DNA of 64,000 nt from Macrostomum hystrix (Eukaryota > Animalia > Platyhelminthes): the NCBI GenBank assembly GCA_950097015.1, contig CATNEN010000001.1, positions 23,126,001 through 23,190,000 of the forward strand. Direction: 5' to 3'. Positions 1-64,000 of the stretch are shown in pieces (position 1 is the first letter of the stretch; every line of letters starts with the position of its first letter). A program made the translations under genes and the position numbers. The notes below the pieces were generated by a model. The model worked only from the letters and a program-made list of their open reading frames with translations. It made no database searches and had not been told where the DNA came from.

Positions 1-129
1 ATTCACCTGTTCAGCTTTGCGCTCGCCTTTTGATGAAAATTTACTTGCGAATTCAAAGGGGTTTCTGATGGCATGATTTTAAGGAGAAAGATTTAGTGAG
101 AGATGAGAAATGATTTGCGGAAAGAAGGG

Positions 130-2296
130 TTTAGGTGAGAGAAGGGAGAATTTAGGTGACAGAATAGGAGATTTTAGGTGAGTAATGAAGAAACGAGTTT
201 AGGTGAGAAATGTTGAGAGTTTAGATGACAGGATGGGTGAGTTTAGGTGACAGAATGGAAGAATTTAGGTGGCAGAATGGTAAAGTTTAGGTGACAGAAT
301 GGTAAAGTTTAGGTGACAGGATGGGAGAGTTTAGATGACAGGATGGGAAAGTTTAGGAGACAGGATGGGAAAGTTTAGGTGACAGGATGGGAAAGTTTAG
401 GTGACAGGATGGGAAAGTTTAGGTGACAGGATGGGAAAGTTTAGGTGACAGGATGGGAAAGTTTAGGTGACAGGATGGGAAAGTTTAGGTGACAGGATGG
501 GAAAGTTTAGGTGGCAGGATGGGAGAGTTTAGGTGACAGGATGGGAGAGTTTAGGAGACAGGATGGGAGAGTTTAGGAGACAGGATGGGAGAGTTTAGGT
601 GACAGGATGGGAGAGTTTAGGTGACAGAATGGGAGAGTTTAGGTGACAGGATGGGTGAGTTTAGGTGACAGAATGGGAGAGTTTAGGTGACAGGATGGGT
701 GAGTTTAGGTGACAGGATGGGAGAGTTTAGGAGACAGGATGGGAGAGTTTAGGAGACAGGATGGGAGAGTTTAGGTGACAGGATGGGAGAGTTTAGGAGA
801 CAGGATGGGAGAGTTTAGGTGACAGGATGGGAGAGTTTAGGTGACAGGATGGGAGAGTTTAGGAGACAGGATGGGAGAGTTTAGGTGACAGAATAGGAGA
901 GTTTAGGTGACAGGATGGGAGAGTTTAGGAGACAGGATGGGAGAGTTTAGGTGACAGGATGGGAGAGTTTAGGAGACAGGATGGGAGAGTTTAGGAGACA
1001 GGATGGGAGAGTTTAGGTGACAGGATGGGAGAGTTTAGGTGACAGAATGGGAGAGTTTAGGTGACAGGATGGGTGAGTTTAGGTGACAGGATGGGTGAGT
1101 TTAGGTGACAGAATGGGAGAGTTTAGGTGACAGGATGGGTGAGTTTAGGTGACAGGATGGGAGAGTTTAGGAGACAGGATGGGAGAGTTTAGGTGACAGG
1201 ATGGGAGAGTTTAGGTGACAGGATGGGAGAGTTTAGGAGACAGGATGGGAGAGTTTAGGAGACAGGATGGGAGAGTATAGGAGACAGGATGGGAGAGTTT
1301 AGGAGACAGGATGGGAGAGTTTAGGTGACAGGATGGGAGAGTTTAGGAGACAGGATGGGAGAGTTTAGGTGACAGGATGGGAGAGTTTAGGTGACAGAAT
1401 GGGAGAGTTTAGGTGACAGAATGGGTGAGTTTAGGTGACAGGATGGGAGAGTTTAGGTGACAGGATGGGAGAGTTTAGGTGACAGAATGGGAGAGTTTAG
1501 GTGACAGGATGGGTGAGTTTAGGTGACAGAATGGGAGAGTTTAGGTGACAGAATAGGAGAGTTTAGGTGACAGGATGGGAGAGTTTAGGTGACAGAATAG
1601 GAGAGTTTAGGTGACAGGATGGGAGAGTTTAGGTGACAGGATGGGAGAGTTTAGGAGAAAGGATGGGAGAGTTTAGGTGACAGGATGGGAGAGTTTAGGA
1701 GACAGGATGGGAGAGTTTAGGAGACAGGATGGGAGAGTTTAGGAGACAGGATGGGAGAGTTTAGGTGACAGGATGGGAGAGTTTAGGAGACAGGATGGGA
1801 GAGTTTAGGTGACAGGATGGGAGAGTTTAGGTGACAGGATGGGAGAGTTTAGGAGACAGGATGGGAGAGTTTAGGTGACAGAATAGGAGAGTTTAGGTGA
1901 CAGGATGGGAGAGTTTAGGAGACAGGATGGGAGAGTTTAGGTGACAGAATGGGAGAGTTTAGGTGACAGGATGGGAGAGTTTAGGAGACAGGATGGGAGA
2001 GTTTAGGAGACAGGATGGGAGAGTTTAGGTGACAGGATGGGAGAGTTTAGGAGACAGGATGGGAGAGTTTAGGTGACAGGATGGGAGAGTTTAGGTGACA
2101 GGATGGGAGAGTTTAGGTGACAGGATGGGAGAGTTTAGGAGACAGGATGGGAGAGTTTAGGTGACAGAATGGGAGAGTTTAGGAGACAGGATGGGAGAGT
2201 TTAGGTGACAGGATGGGAGAGTTTAGGTGACAGAATGGGAGAGTTTAGGAGACAGGATGGGAGAGTTTAGGTGACAGGATGGGTGAGTTTAGGTGA
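130..2296. repeat. 22-bp tandem satellite/minisatellite, consensus GAGAGTTTAGG(T/A)GACAG(G/A)ATGG
   Basis: About 90 or more near-perfect 22-bp units are read directly. The array degenerates progressively towards position ~130. Confidence 0.97.
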
Positions 2297-2964
2297 AATT
2301 AACAGAATATCCTGTTTGTAAGAGAGAATATTTTAGCAAATCGATGTTTGATGAACAAAGAGATGTGATAAAGGGGCCTATTCAAATCATAAATTAGATT
2401 TAGCCATTGCTGTGCTCAAAGAATTTTCTAAACAAGTTCGTATGCTGAGTGGCTCAGCAATATCGAATAATGAACAGTGAGATGAGGAACATGTGCTGGT
2501 CATAGGCAGGAATTTCTGCTCAAATGCAACTTCGCCGATGTGTTAATGACGAATATGCAAAGCCTATGAGTTCTTTGGCTACCCACAGCATACGGGCTTT
2601 CTGTGGCTTTCTGTCTATTTAGATTTCAATCAACTCCCGGTGAGACCTCGTGGACTCAAGTGGGCCTGGAGACGCCTACCTCATCTCACTTTCCTCTGAG
2701 CTTGGCAGCTAGAATCCTCACTGCATCTGATCCCATCTGTGATCGATTCATGTCTTCTGAGACAGCTAGCTGAGCTGCTGCTGATCAGAAACTCATCCGA
2801 CACAATGATATTCTACCTACGCATTGTTCACTTCTATTGACTCATTGACTTTGTCGAATTTCTAATCTATATCACAATCACGAGATTATAATGACTTGTC
2901 AACTATTAATAAGTGTTCTCAAAACTATTATGAAAGATAAAGCTTGTAGCTTAGTGGTGAGTTC

Positions 2965-3240
2965 TTGCTACGGACTGAACACTGGACCTGCAGCCAGCGA
3001 GGCAGCGTACCCAGGCACACGCTCACACAGGTGTGTACATCTGCCCTGACTTTCTCATCGTCAGGCAGTGTACACTCTCACTGTGCCTTGGAGGTTGGCC
3101 CTCAAGAGTTATACGGCTATTGCCTCGCCGCGGAATCGAGCTCGGGCACTTTGGTGCGATAGGCAAACGCTTTAACCGCCACTCACCCTGCAATTCAGCC
3201 ATTTGCCTAAGAGAATGCATCCCAACCCACAGATGATGTT
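2965..3240 (+). repeat. Dispersed repeat family, copy 1 (partial)
   Basis: The core cacacaggtgtgtacatctg...gactttctcat..tcag.c.gtgtaca.t..cactgtgccttgga.gttggccctcaag is shared with 3780-3990 and, reverse-complemented, with 13190-13400. Confidence 0.75.
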
Positions 3241-3669
3241 TTGAGTTGAGCATGCGTAGGTGCAGCATGTCATGGCATCGGGCCCATAAAAAAACTGAGC
3301 AATATTTTCCTGGTCCGCTGACTTCTGATGGCTTCCCGGCTTTTAAAAGCCTGTCTGTTTGCTCCTGCAGTGGCTGAAAAAGTCCACCAGCTGCTGTTGA
3401 TTCGCATTGAGTAGCCAATTAATAATTCATCGGAAGACTTTGACTGCGCCAAGCAATTTGAGACTCGATGAGAACTGGCGGGAACAATCTGGAATTGTCC
3501 ATCAACTCGTGGGATTTTCCAGCTTTGCTGGCAAACAATGACCCAGCGTTCTCCTGATGAGCGTCTAGGGAAGAAATTTGTTCAGAGACAAAAGAAATTG
3601 GGAGAAGGACAGATAGTTTTACACGATCCAAAATTTTCTATTTCTCTAGTTTCTATAAAAGCGGGAATG

Positions 3670-4030
3670 TTATGCCACTTTCATAATTTTCATATTAATA
3701 ATATATTGGCAGGAGGGCTGTGGGCAATGGCACATCATTTGGTGACACTAGAGGCAATTCTGCCCATTTCGCTGACTCCTGAGCACACACGCGCACAGGT
3801 GTGCACATCTGTCCAGACTTTCTCATGGTCAGACGGTGTACAATTCACTGTGCCTTGGATGTTGGCCCTCAAGGTCGTAAATTGCACATCAAGTCCCCAA
3901 GTCTTCTCTCCGCGGCTGCGCCCCAAATGAATGTGGCCTCGCCGTGGTATCGAGCTCTGGGACCTTGGTGCGAGAGGTGCGATTGCCTTAACCGCTCTAC
4001 CTGCCCCTGCTACCTGACCTCCACAAGATA
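3670..4030 (+). repeat. Dispersed repeat family, copy 2
   Basis: Same core as copy 1. Its 5' part (ggagggctgtgg...catcatttg) also matches the reverse complement of ~13400-13500. Confidence 0.75.
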
Positions 4031-4726
4031 TTAGACGCACTCATCCGCCTGTCGACTCATTTTCCATCGCTGCCTCAATGTCGCTAGCTAGTAGTCACTG
4101 AGTAGTCACTGAGCCCTTGAGATCGACTGTGTGTTAGTAGTTTTTTGAGCAGCAGTGGGTATAATGACTGCTCAAAAATGCCGTGGGGATCTTGACCAAG
4201 CACCCACACCCACTCCCTAGCTCCCTCTCTCTTCCTATCCACCTGGCTTTATTGATTGGGACTGGCTGCTCTGCTGGGCCGAGTGAGGTGTTGCTTGTGC
4301 GCAGGCGTGATTTATGCAAGTTGAGAGGTGCGAAAGTCACTTGAGCACATTGGAGGAGAAGTAATTTCAGTGAGATTGGCATTTGTATCAAATGAATGAC
4401 AGTTTAAGCGTTTCTGTTTGTTTTCCATCACGAAATACTGCGGTTAAGGTCTGCCTTGACTACTCGAAATGTCGTAATTAAATTCCCTTCTAAAAGTATC
4501 TCAGTCAAGATTCAAGAAGTCCAGAACTTTAGAATTTTTAAGATCCTCAACCGATTCGCCTGTTAGGGCGAAGGAATGCACAAACTGTACTACAATCCCA
4601 ATTTAATCTTAAAACGTACTTTCTTTGCCCTACGAGTTGGCCCTGCAAATGTCCAGATATACAAGCTCCCAGAGTTCAAAACTAATCTACCTTTGAATTT
4701 GCACTTTTACAGACCATTTCAACGGG

Positions 4727-6193
4727 ATGCGGCCAGGGCTTCAGCTGCTGACGATTCTGACGGCTCTGGCAGCCACTTGCGGCTGCAACTTGCTGCAGAA
4801 ATTTTTCTACACCAGAACCTTCTACCACCTGGGCAGGCACAACGATGACACCAACTGCGACTTGAACCTGGAGCCCGTGCTCACAGTCGATGGCTCGCTG
4901 AAGCTGACGACGGCTCCCCTGCCGCCGGGGTCGCGAGAGTCCCGCATCTGCAACACCCAGCTGCAGCCGTTCGGCTACCTGGTGCGCAAGCCGCAGGGCA
5001 TTCGCTTCTGGTTCCTGCGCATCCGCGCCACCCGCCTCATTCAGGGCCAAAAACTGGCCATTGTCACTCTGGACAACGAGATTTCGAACTATAAAACCGT
5101 CGAAAACGATCAACGCTTCGACATTGACCACAGGTCGGAATTTCCTGCGATCCACTACCTGAAATATCGCTACGTGAAGCTCTACTGGGAGACAACACCC
5201 GCAGCGGAGGCCAAGAATGTTGTGAACATCACAGTGTCGCTGTATGCCCTGTTCAACGACAGCCTGCCAACGGAGAAGCGTCGATCACTGTGTTCGCGCT
5301 ATGGAAACATCTGGTGCCCGGCTGCCTCGGTCTGCGTCAGTCCCGGCAGTTGTACTCTGCTGAACGACTGCTTCGATCGCTTCACCGACCCAATCAGGTG
5401 CCGCGACACGGCCTGGCTGGGCTCCAGCAACTCCAGCCTGATCGGACCAGGCACTGGAGGGACTTGGCTGTCCAGAAACCTGCCCTGGCTGGCATTCTGC
5501 TCTGTTCCGCTGTTCCTGGTATTCGCGCTGATCAAAATCTGCTCACAGAAGCGCGAGCTGGACATTGATGACGACTATGTGTACAAGCTGAGCAACGGAG
5601 AAGCGGGCGGCGACGGTGCCGGTGGCGATGGCAACGGAGAGGAGGACGAGCTGAACCGTCTGCCGTACGAAGACGAGCCCAGGATGGTCAGTCCAAGTCG
5701 AAGCCGACAAAGTCAGAGTCGACAGCAACAGCATCATCAGCGCCAGACGCAGAGACAGGCTGAACGAAAATCACAGAGGCCAGCATCTCAGAAGTCTCGT
5801 CCGCCACCACCGCCTCCACCGTCTCCACCTTCATTCACTACAGTGTCTTCAAAAGTTGTCGACGAGAAAAGCGTTGACAGAGAGACCGGCGAGGAGCGGG
5901 AAAGTCCTGACGGGGCGCCGGCCCCAACTGCCGCGCCAGCCATTGGCGATCAAATCGAGGAGCGTCGATCTTCGTGCTCGTCTTCTCCGCCGCCACCGCG
6001 GCCTCCACCGCGTCAGCGGCAGAAGAAGATGCTGCTGAATAGCGAGGAGCTGTCTATGGAGTTGAAGTCGCCGAGGCAGCGCTCGGCAACAGTTGGCAAG
6101 GCGAAGGCGCCGCAGCCTCCAAGTCAGCCAGCGAGTTTGAATCAGAGAACGCAGACAAATTCCGTCTCGCACCTTACTTTCGTTGCCGCCTGA
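4727..6193 (+). CDS. 488-aa type I membrane protein: signal peptide, ectodomain (possibly CUB-like) with an LDLa-like Cys cluster, one TM helix and a low-complexity Pro/Ser/Gln-rich tail
   Basis: Long GC-rich ORF. It has a hydrophobic N-terminus (MRPGLQLLTILTALAATCG), a Cys cluster (CSRYGNIWCPAASVCVSPGSCTLLNDCFDRFTDPIRC) and a TM segment (LPWLAFCSVPLFLVFALIKIC). A ttttacag acceptor-like site lies just upstream of the ATG. Confidence 0.8.
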   Translation: MRPGLQLLTILTALAATCGCNLLQKFFYTRTFYHLGRHNDDTNCDLNLEPVLTVDGSLKLTTAPLPPGSRESRICNTQLQPFGYLVRKPQGIRFWFLRIRATRLIQGQKLAIVTLDNEISNYKTVENDQRFDIDHRSEFPAIHYLKYRYVKLYWETTPAAEAKNVVNITVSLYALFNDSLPTEKRRSLCSRYGNIWCPAASVCVSPGSCTLLNDCFDRFTDPIRCRDTAWLGSSNSSLIGPGTGGTWLSRNLPWLAFCSVPLFLVFALIKICSQKRELDIDDDYVYKLSNGEAGGDGAGGDGNGEEDELNRLPYEDEPRMVSPSRSRQSQSRQQQHHQRQTQRQAERKSQRPASQKSRPPPPPPPSPPSFTTVSSKVVDEKSVDRETGEERESPDGAPAPTAAPAIGDQIEERRSSCSSSPPPPRPPPRQRQKKMLLNSEELSMELKSPRQRSATVGKAKAPQPPSQPASLNQRTQTNSVSHLTFVAA

Positions 6194-7391
6194 GCCGTTA
6201 ATTAGCGTTGGCTCGCTGAAGCTTCTCCTGTTTTCGACGTGAGGGATACAGAAATGAGGCTTTTGCTGGACTACTACAAAGCATTGTTTCTATGTACTGT
6301 TCTTGTCCTTTTGTTTTATTTTCATGCCTCGTCTAGTTGATAGATTGTCTATTAGGTTCGCATATATTTGATCATTGAATTGGCTCCACAACAGGACAAC
6401 CTTCCTCTAAATTATACTTGACATGTCACGTACAAAATAGAAGCGGATTCCACTTGTTTCCATTATAAACGCATTCTGTGCTTTTAATTTAGTTGTTTTT
6501 TCCATACAAAGCAGGAATAAAATTTTAGGAAATAAGATCGATTCTTGTTTTTCCACCAAAGGCGGTGCAATAAGCAACATCAAAGAAAAATGGCATTGAT
6601 CCAAGACTGTGTAATTATTTAAGGTATCGAGATTCTCTGATTTGGAACCAGTTGAGCTCGCTTTCGGAGTCTTTTTTACGCAGAAAATCGATTGCTCAGT
6701 TTAAATTTTTCTGTGAAACAGCAAGACACTAAGATAATAAATTGCAATTAAAACTCAGCTGGACTACAAACAGGTAAAAAATACGTACATTTAAACAAAA
6801 GAAAAAACGAAAGAAGAATGTCAGACTTAACATTTTCCTTTGCGTATCACGTATCTGTGTTTACTTTACTTGAGTATTCGAAATTTTATTTATAGGTCGG
6901 GGGAACATTTACGAGCTACCTTTCTACTTTAAGTAGTTCGTCTTCAATATTTGAAACAAGAGTGCTAAAGAGTGATTTCCGCGATACCCGTGAGCATATT
7001 TCTAAGAAAATTATAGCCATAGCTTTACGAGTAGGTCAGGATGTCCTATGGATGTCTCGATGAGAGGGTTGGGAAATTTCAAAACAGGGAGAGGCGACAC
7101 AGCTCATAACCGTTTTTTAATATCCGAGATTTTCCGTTGCCTACTTGCAGTACTACATGCTTTCAGTACACAAAAGAAACGCGTCGCATTGCCACTATCT
7201 CGCCAAGTCGTTATTTGATTGGTTGAGCAGTGAGATATGCGGCCATTCAGGATTCATAAAATGGTCAAGGGAGGGTAAAACAAACAGCCTGTTAGCTGAA
7301 AGGTCCAGAGCTCCAAAGCCATACTTTAGTGTTCGAATAATCTGTGGCTTCTCACTACTGGAAAATCGAAACAATATACTGACGAACAACA

Positions 7392-7736
7392 ATGGCTCGT
7401 CATGTATGTCAGCTTCTGTGTCAAACGGCTCTGCTGTTAGTGCTAATCCCTCTGCTGTCACCAGTTTCGGGCGCCTCAGTCAAGAGCATGGGTTCCGTGG
7501 CCGGCGGCCGCGGCGGAGCGGATTCCGGCTCCGGATTTGGCGACGTGCGCCGCGGCGGTGGCATCGGAGGCCAGCAGGTGTGCAGCGAACACTGTAAAGA
7601 GCGGGATTGCTCAGGTGAGCAGCGGATCAAGGAGGACCTCATGTGCGGCTACGACAGGACTTCGAGGCCGGTGCGGAACGACTCCGAGAGGATTCGGGTG
7701 CACATTGCCGTGGCCCTGTTCCATATCCTTGATACG
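7392..7736 (+). CDS. Cys-loop receptor (nAChR alpha-type) exon 1
   Basis: Signal peptide followed by EQRIKEDLMCGYDRTSRPVRNDSERIRVHIAVALFHILDT, then a GT donor at 7737. Confidence 0.88.
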
Positions 7737-8294
7737 GTAAAAATTAGTTTTTAAATTGTCAATACTATGGAAAAATGCTTGAAGAGCATCCTGCGAATAT
7801 AGTTTGATGACGTCCTTCAATAGCAATGTGAGCGTTCTAGAGGCCAAGAAAACAGAATTCTATTAAAAATTCTTGCCACTCAGTCAACAAAATACTTTTT
7901 TCCGCATCGACTTCCCGAAGCCGGATGCCCTTTCAACAGCGAATCTCATAAGCTACCCAAGTTAATCAGTGTTTGAGCTCTGCCAAGCAAATTCGTGACA
8001 GCTAATTTTTAAATCTGATCACGAAGTATCCGATCTAGACTGAAGGCGATGGTCTACAAGGGTTCGCATCGCTTCGAGACGCACAGGAAATGAGGATCGC
8101 ATAATTGAACGGGCAATGCATACTTTGTTTCACGTCTCATCCAATACGGTTTCTTTGTACAGGGATTCAGATAGGTCTTTGTGGTTGCGATCATTCGGTA
8201 GTTGAAAGATTTTTCGGTTTTTAATATTAATTGCCCCCTTACTAAACGAGAGTAAATATTTTTGTGAGTAGAAATATTATTTAAAACATTTCAG

Positions 8295-8339
8295 GACGAA
8301 AAACATCAAACATTTTCTGCGTTGATGTCCGTTCGTCTG
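8295..8339 (+). CDS. nAChR alpha-type exon 2 (45 bp)
   Basis: ttcag|DEKHQTFSALMSVRL|gtgagt. A 45-bp exon of this kind is typical of nAChR genes. Confidence 0.9.
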
Positions 8340-8407
8340 GTGAGTACGAATGCAAAACTAAACAGACATTGCTTTTTACTCAGAACGCGATTTTCTGATT
8401 TTCACAG

Positions 8408-8517
8408 AGATGGGTCGACCAATACTTGATCTGGCAACCGGAGGACTACAATGGCACTAGATCGCTTCACATACCGTCAAGTGTCATTTGGACACCCGAC
8501 ATCATCATATCCAACAG
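8408..8517 (+). CDS. nAChR alpha-type exon 3 (110 bp)
   Basis: ttcacag|RWVDQYLIWQPEDYNGTRSLHIPSSVIWTPDIIISN|gtttg. A 110-bp exon of this kind is typical of nAChR genes. Confidence 0.9.
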
Positions 8518-11460
8518 GTTTGAGATATTCATGTCCGATTTTAATCATGCAAATCGACCAGAAATCACGGGCCCTAGTTTTTTGTTGACTCGAAGCAAAC
8601 ACTCAGGTTGTCTGGCCGGGAGCTAGAATTGAAAAATCCCACCAGACGTGAGCTAACAGATCGCGAATGAAGCCCGGGAGGGAACCTTTGATTAAAACGG
8701 CAGTGAAATGGGGACGAACAAGAGTGAGAATATATTTGAGTCCACTTCAACTGACTCTTGTGTCCAGGCACTCCAGGATGGTCAGCGGTTGCAATGCGAG
8801 TTCTAGGTCGTCTTCCTGTTCTTAATAAAGCACGGGAGCTCGCAAAAAGGATTTATCTAGTGCAGTGCAAAGCCAGTACTTGTCAGCTATTCTGTACCAT
8901 AAAAGCGACGTGGTGACTAGGGTTAACCTTATCTTATTTTTAGGGACAACGGTTTCCAGACTTAGAAGATAGAAAGTGGATGGAAAATCCTATTTAGTTG
9001 GCAAAATGAGCGGATATCAGACTGAATTTTTCTTCCAGTCAAATAAACTAGTCCGTGGCCTCATCCGACGGGAGAAGGAAGAAAAAATCTTTCCCCTTTT
9101 ATACAATTTGTCTCGTTTGATAAGGACCGAGAGAGGCATGAGTTCCGCGATCTTCCGGTCTGCTAAATGCCCGTGCTGCGGATCTAGTACGAAATGTCAA
9201 CCGCAGCAGCGCTTGCCGTTGAGTCTCCTGGAAGCAGCGATAGGGGTCCAGGTGTTCCTAGCAGTTGGATAATTAAAACCGAACGATGCTCACTTGCCCT
9301 ACTTGGCGTACCAGCCAAGTATAAAAATATTCTAACCTTTTTTCTGTAGCTCAATCTGCCTTGGCAGCCCATTCAACCTTGTCACAACACACAATCGATA
9401 AAAAATAATTGTTTCACATCTTGAGTTTTGTGACCTACTTTGGCATCCTAACCCGCTCCTTCCAACCTCAAGTTCTTAACCCTCTCAAAAGGTTTCGAGA
9501 GTTGAAGCAGCAAAGTAAGCTCAATCAGTCCTTTCGCATTTTACTTTCTAGACTTGCTACTCTTTCGGGTCGCTTGGCTTCTGACCAAAGCAGAAGTGGC
9601 TTTACATGGTCCGAATTTGACAAAACGTCCTCTTGTCACTAGGGAAATAAAAGTCTGTGAACTTCTCTTCCGGTATGTTTGGCTAATATCTGCCCTTTTA
9701 TAATAGTCATTAGAAAAAGGAAACTTAAAAATAAAAGTGCATCACTCTTTCCTTTGAGGTAGAAGAGACATTTTTCATGGTGCAGCCTTATGGTTCAGAT
9801 AGAGTATAGCGTTGCCTTCAATATCCTCGGATGACTAACGTACAGCTGAACTTGAGGTGTCTTCAAGCCACAGACATTTACGCTGCGTAGGCTCGTACTG
9901 CAGTTAAGTCCGTGGACTGGTGAGGCCGGTACACAGATGCATATTTCCACACCAGCTGATGCTGGTACAGTTTTACCTACTTCAGAGTGACTCGTCTCTC
10001 TTCCTAAAGGTATCATCTCGCTGAGGATTGTGGGTATAAGATTCTCGATTCGGCATAAAATATCATAGCCTAATTTTACATATTTTTCTTCGTTCGGCGA
10101 CAGAACTTCCGTCTGCGGTGGCGCAAATTAGAAGACGACAAAAGTGCATCGGACAGAAATCGGATTAGCGTAGCTTGATTATGCGTGCTGCGAAATTCCT
10201 TTGCGGCTAGTCGAAAAGAAGGCAAATTTTTTGTCTGAAGAACAATTAGTGATATCAGAAGAAAAAATGAGTCCGAGTTGGAGCCTTGGGCAGCAGTGGA
10301 GTAAAAATTGCTCTTATTTACTCCACCTAGTTCATCCACCACTGCGAGTGTATTTATTTAAAGCGTCAAAGAATAAGAATTCAACAACAACAAAAAACAA
10401 AAAATATTTGAAAGGGACTCTGCAATACCAGTTCCCGGTTGCCTTTGTCGGCAGCCTTTCTATTTTGAGTTTCGATGCCTCGAGGGTAACTGCCAGGTGG
10501 CCCAGCATTGTCAGTTAAACAAAGCCTCGAGAATATTTATAAGGTATCATCTTTCGTGAGCTAGGGCTTGGCTTTAAGAATAGTCCAAATTGCTGCAGGA
10601 AACAATACACACTGGTTGTCTCGCGTTTTGATCGCGGCAATGTCGACTGCTCTGAGATTTATCCTGTCCTTATTTTGTCCTGTGTTTTGCATCTAGGACA
10701 AAGGCTTTTGATCGGCTCCGTAATTTGCATGTACGTAATTTACAGCAAAATTTTGTTGGGGGAGCTAAGTGTTGGTCTTATCTTGTTTTGCTACGTGAAT
10801 TATATTTACGAATATGTTGTACAATCATGCTACATTTCGTGTCTGCTCATTGGTATTGAATTTAAATTACTAGTATTTTCCCTTCTCTCGAAAGCCTAGT
10901 TATTGTGTTGAAAAAAATATTCAACGCTAATGCATCTGAGGGGAAACCATTTGGAGCACTTTTGAGCAAAATGAGCCTTTTAACAATTTTCCTTTGGCTA
11001 AGCGTACATAAAAATCAACTATTGAGCGTCTTTAACGCAGGCCAAGCATGAGTAAACTCAACGCTCTAATTCCTTTTAACTTCCGCTCTTAGTCCAAGCA
11101 GAAACTTTGATATCGGATACTTTGATGGATGATCGTCAGACATCTATAAAGTCGACAGTGCACTCTGCGTTTAGAAATACCAAAAACTATTTCTCATGGG
11201 ACAGCAGGCCTAGAGACAGATGATCTTTGATAAGTATCGATACCCGAAAGAACTCTAGCTAAAATACTGTCTATGCACTTTTAAATACCAACTAAGTCTT
11301 TAAGGCTTGGAGAGGGAAGGATGGAAGATGGTCACTCGCCGAATAATTTTGGATGGTTAGCAAGGATGGCCTTCTCTACGATTAGGATGGAAGATTAGGA
11401 CTAACTTTACGAATTGAAGCTTGAATTGCTAACAATGACCCCACCAAACTGGTTCTGCAG

Positions 11461-12002
11461 TGCGGAGGACAGCAGCAGGAAGTTCATGACAACCAACACC
11501 ATCCTGTGGAGCAACGGCTCGGTCCTGTGGATGTTCCCAGTCCTGGTCAAGGTCACCTGCACTCTGAACGTTCGATTCTTTCCTTTCGACGCGCAGAGCT
11601 GCAACGTCACATTCATCAGTTGGACCTATCACCTGTACGAGGTGGACCTATGGCACAATGACTCGGTTGACAGCAACAGTAACTACTTCACTGAGGCCAA
11701 CCAGGAGTGGAACGTGTCTCGCATTGCCTTCTCGCGCTCTGTCGGCTTCTACGCTTGCTGCAAGGAACCGTGGCCCGATGTCACCATCACCATCGACATG
11801 ACCAGGCGTTCTCTGTTCTACATCTTCAACTTGATCTTCCCCTGCCTGCTCATGTACCTGGCTAGCTTCCTGGGATTCTTTCTGCCGATTGAGTCCGGTG
11901 AGAAGGTCAACCTGGAGCTCACTATTCTGCTGGCTCTGGTGGTGTTTCTGCTCATTGTTGGCGACACCCTACCGCCAACACCGGATGCCATTCCTCTGGT
12001 TG
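11461..12002 (+). CDS. nAChR alpha-type exon 4 (Cys loop, loops B and C, M1-M2)
   Basis: Cys loop CTLNVRFFPFDAQSC, SWTY, vicinal cysteines in YACC, M1 LFYIFNLIFPCLL and M2 GEKVNLELTILLALVVFLL. Boundaries are ctgcag| and |gtgagt. Confidence 0.95.
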
Positions 12003-13099
12003 GTGAGTGCCGTTTATTAGAACCATTTATGAGACTTTTTTACCGCGGCTTACCACTGAAGCTTCAACTCTCGATGCATAGGTTTTTCAGAATAGACCCA
12101 TTTTGTTAATGTGTTGATCAATATTTTTTAATAATGTTGCTTAAATATTGAACCGGTAAAGCACTGGAAGGCCATGTGTTCAAACGAAGCATGGCAAGCT
12201 ATGCTAGACGTCAACGATGCACATTTTAGACGCCTACTTGCAAGCAGATTCAATCGGACTACTACTGAACCCTCCTCACTAGTAATCAGGCAGCAATCAT
12301 CGCAAATTCGCATCAGGTCCAGACCCCTCCACTTTTGAGCATGAAAATTTCGATCGCTAGTCAATTTCCTTCGCTGCTCCCAAGTCCGTATGCTAGCTGA
12401 GGCTGAGGAGAGAGCCCTCAGGCTCTCTGTCGCATCACCCGAGGGAAATTTGTCCGGACAAAATTGCACAGCATCGCCCAGGTCCGCCTTGCCGCTTGTC
12501 CACTCGCGCCTCGTCCTTCTCTTCACTTAACTGCATACCAGTGAGCATTCCTTGCTGCGCCTCGTTGCTGTCTGCTTCATTTTGCGGAATTTCTAAGAGA
12601 CGGGAGAACAGTGAGCGCGAGAAGAATGGCTTGAAATATTTTAACAAGCATTTTATCAGTTTTTAAAAAGTGCATTAGAAAAGTTTCTCGAGAGACTGAC
12701 AACACATGCGATTGTTCCTTGAGAAAATTTCCACACTGCATGTTTTGGAAACACACTTTTAGAAGAAATTGCATGTTGCCTCCTAGGCAACATGCCTAGG
12801 AGGCATGCCTATTGACTTACAGTGTGCTCTGCTTAGATTAACGAACTTAATGCAACTAGTGTCTGCTGGTCTTGCGTGAGAACACTTCAGAAAATTGGGG
12901 CTGCACTAACCAGCGCCAACTTTCTGGGTCTCCCGGGTGTGCGTGACAAGGCATGGAGGCCTGAAGTTTTATTGGCGGTTTTTGTATATTAGAACCTGTC
13001 AGTTAACTCAGATTGCAGTAAGTCTGTGACGGATGAAGTTTATTTGAAGCCAAGACACTGCAGCCAGGATAGCTGGACTATAAGACAGACAGTTGCAAT

Positions 13100-13500
13100 G
13101 GCGCGTATCGCATAACAAGGTGCAACTGACGGGAGCCATTAACGGCCTGTCTGCCTCTTGTACCAATGACCCCAGAACATGAATCGGTTGAGGGCCAATT
13201 ATACGATTGAGGGCCAAACTCTAAGGCATTGTGAGAGTGTACACTGCTTGACGGTGTGCCTGCGTACATATCTGAGTCAAGGACCAGTAGGAGTAGACCA
13301 ATAGGAGGACCAAGATCTACCCCTAGTGGTCCTTGATCTGTGTGTGTGCGTGTGTGCTCAGGTGTCAGCGGAACGAGCAGAAAATTGCACCTCACTGGCT
13401 GTGGGTGCTCTTAACAAATGATGCTCTAGTCGGCCATAGCCCTCCAGGAAACATTATTACATATCTCCATTCATGATAAAACAATTGAAAGCGGTTTGTT
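13100..13500 (-). repeat. Dispersed repeat family, copy 3 (intronic)
   Basis: Its reverse complement matches 3670-3900 (ctgacacctgagcacacacgc...gtgtacactctcacaatgccttagagtttggccctcaa). Confidence 0.7.
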
Positions 13501-13949
13501 CCAGGGGAAAGATTGGATACGTGTTCTCAGAACTTACAATTTCGGGTTACTCTTGATTTCGTTTTATTAAGCCTGTCACGAAAATAACTGTGCACTGCCC
13601 GACTAAAAGTAAAAGCAATTATAACAAACTCGTTTGTAGTAATGAAAATTTTAGCTGACGTAAAAGGCCTACATATTTTTCATTAAACATAGCGACCCAT
13701 AAACTTTCGCTGAAGGACAGAGCGTCCTTAAGACTCTGAGTCCATACCTGCATATCCGGATAAGTATGTCTGTGAGCACTAATGCGTCAGGTGCCTGGCA
13801 GAACAGTCTATTCACTTATTGTGAGCAATGACTACTAAATTACGAGACAAAACTAGGCAATAACATTCAGACGTGGAAGGTTCCCTGGCCAACTAAGTGT
13901 AAACTTTCTAGATTTACAATATCATTTATAATTCGCTTACAATTGCTAG

Positions 13950-14575
13950 GTCTCTTGTTCGGCCTTACCATGCTGATGGTGTCCCTGGCGCTGCTAATGG
14001 GTGTCATTGTGACCAACGTGCACATCAGGAAGTTCACGCGGGTTAACAGTCGGGTACCAGACTGCCTTCGACCCTGGCTAGCCCGGTTTCACTGCCCCCT
14101 CTGTCGGGAGAGAAGAAGTCGACTGCGACACGCGGTTTCTTCTGGCGGTGGCAACGCTCGCTTCATCCGCTCGGTGCTACTGCAGCAGGAGGGTCGGAAC
14201 GGTTCCTCCGTGCGAGGAGAAGGCGCGACCTGCGAAGAGGCTCTCCAAAGGCAGCCACAGCAGCAGCAGCCGACTCAACATCGTCAGTCCGTGACATCGT
14301 CACCAATCGCTCGTCGACGCTCCGTTGCCTACGTGGCGAACGCTCGACGCGCCTCAACTGTGGCCATTCCGGAAGCGCATCCGGTCCTCGACTCGACCTC
14401 TGGCGGGTCGGTTGGTGCTGCGGACTCTGCGCCTTGCCTCTGCCGCAGCCCCGAGGGCTGGGTGGCTCTGGCCAGGACTGTGGACCGAGTCTTCTTTTGG
14501 CTCTACCTCTGCCTCACGGTTGGCGTTATGAGCTTCGTGTACAGCGGCGTTCCAAGCAGCAGGATAATCGCGTGA
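13950..14575 (+). CDS. nAChR alpha-type exon 5 (M3, intracellular loop, M4, stop)
   Basis: gctag|GLLFGLTMLMVSLALLMGVIVTNVH...WVALARTVDRVFFWLYL. The five exons total 1668 nt, i.e. 555 aa plus stop, in frame. Confidence 0.93.
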
Positions 14576-15050
14576 CTGGCGGGACTAAATTTCGGACCTG
14601 TCAATCGGCAGTTTTCACTAAATTTAATCAGAAATAACATTGAGATTATGTTAAAATATTAGGTAATGACTGATCTAAGACGTCTCGCCCAGCATCAGAG
14701 ATTGCTTATCTTGAATGCTCATATTTGAGTATATAAGCAGTGTAAATTTTATGTGGAAATATCCCCAAAGCGCAAAATACCCCAAGGTAAAGAGCGTGTT
14801 CATTACGCTCGTATTTGTTCAGCCATTTAATCGTGCCTCATTCCAAAGCATTAATAGTCTTATTTTCAGCTTTTCATAATGCGAGCGTTGATCATGCGCG
14901 GATCATTCAGTTAGCTGTTGCTTGTCAAAAAAAACTATTGAAGTAAACAAAAGTGCAGCTGGGTGCCATTTCCAGAAGTCGCCTCGTTAATAACTGAATA
15001 TTGTTAAAATCGCAAACTCCAACTGAGTTAGCTTATTTCTTGTGAGAGGC

Positions 15051-15130
15051 CAATATTAGGTTTATATTAGGTTAATATTAGGTTAATATTAGGTTAATAT
15101 CAGGTTAATATTAGGTTAATATTAGGTTAA
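15051..15130. repeat. 11-bp tandem repeat (aatattaggtt)n
   Basis: About 7 direct copies are visible. Confidence 0.9.
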
Positions 15131-16899
15131 AGCACAAAAAAGCAATAAAGTACACAAAACTTATGAGCTAAAATGCAAAAGTAATTTGCATTGATAAAAC
15201 GGACTAAGCTAATGATATTGTCAGTAGTATGGTTTGTGAATTGTGCTGGGCTGCGAATTCGGAATTAGGTCGCTGTAAGTACAAGCGTTCACATCGTTTT
15301 AGGCCCAAGCTGTTTCAACCAGAGCAACCTAAGTTTAAACACCTAGTTGAGAAGACTTGCAATAATAATTTTCTTAATTTATTAATTTACTGGCCAAAAC
15401 AAATTGAATGGGCCGAAGAAGCGCACTAAATCTTCATGTACTTTTGCAGAGCCTCCAAAATATCCAAAATGGCATTTTTTAGTGAACTTTTTGGTTGCTT
15501 GCACTAGCTAAATGCGGCACAGTTGTGCCAACTATTGTTTATTAATTAAGATGAAGTTGTCTACATGTGCCACCCAGTTCCTTCCACATAACTCCTCTGG
15601 TTCAGAAAATATTAAGGATAATAGTATCAAAACCATATGGACATTTTTTTTAAAAAGTCTTTTTGTTTTCGTTTTTCTCTACAAGTATTGTTTTCGTATC
15701 GGATATCAGGATATTCATATTAAGTAGTTCGTTTTTTAATTTGCACTGACTTCTACGACAACCTGGCATGCCGTTGTTTATCTGCGTGGTGTCTGCAGCA
15801 TTCAACAAAATTTTAAACTATGGGGGACTCCGGACGCATGTAATGAAATTGTAGCTCGGATTTTAAATATTTTACTTTATTCTTAGTTTTATATTGTATT
15901 TATATTATTTTCCACACCTGTCCCTCATTTTGTAATCGTAGTAGTGTGTTCGTACGTTGTCTACTTATTTTGTTATTATTCAGTTTATAAGAAATATATT
16001 CAAAATGGAAAGAGCGTCGCGTTGCAGACGGTTGGACGGTCAACTGTGGGCTGGGTTACTGCGTCATGAGTCAACACGTAGCTATAAGCATCGTTCATTG
16101 ACGTTAATACTAATAGTTAAATACCCAACTAGCTATAAATTGTCGCAGACGCAGTTGCAGTCAATGGTTCGAGCGCTCGCTCACGTTAATAGCATATTGC
16201 ACTACTTAACTAAGTTAACTTATTATTGCTCACCTCGTCTTCAAATCCGATTGTCGTAGCTACTTGTTATCGACTTTATTATTTTCAGAGAAAATAATTG
16301 GCGACCACACCCAGTTTCTACATCCTGCTACACATACGAGCCCAACGTCTAAAACAAATTCAAATAAGACCCGACCCAAACAATTTTCTTTACATTGGCG
16401 ACCACGCCAGGACCAGAATTCACACATTTGACTCTGCTGGAACTTCTGAGACATTATAATATTATTGATAGATATATACTATTTATTTAATGGCCAAAAA
16501 TTGTTGCATTTATATATCTTCCCCATTTTTAATTTGATTTTTATATAATACCAATGGCAATGCCAATGGCCAATATCACTTGCTAATTTGATCTATTTTG
16601 TAACATGCTCTGTGTGACTGACAGTTAGAATTATCGGATTGCTTTATTTATTAGGTTAGGAAATAGCTTTGTAGGTCTATTTATATATTATTAAGTAACT
16701 ATATCGATTATTTGCTATCTAACATTTGTCATACCACCATAGACAATTAAAAAAATAAACTTTCATATTGTTGTAGGGCCCTTTCTTTATTCTTCTTTGT
16801 AAATTAATTATATTTATCCACTGCAAAATGCTTAGTTAATAGTCAACTTTCGTTATATTTAAAATTGCCCAAATATAGGGAAGTATGAACTAGGAAAAT

Positions 16900-18850
16900 G
16901 TCAATAGGGTTGCAATGTGATCGGAAGTCTGGCAGCCTTTTCTGTTTCCTATTTGACTAGCCGATAGTAAGTTCAGGGCTTTGATGCGTGCTTCTAATTT
17001 CTCGTAAATAATTGATGTAAATTACAGTCTTGCGATGGCTGGCAGGACGCTTATTGGTCTGTAGTTTTTTGGATCATTGCAAGACCCATTCTTGTAGATT
17101 GGGCTTACCAATGCTAGTGACCATTGTTTAGGAGTATATCCAAGCCTAAGGATTGAGTTGAATAGCTTCTGCAGAGCGGGCTTGATAACTGTGAGGCCAT
17201 AAATGATGTGCTCGTTTGTTATTCTGTCAACTCCCGCTGCCTTTTTCTTCTTTAGTTTTTTCACTGCCTTATCAATTTCATGGGTGCTAACTGTTGTGTC
17301 TAAAGATTTTTGGGTTTGGTGGATGCCCTCGGAGGCATCTGACTGAGGGTTCCATGTTGAAAATGCTGTTTAGGTGCTTCTGAATTTCTGCTATTGGGGG
17401 TTGTGCCCTGGAAACTCACTTGTTGGGAAACAGCAATTCCTTGGCTCTTTTTAAACCTGACCAAAATCCCCTGGATGTGTTTGAGCATGCCATTTTCTGG
17501 ATAAAATAATTTATGTCAGCTTTTTTCAGCTTTTTTAGATGGTTCCTATACTTCTTTGCAAGCTCATAGTATTCTGTGACTAGTGATCTGTCCGCTGGCT
17601 TTTGACTTTTCTTTGCTACGTACTTTAATGATTTAGCCAAATCCCTAAGATTTTCGTCTCTGTTTATCCAGAATTTGTTGGGAATAATGTTTTTACCCCC
17701 ACTCTTGGGAACGGACTCCTCCAGCAGACAGTTTAACTTAGATGTGAGATCGTCAATAGATGAGGTCTCCTTTACTTCCTGTGTAACAATCTGCTTTATG
17801 TATTCCAGACTCTGTTGACTTTCAAGGGCTTCGATGAAGTGCTGCTGTGCAACGGGATTCCAGGTGGGTGGCCTTGGATAGTTTATGGTCTTGTTCCTGC
17901 ATACCACTTCCTGAGGGTTCATGTCTTGTATGCGCACTTTGACTGTCAATGGAGAGTGCTTTGAGAGGAAGTTTTGAGGGTGGACAAAGAAATCTTCCAC
18001 CATGTCAAGATTATCTATGGATGCAATGGCATAATCAATAGTGCTGCGTCCCAGCATACAACTGTAAGTGTAGTTTCCCAAAATATTCCCTTCAGCTACT
18101 CCACTTAGCCCATTGAGGATTGCTGATTTCGTTTCACAACACACTTCTAAGAGTTGGAGGCCATGTTTGTTTTTTCCCATGTCCTGATTAACTCTACGGA
18201 AGTGAGGACCACAATTTGCTTGCATTGACCCCGTCCTTGCATTAAAATCACCAATTGTGAGAACGATTCTTATTGTGGAATACGTCTGAATGAGACCTTT
18301 TATATCCTCCCAGACACCCTCATCGTCTGGGAGGTCTCCCAAGGTCTTCCAAGTTATACTTGGAAGTCTTGGGCGGAACGTAGCAGCCTATAATAAATAT
18401 TGGATCTGAGCTCTGCGATCGATTAAGTTTGAGTACAAGTGAGAAATTGCTTTGGCGCACCAACGAAGTCATTGTTGCTAGTGATTTGCGAACAAGAAAG
18501 GCCATTCCATTTGATAGTCTACCTTTGTTCACTCCCCGTTTTTTTATTCCATCTGCCCCAAAGCTGATAAAGTTTGTGGTAAGCTTCGACTCGAAAATGT
18601 CTTTTTTACTGTGTGTCTCGCATAGAAATACTATATCTCTGTTTCTCACTTGCTCCTGGAAGCTTGGTGACTCCAATTTGCACTTGCCATTAAATGTCAG
18701 TCCGTCTATGTTCCAGCTTGTAATGAGCAGCTGCTGGCTACTTGCTTCATTCTTATTAGTGAACTGATTGCGACTGCCCTGAGCTGGCTGGGCTATATGG
18801 GAGTTAAAATTTGCGGTTGAATGAGATAGCATTTCGCACTTAATATTAGA
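16900..18850 (-). mobile_element. Decayed APE-type LINE (endonuclease and RT N-terminus), frameshifted
   Basis: APE motifs ITSWNIDGL, IVFLCETH, GDFNARTG, STIDYA and SKHSPL, and RT-N motifs KAAGVDRI and PIYKNGSCNDPKNYRPIS, spread across several frames. Confidence 0.9.
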
Positions 18851-19016
18851 TAACCAGTTATCACAAAAAGGAATAGATAGAAGTTAGCAGTGAGAAAATA
18901 CTCAGAGTTCAGAAGTTCATAACAAGAAGAAGAAGTTCAGAAGTTTCTCCGATAAATGTTAACCATGAGCCTTCTCGACTCCGCTCCTCCTTTGCTGCAA
19001 ACCGTTTAGTTGCCGC

Positions 19017-19480
19017 TTGTTGATTTACCAAGGCCTGGTAAAGCAATGCCTAACCTTGGCACCAGTCTTAGCTCTACCTGAAACTGCAAGTGGTAGCAGC
19101 CAGTTTATATTAGATACAGATGCTAGTGGCTTTTGCATAGGCTGTGTCCTGTCTCAGGTGCAAAGAGGACAAGAGAAATTAATTGCTTATAGCAGCCGCG
19201 CTTTAAATGCAGCAGAGAGAAACTACTGTGTCACTAGAAGAGAGCTGCTAGCAGTTGTAGAATCTTGCAAAAAGTTTAGGTCATATCTCGCAGGTCAAAA
19301 AATCCAAGTTAGAGTTGACCACGCTGCCTTAACTCACCTGCTAGGCTTTCAAGAGCCAACCGTTCAGCTAGCAAGGTGGCTGGAAGCGTTGCAAGAGTTC
19401 AATCTTGAAGTGGTCCATCGTCCAGGCAGAATGCATGCCAATGCGGATGCACTTTCGTGTTGTCCAAGATTTTGTGAAGC
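19017..19480 (+). mobile_element. Ty3/Gypsy RNase H remnant
   Basis: APVLALP...FILDTDAS...IAYSSRALNAAERNYCVTRRELLAVV...HRPGRMHANADALS. Confidence 0.92.
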
Positions 19481-19499
19481 GTGTCGTCCAGAGACGCCA

Positions 19500-20780
19500 G
19501 GCAGGGCAGTTCAGTCTTGCCACTTCGTGGTCTCAGATTTTTGCCATGGGCTCCTTCAGCCTGTACATTTCTCTCTTCCTCTGCGTGCCCTCTCTCTGAG
19601 TCATTCATGTTCATTTCTTCGGTCTTGTCCATTTCGCTGTCTGTTTCTTCTTGTTCTGACTCATTCGATTCTTCCTGCCTTTCGCTTTCATTGTCAGGGA
19701 ATGCTTCTTGCTCTGCATAGATTTCGTCTTCGGATTCTTCATTTGGCATGTTAGCTCTCCATCTAGTTCTGTCTTCTTCTTCAGATTCGACTTCTTCATT
19801 AATGACAATTAAATTCTGTTTATTTTTATTTAAGGTGGCCTGACCTCCCTTAACTTTTGACCGTGTGGTGTGGCTAGCTTTGTGACCTCCCTTTCTTGTT
19901 TGTTCTGCGGATTGTAATGTGATCTGTGTGTTTGGCACTGGTGTGATGTTATTTCTATGCATGATTAATTTCTCTCCTACTCTTTCTCCTTCTATTTCTC
20001 TCTGAACACTGGATTCAGCAGTCAGATAGTCTGTGTCGGATAGCTGAGCAAGTACTCGGTACGCGGCTCGCTTTTTCCTGTGAAACTTATGGCTCTCATC
20101 CTGGTGTAACTGAGGATTATTTAGCAATACTATCCCTCCAATAATAATTTCTTTTGGCTTCTTGGCAACTTCGGCCTTTTCTTTTCTTTGTTCATTGATC
20201 TTCTTTAGTTTTGTTTGACAATCTTATTAGCTTTCTACAGTCTTTCAGCATGGTCTTTTACATAGCTAGGAAAATTAGCGAATTCGGGTGGCCTTTTGAC
20301 TATGTTGTCTATGGGCAAAGTTGCTTCATGAGTCGAGATATCCGGTGGATTGATTAATACTCGTTCGCACTGCTACAAGCGCCGCTGAAATCATGAGATC
20401 CCAATCAGAGTGGTCTTTATTAATTAGACATGTAACTATTGATTTGATTTGTCCGTTAAATCGTTCAACTAAACTGTTACTTTGAGCATGGTAGGGTGTA
20501 GTGCACGTGTGCTTGATCCCATACAGCTCACAGAATGATTGAAATTGTCGGCTAGTGAATGACTTTCCATTATCGGTATGAATCCATTTGCATTGTCCGT
20601 ATTCTGCGAATACTCTTTCTTGTAATATCTTGATTACAGTGTCCGATTTCTGCTTCCTGGTCGGAAAAGCGAATATGAATCTGGTAGTACTATCGACTAT
20701 TGTTAGTACATACTTATGTCCTCTTCGGCTCTCCTTGGACACAGGTCCAATGAAATCTATAATATGGAGGCGTTCAAACG
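19500..20780 (-). mobile_element. Ty3/Gypsy integrase remnant with acidic C-terminal tail
   Basis: DDE core IDFIGP...IHTDNG...YHAQSNSLVERFN. The C-terminal part aligns by eye with the integrase at 51001-52600 (LNNP...KFHR...HR.N..PVP...LRPR). Confidence 0.9.
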
Positions 20781-20782
20781 GC

Positions 20783-22990
20783 TCACAAATACGAGAAAAA
20801 TGCAGACCATTCATCCAAGGGCCCATGAACTTTGACAAAATACGCTATATGCTTCAGAAGATGCATATTATAGGACTGAAGCTTGTTTTCATACAGCACT
20901 TCGGCACGCTGACAAAAAAGGTCCAAGCAGCTGGCTGCGTGGTCAAAGTAAGTAGTGCAATAGTCACGGGAAGAGTAACAGTAAACAGAAAAGTGCAGTT
21001 CCATCAGATGGTCGAAAAACGCATTTGAAAGGCATGTACGAAATATTATTGAAGAGAGATATACAATTAAGGTACAAAATTCAGAGGCCTTGTAGTTTTC
21101 AAATTCGTCCAGTGAGCGAAGCTTATGATGAAATTCGTGTGGAAGGAACTTCGCTACAGCTTTAATAATTGATGAGACTTGCATTCGTTGGGCAGGAGGA
21201 ATATGGCACGGCAAACGTACGCCCTTAACATACGAAAATAAGTATGTACACATGCGCTTGACAACACCAAAACAAACAGTGCATGTAATCAGGCGGAATG
21301 TCGCATTCAAAGTTGACAAGCCCCAGGAGAGGAGAACGAGAAACCTGATTGTTTTCTCTACATGCCTTATAAGCAATGTCAGTCCATCGCTCACATCTCT
21401 GAAACGGGAAACACATCCTTCCAGACAAAAAGCTCCCTTCTATTTTACAGTACGCACAAGCAAGCTTGGCAGAATGAGAAAGAATGCACTGCAAAAAGGA
21501 TCTTGCAGGAGCATCAGCAACAATCACACAGCGTATCACTTTAAAAAACTTATCGCCTATGGCAACAAAACCGCTTGACAGGTGGCTCAGCTCCAGGACA
21601 AAGGAGGATAGAAACGCATCAAGAGGCGGCTTTCCTATGCCACAAAATTCTGCGATAGGGAGATGAATTTAGGTATCGGCAGCCGGTAATAGTGAGCAAA
21701 ATGGGCCAAAGTCCAAGCTTAGATGCGTTAAAAAGTGGAGCACCATCAACATTGACAGTTATTTGTAAATTATTATACAAATCCTTCAGGGCCAACATAC
21801 CCTGCTGCACACAAAATCGGATGTTCTCAAAGATACCAGAGTAAGCAAATTGGCCGTTGCTTACAGTCGTAGTATTGAAGACAGCCCTGTGCCTGCAATG
21901 CTTCCTCAGTGTCTGGACGGAACGGGGCACCGCATATCCGCGCTTTGCCCACATTGCCAGACAGAACTCCATGGCCCTCTTGTTGATAGAAAAAAGGGTC
22001 TTGAAAAAAATTAACTCGAAAATCAGTTCGGTAGTGTGACAATTTAAAACAAAGGACGAAGTCGAAGTCAGAGCGTCGGCAAGTGTAGTTTTCAGCAATT
22101 CTGAGTTAATTTCAATATTTAATGTCGGTGGTGTAGCGGTAGCACGTTTATTCTGGATGCACTGGGACGTCGACAAGCAGGGTGTTATGTAAGGCGTTGG
22201 AGCTCGTTAATGGTGAGTGTTAGACAATGGCAGAACCGAATGGAGTAGAGTGTGGCGAGAGAATGGCACAGTATGAAAACGTAGAAGGGCGAGAGTGAGA
22301 ATGCTAGTGAGGAGGAAAGGAACAGAACCAGAACAGAATGCACAGAATGGGAGGCGCAAGCGGGCCTGAAGCCCTTGATTAAGTAAACCAGGCAGACTGA
22401 AAAACATAGCGATTGATACTTCCGGCCAGCCAGAGCTCGCACGCTCATTGGCCGGGGGGAAATACATTAAGATACGCGTAGGAAATTGCTAGCATGGCGC
22501 GATATGCGTTTATGGTTACTAACAGTAGCGCCCTAATAATTTGACTTAATAATATAAATTAACAGAATTCGATGATATTATACGATGAGTTAAAACGGCC
22601 CAAGCTAGTACATAATTAGGAAATTAAGCATGTAATCAACGCATAGAGTAATATTGCATGGGCGCCTTCAACAAGTGACAACGTCACAGTAGTATCACCT
22701 GATGGGTCGCTTGGGGACACTTCTTCCTCACTTCCAGAGTAATCTTTCACTTTCAGGAGGAGACTCGCCTTGGTAATTTCCTGGCTCCCAATCACGTTCC
22801 TCCCAATCTTCATCAGCATCCTCTAATTCAATCCCAGAGACAGAAGCAGAATCTTCTTCAGCTGGCGCCACGTGCTCAATGGAATCCCGCCCTGTGGCCT
22901 CTTGCAGGCCTTCAGAATCACGAAGTAGCTGCATCATGGTGCGGCAAGCCATCCGGTTTGTCTTCTGTGCAGACGCCATCTTCACAAAGT
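20783..22990 (-). mobile_element. EnSpm/CACTA-type (CMC) transposase pseudogene, remnant 1
   Basis: Motifs NVDGAPLF..SKLGLWPIL, ADAPARSF...CAYC, PPDYMHC, LPHEF...RSL..F..YKASEF and YNMHLLKH..GPLDEWSAF, split over frames. Confidence 0.85.
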
Positions 22991-23399
22991 CAGTAGCTGT
23001 AATAAATCAGACAAAACAATTCGATATTAATCACTTTTACAAGACATTTAAATGAGATAAACTGTGAAGCACAATAGCAATGATCAATGAATTAATACCA
23101 TGAAAATGTAGTATAGCACCAACCCATAAACGACTTTACATATAACGCTAAGGGCCTTGGCAAATGAAGAAGGTTGATAATAAAAATAACTACTTTGTGT
23201 ACTGTATGGTCAACAAAGAATGAACACAAGTCAAAAGCTTCCACAATGATGCGCTGGAAGACACTCGTTCTACTAAAGATGAGATTTGGGAAATGCGACA
23301 AACACAAAAAGTTGTTAAATGTCAGTTGACATGGATATCATGTAGAGCTAGGACATAAACTTCCTAAGTTCATTAAGGCGATTCTGAAAAGACAGGAGC

Positions 23400-25070
23400 G
23401 CGGAATCAACGCTCAGCAACAACACTGTCATCGCTGTCACTAGAGGCTCCAGTAGCAGTAGTGGCATGGCTGTCAGCTATGCAAGGAGCAAGGGCAGACT
23501 CCATTGACTTCCGCTTGCGTGACTGCCTCTGCTTTGAGTCCTTCAGGTACCGCATAATGCGCTTCTGGATTGCGTCCTGCGTAAGATCCGGCAAATGACT
23601 CGCAGCTTCTAAAATATGGCAAACGCAGAAACTTAAATGAGTCATAAGACAGACATAGGGATGGCAGTTGCAAACATCACATTAATATATGTGCAAATGC
23701 AGTTGCAGAATTGTAATGTGCCTCCTAAGTTTGGCAAACTAGTGCAATTTCTTACAAATATTATATTACCAAAACCAAGAACTGACAGAAAGAACTACAA
23801 GACACTGACTCACTGTTTATGGTTGGAAAAATGACAGGAAGGAATGACAGCTTCTGCCCTCAGTTGGTCGGCCCACAGATGAGTAATCCTTGCCTGTATG
23901 ATTGAAATAGACATGTAGCTGTGTGCTTAGCAATGCATCAACCATCCGTGTGATGATCAAATCAGCTGTGCGTCCACCAAGCTGCCTCAGATAGTTGATC
24001 TGTCAATATGAAGAAAACATTTTTTCATACAAAACATCGTTTGAATATTTTTGTCATGCACCTTGGAACAAGAGACTACAAACATCCCTTCAATGTCAAA
24101 ATAGTAAAGTTTTTATTTCTGATAGCGCATAACCATATTCTAAATTTATGTTAACAAACAATTACACAATCTAATGAACCAAGTTGCTTACCACATCTTT
24201 TTCATACTTAGGATCCCTGATCTTTTGACAAAATGTAGCATACTCATCATGGCTCCTAAGAGGGAGACCCAGCTTGGTTGGAGACATCATGCTGCTAGTA
24301 CTTAAAAAACCAGCAGATCTTTGACTCTGTTGCAGTTGAGTGACTTGAGTCATCAGTTTAATCAATTCATTCAGAATTAACAACAGCAAATGCGCCATGC
24401 CCTCTGGTGATGTTGGAGCAAGGCCACGAGCTCTAAGAATATCAATGTTTGGCTGGAAACAATGACCAAATGATCCATTTCTTTCACGCAATGGAGTGGA
24501 AATGTTAGTGTCCAATACTGGTGATGGATTCAATTGTTCCTGTTGTCTGCAAGGTGGTGTTTGGAAATATCTATTGGATGGACCATGTGATCCAGTTGCA
24601 ATAGAAGCTGCCACATGAGTTATTGGTGGTAAAGTAATTCGCACTCCCAAGTCTTGTTCAGATATATGGCTTGTAGATCCTTTCTCTTTGGTTGTAGCAG
24701 GCAGACTTCTGGCAGACTCAATGTCACTTGATTCAATGTCAGTGGCAATCTGGTTCAAAGGTGGCACACGATCTCTATCACGACCAGTTTTATACCGCTT
24801 GAAGTAGGTCAATATCTTTTTCGAACCTGAGTTCACGAGCCTTCTTCAATGTTTCAATCAAATTTTCTTCTGCATCAGACACTTGGATGATGATTGCCTC
24901 AAAAGTGCCATCCTCCAAGGTAGCAGTAACAGTAGTAGCTTCACTTGATGCCAGCCATTCTTTCTTTCCCCATGAGGCAATATGGCTTGGAAATGTAATA
25001 AACTCCTTAGATACAATTTGGAAGCTCTCATCACAAGGAAAAAATAGTAAAATGCTGAACACTGTGAGTC
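23400..25070 (-). pseudogene. Spliced DUF4806-like accessory gene of CACTA remnant 1
   Basis: Exon-like pieces LGLPLRSHDEYATF, YLRQLGGRTADLIITRMVDALLS and IQKRIMRYLKDSKQR match the DUF4806-type pattern. It lies upstream of the transposase on the same strand. Confidence 0.6.
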
Positions 25071-25718
25071 AACCATCTGAAAAAATATTTATTAGAAATA
25101 ATCTACAAGAAATGACATTGATCTAAAAGTCATTGTAAGAAGGGCTAAATTGCTAGATTATGTTTAGCATTGTATTTCCAATATCAATTCTTTCCTATAT
25201 ATTAATTTTAACTATAACTATAAACAAATAAAAATAGGCCTAAGTAACAAAAATATAACTGTATCAATGAAACGTACATTGCATTTTATATAGTTGTCTT
25301 TATATCATATAGCTAAATTTCATTGGATATATTATTGATAATCTTATTATACTATTATTAATACTAGTAAATATTAATATTTAATAAATTAAAATTTTAC
25401 ATGTAACTTGTAGTAAATGAGTATGAAATGTATATTTTGACTAAGAATAATATTTTCTATTTGATATATTAAATTAAATATTGCAAATATACATAATATG
25501 TAGCTAATATATAGGTAAATAAAAAATTTAATATAGCCTTTAGTTCTAACTTTTCAGCTATAGAATAGGCCTATAATACTAGAAAAGGATGGATATAATT
25601 AGACTTAAACATAGAAATTTAGATCTCATAATAATTTAATAAATGGAAATTAGGATTGCCCAATCTATCTTCAAATGTATCTTAAATTAAATAAATAATG
25701 AATGATTTATATTTCTTA

Positions 25719-28137
25719 TCTATATATATAAAAGTGAAAACTCTGTCTGTCTGTCTGTCTGTCTGTGTGCAACCTTTTGTCTTTATAGACGCCGAAACCG
25801 CTCAACCAAATCGCACCAAACTTTGCACATACCTAAAACCACCTACGCTGAGTGCAATAGGCTACTCAAATTCCCGAAAAATCATTTCCTTCCTGCTCAA
25901 AAGTGCAAAAAACTGCTCAAAAATCGTCAAAAAATCACTCAATTCGACATATCGTCGCCCCACTTTGTCAGATTTTCTCCAAATTTGATCCACTTACACT
26001 TTACATGTTTTCCAACAATGCTGTCAATTTTGAACATCTCTACTCAATCCAGAGCAAAGCTGCATCATCTCAAAGTGAGTCACTTTTTGTTTTCCGAGGA
26101 CAGCCACCCCAACTCCCCTCCGCCACTCTGCGGGCCAAATTTTAATACAGCCACCCCCTCCCTTCCCCGGGCGCCGAAGCCCCAGACTGTACATTGCATT
26201 TCAAGCCGTGAATGTACACAGCCCAAACCCCTAGACTGTCTACTGGCCCCCAAGCAGCACTGAGACTGAGTGCGGTGAGTGCGGTGGCGTCCCAGTGCGC
26301 AGGGCTCTCCGGTCAATATTTCTCTCCAGCCAGCCTGGGATAGAAGAAAGAGAGAGGCTGGCGTACAGTGCTTTGCTAAAATACAAGACGGTTATCCGCT
26401 GTATCGACGGAGATCACGTGAGGATGGCGGCTTTACCACTCGCATTATTCTATGCAGCCATGGGAATGAAGAGATCGATCTGGACAACGGATGGGTCGTT
26501 CCCTACTGCCCGCTACTGTCCAAGGTGTTCAATCCACACATCAACGTTGAGTACTGCAACTCTGTTAAATCAATCAAGTACATTTGCAAGTACGTGAACA
26601 AGGGTAGCGACCAAGCAGTGTTCAACATTGAGGGACCTGGAGGCATAGTAAACGAATTTGACGAAGTCAATCGCTTCAAGAGCGGAAGGTATCAGCTCTA
26701 ACGAGGCAATGTGGCGAATCTTCGGATTCTCTATTCATGAACGCCACCCAACTGTCATGCACCTCAGTGTGCACCTGGAAAACGGTCAGAGAGTATACTT
26801 TACGGAGGAGAACATCCAGCAGCGTGCTCAAAGGCCACAGGACACTACTCTTACTGCTTTCTTCAAGTTGTGCGCTGAAGACCCCTTTGCCAGGACTTTG
26901 CTGTACCACCAGGTGCCTGCCTATTACACATGGAACGCCTCTTCGAAAGGATGGAAGCGGCGGGTTCAAGGCGCTGCAGTTCCAGGCCATCCTGAAATAC
27001 GACAGACTGATGCATTAGCCAGAGTACACGGTGCACCCAAACCACAGTGAATGCTACTACCTGCTACACACCGTGATTGGTCCGACGTCATTTAGACACA
27101 TTAGAACGGTGGAAGGCCATACCTGCCAAACTTTTCATGAAGCATGTCAGCGACTGGGACTGCTGGAAGAGCTGGATGACCAGGAGCAGCTGGGACAGTT
27201 CATAGAGGAGAATGAGCCCCGACTCATGCCTGAGCAGCTAGAGGCGTACCGCGAGCTATTGCGCAGAGTCAACAACAACGTTGGTGGCATGGTTTTTCTT
27301 GATGCTCCAGGTGGCACAGGAAAAAAATTTCTAATCAACCTCCTTCTGGCAAAGGTCAGGCAACGAGGCGACGTTGCCATTGCTGTAGCTTCCTCTGGAA
27401 TTACAGCCACCTTGCTGCCAGGCGGTCGCACTGCCCACTCAGCACTGAAGTTGCCGCTTGATCTGTCTTGAGCGGAGAATCCGCTGTGCAACATCAAGAA
27501 AAACACAGGCACTGCCAGAGTGCTTCAGGCTTGCAAGCTTATCGTCTGGGATGAGTGTACCATGTCCCACAAACTGGCATTTGAAGCACTCAACTTAACT
27601 TTGAAAGACCTGCGCAATAGCAATCAACTGATGGGTGGTGTCACTCTGCTGCTGTCTGGAGACTTTAGACAGACGCTGCCTGTGATTCCGCGAGGCACTC
27701 CTGCTGATGAGATTAATGCTTTCCTAAAATCATCTCACCTGTGGCCATCGGTTGTGAAGTTGCACCTACGAACAAACATGAGAGCTACAATTCAAGGAGA
27801 CGAAACAGCTCATGAGTTCTCTGCCAATCTATTGCGAATCGGCAATGGTCTGCTGGAGATTAGCACAGAGAATGGGCAGTCATCGATCGCTACAATCGGA
27901 ACCATTGTGCAGTCAGTGCAGGAGCTCAAGGCAAAAGTTTACCCGAACCTGATGGTTCGATATGCTGACGTTGACTGGCTGTCAGAGCCAGTACGCCCTT
28001 AAACAAACTCTTCACTTTTCATTCATGCAGTAAATAAATAAATGGTGACCTTCACTATAAAGTTAATACAGAGACGTGAATTGCTTACTGCTTTGCTTTA
28101 AATTTCTGCCCCAAAAACAACGGGCAAAAAAAGCTAG
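25719..28137 (+). mobile_element. Internally deleted Helitron (Rep Y2 motif and PIF1 helicase remnants)
   Basis: The 5' end is a|TCtatatatataaaag followed by (gtct)n. The 3' end has a gccc...gggc hairpin and then CTAG|t, so the insertion sits between A and T. Motifs IKYICKYVNKG, DAPGGTGK, GRTAHS, WDECTM and GDFRQTLPV, with frameshifts. Confidence 0.93.
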
Positions 28138-29289
28138 TATTTTATTATACTAAAATTCATCATTATAATTATACATACTAGAGTCAAAGTTTTAAACTCA
28201 AATCGAATATAGGCCCCTTATCTGAAACTATATTCTTATCTTAACTGTCTTTTAAATATCATTTTCTAATGATAATATGCTATAATAGGCATGTATGGGC
28301 CTTAGCATTCTAAGCATTGTTAGTATTCATGGATCTCATGGAATGGAAGTGACTTGCCATGCAGATGCAGTAATGCAATCTATCTAGAATATAACACTTT
28401 GTCTTTATTTACAAATAATACAGTTTATTTAAATTTATCTATTCTAAGATCAGGAACCATACAATATGGTTCATCCCTAAGTAGCAACAAGGCAATATAG
28501 GAAAATTGCTCTATAGGCAATATAGGAAAATAGGAATAGCTCTTAGGCCTAACATAAGGCAAAAGCAAGCTAGTTTACGTCATTAGTTCTTAAAAATGAG
28601 ATAATTATTTAATTTGTTTCTCCGCAGTTTATATTGTTCAAAATCTCCCGAACGATAAACGTTAAACAAACTAAATAGTGAAATGACTCATGCAAACACA
28701 ATTGCAAACGGTATTCAATCCACTATGAACATTTTATCCATGAATTTTATCAGATGAATATCCTGAATACAGAGCTCAAATTACAAAAATGTAACCATCG
28801 AATCGACGACTGAATGAGCTGTAGAAGTGCGACGTCGAAAAAAGCATCATATCGCCATGCCTCTAAAGTTATTTCTATACACCTTCATCGAACACAGGAA
28901 CCATTTTTATCATGCCTTTAGTTCTTCTGATGGCATACAACTCAAATTGCTTTCACGACATGGATTCGCCATGACACTGTCTATTCGACGTAGAAAAGAT
29001 GGTTACCTTCCCAGTGGGTAATAAACAAAAAAATTATTTTAGCATAATTTTGCTTGGCAACTGTCCAGAATTTTGCGGTAACACCTGTGAGATTACAAAG
29101 GGAGATAGAGTAGTGGTGCAAAACATTCTCTCCCTCTCCACCGCCCGAACCTTTTTTTGCGCGCATAAAGAGTAAAAGCCAAATTTACGAGTAAGAGCAA
29201 GAGCTCAAGAGACGCTAGTTCCGTCGGACTCTCTAATCGGCTATACGTAACAACACCACAGGGAATCAGATGCACGCATTGTCCATTAA

Positions 29290-30000
29290 GTATCAGCACC
29301 TGATCGAGGTCTTGATTCGAGCTACCCTGACCAGAGTGGCTGCGCTCCGGGTCCATGGCGTGCCTTAACAGATTTTTGGTTGCTGACTAGATGTCCTTTT
29401 CCGCCATTTTGATGGACAGCATACATGCCCCTCGAATAACCAGCCACAGGGTGTGGCCTGAAAGGCTAGTTTGCCACGCTTGCCACGGAAGCTGTAGCGG
29501 CTCGCAGTTGCTGGCGTCAGAAGCCTCCGGATTATTCGTCTCACTACTTCTTGAACGTTGGAGCCACCAACGTAGGCCAATTGTCGTTCCTCCAAGATAC
29601 AAAAGCAAGAAAATTTGAAGAGTAGAGTAGTAAGTATATTATATTACAGTATAGGAGCAAGCTGAGTCCACGGAAAAAATCATGCAGCCCAATGGAATGG
29701 AGCAAAAATAAATTTTGATATCTAATGTAAAGTCTGAAATGGACTATGCCCAATAATAGTAAATAAAATGCTCACCAGATTTTCGCGATTAGCCTCAATT
29801 TTGACAAACGCGCTTAGTTCTTGAACGTCTTCCAGTGAGGCACATGGCAGCTCAACTGGCGAGGAAATGTTGACGCCTCTTCGGGACTTTACAAATGCAA
29901 CGGCGCGTTGAAGCTGGCCAACTTCTTGACGAATTGCAGTGAGTTCTCTGAGAACATTGCGCTCAAAACCTGTACGAAATTAGATGTACGAAATCAAAAA
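29290..30000 (-). pseudogene. DUF4806-like accessory ORF remnant (CACTA remnant 2)
   Basis: LAYVGGSNVQEVVRRIIRRLLT...SRYSFRGKRGKLAF. Confidence 0.7.
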
Positions 30001-30559
30001 AGCCTTGCAAAAACACAAGATAAACAGTCGTGCAAAATCATTGGAACCCTACCAGAATTAGAATACTGCTGAGTTCTGGTGGGTTTCATTGCGTAGCCTG
30101 GTTGACGCGGGCCTAAAGGACAAAGGACAACATTTGCATAAGCAGCAGAAATAAAAGAAATATTCTGACTCTCGAAATAAAAAACATAATTTTTAGACAC
30201 CGAAATATCACTGTAACAAGTAAATATAATTTATTACTGTTAGTCATTGGCTCCACAGAAGAATTTAGAACAGTATTTGTCCTCGTCAATTCAGGCCGAA
30301 AATGCAGAGGAGAACATGCAGATCCTATATAGACGGTGAAAAAACTGCACTGATAGCACAGCTTTCAGAAATGGCATCTCGCGCTGCAACGGGTGATGAA
30401 TACATGCAATGTCCATTGCAAGGGAAATAGCAATTAAAATATTTATTTAGTGGGTAAAATAGGGCAAACCTGGTGGCTGAGGTGAATTGCCAGCACAATC
30501 CAAGAAGCCAATTCTCACGTACATACTCTACAATCTCCTCTTCAAATAAAACGATGTAG

Positions 30560-31540
30560 AAATTCGCCTGGAATTAGCAATGTTTAAAATTCTTTCAGAG
30601 AAACATTGGAACAAGAAGAACCTTGCCATTTATAGGAATTCCACAATACTTCTTGCTAACTTCTGACAAAGGAATAAGGTAGACTGCAGCATCCAAATTT
30701 CAAACAAGATAAATTGAGAGCTTAATTGAAGCCATTGGGTAGTCAAAAAATGGTTCCTGGACATTGTACTTGTGACATGCAAGGGTTGGTTGCTGATTGA
30801 CAATAAGAACATTCACTTTTTTTAACAAGTTACCTTTGGAATCCTCAATATTTGAATCTTTTGGCAATGAAGAGAGACGAAAGCGATTAGTACAAACAGA
30901 GTGATATTGATCAACCATATCAGGGTGGACATCATGAGGTATAGGTCCTCCAAAATGTTTCTGCAAATCCTTCACTTGGTTAAGTGATGAACTAGGAGCT
31001 TCTTTTACTGTGGCATCCCATTCAGCAATCCTATTGCAAACTTGCTCTAAAGGGAGATATGGTGAACGGACCATGCTCTTTAACTTCTGCATATAGTTCT
31101 CAAACTTAAATGCTGAAAAACTGTCCAAAGGACCATGAACCTGTTCATCTTGTGCTAGGTGCAGCAGACTATGTTGTATGTAAGGAATTGCTCACCAAAT
31201 AGCTCAGTACAACTGGATACAAAAGAATTAAGTAAATCGTTTGCATAATTTGATAGTGCATTGGAAGTTACAGGATTAGCAAGTATGGAAATGGCAGTAC
31301 TCAGAAGAAGAAAATTCTTGTACTTGATTGGAATTGGAATTGATGACTTAAGAGCTACAAGACCAGAAAAGAGCATAAATTAACGAAATTCTGTTGCCTT
31401 CCAAAATTTCAAATCATTAAGTCCACGAGGCTGCCGTGAAAACTCAGAAGGAAAGAATGGTGACATAAGAATTAGCTTTTGGCTAATCTGTGTGACAGAA
31501 AGTCCAGGTAGCCTATGTGGCAAAGTTCCAGCTGTCCATT
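30560..31540 (-). mobile_element. EnSpm/CACTA-type transposase C-terminal remnant 2
   Basis: FPSEFSRQPRGLNDLKFWKATEFR, FLLLSTAISIL and GPLDSFSAFKFENYMQKLKSMVRSP. Confidence 0.87.
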
Positions 31541-31709
31541 CCCAAGAAAAAGAAGTACGTAAAAAGACGTATATTTCTAGTACATCCTCTACATTACATA
31601 TGTTGAATTTACGTAGAGCATTTACGAAGAATATTAGTAGGACTTGTCGCGACAAAATGCGTTTAATTTACGTTAAGAGTAAATATGTTAAAATTGAAAT
31701 AGTTGCGGG

Positions 31710-33950
31710 TTTTGCAATCCGATGATCTGCCCTCGTGAAGGAAAAGAGTGTGGGGATGGCGATAGAGTCAGAAGTCGTACCGCAAAGTCTCGCGAGTTGC
31801 CGCGGAAAGAGGGATGAAGGGAGAGATGAAGGGAGAGACAGTGGATGCAGGGAGTGGTCCTCTCGGCCTCAGGCTGGCCAGTCCCACTCAACCCATAGGC
31901 CACAGGCATGACTGCCGTGCCTACCCCAAGCAGTGCTCGAAACCGGCTAAAAGTCTAAATAGATGTCGGACTACCCGCAAGCGGATAGGACAGGGCTAGG
32001 TAGCCTACTGTCATCAGTAGCATGTTCGTAACTGACTCCTAAACTTGGTAGCAGTGGTCGACTCGGCCTAGGCTCTTGTCTTAGAAATGCGGAAAGGCTA
32101 TCGGCAAAGCGGAAAATGATCTAGGGTAGCGCCACCACCCAATGCGCCTACGTTGCCACCGCAGACATTTGGGAACTTGGGTCCCCGGAGCTCGCAGCTC
32201 CTAGTTTGTCACACAGATCTTAGACAAGCCGAAAAATAGAGCCTTCTGTAACTTCCGTTTTAGACTAGGGTGAAAACCCCAGAATGGATCGAGACACGCC
32301 TCACCAGGGGATTCCTGAATTTGCGCTACAGTGGTCTAGAAAGGTGGTACTCAGAACCTGAAAGAGAAACCCATAGCCAGAATCCCACTCATGGGACATC
32401 AGACACATTCTGTACATTAGACTGCAGCCCACACATTAGATAACTAGCAATCCGAGTCTGTGTGAGTTGAGGAAAACAGAGGCAGGAGAGATTAGGCTGA
32501 ACACTGGCTGAGTGATTATGCGAGCGTAAGATTAAAAGATCATCACCCCCCACTTCCCTGGCGGTGGAAGCGAGAGGGGGAACGGAGGGAGAGCTCAATT
32601 GGCAGGGGAGCTTGACACGCACTCCCAGTTCCGCCAGGAAACGAGGAAAACCCGCCAGGGAATTCCCCACCCCTGGGCAGAAAGACAACACGTGCTACGC
32701 TCCGCATTTTACTTGCAAATCCCTAGCTCCCTATTGCTCTCATACGCGCTTACAATTGCCTTCCTGCCGCAGCTTTCAGCTCGGCTGTGCCAGAGCCCAT
32801 TCCCCTAATAGATTAGCCACTCATGGTAGAGGGCTGTCTAAGGTTAAAATAAAGGTGAAAAGGAGACATAATAAAGGAAATTAAATTGTTATAAAGTTAA
32901 GCCCGTTTTAACGTTAAAAGTGCTTAGATTGGATAGTTTATTAGGCGAAACAATTCCTAGCTTCCCTCCCACTAAATGCCGCCTAACTAATAGAAAGCCC
33001 CTTAGGAGCAATAATTGCAAACCGCTGCGCGGATTACTTATCTGGAGTCGCTTCGGCCGCGTGCTGCAATCCCGTCGTTCTCGGGGAAGAGGGTGGGGTA
33101 AGACAGCAAAGGCCGAGAAGGGAAAGATGCTGCGAGTCGGCAGGGGCCCACACGCTTGGAGCTCAAGGCTCAATTTAACGGCTCACCTAAAGAGGTGGCT
33201 CGCGCTCAGGGGGAATGGGGACAGGCAATGGGCCTGCGCTAACTGTGGAGCTAGGAGCTCTAGGGTCTATGCCCTAAGTGGATCTGGGGGACAAGTCCTG
33301 GGTCCGGTGGGATTCCGGCCCGACAAAGGTAAACCGGCAGGGAGAAAGGGGAAGAGCCGGTGGGAGAAAAGAGGTCCTAGAGGGAGCAGCGCAGCGCGCT
33401 TGCTTAAATAGGCCTTGCAGCACGCCAACCCCGACATCCATCAAAGCAACCCACATTCGCGCCAGCCTGTCATCGAGGAATTGAAGCGGCGATTGCCGCC
33501 CCAATTGCCCAATGAACCGGCGGCGGGAAACGACAGATGTTCTGCGCGAACAGCCGTCGGCAGTCAGCCAGTGATTGTTACTCCGCCGGGACAATGGGAA
33601 GCGCAGGCGCCGACCTGCCTACAGTGACATTTACATGTATCTAAAGGAGGGAGGTCATAAAGTCGAGCTGGGCTCGAATACTGTAAAGAAGAGGGGACAT
33701 GAAGAATTTAATAATCACTCATAACGCGCGAGTGAGCCCCTATATCTGATCGCGGTTTGGAGGGGAATTATGACCTAAACTAGTTCATTCAGTAACATTA
33801 TGGCCGCGATCAGTCATTCCTACGGGGAGTCTAGACAACTCCGGAGAGAGAGGATTCGACAGCTACTTGATTCACCGCCGCCTCAAACCCGGCCCTAAGA
33901 TTAATGATCTTGTTTTGTGGCCAGCTGCTATGTGGGTCGCAATTATGAGT
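31710..33950 (+). mobile_element. GC-rich decayed element, possibly a tyrosine-recombinase (DIRS/Ngaro-like) retrotransposon
   Basis: Only weak, frame-broken motifs: VVDS...MRKGY...WVPG (DIRS RNase H-like) near 32050-32200, and YALTIAF, KT, LKRWLALRG and ATHIRAS (YR-like) at 32740-33480. Confidence 0.3.
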
Positions 33951-34089
33951 TACTTAAAAATTTGAAAAATTATGCTGGCTCACATTCCCGCTCGATTCCC
34001 GCAGCACACTCCAAATCAAAATGACGTATAATAATTCTAAGAATTTACATATAATCAACGTCTAACAAGATACGTAGATACGTAGATAC

Positions 34090-34935
34090 GTAGAATACTG
34101 GTAAACACATTTAGAATACTGGTAAACACATTTAGAGTACTGGTAAACACATTTAGAAAACTGGTTAACACTTTTAGAATACTGGTAAACACATTTAGAA
34201 TACTGGTAAAAACATTTAGAATACTGGTAAACACTTTTAGAATACTGGTAAACACATTTAGAATACTGTTAAAAACATTTAGAATACTGGTAAAAACATT
34301 TAGAATACTGGTAAACACATTTAGAATACTGGTAAACACATTTAGAAAACTGGTAAACACTTTTAGAATACTGGTAAACACATTTAGAATACTGGTAAAA
34401 ACATTTAGAATACTGATAAACACTTTTAGAATACTGGTAAACACATTTAGAATACTGGTAAACACTTTTAGAATACTGGTAAACACATTTAGAATACTGG
34501 TAAACACATTTAGAATACTGGTAAACACTTTTAGAATACTGGTAAACACATTTAGAATACTGGTAAACACATTTAGAATACTGGTAAAAACATTTAGAAT
34601 ACTGATAAACACTTTTAGAATATTGGTAAACACATTTAGAATACTGTTAAAAACATTTAGAATACTGGTAAACACATTTAGAATACTGTTAAAAACATTT
34701 AGAATGCTGGTAAAAACATTTAGAATACTGGTAAACACATTTAGAATACTGGTAAACACATTTAGAATACGGGTAAACACATTTAGAATACAGGTAAACA
34801 CATTTAGAATACGGGTAAACACATTTAGAATGCAGGTAAACACATTTAGAATACGGGTAAACACATTTAGAATACTGGTGAACACATGTAGAAAACTGTA
34901 GGACATTTAAAAAACTGTTGGACATTTAAAAAACT
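34090..34935. repeat. 21-bp tandem repeat (ttagaatactggtaaacacat)n
   Basis: About 38 units are visible. The ILNVFTS ORF is its translation. Confidence 0.96.
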
Positions 34936-35339
34936 GTTGGACTCTTTTCTCGATTGAAATTTTGTTAAAGATTTGATGATTTATATGTTGTAGTAAGAAA
35001 GGAGTAGATGTCTCAATATATCGTTGAATTGAAGTCTGCTATGCACATTTTACCTATTAAAATCAAACACACACACACACGGGTGAGAAAAGCTGTGATG
35101 TAATCTATTTATAAATTCGCACTGACTGTCTCGCCAGTGGGGTTGACATAGCTATGTACATTTGACACAGTGAAATTCTTATCAGTGTACTCACTTTTAA
35201 CAAAACTGGCCCTGATGCAATCATTAAAATTGGCAGCGGAACGCACATTGACAAAACTGGCTCTGATGTAATGCATTAAAAATCCTATCTAAAACAGTTT
35301 TTCGAATATTTAATCCCCTTAACAATGAAGTTAAGCTTA

Positions 35340-35470
35340 ATAAAAATACGTGTATATGTGTCCACATATTTGGCATCTTTTGGTGAAGAAATGGTGAAAA
35401 TCGGTTGAGCCGTTCGGGAGAAAATCAATTACAAGCAACCAAGCAACCATTTCATTTTTAGTATATAAGA
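35340..35470 (-). mobile_element. Helitron/DINE-like 5' terminal fragment
   Basis: The reverse complement begins TCttatatactaaaaatgaaa...aacggctcaaccgattttcacc, with the same architecture as the 5' end at 25719. Confidence 0.55.
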
Positions 35471-36439
35471 TTTTGGTAAATGCATAGTGGGGTTAAAAGA
35501 GAAATATATATTTTTTACAGTGTGTGTAATAACTGCGCTTGACAATATTTTATATGACAATAGCTGGGGTATAGTTTCAAAGGGGGCATAAGAGATGCAA
35601 GACAGCAAGAGCGAACCGTCACCACCCTCCCTCGCGCTTATTTTTTAAGTTTTATATTTCGGTAGAATAATGATGATTTGCGTCTTTTAGTTCGATGCGC
35701 AAATTACTCTACTAGCAGTAGTCGGCTTTACGAAAAGTAGGCATTCCGCTAGAATATGTGAGGATATTGTGAGTATAAATATCGGAGTCTCAATTACAGG
35801 TGTATCTAACAAATGAGACGAAGTTAAGCCGATAAACTGGCCCAGTGTTTGTGGTTCACTGGTACCTGTGGTAGCTTCTATAAGCAACTTCAGGGAACGT
35901 CCCACGTCTCGGTGCGATGATGACATCTAAAAGTCTGACCCAAAGGAATACCTGGATGGCTTAGTGTCTAGTGCCGGGACTTGTTATTTTTTCCACTTTT
36001 TGCCAAACTAAAGAGCGGCTAGCTACGGTAGCTGCAAAGTCGCAATCTGACCGAATTCTAGCCGAAAGCAGTATCTACATTTCGAAGCGATGCCACTCTA
36101 AAGCCGTATCGCACAACCTAAATGTAGTAGCGTTGCCACGTTAGTGCCGAATTGCAAGCCAGTATGCATTGGCACTGGATGCTGACCAAGAAAGAACACA
36201 AAAGGACAGAACAGAATAAAACAGGAGGCACTTTTACTTAAGCAAAATCAGGAATTTTGCCCGAGAATAAACTGCTCAATAGTAAATTTATAAGCAGCAG
36301 AGCTCGAAATTTTATACGATTGATATTTTATTTACAAATTACTATTTAGTCTATAACAATAGCGAGCATTCATAAATTTAAAAAATAAACTATATGTTTA
36401 ACAGCGAAGCATAAGGAAATTATAGAAACTGAGTAAACA

Positions 36440-37100
36440 ATATTAGCCTAATAAAAATATTAATCGACAAGTTTGAGAAATTACGTAATTTACATAGGGA
36501 AATTGACAATCTCGCCATGCTCTTTCGGGAAAGCAATTGCTTTTCCCTGTGGTACACCACAGACAATTCGACGTGAAATAGCGTAAATGCCAATAGCGCC
36601 GAAAAATTAACGAATGACCTGTCACACTGCCATGGGCATCAACGGAATTAACGAAAACGTAATTTCTATTAAGGACAGCGCATTTGTCGGGTGCCTTGTT
36701 TTTAAATACAAATAGGGATTTGTGACTGGAAATGGGAACGCGTGAATCAAGGTCTCGCAGTACAGAACCTGTTTCTGTACATGTGAATAAATTCCACGAA
36801 CTTGTCGTACACGACGCTTCAGCCTTCCAAGATAGTTTTCAAAGCGAAAGGTTGAAAAGTTGTTTAGAGGCCCATAAAGCTTAACGTAATCATATATATG
36901 CAACAGGATGTGAAAATTATAGGACACAACTGGAACCAAATAGTTTTGGGGCTTTAAAAACAAAAATATTAATGGCGCTGGCAGCTTGGGGATAGAGGTG
37001 AGAAAAATGTTGTGATGAAAACACGAAGATAGCAAAATGTAGAAGTTAGAAATGCTGAAAATATTGGATCGGCAAATAATTTTTGAATAGTAAAGGACCA
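36440..37100 (-). mobile_element. EnSpm/CACTA-type transposase C-terminal remnant 3
   Basis: VSYNFHILLHIYDYVKLYGPLNNFSTFRFENYLGRLKRRVR. Confidence 0.85.
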
Positions 37101-37129
37101 CAGAACAGAAGCAGAGACCTAAACTATGA

Positions 37130-37857
37130 GGCCTTATATTTGCTTAGCTCTTTGTCCAAGCGTCTTGGCGAACGCTGAACCTCGACAGAAAAATACTTTC
37201 GACACAAACCAATGCTGTCAGACAGCACAGTCAGTGGCAGCATCTCGGTCTGCAGCATTCTTGAAAGAATTCATGAGGGCTTCTGTGACTTCTCTATCAG
37301 TTGCTGCTGGAAAAGCTGTGCGTGCTGCTAGGCGAATAGCATCTTCTAGAGGGCCAATAAAGCTCATATTTTCACTTCCATGCCTACTGAACTGTTACTG
37401 CAGCTCATTTATCATGACAGTTGACATTGCCATTTTGATGAAATTGCGAAGTGAAGACCCTCCAACAAGGGCCAACTTGTTGACAACACTGGAATTAAAT
37501 CCATTGTCCGCTTTCATCTGGTCAATGAACTCGTCCAGTTCTGGAGCAGTTTTCTTAGGAGAAAGAACCAACTGCTGGTTGGAAGATACTGGTCCATGTG
37601 CATTTCCATTTAAGTTTTAACTTGCCTTTCAATTTCCACTATTCTCTTATAAGTGAGTGCTGACAAATAGTAGGCTGCCTCTGCTGTAAAAGGCTGAAAG
37701 CCTTTCCGCTCAACGAGGCTATGAATTGGCTGCAACTCGACATGGCTGATGGGCTGCAATGATGGACTATGAGAATGTGGTCTAGGTGTCCACGGATGAA
37801 TAGTTGCAGCTGAGGCTGAGCCAGATGCTGACAAAATTGTTTGAGTTGGAAGTTCTG
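37130..37857 (-). pseudogene. DUF4806-like accessory ORF remnant (CACTA remnant 3)
   Basis: The minus strand reads PELDEFIDQMK...KLALVGGSSLRNFIKMAMSTVM...EVTEALMNSFKNAADR, with a stop and a frameshift. Confidence 0.7.
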
Positions 37858-40800
37858 CGACACAGGATCTATCGAATCCATCATCTTTGCTCGTCCCTCT
37901 CGCCGCAGCAATGGGATCAGGTCCTCAAACACTGGGATACCTAACCCCTGCTGACCGGTCGCTAGGTGAATCCAGGCACTAGGCGAACCTGACGGCAGAT
38001 GCAGGACTTTCCGAATCCAAGTTCTAATCGTACGTGATATTCCTTTTAGCTCGCAACGCTTAACGGCAGAGAGCCGAAGCTGGTAGATCAGTCGACTGAC
38101 TATGACTTCCTTGAGAGCTCTCAGTTTCTGGTGCGGCTTTAAGGCGGCTTTGCCGAGAGAGAGCAGCCAAACCTTAAGCTTTTTAGCACTCCAATTCCCC
38201 TTTCCTCTTGGCGAAATTTCCACGCCTAGGTACTTGACAAATTGGCCGACCTCCATCGATGGGAAAGAGTCTTCTCCCCAGAGGGGCCGCAGATCACTGG
38301 CAACCTTTAGCGTTCTGCACCCTTTGGCTGGCAACAGCCGCAGGGTTTTGCATTTCGCTAAGTTAACGCGCAGAGTTAACGAGACGAGAAAGGCCTTTGC
38401 CTTCCTCAGGATCTTCTCGTGCTCATAATCCGACCCTGCCAGAATAACCAGATCATCGGCGAAGGCCAGGACGCCAATCTTTCGGTCGGCTAACGCGTAT
38501 CCAAGCTCAGATCTTTCTATGTCCTCGATCAGTTCGTTCATTACTAGGTTGAAGAGCAGAGGGCTAAGAGGACAGCCTTGCTTAACACCGTTCTTGACCC
38601 TGATCGGACGTGTGCGCTCACTGCCCACTTCGATTGTGGTAGTGACTCGATCATACAAATCGGAGACTAGCCTCACATCCCACTCGCTAAAGCCGTGAAG
38701 TCTCATTGCTCTTACAAGCGCGACGTGTGGCACGGTGTCGAATGCCTTGCGCAGGTCGAGGAAAGTGGCATTCAGCTGTCTCCTTCGCCTGTGCGCATCC
38801 TTCACCACTCCGACGACAATTGAGACATTCTCGAAACACCCGTCAACAGGCCGGAATGCTTTTTGCCTCTCAGACATCTCAACACCGCTCCACCTGCGGA
38901 CAAGCAGTTTGGTATATAGACGTAAGAGTAGCGACCCGCTAGTAATGGGCCTCCAATTGTCGACGCACGTAGGCTCACCGCCTTTGTGTATTAGGACCGT
39001 GCGATTTTCTCTAATTTGATCAGGAATAGTCTCTGTCAGTCTCCAGACGTTCCAAATTGCGGCTAAGCACAACGGATTCATTTGCTCGATGCTGGAGCCG
39101 TTGAGAACCCCGTCCGGACCCGCCGCGGTGTCCCCGGCCCCTTTCAGGAGGCCTGCAACTTCCGCAGCTTCGAAAGGCCCTTCACTCTTCCGGAAAACCT
39201 TCCGAGCTTCAGGTCTTTGCCAGTCCTCAGTGTTTCCACTGACTTCCGGCACAGTTTCCAGTCGTGATTCATACACGGCCTCGACAGCTGTAGTGCTAGG
39301 CAGCGTCTTTGCCCCCGAGGGCTCGGATGCCTCTCCAGGGTCACCATCGATAATATTCTTGACAGTGCCTCCGAAGTCTCTCCTCAAGGCAGACTGAGTT
39401 TTAGCGTACCGCGCCCGCTTCCGATCATTGCTATTCCTGGGAGCCCCGATCCGGCTTGCGGCACCGCGTTTTTTAGGCGCGGTCCGTTTCGCCCTAGCAT
39501 CATTGGTACTCCACTCGTGGTAGAGCACCTCGCTCAGCTCTTCCCAGGGGTCACTACGGTCATCACGAGTGTTCAGAATCGCAGTAACGTAATTTTTCGT
39601 GGCTTCGACAACTTTGCTTTCGCCGTGTCCATCATCAATCGTGGTACAGAAACTTTCCAGCCAGGTTCGAATTTCCGCCTTTGCGGTTGCTTCCTGATCC
39701 CCAACAGGACCAGTAGCATCAACTCGTTCCGGCTCCGAGGGTTCTGGTGGTTGCCCACCAGATCCTGCAGGTAGGTCCAGCCTCCCACGACTATTGGGCC
39801 CCCTGGCATTCTCTCTGGGATCTTGCACCGACGCCTCATCACCGGGAGGAGTCAGGCTTGCTCCAACGGCCTCTGGCAGTGCACCACCTTGGGGCTGCTC
39901 GGGGCTCTCCGACAATGGCAGGCTGGCCGCTTTCGATTCAGCGGGCGTCGGTGGTTTTCCTCTGCCGGAGCGACTTCCTTTTTGCCCTTTCGGGCTTGGG
40001 GTTGCCTTCCGGTCCCTCTTCAGCTGACAGATCACGTTTTTGTACCGGTCCTGCTTGCGCAAGCTCGCGATACTACTGACGGTTCGCGCCTGGAATAAGC
40101 TGTGGAGATACTGGTTGATCTGCCTCACACACTCTACCGGCGCCGCGAGTTCACATTTCGCGATGTCAATTAGCTCCTCATCCTCGATCTTGAACACTTT
40201 TCTCTCGCAGACCTTGGTTGTGCTCGCGTGGATGGCTACGCATCACGTGGAGCCCAAGGCCTGTCTTAGTCGCAAAGCCACGCTCACAGTGGTCGCACTT
40301 GTGGTTCGAGTGCGTAGTCTCACTGTTGTCTGCTCTTGTTTGAATCGTTGTGCGCGGGTTAGTCGTCTTGTTGTCCTCTCGGACGGTATTGTCATCAGCC
40401 TCCCCCGTCGTGCCTTGCTGCTTCGGCTGGCACTTGCCCCAATGTGTAACCAGGGCTCTCAAGGTTGGCCTCTCAAAGTCTTGACACTTTGCGCATTGGA
40501 TCAGCAGCTCCGTACCACTGTGCATGGACTCTGCGTGGTACTTTGCTGCCTTCTCACTGGCGCATTCGGTGTTTAATTGACAAAGTCTGCAGTTGATGCG
40601 TGCAGGCCCTAGATAGAGGAAGGGCACAGGTTCGCTGTCGGTGTTCTTCCTTGCGGAAGGCCGGTCTGGGCAGTGCCTCGCAGTCGATTCCTGCGTGACT
40701 TGCCTGAGCTCTCCTTTCGGAGAATTAGTGGCTGATTTTGCCTGACCGGTGGCGCCGTTGTCCTTCTGGTTAGAACCGAGTGGACCGGCTGGTGCTGGAG

Positions 40801-40899
40801 CTCCCGTTAGCCGCGATGCCTCTTGGATGCTAGACATTTTCGCGTTACCGCTGGTCACGTGGAGAATTTCCGGACGTGGGAGTCAGTCTTTAAACCAGC
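37858..40899 (-). mobile_element. R2-clade non-LTR retrotransposon B (three zinc fingers, Myb-like, RT); 3'-truncated with no RLE endonuclease
   Basis: Zinc fingers CRLC..H..H, CAKC..HWGKC and CDHC..HVMRSH. RT motifs AGPDG, NWRPIT, QKAF, DLRKAFD, GVKQGCPLSP and FADD. One frameshift near 40190. Homology stops after SIDPVS at about 37858. Confidence 0.93.
40800..40899 (-). ncRNA. Putative HDV-like self-cleaving ribozyme at the 5' end of element B
   Basis: On the minus strand: P1 GCTGGTT/GACCAGC, P2 CTCCC/GGGAG, GG after P1, a P4 stem (gcg..atgtct/aggcat..cgc) and J4/2 GCTAA. The P3/L3 assignment is ambiguous. Confidence 0.55.
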
Positions 40900-43800
40900 A
40901 AAAGATACCTGCATATTTTTAACTAGGCTCATATCGTTTCGAGACGAGACTAATCCTTGCCTAGCGTTTCCACTAGTGGAGGCCAAAAAAAGTAGGCCAA
41001 AAAAATAAAGGGCGACAGTCGGACCCATCGGGCATTAACTGCGGAATTGCCGCCAAACCGCGGCAGAGCCTCTCAGCGCTGAAATCTGTAACGCTTTTCC
41101 CACTGTGCTGGCATTGAGGCCAAGCATCTCGAGTTTCCTCAGGGTATGACCGCAGACCGTTCCAAGGGATCCGATCGCGATACCTATGACTTTGACATCG
41201 CCGCTCACTCCGAGCGCATTGGCGACGGGGCCTTTAATACCTGCATATTTGGCCTCTTTCTCCCTTTCACGAGTTGGAATAACATTTGAATTCGATTCGT
41301 AGGGAATAGTCACCTCTACGATCGCTGCTTCGGTACCTCGCCTGCATAGCAGGTCTGGTTTGAACCGTTCAAGATCTTTGACCACCGTTCGTTCACGCCA
41401 CACTTCCCATCCGTTCTCAACCATGACCTTGCCCAAGTAATCCGCAATAAAATTGTGTCGGCGGCACTGGGCTAGTCTGGTGAAAGCACACTCGTTTAGT
41501 ACATGCAGGTCAGTCTCGACTGCTTTACTGCAGCGACGACACTTAAGCACTTCAAAGTCAGTCACTCCTGGGTGGAGGAATTGACGGGTTTCAATGGTTC
41601 TCGTGACCAATTTATTGATAGAGACGTATTCACCTCCTTTCACAACGCCTCTCCCGTCATGCAGCCAATTCGGTTTTACTAGTCCTTCCCATCGTGCATT
41701 CATCAGCTTGCCCCTTTGTGTTTCCAGGTAGGCTCGCTGATATCTGTCCTGAATGGTTAGTTTAGCTGACTTGATGTCTAGTCCGCGAGTGAGACCGCTT
41801 TCAAATGTTGTAATTGTTTTGCTTAGATCAGATACAACTGGATCCGTGGAGCCGACCATCTCGTCGCACGCTTTCCTGCGCATCAGTGGGACGGTTAGCT
41901 CAAAGTCGGGCAGCCCGAGGCCCCACACTGCCTGTGACATGTGGGCCCACGCATTGGGTGCACCAGCCTGCATGTGTAGGATCTCTTTGCAAGCTTTACG
42001 GATCATTCTAGTAATATTTCTCAACTCGCAGACTCTGGTCTCGCTTAGTCTCAACTCATAGGTAAGCTTTCCGACTATGACTTCTTTAATCCCTCGAATT
42101 TTCTGGTCAGGCTTCAGGGATGCACTCTTTATCCTTTTCAGCCATTGCTTCAGTCGGTCCTTTGACCAGATGATCTTGCCAGTAACAGAGACGTCCACAC
42201 CAAGATAGCGTATGAAGCCATCAACCGTCTCAACCATGGGCAGTTTTTCGCCCTTCCACATGATCGGATCACGACTGACCTTTAGGGTGTGCCTACCCTT
42301 AACAGGAAGCAGTCTCATGGCCTTACACTTCCGAAGGTTGACCACAAGTTTCTGCCTAGCGAAAAATTCTTCCGTGATTTTCAACAATTTCTTAATTTCA
42401 TAGTCGGTTGCCCCCAACAGAATCAAATCATCTGCGTAGGCCAGAACTGGGACAATATTGCCTTCAACCGGTACACCTAATCCTGTTGACTGTAACTCTC
42501 TAACCAATTCATCCAAAATAAGATTGAACAAAAATGGGCTGAACGGGCACCCCTGCTTTACTCCGCGTCGGATTGGAATAGATCCGCTCATTTCCTGTCC
42601 TATGGATAATTTGGTCCAGACTTCCGTATAGAGGTCTCTCACAACTCGAATCTCTTTCGGGCTGAACCCGAACCTTCTCATTGCATTATAAATGGCGTTA
42701 TGTTGGATGTTGTCAAACGCTTTGGCCAGATCAATAGATATAGCATTGATCTGCCGACGCTTTTTGTGGGCACCACGGAGGGCCCCCATCAATATGTTGA
42801 CATTCTCCCAACAGCCATCAACCGGACGGAACGCCTTTTGTCTCGGACTTATTGGCGCACCAGACCAGCGAGCTGTGATCAGTTTAGTGTACAGTCTAAA
42901 GAATAGGCTACCAATCGTAAGAGGCCGCCAGTTATTAACATCATTTAAGTCGCCGCCCTTTGCCAACAGGATCGTACGATTCTCTCTTAGAGCGGCTGGT
43001 ATTTTTTCCGTGTGCCACCAAAGGTTAAAGATCTGGGCAACGGATTCACAATCCAGGTTCTTGAGGCAATGCCCCGTGAACCACCTGTCTGTTCCCGCAG
43101 CTGTGGAGTTATTACTTTCCTTAATAGCACGTGTCACCTCCTGTTCATCGAAGGGTTCTTGCTTTCGTTCAAAGCAGAGTTCTCCTCTTGCAGGGGTGTC
43201 CGTGTCTTCAGGAATCCCGCCTGATGCATTACCCAGGCGATCTTGATACACTTTTTCGAGCTTGGCCATCTCGGGGCGAGTCTCCTCTTCAGAGATCTCT
43301 ACCCCATCAATAATTTTTGAGATGGTTCCAGAAAAATCCCTCGTTAACGCTTCTTGCGTTATCGCATACTTGCATCGCCTGCGGTAGGCTCTGCCAGTAC
43401 GTTTAAGTCTAGAATAATTTTGACTTTTAGGTTTGCCACGCGGCCGCCCCTTTGATTGGGGCTTCTGATCTGCCTTAGTAGGCCTCCCGGTGGACCAGGC
43501 AACCTTCAGTTGGGGCTCCAACTCGTTCCAACAATCATTTCCAGCCAGCCCCGCCTTCAGGTACTTAGCCACCTCCTTCTTCAACGAGTCGTTACCGAGC
43601 TCGTGCTTTTCCACAAATAAGTTAATTGCTGCTAGGATGTCCCCATCATCAGCCGCTCTTCGAGATCTGTCGTTTGCCACTCGATCTTCATCGTCCGCAG
43701 ACTCTTCAGAGTTCGCACTAACCTCTTCTACCTCCTAAGTATCAGTATCACTACCAGGCTGTTCTGGACCTCTACTAATTTCCTCAAGGACCAAACGATA

Positions 43801-44730
43801 CCGAGGTTGTTTCCGAAGGTTGGCAATGCTCTGAACGGTACGATGCGGAAATAAATTCTGAAGTTTAATGTTGACCTTGCTTAGATTACCCAAGGCCAAC
43901 TCCGCGCGGGCAATGTCTCGCATCTCTGCCTCTTCCACCTTAAAGATCCTTTTGGTTGGTAGGGCATCATTATGTTCCTGTTTGTGCGATTTCTGCACGT
44001 GCAGGCCGAGACCTGTCACCGTTGTAAATGCGCGGTTTCAAAATTTGCACTCATGTTGGGCAGCATCGCCAGGATCAGCCATAGCGCCAGCAATAGGGTC
44101 CTCAGCTGGGCCTTGGCACTTACCCCAGTGACACACCACACCACGAAGGGTCGGACGTTCAAATACCTTGCATTTCCCACACATGATAGTAACATTTTCA
44201 CTCTGATGGTTGTCTCGAACATGATTTCTACCATGATTCAGTTTTCACTGTAGTGTTACATTGCGTACAAATTAGCACCTGAGGACCGCAGTACCACAGG
44301 ATAGCAAACCGATCACCGTCCGCAACCGTTGAGGCGCCGGTTACGGTTCCCCGGCACCGCCGGGACCCGCCAGGCGGGATTGTAACATGTTTGTACGGTG
44401 CGGTATGCTGGAACAGACGCCGGGGTGCAAGCCCGACGCCCTTTGGTTGCCAGAGCCTCGTTAGTAAACTCCATGCGCGCCGGTCCGCGGTTCAGAGAGC
44501 TGCAGGGGGGACCACGAGCAGGTGAGGTTGGACTTTCCAGCAAGCATGGTTGCCACGCCTTTTAGCGTCACCGGAACAGGCACTGACTGTCTTTTTGTGA
44601 AAATTTTGCAAGATTTTGGCCTGTTAGTCTCTGGATCTAAGTAGCCGGGCTTAACCCAACTAAGTGATTCGGTTCCCATCTTACACTTAAGCCGGACTCG
44701 CGATGCCAAGGGGATCGCCCCATAGGCTTC
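40900..44730 (-). mobile_element. Full-length R2-clade non-LTR retrotransposon A inserted in 18S rDNA (R8-like); N-terminus disrupted, RT-RLE ORF 41035-43680 intact
   Basis: Three zinc fingers (CTQC..HVRDNH, CGKC..HWGKC and CKF*..HVQKSH). RT with YADD, a CCHC motif (CRRC...HVLNEC), RHN, and a PD-(D/E)xK RLE (KPDL..EVTIPYE..KEAKY). The 5' end abuts 18S ...GTTGCAAAGCTG. Confidence 0.95.
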
Positions 44731-44754
44731 CAGCTTTGCAACCATACTTCCCCC
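44455..44754 (-). ncRNA. Putative HDV-like ribozyme of element A (core 44455-44529; P1 5' strand probably the 18S GGGGG at 44750-44754)
   Basis: The minus strand reads cctc-ACC-TGCTCGT-GGT-CCCCCCT-GC...ACTAA-c-gagg, i.e. P2, P3, L3, P3, P1, P1.1, P4, J4/2, P2 in order. Confidence 0.75.
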
Positions 44755-44843
44755 GGAACCTAAAGACTTTGGTTTCCCGGAGGCTGCCCGAGAGGTCAAT
44801 AAGCAAACGATCTCGGATCGCCAGTTGGCATCGTTAATGGTCA
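44731..44843 (-). rRNA. 18S rRNA internal fragment (central region)
   Basis: The minus strand reads TGACCATTAACGATGCCAACTGGCGATCCG...CGGGCAGCCTCCGGGAAACCAAAGTCTTTAGGTTCCGGGGGAAGTATGGTTGCAAAGCTG, a conserved eukaryotic SSU sequence. Confidence 0.95.
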
Positions 44844-44860
44844 ATCTCGCTTAATCTAGC

Positions 44861-46629
44861 TTAATTTGCTAAAAGTACAAGTTCCACTTTTTAAGTCTAA
44901 GAAAAGTCCTTAGGCTTACAAAAGTCTAAGGATTACAACTTCAGACTTACAGCGTCCCCTGACGTATACGCCATACTTTTGCCTGTCGATCCGGCAGCAT
45001 TAACAATTCTCAAGCAGGGACAGAGACTTCGTACACAATCCTTGGCCTTGGCTGAAACAAAACACGCCGATCCTGGTGCAGGACATGTAACCATTGTCAC
45101 AATTGGCTTATCCATTATCCTATCCAAGGGTAATGGACCTACCCTTAGTATGTCTAGGATTTGAGCCATTTTCGCTGAAAGTTAGTTGAATTGGTAAATT
45201 GCTGAAACTTTTGCATATAAATACAAACAATATTTTAAGTATACAAATAAGTTATCAAGCATATCAATCAATTTTGATTGACTCATACGGAAATGGCTGG
45301 AATAGGGATTGACGTTTCACTGGTCATTATCACTAATGTGCATTTGTGGAGTACAGGCAGTTCCCGAGCCAATATATTTGAAAGGCAAATTGTAGATCTA
45401 TTTTTTGCTACCACCCTTGCATTTTAGAGCTATGGGCCATGAACAATTAAAATCCCCATATGGCCAATGTTATCTGTGACCAGATTGGCATCAGAAAGGA
45501 GATGACAAAATAATGTGAACTGCAGGATTTGAAAACTGCCTCCAAAGGATTTTGGACCTCTTAATTAGACTATTCCAAACTTACTACACCACACTACACA
45601 ACACAATGTAAACTATGTACTTTAACTTTTAATTGCCAAAAGTCAAAGTTCCATTTTCCAAATCTTCAGCTTTAACAATGAAAATACCTTTGAAAATCAC
45701 AATATTATTTTAGCTAGGCAATATTAAAAAACTTAAAATTGATTTTCTCTGCTACATTTAAAATTTAGGCATAGTTTCCACCTTTAAGGCACTTGCCCAG
45801 TGGTTTTTGAGGCAGGTAGAATATGACATAGAGCATAGAGCATGAAATATGTCAATTCATTTAGCTAGGCAATATTAAAAAACTTAAAATTGATTTTCTC
45901 TGCTACATTTAAAATTTGGGCATACTTTCCACTTTCAAGGCACTTGCCCATTGGTTTTTAAGGTAAGTAGAATATAACATAGAGCATAGAGCATGAAATA
46001 TGTCAATTCATTTAGCTAGGCAATATTTTAAAAACTTAAAATTGATTTTCTCTGCTACATTTAAAATTTGGGCATAGTTTCCACCTTTAAGGCACTTGTC
46101 CAGTGGTTTTTGAGGCAAGTAGAATATAACATAGAGCATAGAGCATGAAATATGTCAATTCATTTAGCTAGGCAATATTTAAAAAACTTAAAATTGATTT
46201 TCTCTGCTACATTTAAAATTTGGGCATAGTTTCCACCTTTAAGGCACTTGCCCAGTGGTTTTTGAGGCAAGTAGAATATAACATAAAGCATAGAGCATGA
46301 TATATGTCCAATTCATGTTGTTGCATTGTGCTGCATTCATTTATTCAATCATTCATGTGCTGCAAGTTCATTCTGTGCTGCCTTTTTTACTTTGTTGTAC
46401 AAGTCTGTAGGAAATCGGAAAGAGTGCTCGATGCAGCGTGTTCTTAAGTAAGCTATGCACCATAGTCCGGATGGTGTAATGTGGTACGCCAGTGGTACGC
46501 AAAAAGAAAGACGTGGGGGTCCCTCAGTGTAACGTTGCGGCACTAAAAATCTGTGATTGATCGACTGATGCCTCCTTATGATCCTCACCTACGAAATAAG
46601 CCCCGAAAGCCGAGCATTTCGACTTTGAA
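44861..46629 (-). repeat. Tandem gene unit, copy 1 (truncated at the 18S fragment)
   Basis: Near-identical to 47611-49021 plus 58051-58109. Contains four ~152-bp subrepeats at 45710-46310. Confidence 0.92.
44951..45169 (-). CDS. Tandem-unit gene, first coding exon, copy 1 (73 codons, intact), unknown Cys-containing domain
   Basis: A tttcag acceptor before the ATG and a gtaagt donor. The differences from copy 2 are enriched for synonymous changes. Confidence 0.7.
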
Positions 46630-49021
46630 AACGGTAAAAAATATGGCGGACAAACTTTAATAAATATTTTAATTGTTACAAATAGTAACAAATACACAGG
46701 CTGGGCTCCCTCCTGGTCCATAGACTGGCTAGATTTATGGTATAAAAAAAAAAAAATAAAAAAAAAAATAAATGCGTATTGTCGCAAAAGGAAAAGGCGC
46801 CAGATAATACAAATAAATATATAAATAGTTTAGCGACGTCGCTTCCTTCGGCCAGCCTTCTTAGGGGCAGCCTTTTTTACACATTGCCTCTTGGCCCTCT
46901 GCTGCTCTTCTTCTTCTTCCTCCTCGTCCTCCGCTACCGCCGACGGGCCGGGACCGGCCCCGCCAAACTGGTCCGGTGGTATGGCGGCGGGAACGGCGGG
47001 ATCGACCGGATCGGCGTCGGCGGGATCGGCGTCGGCGGGATCGGCGTCGGCGGGATCGGCGTCGGCGGGATCGGCGTCGGCGGGATCGGCGTTGGCGGGA
47101 TGAGGAGGGGCCTCCGCGAGGTCAACTGATGCAGCACCAATTGCCAGCGCCGTTACCTCGGCAGTGGTCTTTGCCAGACAAAGGAGCCGTTTAGCGTCAC
47201 GCCTTTCGAGACACATTATCACAGCCCGTAGCATTTCTGCTACCGGCTGTGATAATGGCGGAAGGAGTCCGCCGAAGTGTTCTCCGGCTGCAAGTGTGAA
47301 GTGCTGGAGTGCTTGATTCAGTGCCCCAGACGCCCTTGCAGCAGGCGTTGGGGCATTGGCTTGCACGGCAGGAGCGGCAGGGGCGGCTGGGGCGGCAGGC
47401 CTGCCCAAGGCTCTGAGCAGTTGTTTACAACTACCTACTCCGTGCCGATAAAGGCAGTATCCCTGATCAGGAAAGTACTGCAGTATCTGAAGGAGAAAGG
47501 CAAGTCAAAGTTAAGGCTTTAACTTAACCAAGTTCAAGTTCAAGTACAAGTTCCAATTTATTTGCCAAAAGTCCAAGTTCCACTTTATTTGCCAAAAGTC
47601 CATGTTCCACTTAATTTGCTAAAAGTACAAGTTCCACTTTTTAAGTCTAAGAAAAGTCCTTAGGCTTACAAAAGTCTAAGGATTACAACTTCAGACTTAC
47701 AGCGTCCCCTGACGTATATGACATAGATTTACCTTTTCATCCGGCAGCGTTAACGATTCTCAAGCATGGACACAGATGTCTTACGCAATCTTTGCCCTTT
47801 GATGTAATAAAGCATGCCGATCCTGGTGCAGGACAATGAACCATAGGCACAATCGGCTTTTCCATTATTCTGTCGAAGGGTAATGGCCCTACCCTTAGAA
47901 TTTCTAGTATTTGAGCCATTTTCGCTGAAAGTTAGTTGAATTGGTAAATTGCTGAAACTTTTGCATATAAATACAAACAATATTTTAAGTATACAAATAA
48001 GTTATCAAGCATATCAATCAATTTTGATTGACTCATACGGAAATGGCTGGAATAGGGATTGACGTTTCACTGGTCATTATCACTAATGTGCATTTGTGGA
48101 GTACAGGCAGTTCCCGAGCCAATATATTTGAAAGGCAAATTGTAGATCTATTATTTGCTACCACCCTTGCATTTTAGAGCTATGGGCCATGAACAATTAA
48201 AATCCCCATATGGCCAATGTTATCTGTGACCAGATTGGCATCAGAAAGGAGATGACAAAATAATGTGAACTGCAGGATTTGAAAACTGCCTCCAAAGGAT
48301 TTTGGACCTCTTAATTAGACTATTCCAAACTTACTACACCACACTACACAACACAATGTAAACTATGTACTTTAACTTTTAATTGCCAAAAGTCAAAGTT
48401 CCATTTTCCAAATCTTCAGCTTTAACAATGAAAATACCTTTGAAAATCACAATATTATTTTAGCTAGGCAATATTAAAAAACTTAAAATTGATTTTCTCT
48501 GCTACATTTAAAATTTGGGCATAGTTTCCACCTTTAAGGCACTTGCCCAGTGGTTTTTGAGGCAAGTAGAATATAACATAGAGCATAGAGCATGAAATAT
48601 GTCAATTCATTTAGCTAGGCAATATTTAAAAAACTTAAAATTGATTTTCTCTGCTACATTTAAAATTTGGGCATAGTTTCCACCTATAAGGCACTTGCCC
48701 AGTGGTTTTTGAGGCAAGTAGAATATAACATAAAGCATAGAGCATGATATATGTCCAATTCATTTTGTTGCATTGTGCTGCATTCATTTATTCAATCATT
48801 CATGTGCTGCAAGTTCATTCTGTGCTGCCTTTTTTACTTTGTTGTACAAGTCTGTAGGAAATCGGAAAGAGTGCTCGATGCAGCGTGTTCTTAAGTAAGC
48901 TATGCACCATAGTCCGGATGGTGTAATGTGGTACGCCAGTGGTACGCAAAAAGAAAGACGTGGGGGTCCCTCAGTGTAACGTTGCGGCACTAAAAATCTG
49001 TGATTGATCGACTGATGCCTC
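46630..49021 (-). repeat. Tandem gene unit, copy 2 (~2.45 kb; continues at 58051-58109 beyond the Gypsy insertion)
   Basis: Direct match to copy 1, with two ~152-bp subrepeats at 48461-48760. Confidence 0.92.
46830..47919 (-). pseudogene. Tandem-unit gene copy 2: exons 47701-47919 and 46830-47486; ~290-aa Ala/Pro-rich protein with (DPADA)n, an acidic run and a basic NLS-like C-terminus
   Basis: Canonical GT/AG sites. There is an in-frame TGA in the first exon and an apparent frameshift near 47450. The protein ends KKAAPKKAGRRKRRR*. Confidence 0.6.
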
Positions 49022-49664
49022 TGTTGTACCTGTGGTAGCGTGGCACACACAATTGGTAAAAATAACCAAGACAGGAGACTGGATTCAGAGAGGAGATTTT
49101 ACCGGCCTCAACACTGGTGCGTCTTAGCAGTAGAACAATCCGGTAGTCAGGCTAGATTACCTTGTTTCCTCGGATTGCTCTAAGTTAGCCTATAATTAAC
49201 TTATCTGACCTTGCTCTGAAACACCCGGTATACTCTGCTTCTAAACGCAGTATACGGTTTGTTTGCCAATAAGATGCAAGAAGAAAGCGAACCGAAGCAA
49301 AGCTGAAGTGTCGCTAAACGGATTGAAGACTGGAGACAAGAAACGTGCATATTCGTACAGAAGTTGTGTTTACCATGGCACTAACACCCTCTCAAGGATT
49401 CGTCGGACTGTGCTCTACTCATAGTAGGAGCATTTGAGCGATGTTATGCCAGTCTTCTTCCGAACTTAAGCGATTGCACCATGGTGTGCAATATGACTCA
49501 GTGCGCAGACAGAGCTGGAAAGAGAGAGACAGCGGAAGGGGGGGTGGCGAGCGGAAGTGACAGTGCACGGGGAACACTAACTACCAACCCTAGCCCTCCC
49601 ACAGACCTAGAACAGCCTGACTCTCAGATTGCCTGGAGGCTGCTCAGCAGTCTACAGCACATCA
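49022..49664 (-). repeat. 3' LTR (PPT agctggaggagaa immediately upstream on the minus strand)
   Basis: Direct repeat of 57405-58050. Confidence 0.97.
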
Positions 49665-49984
49665 TTCTCCTCCAGCTAAAGGATGACGGTCAACACCGGC
49701 TGGCCGTCAGCCGCACTTAAAACAAAACTCAGGTAAGCACCTTTTATTTCCTTGAATCCATCATCAATAAAATTTCACGTTACAATCGACTACAAAGAAT
49801 ACAAAAATCATCCGTACTCGCTAGGATTAACAAACTGAATAAAAACAGTACGAACACATACGAGCAGACAGTACAAAAAGAGAATTACAGGGGTCGATAA
49901 ACAGGGAAAACTCCCTTCCGGGTCACACGACCTCTCTGAATAAAAACACGATAGCGGAGTGTGGCGCACCAACTGTCTCTTTCT

Positions 49985-50926
49985 TCACCTGGGAGCCATA
50001 CGTGCCAATGCCTCCGGCAGCCACCACTCTTCAACAAGCTCCACGACCACCTGGCCGTACCTGGCTCTGATCTGGTATGGCGCTGGAGCTAGGCCGCCCA
50101 CCATTATCTCGGCCCGCGCCGCAGCTTCCTGGGCCATTTCACGTCGGGTGGCCCGATCTTCTGCGGCGAACGCCTGGTGTACTTCTATAGGCCAGCCTTC
50201 TTCCCTCTCCATCCGGGCAGCGCGTGCTAGCGACTCGGCCACCTGCGCAATGGCCATTTCACGTGCTGGCGCTCTGTGGCCCCATTGGGCTCGGCGCTGC
50301 CGGCGTCGCTGGGCACCGCCTCTGCGTCTTCTGGGCCTCGCAGCAGCCCCTTCCAACTCCTCGACGCTGTCGTCCGAGGATGACCTCGACGGTGCAGGAG
50401 GATGGAACACAGGTGGTGCTGCTGGTCCTTCCGGCACGTCTTCATGCTCGCTCTCCTCATCATCTAGCATGCCTTCATCCTCCGATGAGGGCATCCCAAA
50501 TTGCAGTTGGGCCCACAGATCCTCATTAATATCCACCTGCACGTCCAACGACCCGCTGCTGCTAGAACTCAGCCGTGGACGCGCCGCCTGACAGGCTGCG
50601 TCCTGAGCCTCGGCGATCGCCATGCTGGCCTGATCCCTCTTGGCCCTAGGGACCGATTGGGGGGCCTCTGACGCAATTCGCTTCCTCTGTGAACATCGAG
50701 GGAGGGCGGGCATAAGATGCTGATGCCAGTTCGGTGAGCGCTGACCCAAGGGAAAGGGCGCGCTGTTCCCAAACTGACACCTTAAAAGTGCTAGTCGTTT
50801 ACTCACTGTCTCCTGACGCTCCTTCAGGGGGCTCTTGGATGCTTCCTGCACCCGACGTGTGGGAGCCGGCAACTTTGGCCTCGTGACCACTCTTCCTTCC
50901 GGTCCGAGATTTTCATTATTCTCCAT
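49985..50926 (-). CDS. Gypsy ORF3 (313 aa) in the env position, unknown function
   Basis: ATG-initiated uninterrupted ORF between pol and the 3' LTR. No evident signal peptide or TM segment. Confidence 0.65.
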   Translation of the reverse strand: MENNENLGPEGRVVTRPKLPAPTRRVQEASKSPLKERQETVSKRLALLRCQFGNSAPFPLGQRSPNWHQHLMPALPRCSQRKRIASEAPQSVPRAKRDQASMAIAEAQDAACQAARPRLSSSSSGSLDVQVDINEDLWAQLQFGMPSSEDEGMLDDEESEHEDVPEGPAAPPVFHPPAPSRSSSDDSVEELEGAAARPRRRRGGAQRRRQRRAQWGHRAPAREMAIAQVAESLARAARMEREEGWPIEVHQAFAAEDRATRREMAQEAAARAEIMVGGLAPAPYQIRARYGQVVVELVEEWWLPEALARMAPR

Positions 50927-51000
50927 TCCTTTTCCTTTATTTTATTTTATTTTTCTTGTTCTCCAAGGGATCTTCCTCGGCCTGATTCGGAGGATAGGAA

Positions 51001-54000
51001 TCACTGAAACATTTTAGGTATGCGGCGCATCATTCTGATGAAATAGGATTTTCTCCTAGGATCGACCTGCAGCCTTTCCGGCTCTCGCCTAACTCTTTGC
51101 GGCCTTTGCTGCGGCTCCTGATCCCTAGCGTCACCTATCTGAGCAGCCTCACCTACTTCTCTGGCCCTAGCACCTTCTGCAATCTCCCCGTGCATAGAGG
51201 ATGGGATGGGGGGCAGGGTTGGAGAGGGCAACGGACTGTCCGACGGCAGGACAACCACATCACCGCACGCTTCCCCCGCCTCTTCTCCGTTGCAGATCTC
51301 CGTGCCGGCCGGGTCGTGGAGATTCGACCTGGAGACAGCTCGTGGTCGCAGGTGCCACCTTCGAGCGCTCCACAGGCCGATCTCGTCGTCGTCGTCGTCG
51401 TCGTCATCGCTGTCGGTAGGCTCACCGGCCGCGTCAGCTGCTGGAGTGCCACCCTTGGGTGGCCTTCCGAGCTTCCACCGTGCCGGGCTCGCCTCCTCTG
51501 TCCTGTCGCACATTGAGGCCGGTACCGGGAGCAGGTTGCGCCGGTGGACTACCAGCACCTGCTTCCTGGCCTTCCTGGTGTTGCCGTGTCGCCTGATCTT
51601 GTATACCGTCTCGCCCTTGCACTCGAGCACCACGTAGACCGATTGTCTAGGCCGATGGAACTTGCTGATTTCTCCGGATTCGATCACCGGGTTGTTAAGT
51701 AAGACCAGCTGGCCCGGGCGGAGTGGTCTCGCCTGCGGTCTCTCTTGGTAGTGCTCCTCTCGCAGCACCTGATACCTCTCGAGCTTGTCCCGGGCACAAT
51801 TGACCGCCTGGTCTATGCGCTCCTGGAAATGTCGGAGATAATCCGGCAGGTCTGCGTACTCAGCCAGTGCTGTCAACGTGTTGTCGACGGGCAGCCGGTA
51901 CTCCCGTCCGAAGACCAGGAAGTACGGCGTGTACCCGGTCACAGGGTGGACACTGGTGCGCAACGCGATTAAGCACGCGGGCAGCATCAGGTCCCAATCC
52001 CTATGCTCTTTCTCCAACAAACACGTGAGCACTGACTTGATCTGGCGATTCAGATTTTCGACCTGGCCATTGCTAGCCGGGTTATAGGGACACGTGTGCG
52101 TATGACGGATGCCATACAGCTTACAAAAGTCCTCAAACTCTGCACTCATAAAGTTCGTCCCCTGGTCCGTGTGCAACCAGGCTGGTGCACCGTACTCGGG
52201 AATGAACCTATCCAGCAGCAGTTTGATCACGGTTTTAGTCTTCTGGTTTCGCATCGGATAGGCAAACGGGTACTTCGATGTTGCATCACACAGGGTGAGG
52301 ATGTACCGATGTCCTCGGGCACTTGGTTGAGACAAAGGCCCGATTACGTCGGCGTGCACCCTTCCCAAAACCTCACACACTGGAAAGCTCTGCGGTGGGA
52401 CTATCTCCTTCCGCCTTGACTTGCTCTCCAGGCATGTCCTGCAACGTGCCACGTACCCCGTCGCCTCCGACCAGAGACCGGGTCTCCAGAACCTGTCTCT
52501 CACTCTCTGCACCGTCTTGGACTGGCCGAGATGACCCGCCAGGGGTGAGTCATGCAAGGCCTCAAAGACACGCGAGTCTAACGCTTTCGGTAGCACTGGT
52601 CGCGGCGGCCGGTTGTCATCAAAGTCTATGACGAGCAACCCGTCGCGCACCTCCAGCTCCTCAAATGCACCCAGGAGGTCTCTGACCTCTTTCGGCATCT
52701 GGAGTCGCTGATCGAACCTGGGCTTGTCCTTTCCTGACAGCTTCAGTTCCGTCAGGTATCGGATTGCCGGATCTTGGTGCTGAGCTTCTAGCAACTCGAC
52801 CTGGCTAACCGGCACCTTCAGGAACTCTGTCACCACTGCTCTTACCGGAGGCAGCTCTCCATTGTCCTTGTCCTCCTTGTCCTTGGACCCAGGAGCCCTG
52901 GCAGCAGGGGGTGTCCTTGACAGGCGAGACTGGTCGCAACGAGTCTGACAACTCCCCTCCACCTCTGCTCCCTGTCCCACGGAGAGACCAACAGTCGGCA
53001 GGCAGGACTGGCTGCAACGAGCTAACTGCTGATCCTCCTGACCCGAGGACCTTGACACAGCGGGATCAGTCGCTCGCAGGCAGGACTGGCTGCAACGAGC
53101 CAGCGACTTCTCCCCTGTTTCCGAGAACTCCTCAACAGCAGGATTCGGTGTCTGCAGGCAGGACTGGCTGCAACGAGCGGACACTTCCTCCTCTGTCTCC
53201 GGACACACCAGAGGTTCCGGATCTGGCGCCTGCAGGCAGGGCTGGCTGCAACGAGCGGGCACCTTCTCCTTCACCTCTGAGCCTTCCGCCACCACCTGAG
53301 TTTGCACCTGTGCCTTGGCATCACAGCCCCGCACCCAGTGCTCCTCCCTTGTGGCTCCCTGGCTCCAGCTACTCTCCGTAGCTACCGTCTGCACGGCGGC
53401 GTCCACAGTCTGCAGGCAGAACTGGCTGCAACGAGCTGACTGCGGGGCCCCGTTGACAGGTGCTTCCCGCCTCACTGGCTGGCCTGCGGTCGTGTCTTCC
53501 TGACACCCTTGCAGCACCGCCTTATCTTGGCGCACCTCGACAGGCTCCAGGACCGGCTCTTCCACCAGTCCTTCAGACACAGCTGCTTCCCATCCTGGTC
53601 GGCCGTCAACGACATCTTGAGCCTTGGGTTTCACAGCCCGCAGTGGTTCTGCGGCTCCTGTGATTTCACCCTGTTCATTGCCCCTTTCCTGTCCCTCCTC
53701 CAGCTGACTCGAAAATTGGCGGGTGCAAGCACTCACACCGAACTGGTTGTGGGGTGTCACCACCCCAAAAGAACAATTGACCGGGTTATCCGGCTTTCTC
53801 GACATCGAGTCAGCATTTTGGTGAGACTTTCCAGGACGATGAACGATGGTGAAATCAAACTCACTCATTCTCTCAACCCAACGGCCTAAGATGCCTGTCG
53901 CCTCGGTCTGATGCATGAGCCACAGCAGGGCCTTGTGATCGGACCGGACAACAAACTTCTTGCCAACCAGGAAGTACCGGAAATGCCGCATCGCATCTGC

Positions 54001-56235
54001 GACTGCCAGCAATTCTTTGCGGGTCGTAGTGTAGCGGGTCTCCGGCCCTCGCAGCTTCCGGCTGTAGTAGCCAACAGGCCTTTCTACTCCATCGGACTGC
54101 AGCTGATTCAAACAAGCCCCTATGCGGTCATCAGAGGCATCTGTGTCCAGGACGAAAGTCACCTTCGGGTCAGAGGTGTACTCCGGGTACGCCAGTACCT
54201 CCGTTGAGCACAACGCATCCTTCAATCCCTGAAAGGCTCTCTCATGCTCTGTCTTCCACAGACCCTTCAAGCTGGTAACGTCCCGCTTAGTGAGCTCGTG
54301 CAATGGTGCTGCAATCCCTGAGTAATTGCGGACGAACTTCTTGTAGTACTGTGCCAACCCCAAGAAGCTGCGCAATTCTTTGGCGCTTCGAGGTGTCGGC
54401 CAGCCTCTGAGCTCGGCGATCTTATCCTCGTTCGTCAGGATGCCTTCTGGTGTCACCACATGGCCTAAGTAGTGCAGCTCCCTCTTGAACAGGTGGCACT
54501 TCTTCGGCTTCAGCTTGAACTGGGCTTCACGGATTCGAGTCAGCATCATCCTCAGATGCTCCAAATGGTCGTCAAAGGTAGGCGAGTGGACGAGTATATC
54601 ATCGATATACCCCAACGCCACCTTTGGCGTCAGCCCCTCCAGCAGCTTGTTGATGCAGCGCTGAAAAGACCCTGCCGAATCCGTCATGCCCATCGGCAAC
54701 ACAGTAAACTCAAACTGACCTCTGTGGTGAACCGAGAACGCGGTCAGGTGTCTATCCTGCTCTCTCAGCGGGATCTGCCAGAAACCTTGTGCAAGATCGA
54801 GGGCGGAATAGTATTGCGCCCCTCTCAAATGCTCAAAGGTATGCTGTATGTCTGGCAGCGGATAGACGTGCTTCAGGCAGCGGCTATTCAACTCGCGATA
54901 GTCTAGGACAATCCTGATAGTCTTGTCTTTCTTAGGGACAATCAGGAGAGGCGTGTTGTAGCTGGAGAATGTCGGCTTGATGATGCCTTTCGCCAACATC
55001 TCATCCAGCATCTTGTCCAACTGTTCCATCAAGTGAGGCGGGATCCTCCTCGGTGGAATGCGAACTGGAGTGGGATCTGTCACAATGATCTCATGAGTGA
55101 CTAAGTCAGTGACACCATGGTCCAGGGGATGCATTGCGAATGCCTCGCGGCACTCTCTTAACATCTCCTTAACCCGATGCCTCTGCTCCTCGGTCAACCT
55201 CTCACAAATCTCCACCTCCTCTAGCCATGCCTCATCGCTCTCCAGCCCTTCTGCCTGAACCTGCCTGACCGGCGTCTCCTCTAGCTCTGGTAGATATTCG
55301 AGTTCGTCGGCCTTCAGTGGCCTCGCTAGCCCTACAAGACCATTGCGTCGAATGACCGCCGGGAAGCAAGAGGTATTGATGACTTCAACACACCCTGTTC
55401 CGTCAGCCATCGTCAGCAATGTCGGGGCCATCTCGACCTGAGACGCCCCTGGCTTCAGTCCTGACCTCAAGGACTCAACAAGCAGCGGCGTGCCGTGACA
55501 GTCAGTCCGGCCACCCGCTAGCTTCACCGCTACGAGCATCGAAGAGCGCGCTGGCACAGTGGTCTGCTCGAGTGAGTAAACCCGACTGGCCCTCGCCTCT
55601 CGCCTCGTGAACCTCAGCGGCACTCTGGTTCCTGACTTCATGGTCAGCATCCCCTTCGGAAAGTCAATCTTCTGGGTGTGCTGGCGCATGAAATCAATTC
55701 CTAGGATGTTCTCGTGCTCGCCCTTCGTCACGCAGAACTCGACGTCTACAGCGTAGTCGCCGAGCCTGACCTCAAAGGCGACTCGCCCTAAAACCGGCAA
55801 TCGAGAACCATCAAAGTTGCACAGGGCACTCTCTCCCGTCAGCACAGCGTGCGGCACTACATGCCGCAGAGATGCCCACGTCTCACTTCCAATCAGACAG
55901 CGCCTGCTCCCTGAGTCTAGGAGAAAAGGCACCGTCTTCTTGGAAACCATCGCCGTCACATAGGGGTCAGCGTTGGAGGCATACCAACGCTCGAGGAAGC
56001 TGGTGCTAGGAGAGCCCCTACCCTCTCCTCCAGCTGACTCCTCAGTCTCCCTCAGGCCCGTCCAGGAACTGGACTGCGAGGGGCACTGCCGTCCGTGCTC
56101 CTCGCCGTCTCGTTTCCCGACGTCTGAGTGCCTTGGGCCTGCAGCTCGGACTGCTGCCTGGGCTCTTGCCGTTGCTCTCTCGGGTACCCCCGAGTGTGGT
56201 GCTCGTAACGCGGCTTGGGTGGCCTCGTCGGGCAA
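51001..56235 (-). CDS. pol: Gypsy Pol (PR-RT-RH-insert-IN), expressed by -1 frameshift
   Basis: PR motif LLDSGS, RT motif YIDD, RH motif DTDAS, IN HHCC (H..LAGH...CRTC) and DDE core. Confidence 0.97.
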   Translation of the reverse strand: MPDEATQAALRAPHSGVPERATARAQAAVRAAGPRHSDVGKRDGEEHGRQCPSQSSSWTGLRETEESAGGEGRGSPSTSFLERWYASNADPYVTAMVSKKTVPFLLDSGSRRCLIGSETWASLRHVVPHAVLTGESALCNFDGSRLPVLGRVAFEVRLGDYAVDVEFCVTKGEHENILGIDFMRQHTQKIDFPKGMLTMKSGTRVPLRFTRREARASRVYSLEQTTVPARSSMLVAVKLAGGRTDCHGTPLLVESLRSGLKPGASQVEMAPTLLTMADGTGCVEVINTSCFPAVIRRNGLVGLARPLKADELEYLPELEETPVRQVQAEGLESDEAWLEEVEICERLTEEQRHRVKEMLRECREAFAMHPLDHGVTDLVTHEIIVTDPTPVRIPPRRIPPHLMEQLDKMLDEMLAKGIIKPTFSSYNTPLLIVPKKDKTIRIVLDYRELNSRCLKHVYPLPDIQHTFEHLRGAQYYSALDLAQGFWQIPLREQDRHLTAFSVHHRGQFEFTVLPMGMTDSAGSFQRCINKLLEGLTPKVALGYIDDILVHSPTFDDHLEHLRMMLTRIREAQFKLKPKKCHLFKRELHYLGHVVTPEGILTNEDKIAELRGWPTPRSAKELRSFLGLAQYYKKFVRNYSGIAAPLHELTKRDVTSLKGLWKTEHERAFQGLKDALCSTEVLAYPEYTSDPKVTFVLDTDASDDRIGACLNQLQSDGVERPVGYYSRKLRGPETRYTTTRKELLAVADAMRHFRYFLVGKKFVVRSDHKALLWLMHQTEATGILGRWVERMSEFDFTIVHRPGKSHQNADSMSRKPDNPVNCSFGVVTPHNQFGVSACTRQFSSQLEEGQERGNEQGEITGAAEPLRAVKPKAQDVVDGRPGWEAAVSEGLVEEPVLEPVEVRQDKAVLQGCQEDTTAGQPVRREAPVNGAPQSARCSQFCLQTVDAAVQTVATESSWSQGATREEHWVRGCDAKAQVQTQVVAEGSEVKEKVPARCSQPCLQAPDPEPLVCPETEEEVSARCSQSCLQTPNPAVEEFSETGEKSLARCSQSCLRATDPAVSRSSGQEDQQLARCSQSCLPTVGLSVGQGAEVEGSCQTRCDQSRLSRTPPAARAPGSKDKEDKDNGELPPVRAVVTEFLKVPVSQVELLEAQHQDPAIRYLTELKLSGKDKPRFDQRLQMPKEVRDLLGAFEELEVRDGLLVIDFDDNRPPRPVLPKALDSRVFEALHDSPLAGHLGQSKTVQRVRDRFWRPGLWSEATGYVARCRTCLESKSRRKEIVPPQSFPVCEVLGRVHADVIGPLSQPSARGHRYILTLCDATSKYPFAYPMRNQKTKTVIKLLLDRFIPEYGAPAWLHTDQGTNFMSAEFEDFCKLYGIRHTHTCPYNPASNGQVENLNRQIKSVLTCLLEKEHRDWDLMLPACLIALRTSVHPVTGYTPYFLVFGREYRLPVDNTLTALAEYADLPDYLRHFQERIDQAVNCARDKLERYQVLREEHYQERPQARPLRPGQLVLLNNPVIESGEISKFHRPRQSVYVVLECKGETVYKIRRHGNTRKARKQVLVVHRRNLLPVPASMCDRTEEASPARWKLGRPPKGGTPAADAAGEPTDSDDDDDDDDEIGLWSARRWHLRPRAVSRSNLHDPAGTEICNGEEAGEACGDVVVLPSDSPLPSPTLPPIPSSMHGEIAEGARAREVGEAAQIGDARDQEPQQRPQRVRREPERLQVDPRRKSYFIRMMRRIPKMFQ

Positions 56236-57341
56236 TCACGCCTCAGGTGTCCGAACTTCCCGCAACCAAAGCATGCCCCTCTTGGCGGCGCCGGTCCTTC
56301 CTGCTGCACGGCTCCTTGTGGTCGGCTGAGCGCCTGGACCAGCATCTCCTGCATCTTCTGCTGATGCTGCAGCTGCTGACCCTGGACCTCGACCATCTTG
56401 GTCATCAGCGATTCGAGTCCCTTCAGCGCAGCGGTAACACCTTGCGGTGGCGGCCGCGCATTCAGGTCCCCATCCTCGCCGTGTACCATCCGAGCCGGCC
56501 CATCCTTCGCCCTCTGGACTGCCTCGTCGACCACCTCTAGGCGCTTTAGCTCTCGCCTAGCTTCCAGGAGTGTCCTAGGGCGAGTCCGCAGCAGGTGCTT
56601 GCGGTTCTCAACCGAAGTCCGAACTCCCTTAATAAACTGGTCGACCAACTCATAGTCCAAATCTCTTTGGCGAAGGTTGGTATAGGCCTGCTCGCCGAGT
56701 CCCTGCAACGCATCAGCATAGTCATCAAGCGTTTCCGCTTTCTTCTGATAGCGATTGCGGAACTCGTCTCGGTACTCCTCAGGGCTACTCAGCGGCGCGA
56801 ATCGCTCCACAATACGCTCCTTGAACTGGGCATACGTGAGCTCTTCGGGCAGCTTCATCCTGAGGACGGCATTCAGGCACTGTACATCGAGGTGGTCGAG
56901 TAGAAGGGCCTTGCGTGTCTCCGAACTGCGAATCGCAGCCCGGGCGCAATACGCTTCAAACGCGTCCACCCACAGATGCACGTCCTGACCCCGAGAAAAC
57001 TTGGCAATCTTCGCCGTCCTACCTTGTTGTTGTTCCACCTGCTTCTCCATCAGGTTGAGCATCCGGTACACCAGGTCAGCCGTCGCCCTGTCGTCCAGCC
57101 TCGGTCGTCGTCGCCTTGCTGCCGCTGCCGCTGCGCCCCGGTCGTCGTCCTCGCCGCCAGACTGGTCGTCGTCGCCGAAGTCGCTCTCGCCGTCCTCGCC
57201 GTCGCCGACACAGCCGTTGCCGCGGCCGTTCCACCGACTCCTGCCAGCAGCTTCATGCAGCGCACAGCCACCGCGAGACTCCAAGCTCCGGGCTACCTGC
57301 TGCCTATCTTCTCTCTCTGAATCTAATTCCTCTTGGGACAT
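56052..57341 (-). CDS. gag: Gypsy Gag
   Basis: 429-aa ORF with a capsid-like core and a CCHC knuckle, CFGCGKFGHLRRDC. Confidence 0.95.
   Translation of the reverse strand: MSQEELDSEREDRQQVARSLESRGGCALHEAAGRSRWNGRGNGCVGDGEDGESDFGDDDQSGGEDDDRGAAAAAARRRRPRLDDRATADLVYRMLNLMEKQVEQQQGRTAKIAKFSRGQDVHLWVDAFEAYCARAAIRSSETRKALLLDHLDVQCLNAVLRMKLPEELTYAQFKERIVERFAPLSSPEEYRDEFRNRYQKKAETLDDYADALQGLGEQAYTNLRQRDLDYELVDQFIKGVRTSVENRKHLLRTRPRTLLEARRELKRLEVVDEAVQRAKDGPARMVHGEDGDLNARPPPQGVTAALKGLESLMTKMVEVQGQQLQHQQKMQEMLVQALSRPQGAVQQEGPAPPRGACFGCGKFGHLRRDCPTRPPKPRYEHHTRGYPREQRQEPRQQSELQAQGTQTSGNETARSTDGSAPRSPVPGRA
56060..56118 (-). promoter_or_regulatory. -1 programmed ribosomal frameshift signal (G_GGA_AAC plus downstream pseudoknot)
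   Basis: An X_XXY_YYZ heptamer in the gag frame within the gag/pol overlap. Downstream pairings are gcgagg/cctcgc, gcac/gtgc and ggac/gtcc. Confidence 0.8.
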
Positions 57342-57389
57342 GGCGTCCGTTTCCGCAGTGAATGAGTAAAAAGGCTAACTCGAATCACA

Positions 57390-57404
57390 CCGCTCTGCCA
57401 CCAA
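57390..57404 (-). other. Primer binding site TGGTGGCAGAGCGG (probably initiator tRNA-Met)
   Basis: Starts with TGG just inside the 5' LTR and resembles the complement of the iMet 3' end (TGGTAGCAGAG) with one G-U pair. Confidence 0.7.
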
Positions 57405-58050
57405 TGTTGTACCTGTGGTAGCGTGGCACACACAATTGGTAAAAATAACCAAGACAGGAACTAGATTCCGAGAGAGATTTTTTTATACCGGCCTCAACGC
57501 AGATGCTTACTGGCAGAGGAACAATCCGGTAGTCAGGCTAGATTACCTAGTTTCCTCGGATTGCTCTAAGTTAGCCTATAATTAACTTATCTGACCTTGC
57601 TCTGAAACACCCGGTATACTCTGCTTCTAAACGCAGTATACGGTTTGTTTGCCAATAAGATGCAAGAAGAAAGCGAACCGAAGCAAAGCTGAAGTGTCGC
57701 TAAACGGATTGAAGACTGGAGACAAGAAACGTGCATATTCGTACAGAAGTTGTGTTTACCATGGCACTAACACCCTCTCAAGGATTCGTCGGACTGTGCT
57801 CTACTCATAGTAGGAGCATTTGAGCGATGTTATGCCAGTCTTCTTCCGAACTTAAGCGATTGCACCATGGTGTGCAATATGACTCAGTGCGCAGACAGAG
57901 CTGGAAAGAGAGAGACAGCGGAAGGGGGGGTGGCGAGCGGAAGTGACAGTGCACGGGGAACACTAACTACCAACCCTAGCCCTCCCACAGACCTAGAACA
58001 GCCTGACTCTCAGATTGCCTGGAGGCTGCTCAGCAGTCTACAGCACATCA
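57405..58050 (-). repeat. 5' LTR
   Basis: Direct repeat of 49022-49664. Confidence 0.97.
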
Positions 58051-58916
58051 CCTCCTTATGATCCTCACCTACGAAATAAGCCCCGAAAGCCGAGCATTTA
58101 GACTTTGAATGCTTTTCAAATGCTTTTCCGATGCTTTTTCGAATCGGTGGTACGCCAATAGTGGAACGCCAATTTTTCGGATAACTCATTTGGTACGCCG
58201 GAAATCGCCGGCGTACCAGTCACCTTCCGGAGTATGGGCTATGCAGTTAGTTTATTGCAGCCAATGCAAATTGATTTTGTCAACAAGTCACGAATATTGT
58301 AACTGTACTTTCGCATGGGATTGTAATAAAAGAGCATATCGAAGGCCGCGTTCAAATCTTGTGATCTTCGAACCTTAGTGCTAACTGCCGAATCATCTCG
58401 AACTCTTATCGATTGACTTCATTTATTTATTTATATTAAAATCATCAGTAAAACAAATTAATAACAATACAATCGCAATCAATTATAATACAAAGAGTCG
58501 TACATTAAAAATAAGTACCTAAGAATATTACAGGATGAATTTTTAAATCATCTAACACTGACACATGATTTGTTTACTCTGAGCAGCCTGTGCAGTGTCT
58601 TACAATCTGCACCATTAGTGTTATGGTCTAAGTCGTAAGTCGTCCAACTTACGACTTACGACTTTACGACTGTTTCTTACGTGAACTTTGTTTATTTTTC
58701 TATGACTCATAATGTCCGGATAAATGAACTATGTGCGAGGCTCATACGCGGGTGCGCGTTCCGCAGACTATGGATCAAGTCGCCAGTACTTCATAAATTC
58801 ACAGTTGCTCAAATGACCAAGTCGCATGACCAGACTCACATAGGCCCCTGAGCGCGATAAGCGACCATTAAACGCCGCCTAAAGTTTAGGACGAATTTGC
58901 CTCAACTTCCAGTTAA

Positions 58917-59650
58917 TTTCATGAGTTTGACTTGTTATCAGTCAATGTCCTTGACTTTCCATAAAGTCAATGCTTCCTACATCCTTCTCGGGCCGATTCG
59001 AGACAGTTCCCGAGGTCCCCGGGAACTGATTTTGGTGTCGTTCGAAAGGCCTGGCGATGCTCTATAGATTCCGGTTGAGTCCCCCGAGATTGTCTATTGG
59101 GTGCCAACTTGGGCTCTGAGCGGCTACCTAACTTGTCAAAGAGCAATACTTATTCGAAAATTGACCAAATCGAAATTTCAGTCATTGGCGGGCAATGTTG
59201 GAAATGATATTTCTCGACTAGAGGTTGACGCCCTGAGTCTAGAGGCGCCAGTCCGGCACCTCTAGATGGTCGGGACAGAAAGTTGTGGCTATTTTTAGAA
59301 TTTCATGAGTTTGACTTGTTATCAGTCAATGTCCTTGACTTTCCATAAAGTCAATGCTTCCTACATCCTTCTCGGGCCGATTCGTGACAGTTCCCGAGGT
59401 CCCGGGAACTGATTTTGGTGTCGTTCGAAAGGCCTGGCGATGCTCTATAGATTCCGGTTGAGTCCCCCGAGATTGTCTATTGGGTGCCAACTTGTGCTCT
59501 GAGCGGCTACCTAACTTGTCAAAGAGCAATACTTATTCGAAAATTGACCAAATCGAAATTTTAGTCATTGGCGGGCAATGTTGGAAATGATATTTCTCGA
59601 CTAGAGGTTGACGCCCTGAGTCTAGAGTCCCCGAGATTGTCTATTGGGTA
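58917..59650. repeat. Tandem duplication with ~384-bp period (about two copies)
   Basis: 58917-59245 is repeated nearly exactly at 59301-59627, and a short third fragment follows. Confidence 0.9.
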
Positions 59651-59667
59651 ATAGACAATATAGTCCC

Positions 59668-60413
59668 CCGCAGTACGAATGCCCCCGTCTGTCTCTCTTA
59701 ATCATTACCTCGGGTTCCGAAAACCAACAAAATGACTCGTAGAACCGAAGTCATATTCCATTATTCCATGCTGAAGTATTCCGGCTAATGGCCTGCTTTG
59801 AGCACTCTAATTTTTTCAAAGTAAACTTGCTGGGCACTCAGGGCATTCCATTAAGAACACCAAGAGCGAGCACCGACTAGGTAGGCCGAATCAGATCCAA
59901 CTACGAGCTTTTTTACTGCAGCAACATTAATATACGCTATTGGAGCTGGAATTACCGCGGCTGCTGGCACCAGACTTGCCTTCCAATAGATACTTGTTAA
60001 CGGATTTAAAGTGTACTCATTCCAATTACGGAGCCTCAAAAGAGTCCCGTATCGTTATTTTTCGTCACTACCTCCCCGTGCCGGGAGTGGGTAATTTGCG
60101 CGCCTGCTGCATTCCTTAGATATGGTAGCCGTTTCTCAGGCTCCCTCTCCGGAATCGAACCCTGATTCCCCGTTACCCGCTATAACCATGGTAGGCATAT
60201 CACCTACCATCGTAAGTTGATAGGGCAGACACTTAAAAGATACGTCGCCAGCGCAAAGGCCATGCGATAAGCACAAAAGTTATCCAGAGTCACTAAACAG
60301 ACGGAGCAAGCCCCGATTGGATTTGATCTAATAAATGCGCCCCTCCCTGATTTAATGAGCCATGTCTTAATCTTTGAGACAAGCATATGACTACTGGCAG
60401 GATCAACCAGATA
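59668..60413 (-). pseudogene. 18S rRNA 5' portion, pseudogene with internal deletions
   Basis: The minus strand starts TATCTGGTTGATCCTGCCAGTAG, contains GTGCCAGCAGCCGCGGTAATTCCAGCTC and ends GGGGGCATTCGTACTGCGG. Several conserved segments are missing. Confidence 0.96.
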
Positions 60414-61300
60414 GCTAAGTTGCTAAACGCCGGTTTTATCCAGCGCAATACACAACTTGGTCAGTCTTTTTGCGCACATTTTTGCGCGCACAAAACTTTC
60501 AGACACAGAGACTTTTTTACGGCCTCAGTGTGCCAGTCAATCAATCAATTCTCAAAAACAGTCTGGTTCACTCGCTCCTAGCCCAACTCTATCAAGAATT
60601 GAACTAGGCTTTAACAGAACCAGTCAACCTCTATAATCACCAACATAGAGGCAATACTCAATGCCTTGTTAAAAAGCAGAAACAAACTCTTAATTCTTGC
60701 TCTTACACTCTTCTTGCTCGCTTCTCAGTCTGGACCACAATCGGTTCGCATAGGCGCACCGATATGCCTGTGTTTGCGCATGCTTGGACGAGCTTTTCTC
60801 CAAGCCAAGGCAGAAGCTCAATAGTTGACAATCCGGGCCTAGCTTGTGGCTGCCTTTATTCAAAGCTTACCACTACAAGCAGTTTTTTGATTTAACACTC
60901 ATCTGTGGTGCGGCCCTCGAAAGACTAAGTGTCGCACAGCCAGCCTTAGTCAGGCTAGGGTACAGCATAGTTTCCAAGGACTTGTCACGAACGCACTGCT
61001 AACAGTTTGACTCGAGAGTTGAGTGTGCATAGAACAACTGTTTTACCGCACTAGTATTTATTCACGCCAGCCAAGCCCGGAAAGCCTTATTCAGACTTGC
61101 CCAGTCTTGTCTACACAGCCTGCACCTCAAGGCTTCTATCGGCTCTCACCCCCCCTACAGGGTGGTGGGCCTTTATTCCCGGCCAGACCCAAAAACCACC
61201 CCAGGCCTCTCTATCAGTATGGCCGCGGGCTAGCCGGCCCCAGCTCATGCGTTTATTATGCGCCTAGCCAGGGTGCCCTCATGGTGAGGTGAGCTGGGCT
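60414..61300 (-). other. Probable 5' external transcribed spacer of the rDNA unit
   Basis: Lies directly upstream of the 18S 5' end. The outer boundary is approximate. Confidence 0.55.
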
Positions 61301-61613
61301 AGCCGATCGCAGCTCATGGGCCCAGCCAGGGTGCGCTCCTGGTGTGGGCCTCGGATATGGGATAGGAAGGTGACGTTGGGCCAGCCAACCAAAAGCATGA
61401 TTGCCATGCAAGACAAAGAGTTTTCCAAAACATATAGGCTATCCTACTGTATGTGATTCCTTTGGTGCTTCGAGTGTACTGTGTAGTGCTGATATTTATG
61501 TAAATCAGCGTAAAACCGCTTTTTTTCTTACTTAGCCGGATTAAGAAATGAGTAGGCTTATATGATGTTCTTGTTGTTCTGCAAAACATATAATCACTTA
61601 TTTAAATAAAAAA

Positions 61614-61673
61614 TGAGTCGAACCAACGACCCGCAGTTGTCAGGCAGACGTGCTACCAGTCTCACCACATGAC
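61614..61673 (-). other. tRNA-derived remnant (SINE head or tRNA pseudogene)
   Basis: The minus strand has an A-box-like TGGTGAGACTGG and a B-box GGTTCGACTC, but no complete acceptor stem. Confidence 0.5.
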
Positions 61674-64000
61674 ATTGCCCGTATTCAACGAATAATTTCT
61701 ATTTATTAGTATATTCTTTCGTTCGAATACTTTTTTGGCTGCAGGCTGCAGCTTGTGCTTACTTATTTTAAGCAATGGCCATCGTAGCGATCAAATTCGC
61801 AACGCAATATTAGCAACGCAAGCAAATATATCGCGAGCTAGCGAATCGCTCCATTTTCTAACGACGGGTCCAGCAGCTCCCCAAATTTTATCTGCAAAGC
61901 TTCAAAAACCAAAAGGGTGAACGTCAATATTACAAATACTCGGCAAAAGTCAAAATTATTAGCACCCGTAACGAAAGTCATCGATTTATCGTTGCACCAA
62001 ATATTCTACTTATTTTTGTCATTACATGTAATCCATAAAGCTTTAAATAAAGACCAGCAAGGCAAAAATCATTAAATCATTATTTTTAAAGCATAAAAGT
62101 AACTTAAAAGAAAGGTTGAAGCGAAAATAGTTCGCTTAAAGAATTTTTTAATCACATACTGCATAAAAACGGCAAAACAGCGTTTAAATTTTGTTGGGTA
62201 CGAAGTGCAATTCCTTACTATTCCTCACACCAGTATCTAAATGTTTTACTTTGTTTAGAGTTACATAAAGTTTCCGGAACATTTAACCTTTTCGACAGAA
62301 ATGAACATGATAAATAATCGACCAATTTATAAACCTAATTAAAGCAAAGTCATTGCATTCTGTCGCAAAAAGCAGTATAATCGCACGAGTTCAACCTACT
62401 GAAACATCGATTTAGTTAATTCATCTACAAATATTATATATATTTTTAATAAAAGTGTCTGAGCTTTCGTGTTCTGCTACAAAGTAGGGAAACCGTGAGA
62501 CTTTCTGGTATATTTGGTCTTAATTTAATAATTCTCGAAAAACCAAGGTATTCCAAATAATTAGCTACGAAACACATTGTTTTCCTTTCTTGAAGATCGG
62601 CTCGATATTACCCGCAACTTACGTATGTAAACCGTAACGTACTCGTAACATTTAAGTTTAAAAAAACAAAATCGTAATAAAGGTATAGGCTACTAAATAC
62701 TGCTTTGAAAAAACAAATAATTAAGTTCTTAAACATATACATAAAGAATGCTCTGCAGATTTTTTTGGCGCGGTTATAATAATTTCAGATGCATGTTCGT
62801 CGGAGTTGTCCACCATGTTGTTTTTAGCTTTTTCAAATTTTAATTTTGATCTGAATTTTAATTGATTTAGTAATTTAATTTTCACTTTTAGTTGAACTGA
62901 AAGTGAAAGACAGGTAAATCGAAACAAAAAGTACAAGATTGTACCAATTGCAATCATTCCACATTACTGTTACTTTTTCTAGATTATTGCCACTTTGGTA
63001 GCTAATTTCGTTCTTCGTAAATCGTAATTAAGGTTAAAAAGAAAAATATTAGTATTGTTTATTCCATCTTCACTTAGTTTTGGACACATCAGAGTCATTC
63101 GCACAAGTTTTATCTGCGCCTGCAGGTAATTAAAAACTCGATAAATGTCTAAACAATGTCAGTTGAAAAATAACATATGTCGATATATTGCAAAATTACA
63201 TGGTTAATATGATGTAATATAACACTCTAGATAGCTAGTATTGAATAGGAAATATTATCTGACTATCTTTGGCAGGTTAGAAACTAGTTAACTCGGCAGT
63301 AAACCAGTACTATATTTAGTGCCTATAAGCATTTACTCATATTTAGTTTACATTGAAGATAGGTTAATCCAAAATTTTGTTAGAGGTTGTGCCAGTGTGT
63401 ATTAAATTAGAAACAGTTGTCCGACTATATTATTCACTTTTATTTGTTAAGTTCTGCTGCTAGTTTCTTTGTATTTCTTGCTTAACAGTGTACCAAGCTC
63501 TGCAACTTTTTATGAAGCAACACAGTCACTGATTTCATTTGCTCTTTAGACCTAGCCTCCTAGCCTACTTCCAGAGTCAGAAAGGTGGCTCTGTGTGCCA
63601 GAAAGAAATTATAAACAATGTAATATGTGACATGCACCACCAATATAAGTCACTTTAACATTGAGTCAAGTAGGCTTTGGTAAATAGTTAATAGGGCAAG
63701 ATCTCAAAAAAACTAATGCATACTCTTTGCACATAAAGGCTTCTTTCCAGTGGACCTTGAACTTGAGATCAGTATATATATCAATCAATCACTTGAGAGG
63801 GTATTAGACTGAGATTAGTGGCAATCTATTGGAGGATTGGAGAAGTCCATGCTGGTATCAGTATCAGACAGGCTGATCATCTAGGCAGAACAACTGCAGC
63901 TGGACACTGCAGTGTGTCTGGCAGAATAGCTGCAGCTGGACACTGCAGCATGTCAGTCTGGCCCTGGCAAAGCTGAGCAAACTACCACCCCGAGTGCTGC

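Follow-up and report, generated by a model that had tools for sequence, protein, structure and literature searches.

A stretch of 64,000 nucleotides from the flatworm Macrostomum hystrix (contig CATNEN010000001.1, positions 23,126,001 to 23,190,000; hereafter the window) very probably holds a dead copy of an 18S rDNA-specific R2-A non-LTR retrotransposon of the R8 kind in a Macrostomum-type flatworm genome. This copy, element A, lies outside the rDNA arrays, in a transposon-rich stretch of contig C1 with several rDNA relics. In the assembled arrays (contigs C15, C17, and C42), the 17 18S genes that were examined all lack an insertion of the element, and these array contigs yielded no coding sequence resembling that of A or of B (element B is a second, related family described below); there is thus no support for the element being active in this genome at present. 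Every copy maps to a single contig, within 14.2 to 23.3 Mb.

Structure and decay of element A

The sequence-only reading, made before any database search, had described a full-length element joined directly to about 110 nt of 18S. The ends of the element were set against the copy at C1:16051422-16055222 (94% identity, 3,812 nt) and against two incomplete ones, at C1:20.999 Mb and C1:14.218 Mb, and this comparison supports the full length of 3,812 nt (Table 1). The direct join also stands, with the 18S sequence running 3 nt further than proposed, to 116 nt. The fragment (44843-44728) is 99.1% identical over 116 nt to the genome's own rDNA unit (blastn) and is matched by the Rfam family SSU_rRNA_eukarya. 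The expected continuation of the 18S gene is absent, as the same reading had remarked: the 3' terminus of the element (...GAGCCTAGTTAAAAA, at 40916) is separated from element B by 23 nt, and the window is without a 3' 18S flank. A relic of 18S nt 1-905 is present elsewhere in the window, at 59668-60413. It was considered as the other half of the gene that supplied the 116-nt fragment and rejected, as the two differ in identity to the array gene (about 92% versus 99%).

Table 1. Features of the window around element A (all on the minus strand).
Feature	Position	Strand	Remarks
18S rRNA gene fragment, upstream flank	44728..44843	(-)	nt 1030-1145 of the 1813-nt gene
Element A, R8-like R2-A non-LTR retrotransposon	40916..44727	(-)	full-length, decayed; 3,812 nt
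5' UTR of element A	44493..44727	(-)	about 235 nt
GCAACCAUGCUU, candidate 3' strand of a putative ribozyme P1 helix	44542..44553	(-)	complementary to 18S nt 1124-1135 (window 44738-44749)
N-terminal DNA-binding region of element A	43681..44492	(-)	three zinc fingers (CCHH, CCHC, CCHH) and Myb-like motif; broken
Open 881-codon frame of element A	41035..43680	(-)	RT (YADD), CCHC motif (CRRC...H...C), PD-(D/E)XK restriction-like endonuclease (KPD...EVT...K)
3' UTR of element A	40916..41034	(-)	ends ...AUGAGCCUAGUU(A)n
Linker, tail of A to head of B	40893..40915	(-)	23 nt, TATGCAGGTATCTTTTGCTGGTT
Element B, second R8-like family	37840..40892	(-)	tail-to-head behind A; about 45% amino acid identity to A

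From its nt 242 on, element A is homologous to P0001, an intact protein of 1156 aa from Macrostomum lignano. The three zinc fingers and Myb-like region noticed earlier are present, but a tblastn search with P0001 crosses three reading frames and two in-frame stops: a frameshift lies within finger 1 (about 44234-44238), a TGA within finger 3 (44040-44038) and a TAG past the Myb-like region (43737-43735). The reverse transcriptase and restriction-like endonuclease (RT-RLE) frame, in turn, is open over all its 881 codons (43680-41035), as had been claimed, and contains the Pfam domain RVT_1 (E 4.5e-33). Judged by these coding defects, element A is a dead copy without the capacity for a full protein.

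Element B likewise has three zinc fingers; it lacks the endonuclease part, and the alignment of P0001 ends at residue 897. Its ORFs extend over 40858-40178 and 40197-37639, with RVT_1. The linker between A and B was tried as a clean 18S remnant and rejected, its matches being limited to TATG and GCTGG. At the corresponding position of the C1:20.999 Mb locus, 18S nt 1148-1262 are followed by nt 1114-1146.

Junctions with the 18S gene

All junctions were read in assembled sequence (a slash marks the point of joining). The 18S of this genome reads GCTGGAACTTAAAGG at the site, with ...GCAAAGCTGGAACTTAAAGG in all 17 array copies, and the window 5' junction, GCTGGAA/GCCTATGGGG, was placed at GCTGGAA/GCC because the genome's 18S is GCTGGAACTTAAAGG. 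The same GCTGGAA/GCC junction occurs in two copies, that of the window and that at C1:16.05 Mb. On the other side, the 3' end of element A is kept in three other copies (97%, 80%, and 68% identical), each of which then passes into 18S (TAAAGGAATTGACGG) as (A)n/T(T)AAAGGAATTG. A homologue of element B at C1:20.999 Mb is joined to 18S as ...CCTGGAAC/CAAGACTG, the same site as that of family A. Taken over four loci and two families, together with the flank of the metagenome contig L038, the 5' junctions fall at nt 1145/1146 and the 3' junctions at nt 1147/1148.

Besides the window copy, three diverged copies on contig C1 sit at this one 18S nucleotide, and two of these lie inside longer stretches of relic rDNA. 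The C1:16.05 Mb copy is preceded by spacer and 18S nt 1-1145 and followed by 18S nt 1144-1587, while the C1:14.218 Mb copy continues into 18S nt 1148-1813 and further transcribed rDNA (2.6 kb in total). Between window element A and the C1:16.05 Mb copy, dS is 0.12 and dN 0.02 over 871 codons; the resulting dN/dS of 0.16 points to independent insertions, and the RT-RLE frame is shown to be under selection. The tabulation of junctions over genomic copies that had been proposed earlier gave 18S 3' junctions in three copies and no 28S flank at any copy of A or B. With diverged copies and a second family at one nucleotide, the earlier assignment of an 18S rather than a 28S target holds, and the 18S site specificity of the element family is real.

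Two other origins of the 18S flanks have to be weighed against this specificity. The flanks could have been transduced or have travelled in a duplicated block with an element that has no real preference for 18S. The window copy, with its 116 nt of 18S on one side only and far from the arrays, would fit such an origin, as would the position of every copy on a single contig (14.2 to 23.3 Mb). Against it, collinear rDNA extends for hundreds to thousands of bases on the proper sides of two copies, same-nucleotide junctions recur in families with 45-68% divergence and also in a metagenome contig that is unrelated, and the dN/dS of 0.16 speaks against one insertion having simply been duplicated; we regard carried flanks as very improbable. 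Even less credit can be given to an assembly chimera of 18S reads with a dispersed retrotransposon: rDNA and repeats are easily misassembled, but one junction is found at two loci that differ in their surroundings, three loci have matching 3' junctions, and L038, an independent assembly from another source, has the same join.

Probable kinship with R8, and other rDNA elements

Membership of the R2 clade, claimed from the letters alone, is borne out by the protein comparisons. The top solved-structure matches of element A are R2 A-clade proteins (PDB 9nl3 and 9dou, E 1e-82), and R2Bm (8gh6) aligns over the full length of the frame (residues 72-880). With 9nl3, the alignment takes in the CRRC..H..C and KPD..EVT regions, and RT, CCHC motif, and PD-(D/E)XK endonuclease follow each other in one ORF, as in the R2 superclade. 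The N-terminal zinc fingers and Myb-like motif of this superclade are recognized by alignment to P0001 and L038 and are interrupted in the window copy; a 94-aa finger/Myb piece alone gave no significant PDB match. The R2-A clade is marked by an N-terminal set of three zinc fingers, of which two are CCHH and one is CCHC (PMC5035012). By alignment, element A has this set, the fingers C..C...H....H, C..C...H...C, and C..C...H....H being found in P0001, L038, and, in broken form, element A.

The best protein match of element A is from Macrostomum lignano (71% identity), in agreement with the non-cnidarian host suspected earlier. The closest relative outside Macrostomum is L038, with 34% identity and the same three-finger architecture; its 5' flank consists of 18S nt 1044-~1141, of the bilaterian type. 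All other relatives with a flank are at the 28S R2 site. In the tree, A, B, the M. lignano protein, L038, and P0004-7 form a clade (support 100/98) with zero 28S-flanked members, and the 28S-flanked relatives are placed in other clades. A scan of genome contigs returned relatives at 28S sites only, a scan of viral contigs gave no matches, and a protein-cluster search returned generic RVT_1 clusters only.

R8 is an R2-A element in the 18S rDNA of Hydra (PMC5035012; PMC4838377, both of which cite Kojima et al. (2006) for R8Hm-A/B of Hydra magnipapillata). In the R8 literature examined, supplements included, the location is given as "18S" and no junction sequence was found; a full-text literature search combining the insertion-site string with "non-LTR" also gave no match. 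The A and B loci share with R8 the insertion in 18S, in a highly conserved part of the gene. Hydra R8A was compared by eye, from its letters in a published alignment, apart from the tree. From the YADD motif to the C-terminus, R8A and element A have many lineage-specific residues in common, including KCRRC..ETD.H, VWRER, PYE, AIG..GT..TLRKL, KEV, and LR.SE..ELR, and R8A shares IPS.TYD..KYLG with the clade members P0004 and P0006; outside the clade all of these are rare or missing. Ten short motifs common to A and R8A are absent or rare in 36 non-clade proteins, each with at most one.

These likenesses bear on whether the 18S habit of the flatworm elements could be convergent, through an independent switch from 28S to 18S within flatworm R2-A elements unrelated to Hydra R8. 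The hosts are a cnidarian and a flatworm, the copies described here are relics outside the arrays, unlike Hydra R8, and R8A and A agree in only about 38% of positions in the compared stretch (57/151 identities, counted by hand and by eye from the published alignment), a figure that would suit such a switch. By the same hand count, however, this identity lies within the range of the 18S clade and above the non-clade proteins, which reach 21-34% over the same stretch (25-31% for those with 28S flanks, bar one shorter alignment at 33%), and the motifs that R8A shares with A, P0004, and P0006 also argue against it. An independent switch thus appears improbable, if less so than the two origins of the flanks discussed above. 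A range extension of the R8-type lineage is favored, because L038 is flanked by 18S, the clade is supported at 100/98 and motifs are held in common with Hydra R8A.

R1-clade elements have an N-terminal AP-type endonuclease and two ORFs. R7 (R7Ag) of Anopheles, in the literature an R1 element, resembles element A in being an 18S-specific non-LTR element, but A is without an AP-type endonuclease, with RVT_1 as the only Pfam domain and a restriction-like endonuclease at the C-terminus. Canonical R2 elements (R2Bm, avian R2Tg; PDB 8gh6, 9dou, 9nl3) have the same protein architecture and full-length similarity, and target-primed reverse transcription presumably applies to element A too, whereas their target is 28S at TTAAGG/TAGCC and that of element A is not. 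The two 28S R2 lineages that this genome has of its own share only 25-28% identity with A and are found elsewhere in the tree. R9 of bdelloid rotifers is an R2-lineage element with a changed target within the rDNA (PMC5035012); it differs in using another 28S site, and an Adineta protein in the tree falls outside the 18S clade.

Proposed insertion cycle and significance

By analogy with the R2 family, one protein would use its three zinc fingers and Myb domain to bind the 18S target and would nick the bottom strand, with the restriction-like endonuclease at its C-terminus, at about nt 1146 to 1148 (GGAAC/TTAAAGG). Target-primed reverse transcription would then start at this nick, from the A-rich 3' end of the element RNA, and the 5' end would be joined after 18S nt 1145-1146 with the loss of 1-2 target bases. 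The element RNA is probably transcribed as part of the pre-rRNA and then released by a putative 5' ribozyme, with 18S bases from upstream taking part in the P1 helix. Of the 18S gene, the window copy retains just 116 nt; its downstream flank has been lost to element B. For the putative ribozyme, GCAACCAUGCUU forms 12 consecutive pairs with 18S, a length reached in 3/300 shuffles, and a C-to-U change in the C1:16.05 Mb copy retains the pair as G-U. In L038, UGCAACC is found at a similar distance within what, read by eye, is an HDV-like core. Rfam ribozyme families, HDV-like included, gave no match on the window or L038, and the minimum free energy fold of the 5' region of element A is not unusual (z -1.2).

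Target changes within the R2 family are rare, and R8 and R9 are the textbook cases. A lineage probably of the R8 type in a flatworm and in a second animal (L038) points to a wider spread than described; in the literature searched, Hydra is the only reported host of R8. A large R2 survey of 2026 looked for 28S flanks around its candidates, with no mention of 18S, and would therefore miss 18S elements. R8 may be an old, multi-phylum R2-A lineage on one universal 18S site, with a 5' self-cleaving ribozyme that borrows a P1 strand from 18S; its occurrence in Hydra, Macrostomum flatworms, and another bilaterian would then mean either that it has persisted from a time before cnidarians and bilaterians separated or that it was passed horizontally among freshwater animals. 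We would bet on this fuller scenario no more readily than against it.

Two co-resident 18S families, intact M. lignano relatives, and L038 offer comparative material on how three-finger R2 proteins are re-aimed, a question relevant to the current re-targeting of R2 proteins for gene insertion. The sequence-only reading saw in the family a possible site-specific integration tool, on account of the intact RT-RLE ORF; the window copy is broken and serves only to mark the family, and the value as a tool lies in its intact relatives. The 18S site is conserved across eukaryotes, and naturally intact family members are therefore candidates for second rDNA-directed insertion enzymes.

Element A and its junction with the 18S gene

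R8 elements, which belong to the R2-A group, are inserted in the 18S gene of Hydra (PMC5035012, PMC4838377, PMC7650587, PMC3636483). Because 18S-specific elements of the R2 lineage were known in the literature searched only from that genus, with none reported outside it, the two co-resident families of Macrostomum hystrix and the further bilaterian member described here are a range extension of the R8 kind. The 2026 surveys checked their candidates for 28S flanks and make no mention of 18S, Hydra or Macrostomum.

Two pieces of small-subunit rRNA are matched by Rfam in the window, a short one on the minus strand at about 44.7-44.9 kb and, at 59.6-60.4 kb, a longer one from the 5' part of 18S, and the genome's own rDNA unit on contig C17 (18S of 1813 nt) served as reference for the 18S comparison. 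The sequence-only reading had joined the shorter piece directly to element A; this direct junction is real, but its true position is 3 bases beyond the one proposed, at GCTGGAA/GCCTATGGGG, because the 18S copies of the rDNA arrays read ...GGTTGCAAAGCTGGAACTTAAAGGAATTGACGG (17 of 17 fetched). The 18S continuation that was said to be missing, AAACTT, is the usual eukaryotic sequence and not that of M. hystrix. Compared with the Rfam eukaryotic consensus, GCUGAAAC, the genome's 18S (arrays on contigs C15, C17 and C42; L003-L019) carries GCTGGAAC; the difference is an A-to-G change, located 3 nt upstream of where the element inserts and found in array and inserted copies alike.

Features of the window discussed in the text
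Feature	Window position	Strand	Remarks
18S fragment	44843-44728	minus	18S nt 1030-1145, 115/116 bases identical
Element A	44727-40916	minus	3,812 nt
Open 881-codon frame with RT	43680-41035	minus	Pfam RVT_1, E 4.5e-33
Element B	40892 to about 37840	minus	directly downstream of A, tail-to-head, 23-nt linker between
41-nt repeat end	44860-44900; 47610-47650		directly upstream of the 18S fragment; again 2.75 kb away
Gypsy-type LTR retrotransposon	49985-57341	minus	long open frames
Older rDNA relic	59668-61214	minus	5' ETS and 18S nt 1-905, 92-94% identical to arrays

The ends of A are fixed by a full-length copy on the same contig (C1:16051422-16055222, 94% identical) and by two partial copies (C1:20.999 Mb, 80%; C1:14.218 Mb, 68%), and its 881-codon frame is open, so that the element was correctly described as full-length with an intact RT-RLE ORF. 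Similarity to solved R2 proteins extends along the entire frame and is highest for the A-clade R2 proteins 9nl3 and 9dou (E about 1e-82); R2Bm (8gh6) aligns over residues 72-880, and the CCHC motif and the KPD...(D/E)VT endonuclease core fall inside the alignment. Upstream of the frame, alignment to the intact Macrostomum lignano homologue (1156 aa, 71% identity) reveals three zinc fingers, of the types CCHH, CCHC and CCHH, together with a Myb-like stretch, the architecture that PMC5035012 gives for R2-A. This upstream region is broken: finger 1 contains a frameshift, a finger-3 cysteine codon is replaced by TGA (44040-44038), and a TAG stands past the Myb-like region (43737-43735). The window copy therefore cannot make a complete protein. 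The breaks in the C1:16.05 Mb copy are different ones, and the decay of the window copy is ordinary. The 41-nt repeat end beside the 18S fragment occurs also on contigs C9, C7 and C1, and is probably the terminus of another transposon that cut the 18S at nt 1030.

Site specificity, family B and a candidate ribozyme

The proposed targeting of 18S is borne out by recurrent junctions, rDNA-flanked copies, a second family at the same site and the dN/dS of independent insertions. The C1:16.05 Mb copy separates spacer and 18S nt 1-1145 from 18S nt 1144-1587, inside a scrambled rDNA relic that also holds a 28S R2. Past the 68% copy come 18S nt 1148-1813 and further transcribed rDNA, 2.6 kb in total. 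Three 3' junctions of A copies read (A)n/TTAAAGG or (A)n/TAAAGG. Between the window and C1:16.05 Mb copies dS is 0.12 and dN 0.02 (dN/dS 0.16, 871 codons); therefore most of their divergence arose under selection, in replicating lineages, and the most plausible reading is that the two inserted independently at one and the same nucleotide. The targeted sequence is GGAA(C)/(T)TAAAGG, of which one or two bases are lost; it belongs to the 'AAACTTAAAGGAATTGACGG' segment of small-subunit rRNA, which is universally conserved. The R8 site is reported to lie in a highly conserved part of 18S, 37 bp upstream of that of R7. In the relic around the C1:16.05 Mb copy (L025/L026, G000:C1:16047900-16059800), the 18S nt 1144-1587 piece runs straight into 28S at a point 25 nt before the R2 site, and a 5'-truncated 28S R2, 28S downstream sequence and spacer follow.

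Family B is about 45% identical to A in amino acid sequence and likewise three-fingered. The window copy has a short 5' UTR of about 55 nt and lacks the endonuclease part, with unrelated repeats next. Its homologue at C1:20.999 Mb abuts 18S as ...CCTGGAAC/CAAGACTG, the same site as that of A. Outside the window, the only B copy, at C1:21.000 Mb, contains many stops. Positions 6712-9109 of L034 (G000:C1:20992000-21001999) hold an A-like 3' end, 18S nt 1148-1262, 18S nt 1114-1146 and a B-like element, the two 18S pieces standing in permuted order; this order would be expected had a B cDNA bearing 33 nt of upstream 18S been joined to a broken end that lay downstream of an older A insertion.

By analogy with R2, the protein would nick the bottom strand at the site and prime cDNA synthesis on the A-rich 3' end, and the 5' end would be joined variably, a few bases upstream. 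A terminal AUGAG..UAGU..(A)n motif is common to A, its diverged copies and L038, the closest relative outside Macrostomum (metagenome contig Ga0256914_1018008). The RNAs of R2 elements are released from the pre-rRNA by an HDV-like ribozyme that often cleaves within the upstream rRNA (PMC3774820). About 190 nt into L038 (contig about 270-330), a canonical HDV-like core can be read by eye, with P3 CCA/UGG, L3 CCUCCUCGU, UGCAACC, GG, a 6-bp CUGCAC-UCG-GUGCAG hairpin and GCUGA; the UGCAACC strand is complementary to 18S GGUUGCA at -11 to -5, its candidate P1 partner. At a similar distance, and preceded by a hairpin, A has GCAACCAUGCUU, whose complementarity to that 18S segment spans 12 nt, a length reached by 3 of 300 shuffles. 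In B, UCCGGAA can pair with 18S UUCCGGG at -32, and the stray 18S piece before the C1:20.999 Mb B copy begins at -33. Because no Rfam ribozyme model matched in the window or in L038, a 5' ribozyme is put forward as a supported hypothesis, not as a finding.

Relatives and probable affinity to Hydra R8

At least two intact 1156-aa copies are encoded in M. lignano. A scan of JGI metagenome contigs gave 63 loci, of which the rDNA-flanked ones are all at the 28S R2 site except L038 (34% identity). The first 97 nt of L038 are 18S nt 1044-~1141 of bilaterian type, joined as GGTTGCAAAGC/CGAGG, and the contig ends in ...AATAAAAAAATA, compatible with the same 3' junction as A; the same three fingers and Myb are encoded. 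Among R2 relatives whose contigs are assigned to bacterial genome bins, those with rDNA flanks all adjoin 28S. One of these (L110, JADYZG010000021.1, 2913-3002) has its 3' flank away from the R2 site, in another part of 28S at unit positions 10480-10567, and may be another target variant. In a maximum-likelihood tree (36 proteins, 963 columns, LG+G4, ten near-duplicate rows left out), the clade (L038,(P0007,(P0004,(P0005,(B,(A, M. lignano)))))), where P0004-P0007 are further relatives' proteins, has a support of 100/98 and includes every known 18S-flanked member and zero 28S-flanked ones; a 46-row quick tree agrees.

Hydra R8A, taken from the 'HydraR8A' row of the alignment in the PMC3774820 supplement, was compared with A by eye, outside the trees. 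Both have KCRRC...ETD.H, VWRERT, PYE, AIG..GT...TLRKL, LKP.QK...KEV, LR.SE...ELR and R.LPVK. A and M. lignano have these patterns, and B and P0004-P0006 share some of them; they are absent or rare in the 36 non-clade proteins, with at most one of ten in any one; R8A also shares IPS.TYD..KYLG with P0004 and P0006. From YADD onward, 57 of 151 aligned positions are identical between A and R8A by hand count. Over the same stretch, identity to A is 35-43% for 18S-clade members (P0007 only 26%) and 21-34% for non-clade proteins, the 28S-flanked ones lying at 25-31% with one shorter alignment at 33%. These motifs and hand-counted identities make an R8 affinity of A likely.

Status of both families in the genome

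The site is uninserted in all 17 18S genes examined from the assembled arrays on C15, C17 and C42, and when these contigs were searched in six frames for the A and B proteins, no close relative of either came up. Present in the arrays instead are two 28S R2 lineages with no more than 25-28% identity to A; they explain why some repeats are spaced more widely, at 16.9 and 18.9 kb. At the canonical site, those in L105 and L106 (G000:C17:70500-77500 and 88500-95500) have open frames of 995 and 1179 aa. The A-like and B-like copies are all on C1, at 14.2-23.3 Mb, amid LTR elements and rDNA fragments, and appear to be remnants of rDNA units that moved out of the arrays. The older rDNA relic of the window stops abruptly at 18S nt 905 and adjoins the Gypsy-type LTR retrotransposon, whose frames encode a gag with zinc knuckle (429 aa) and a protease-RT-RNaseH-integrase (1744 aa).
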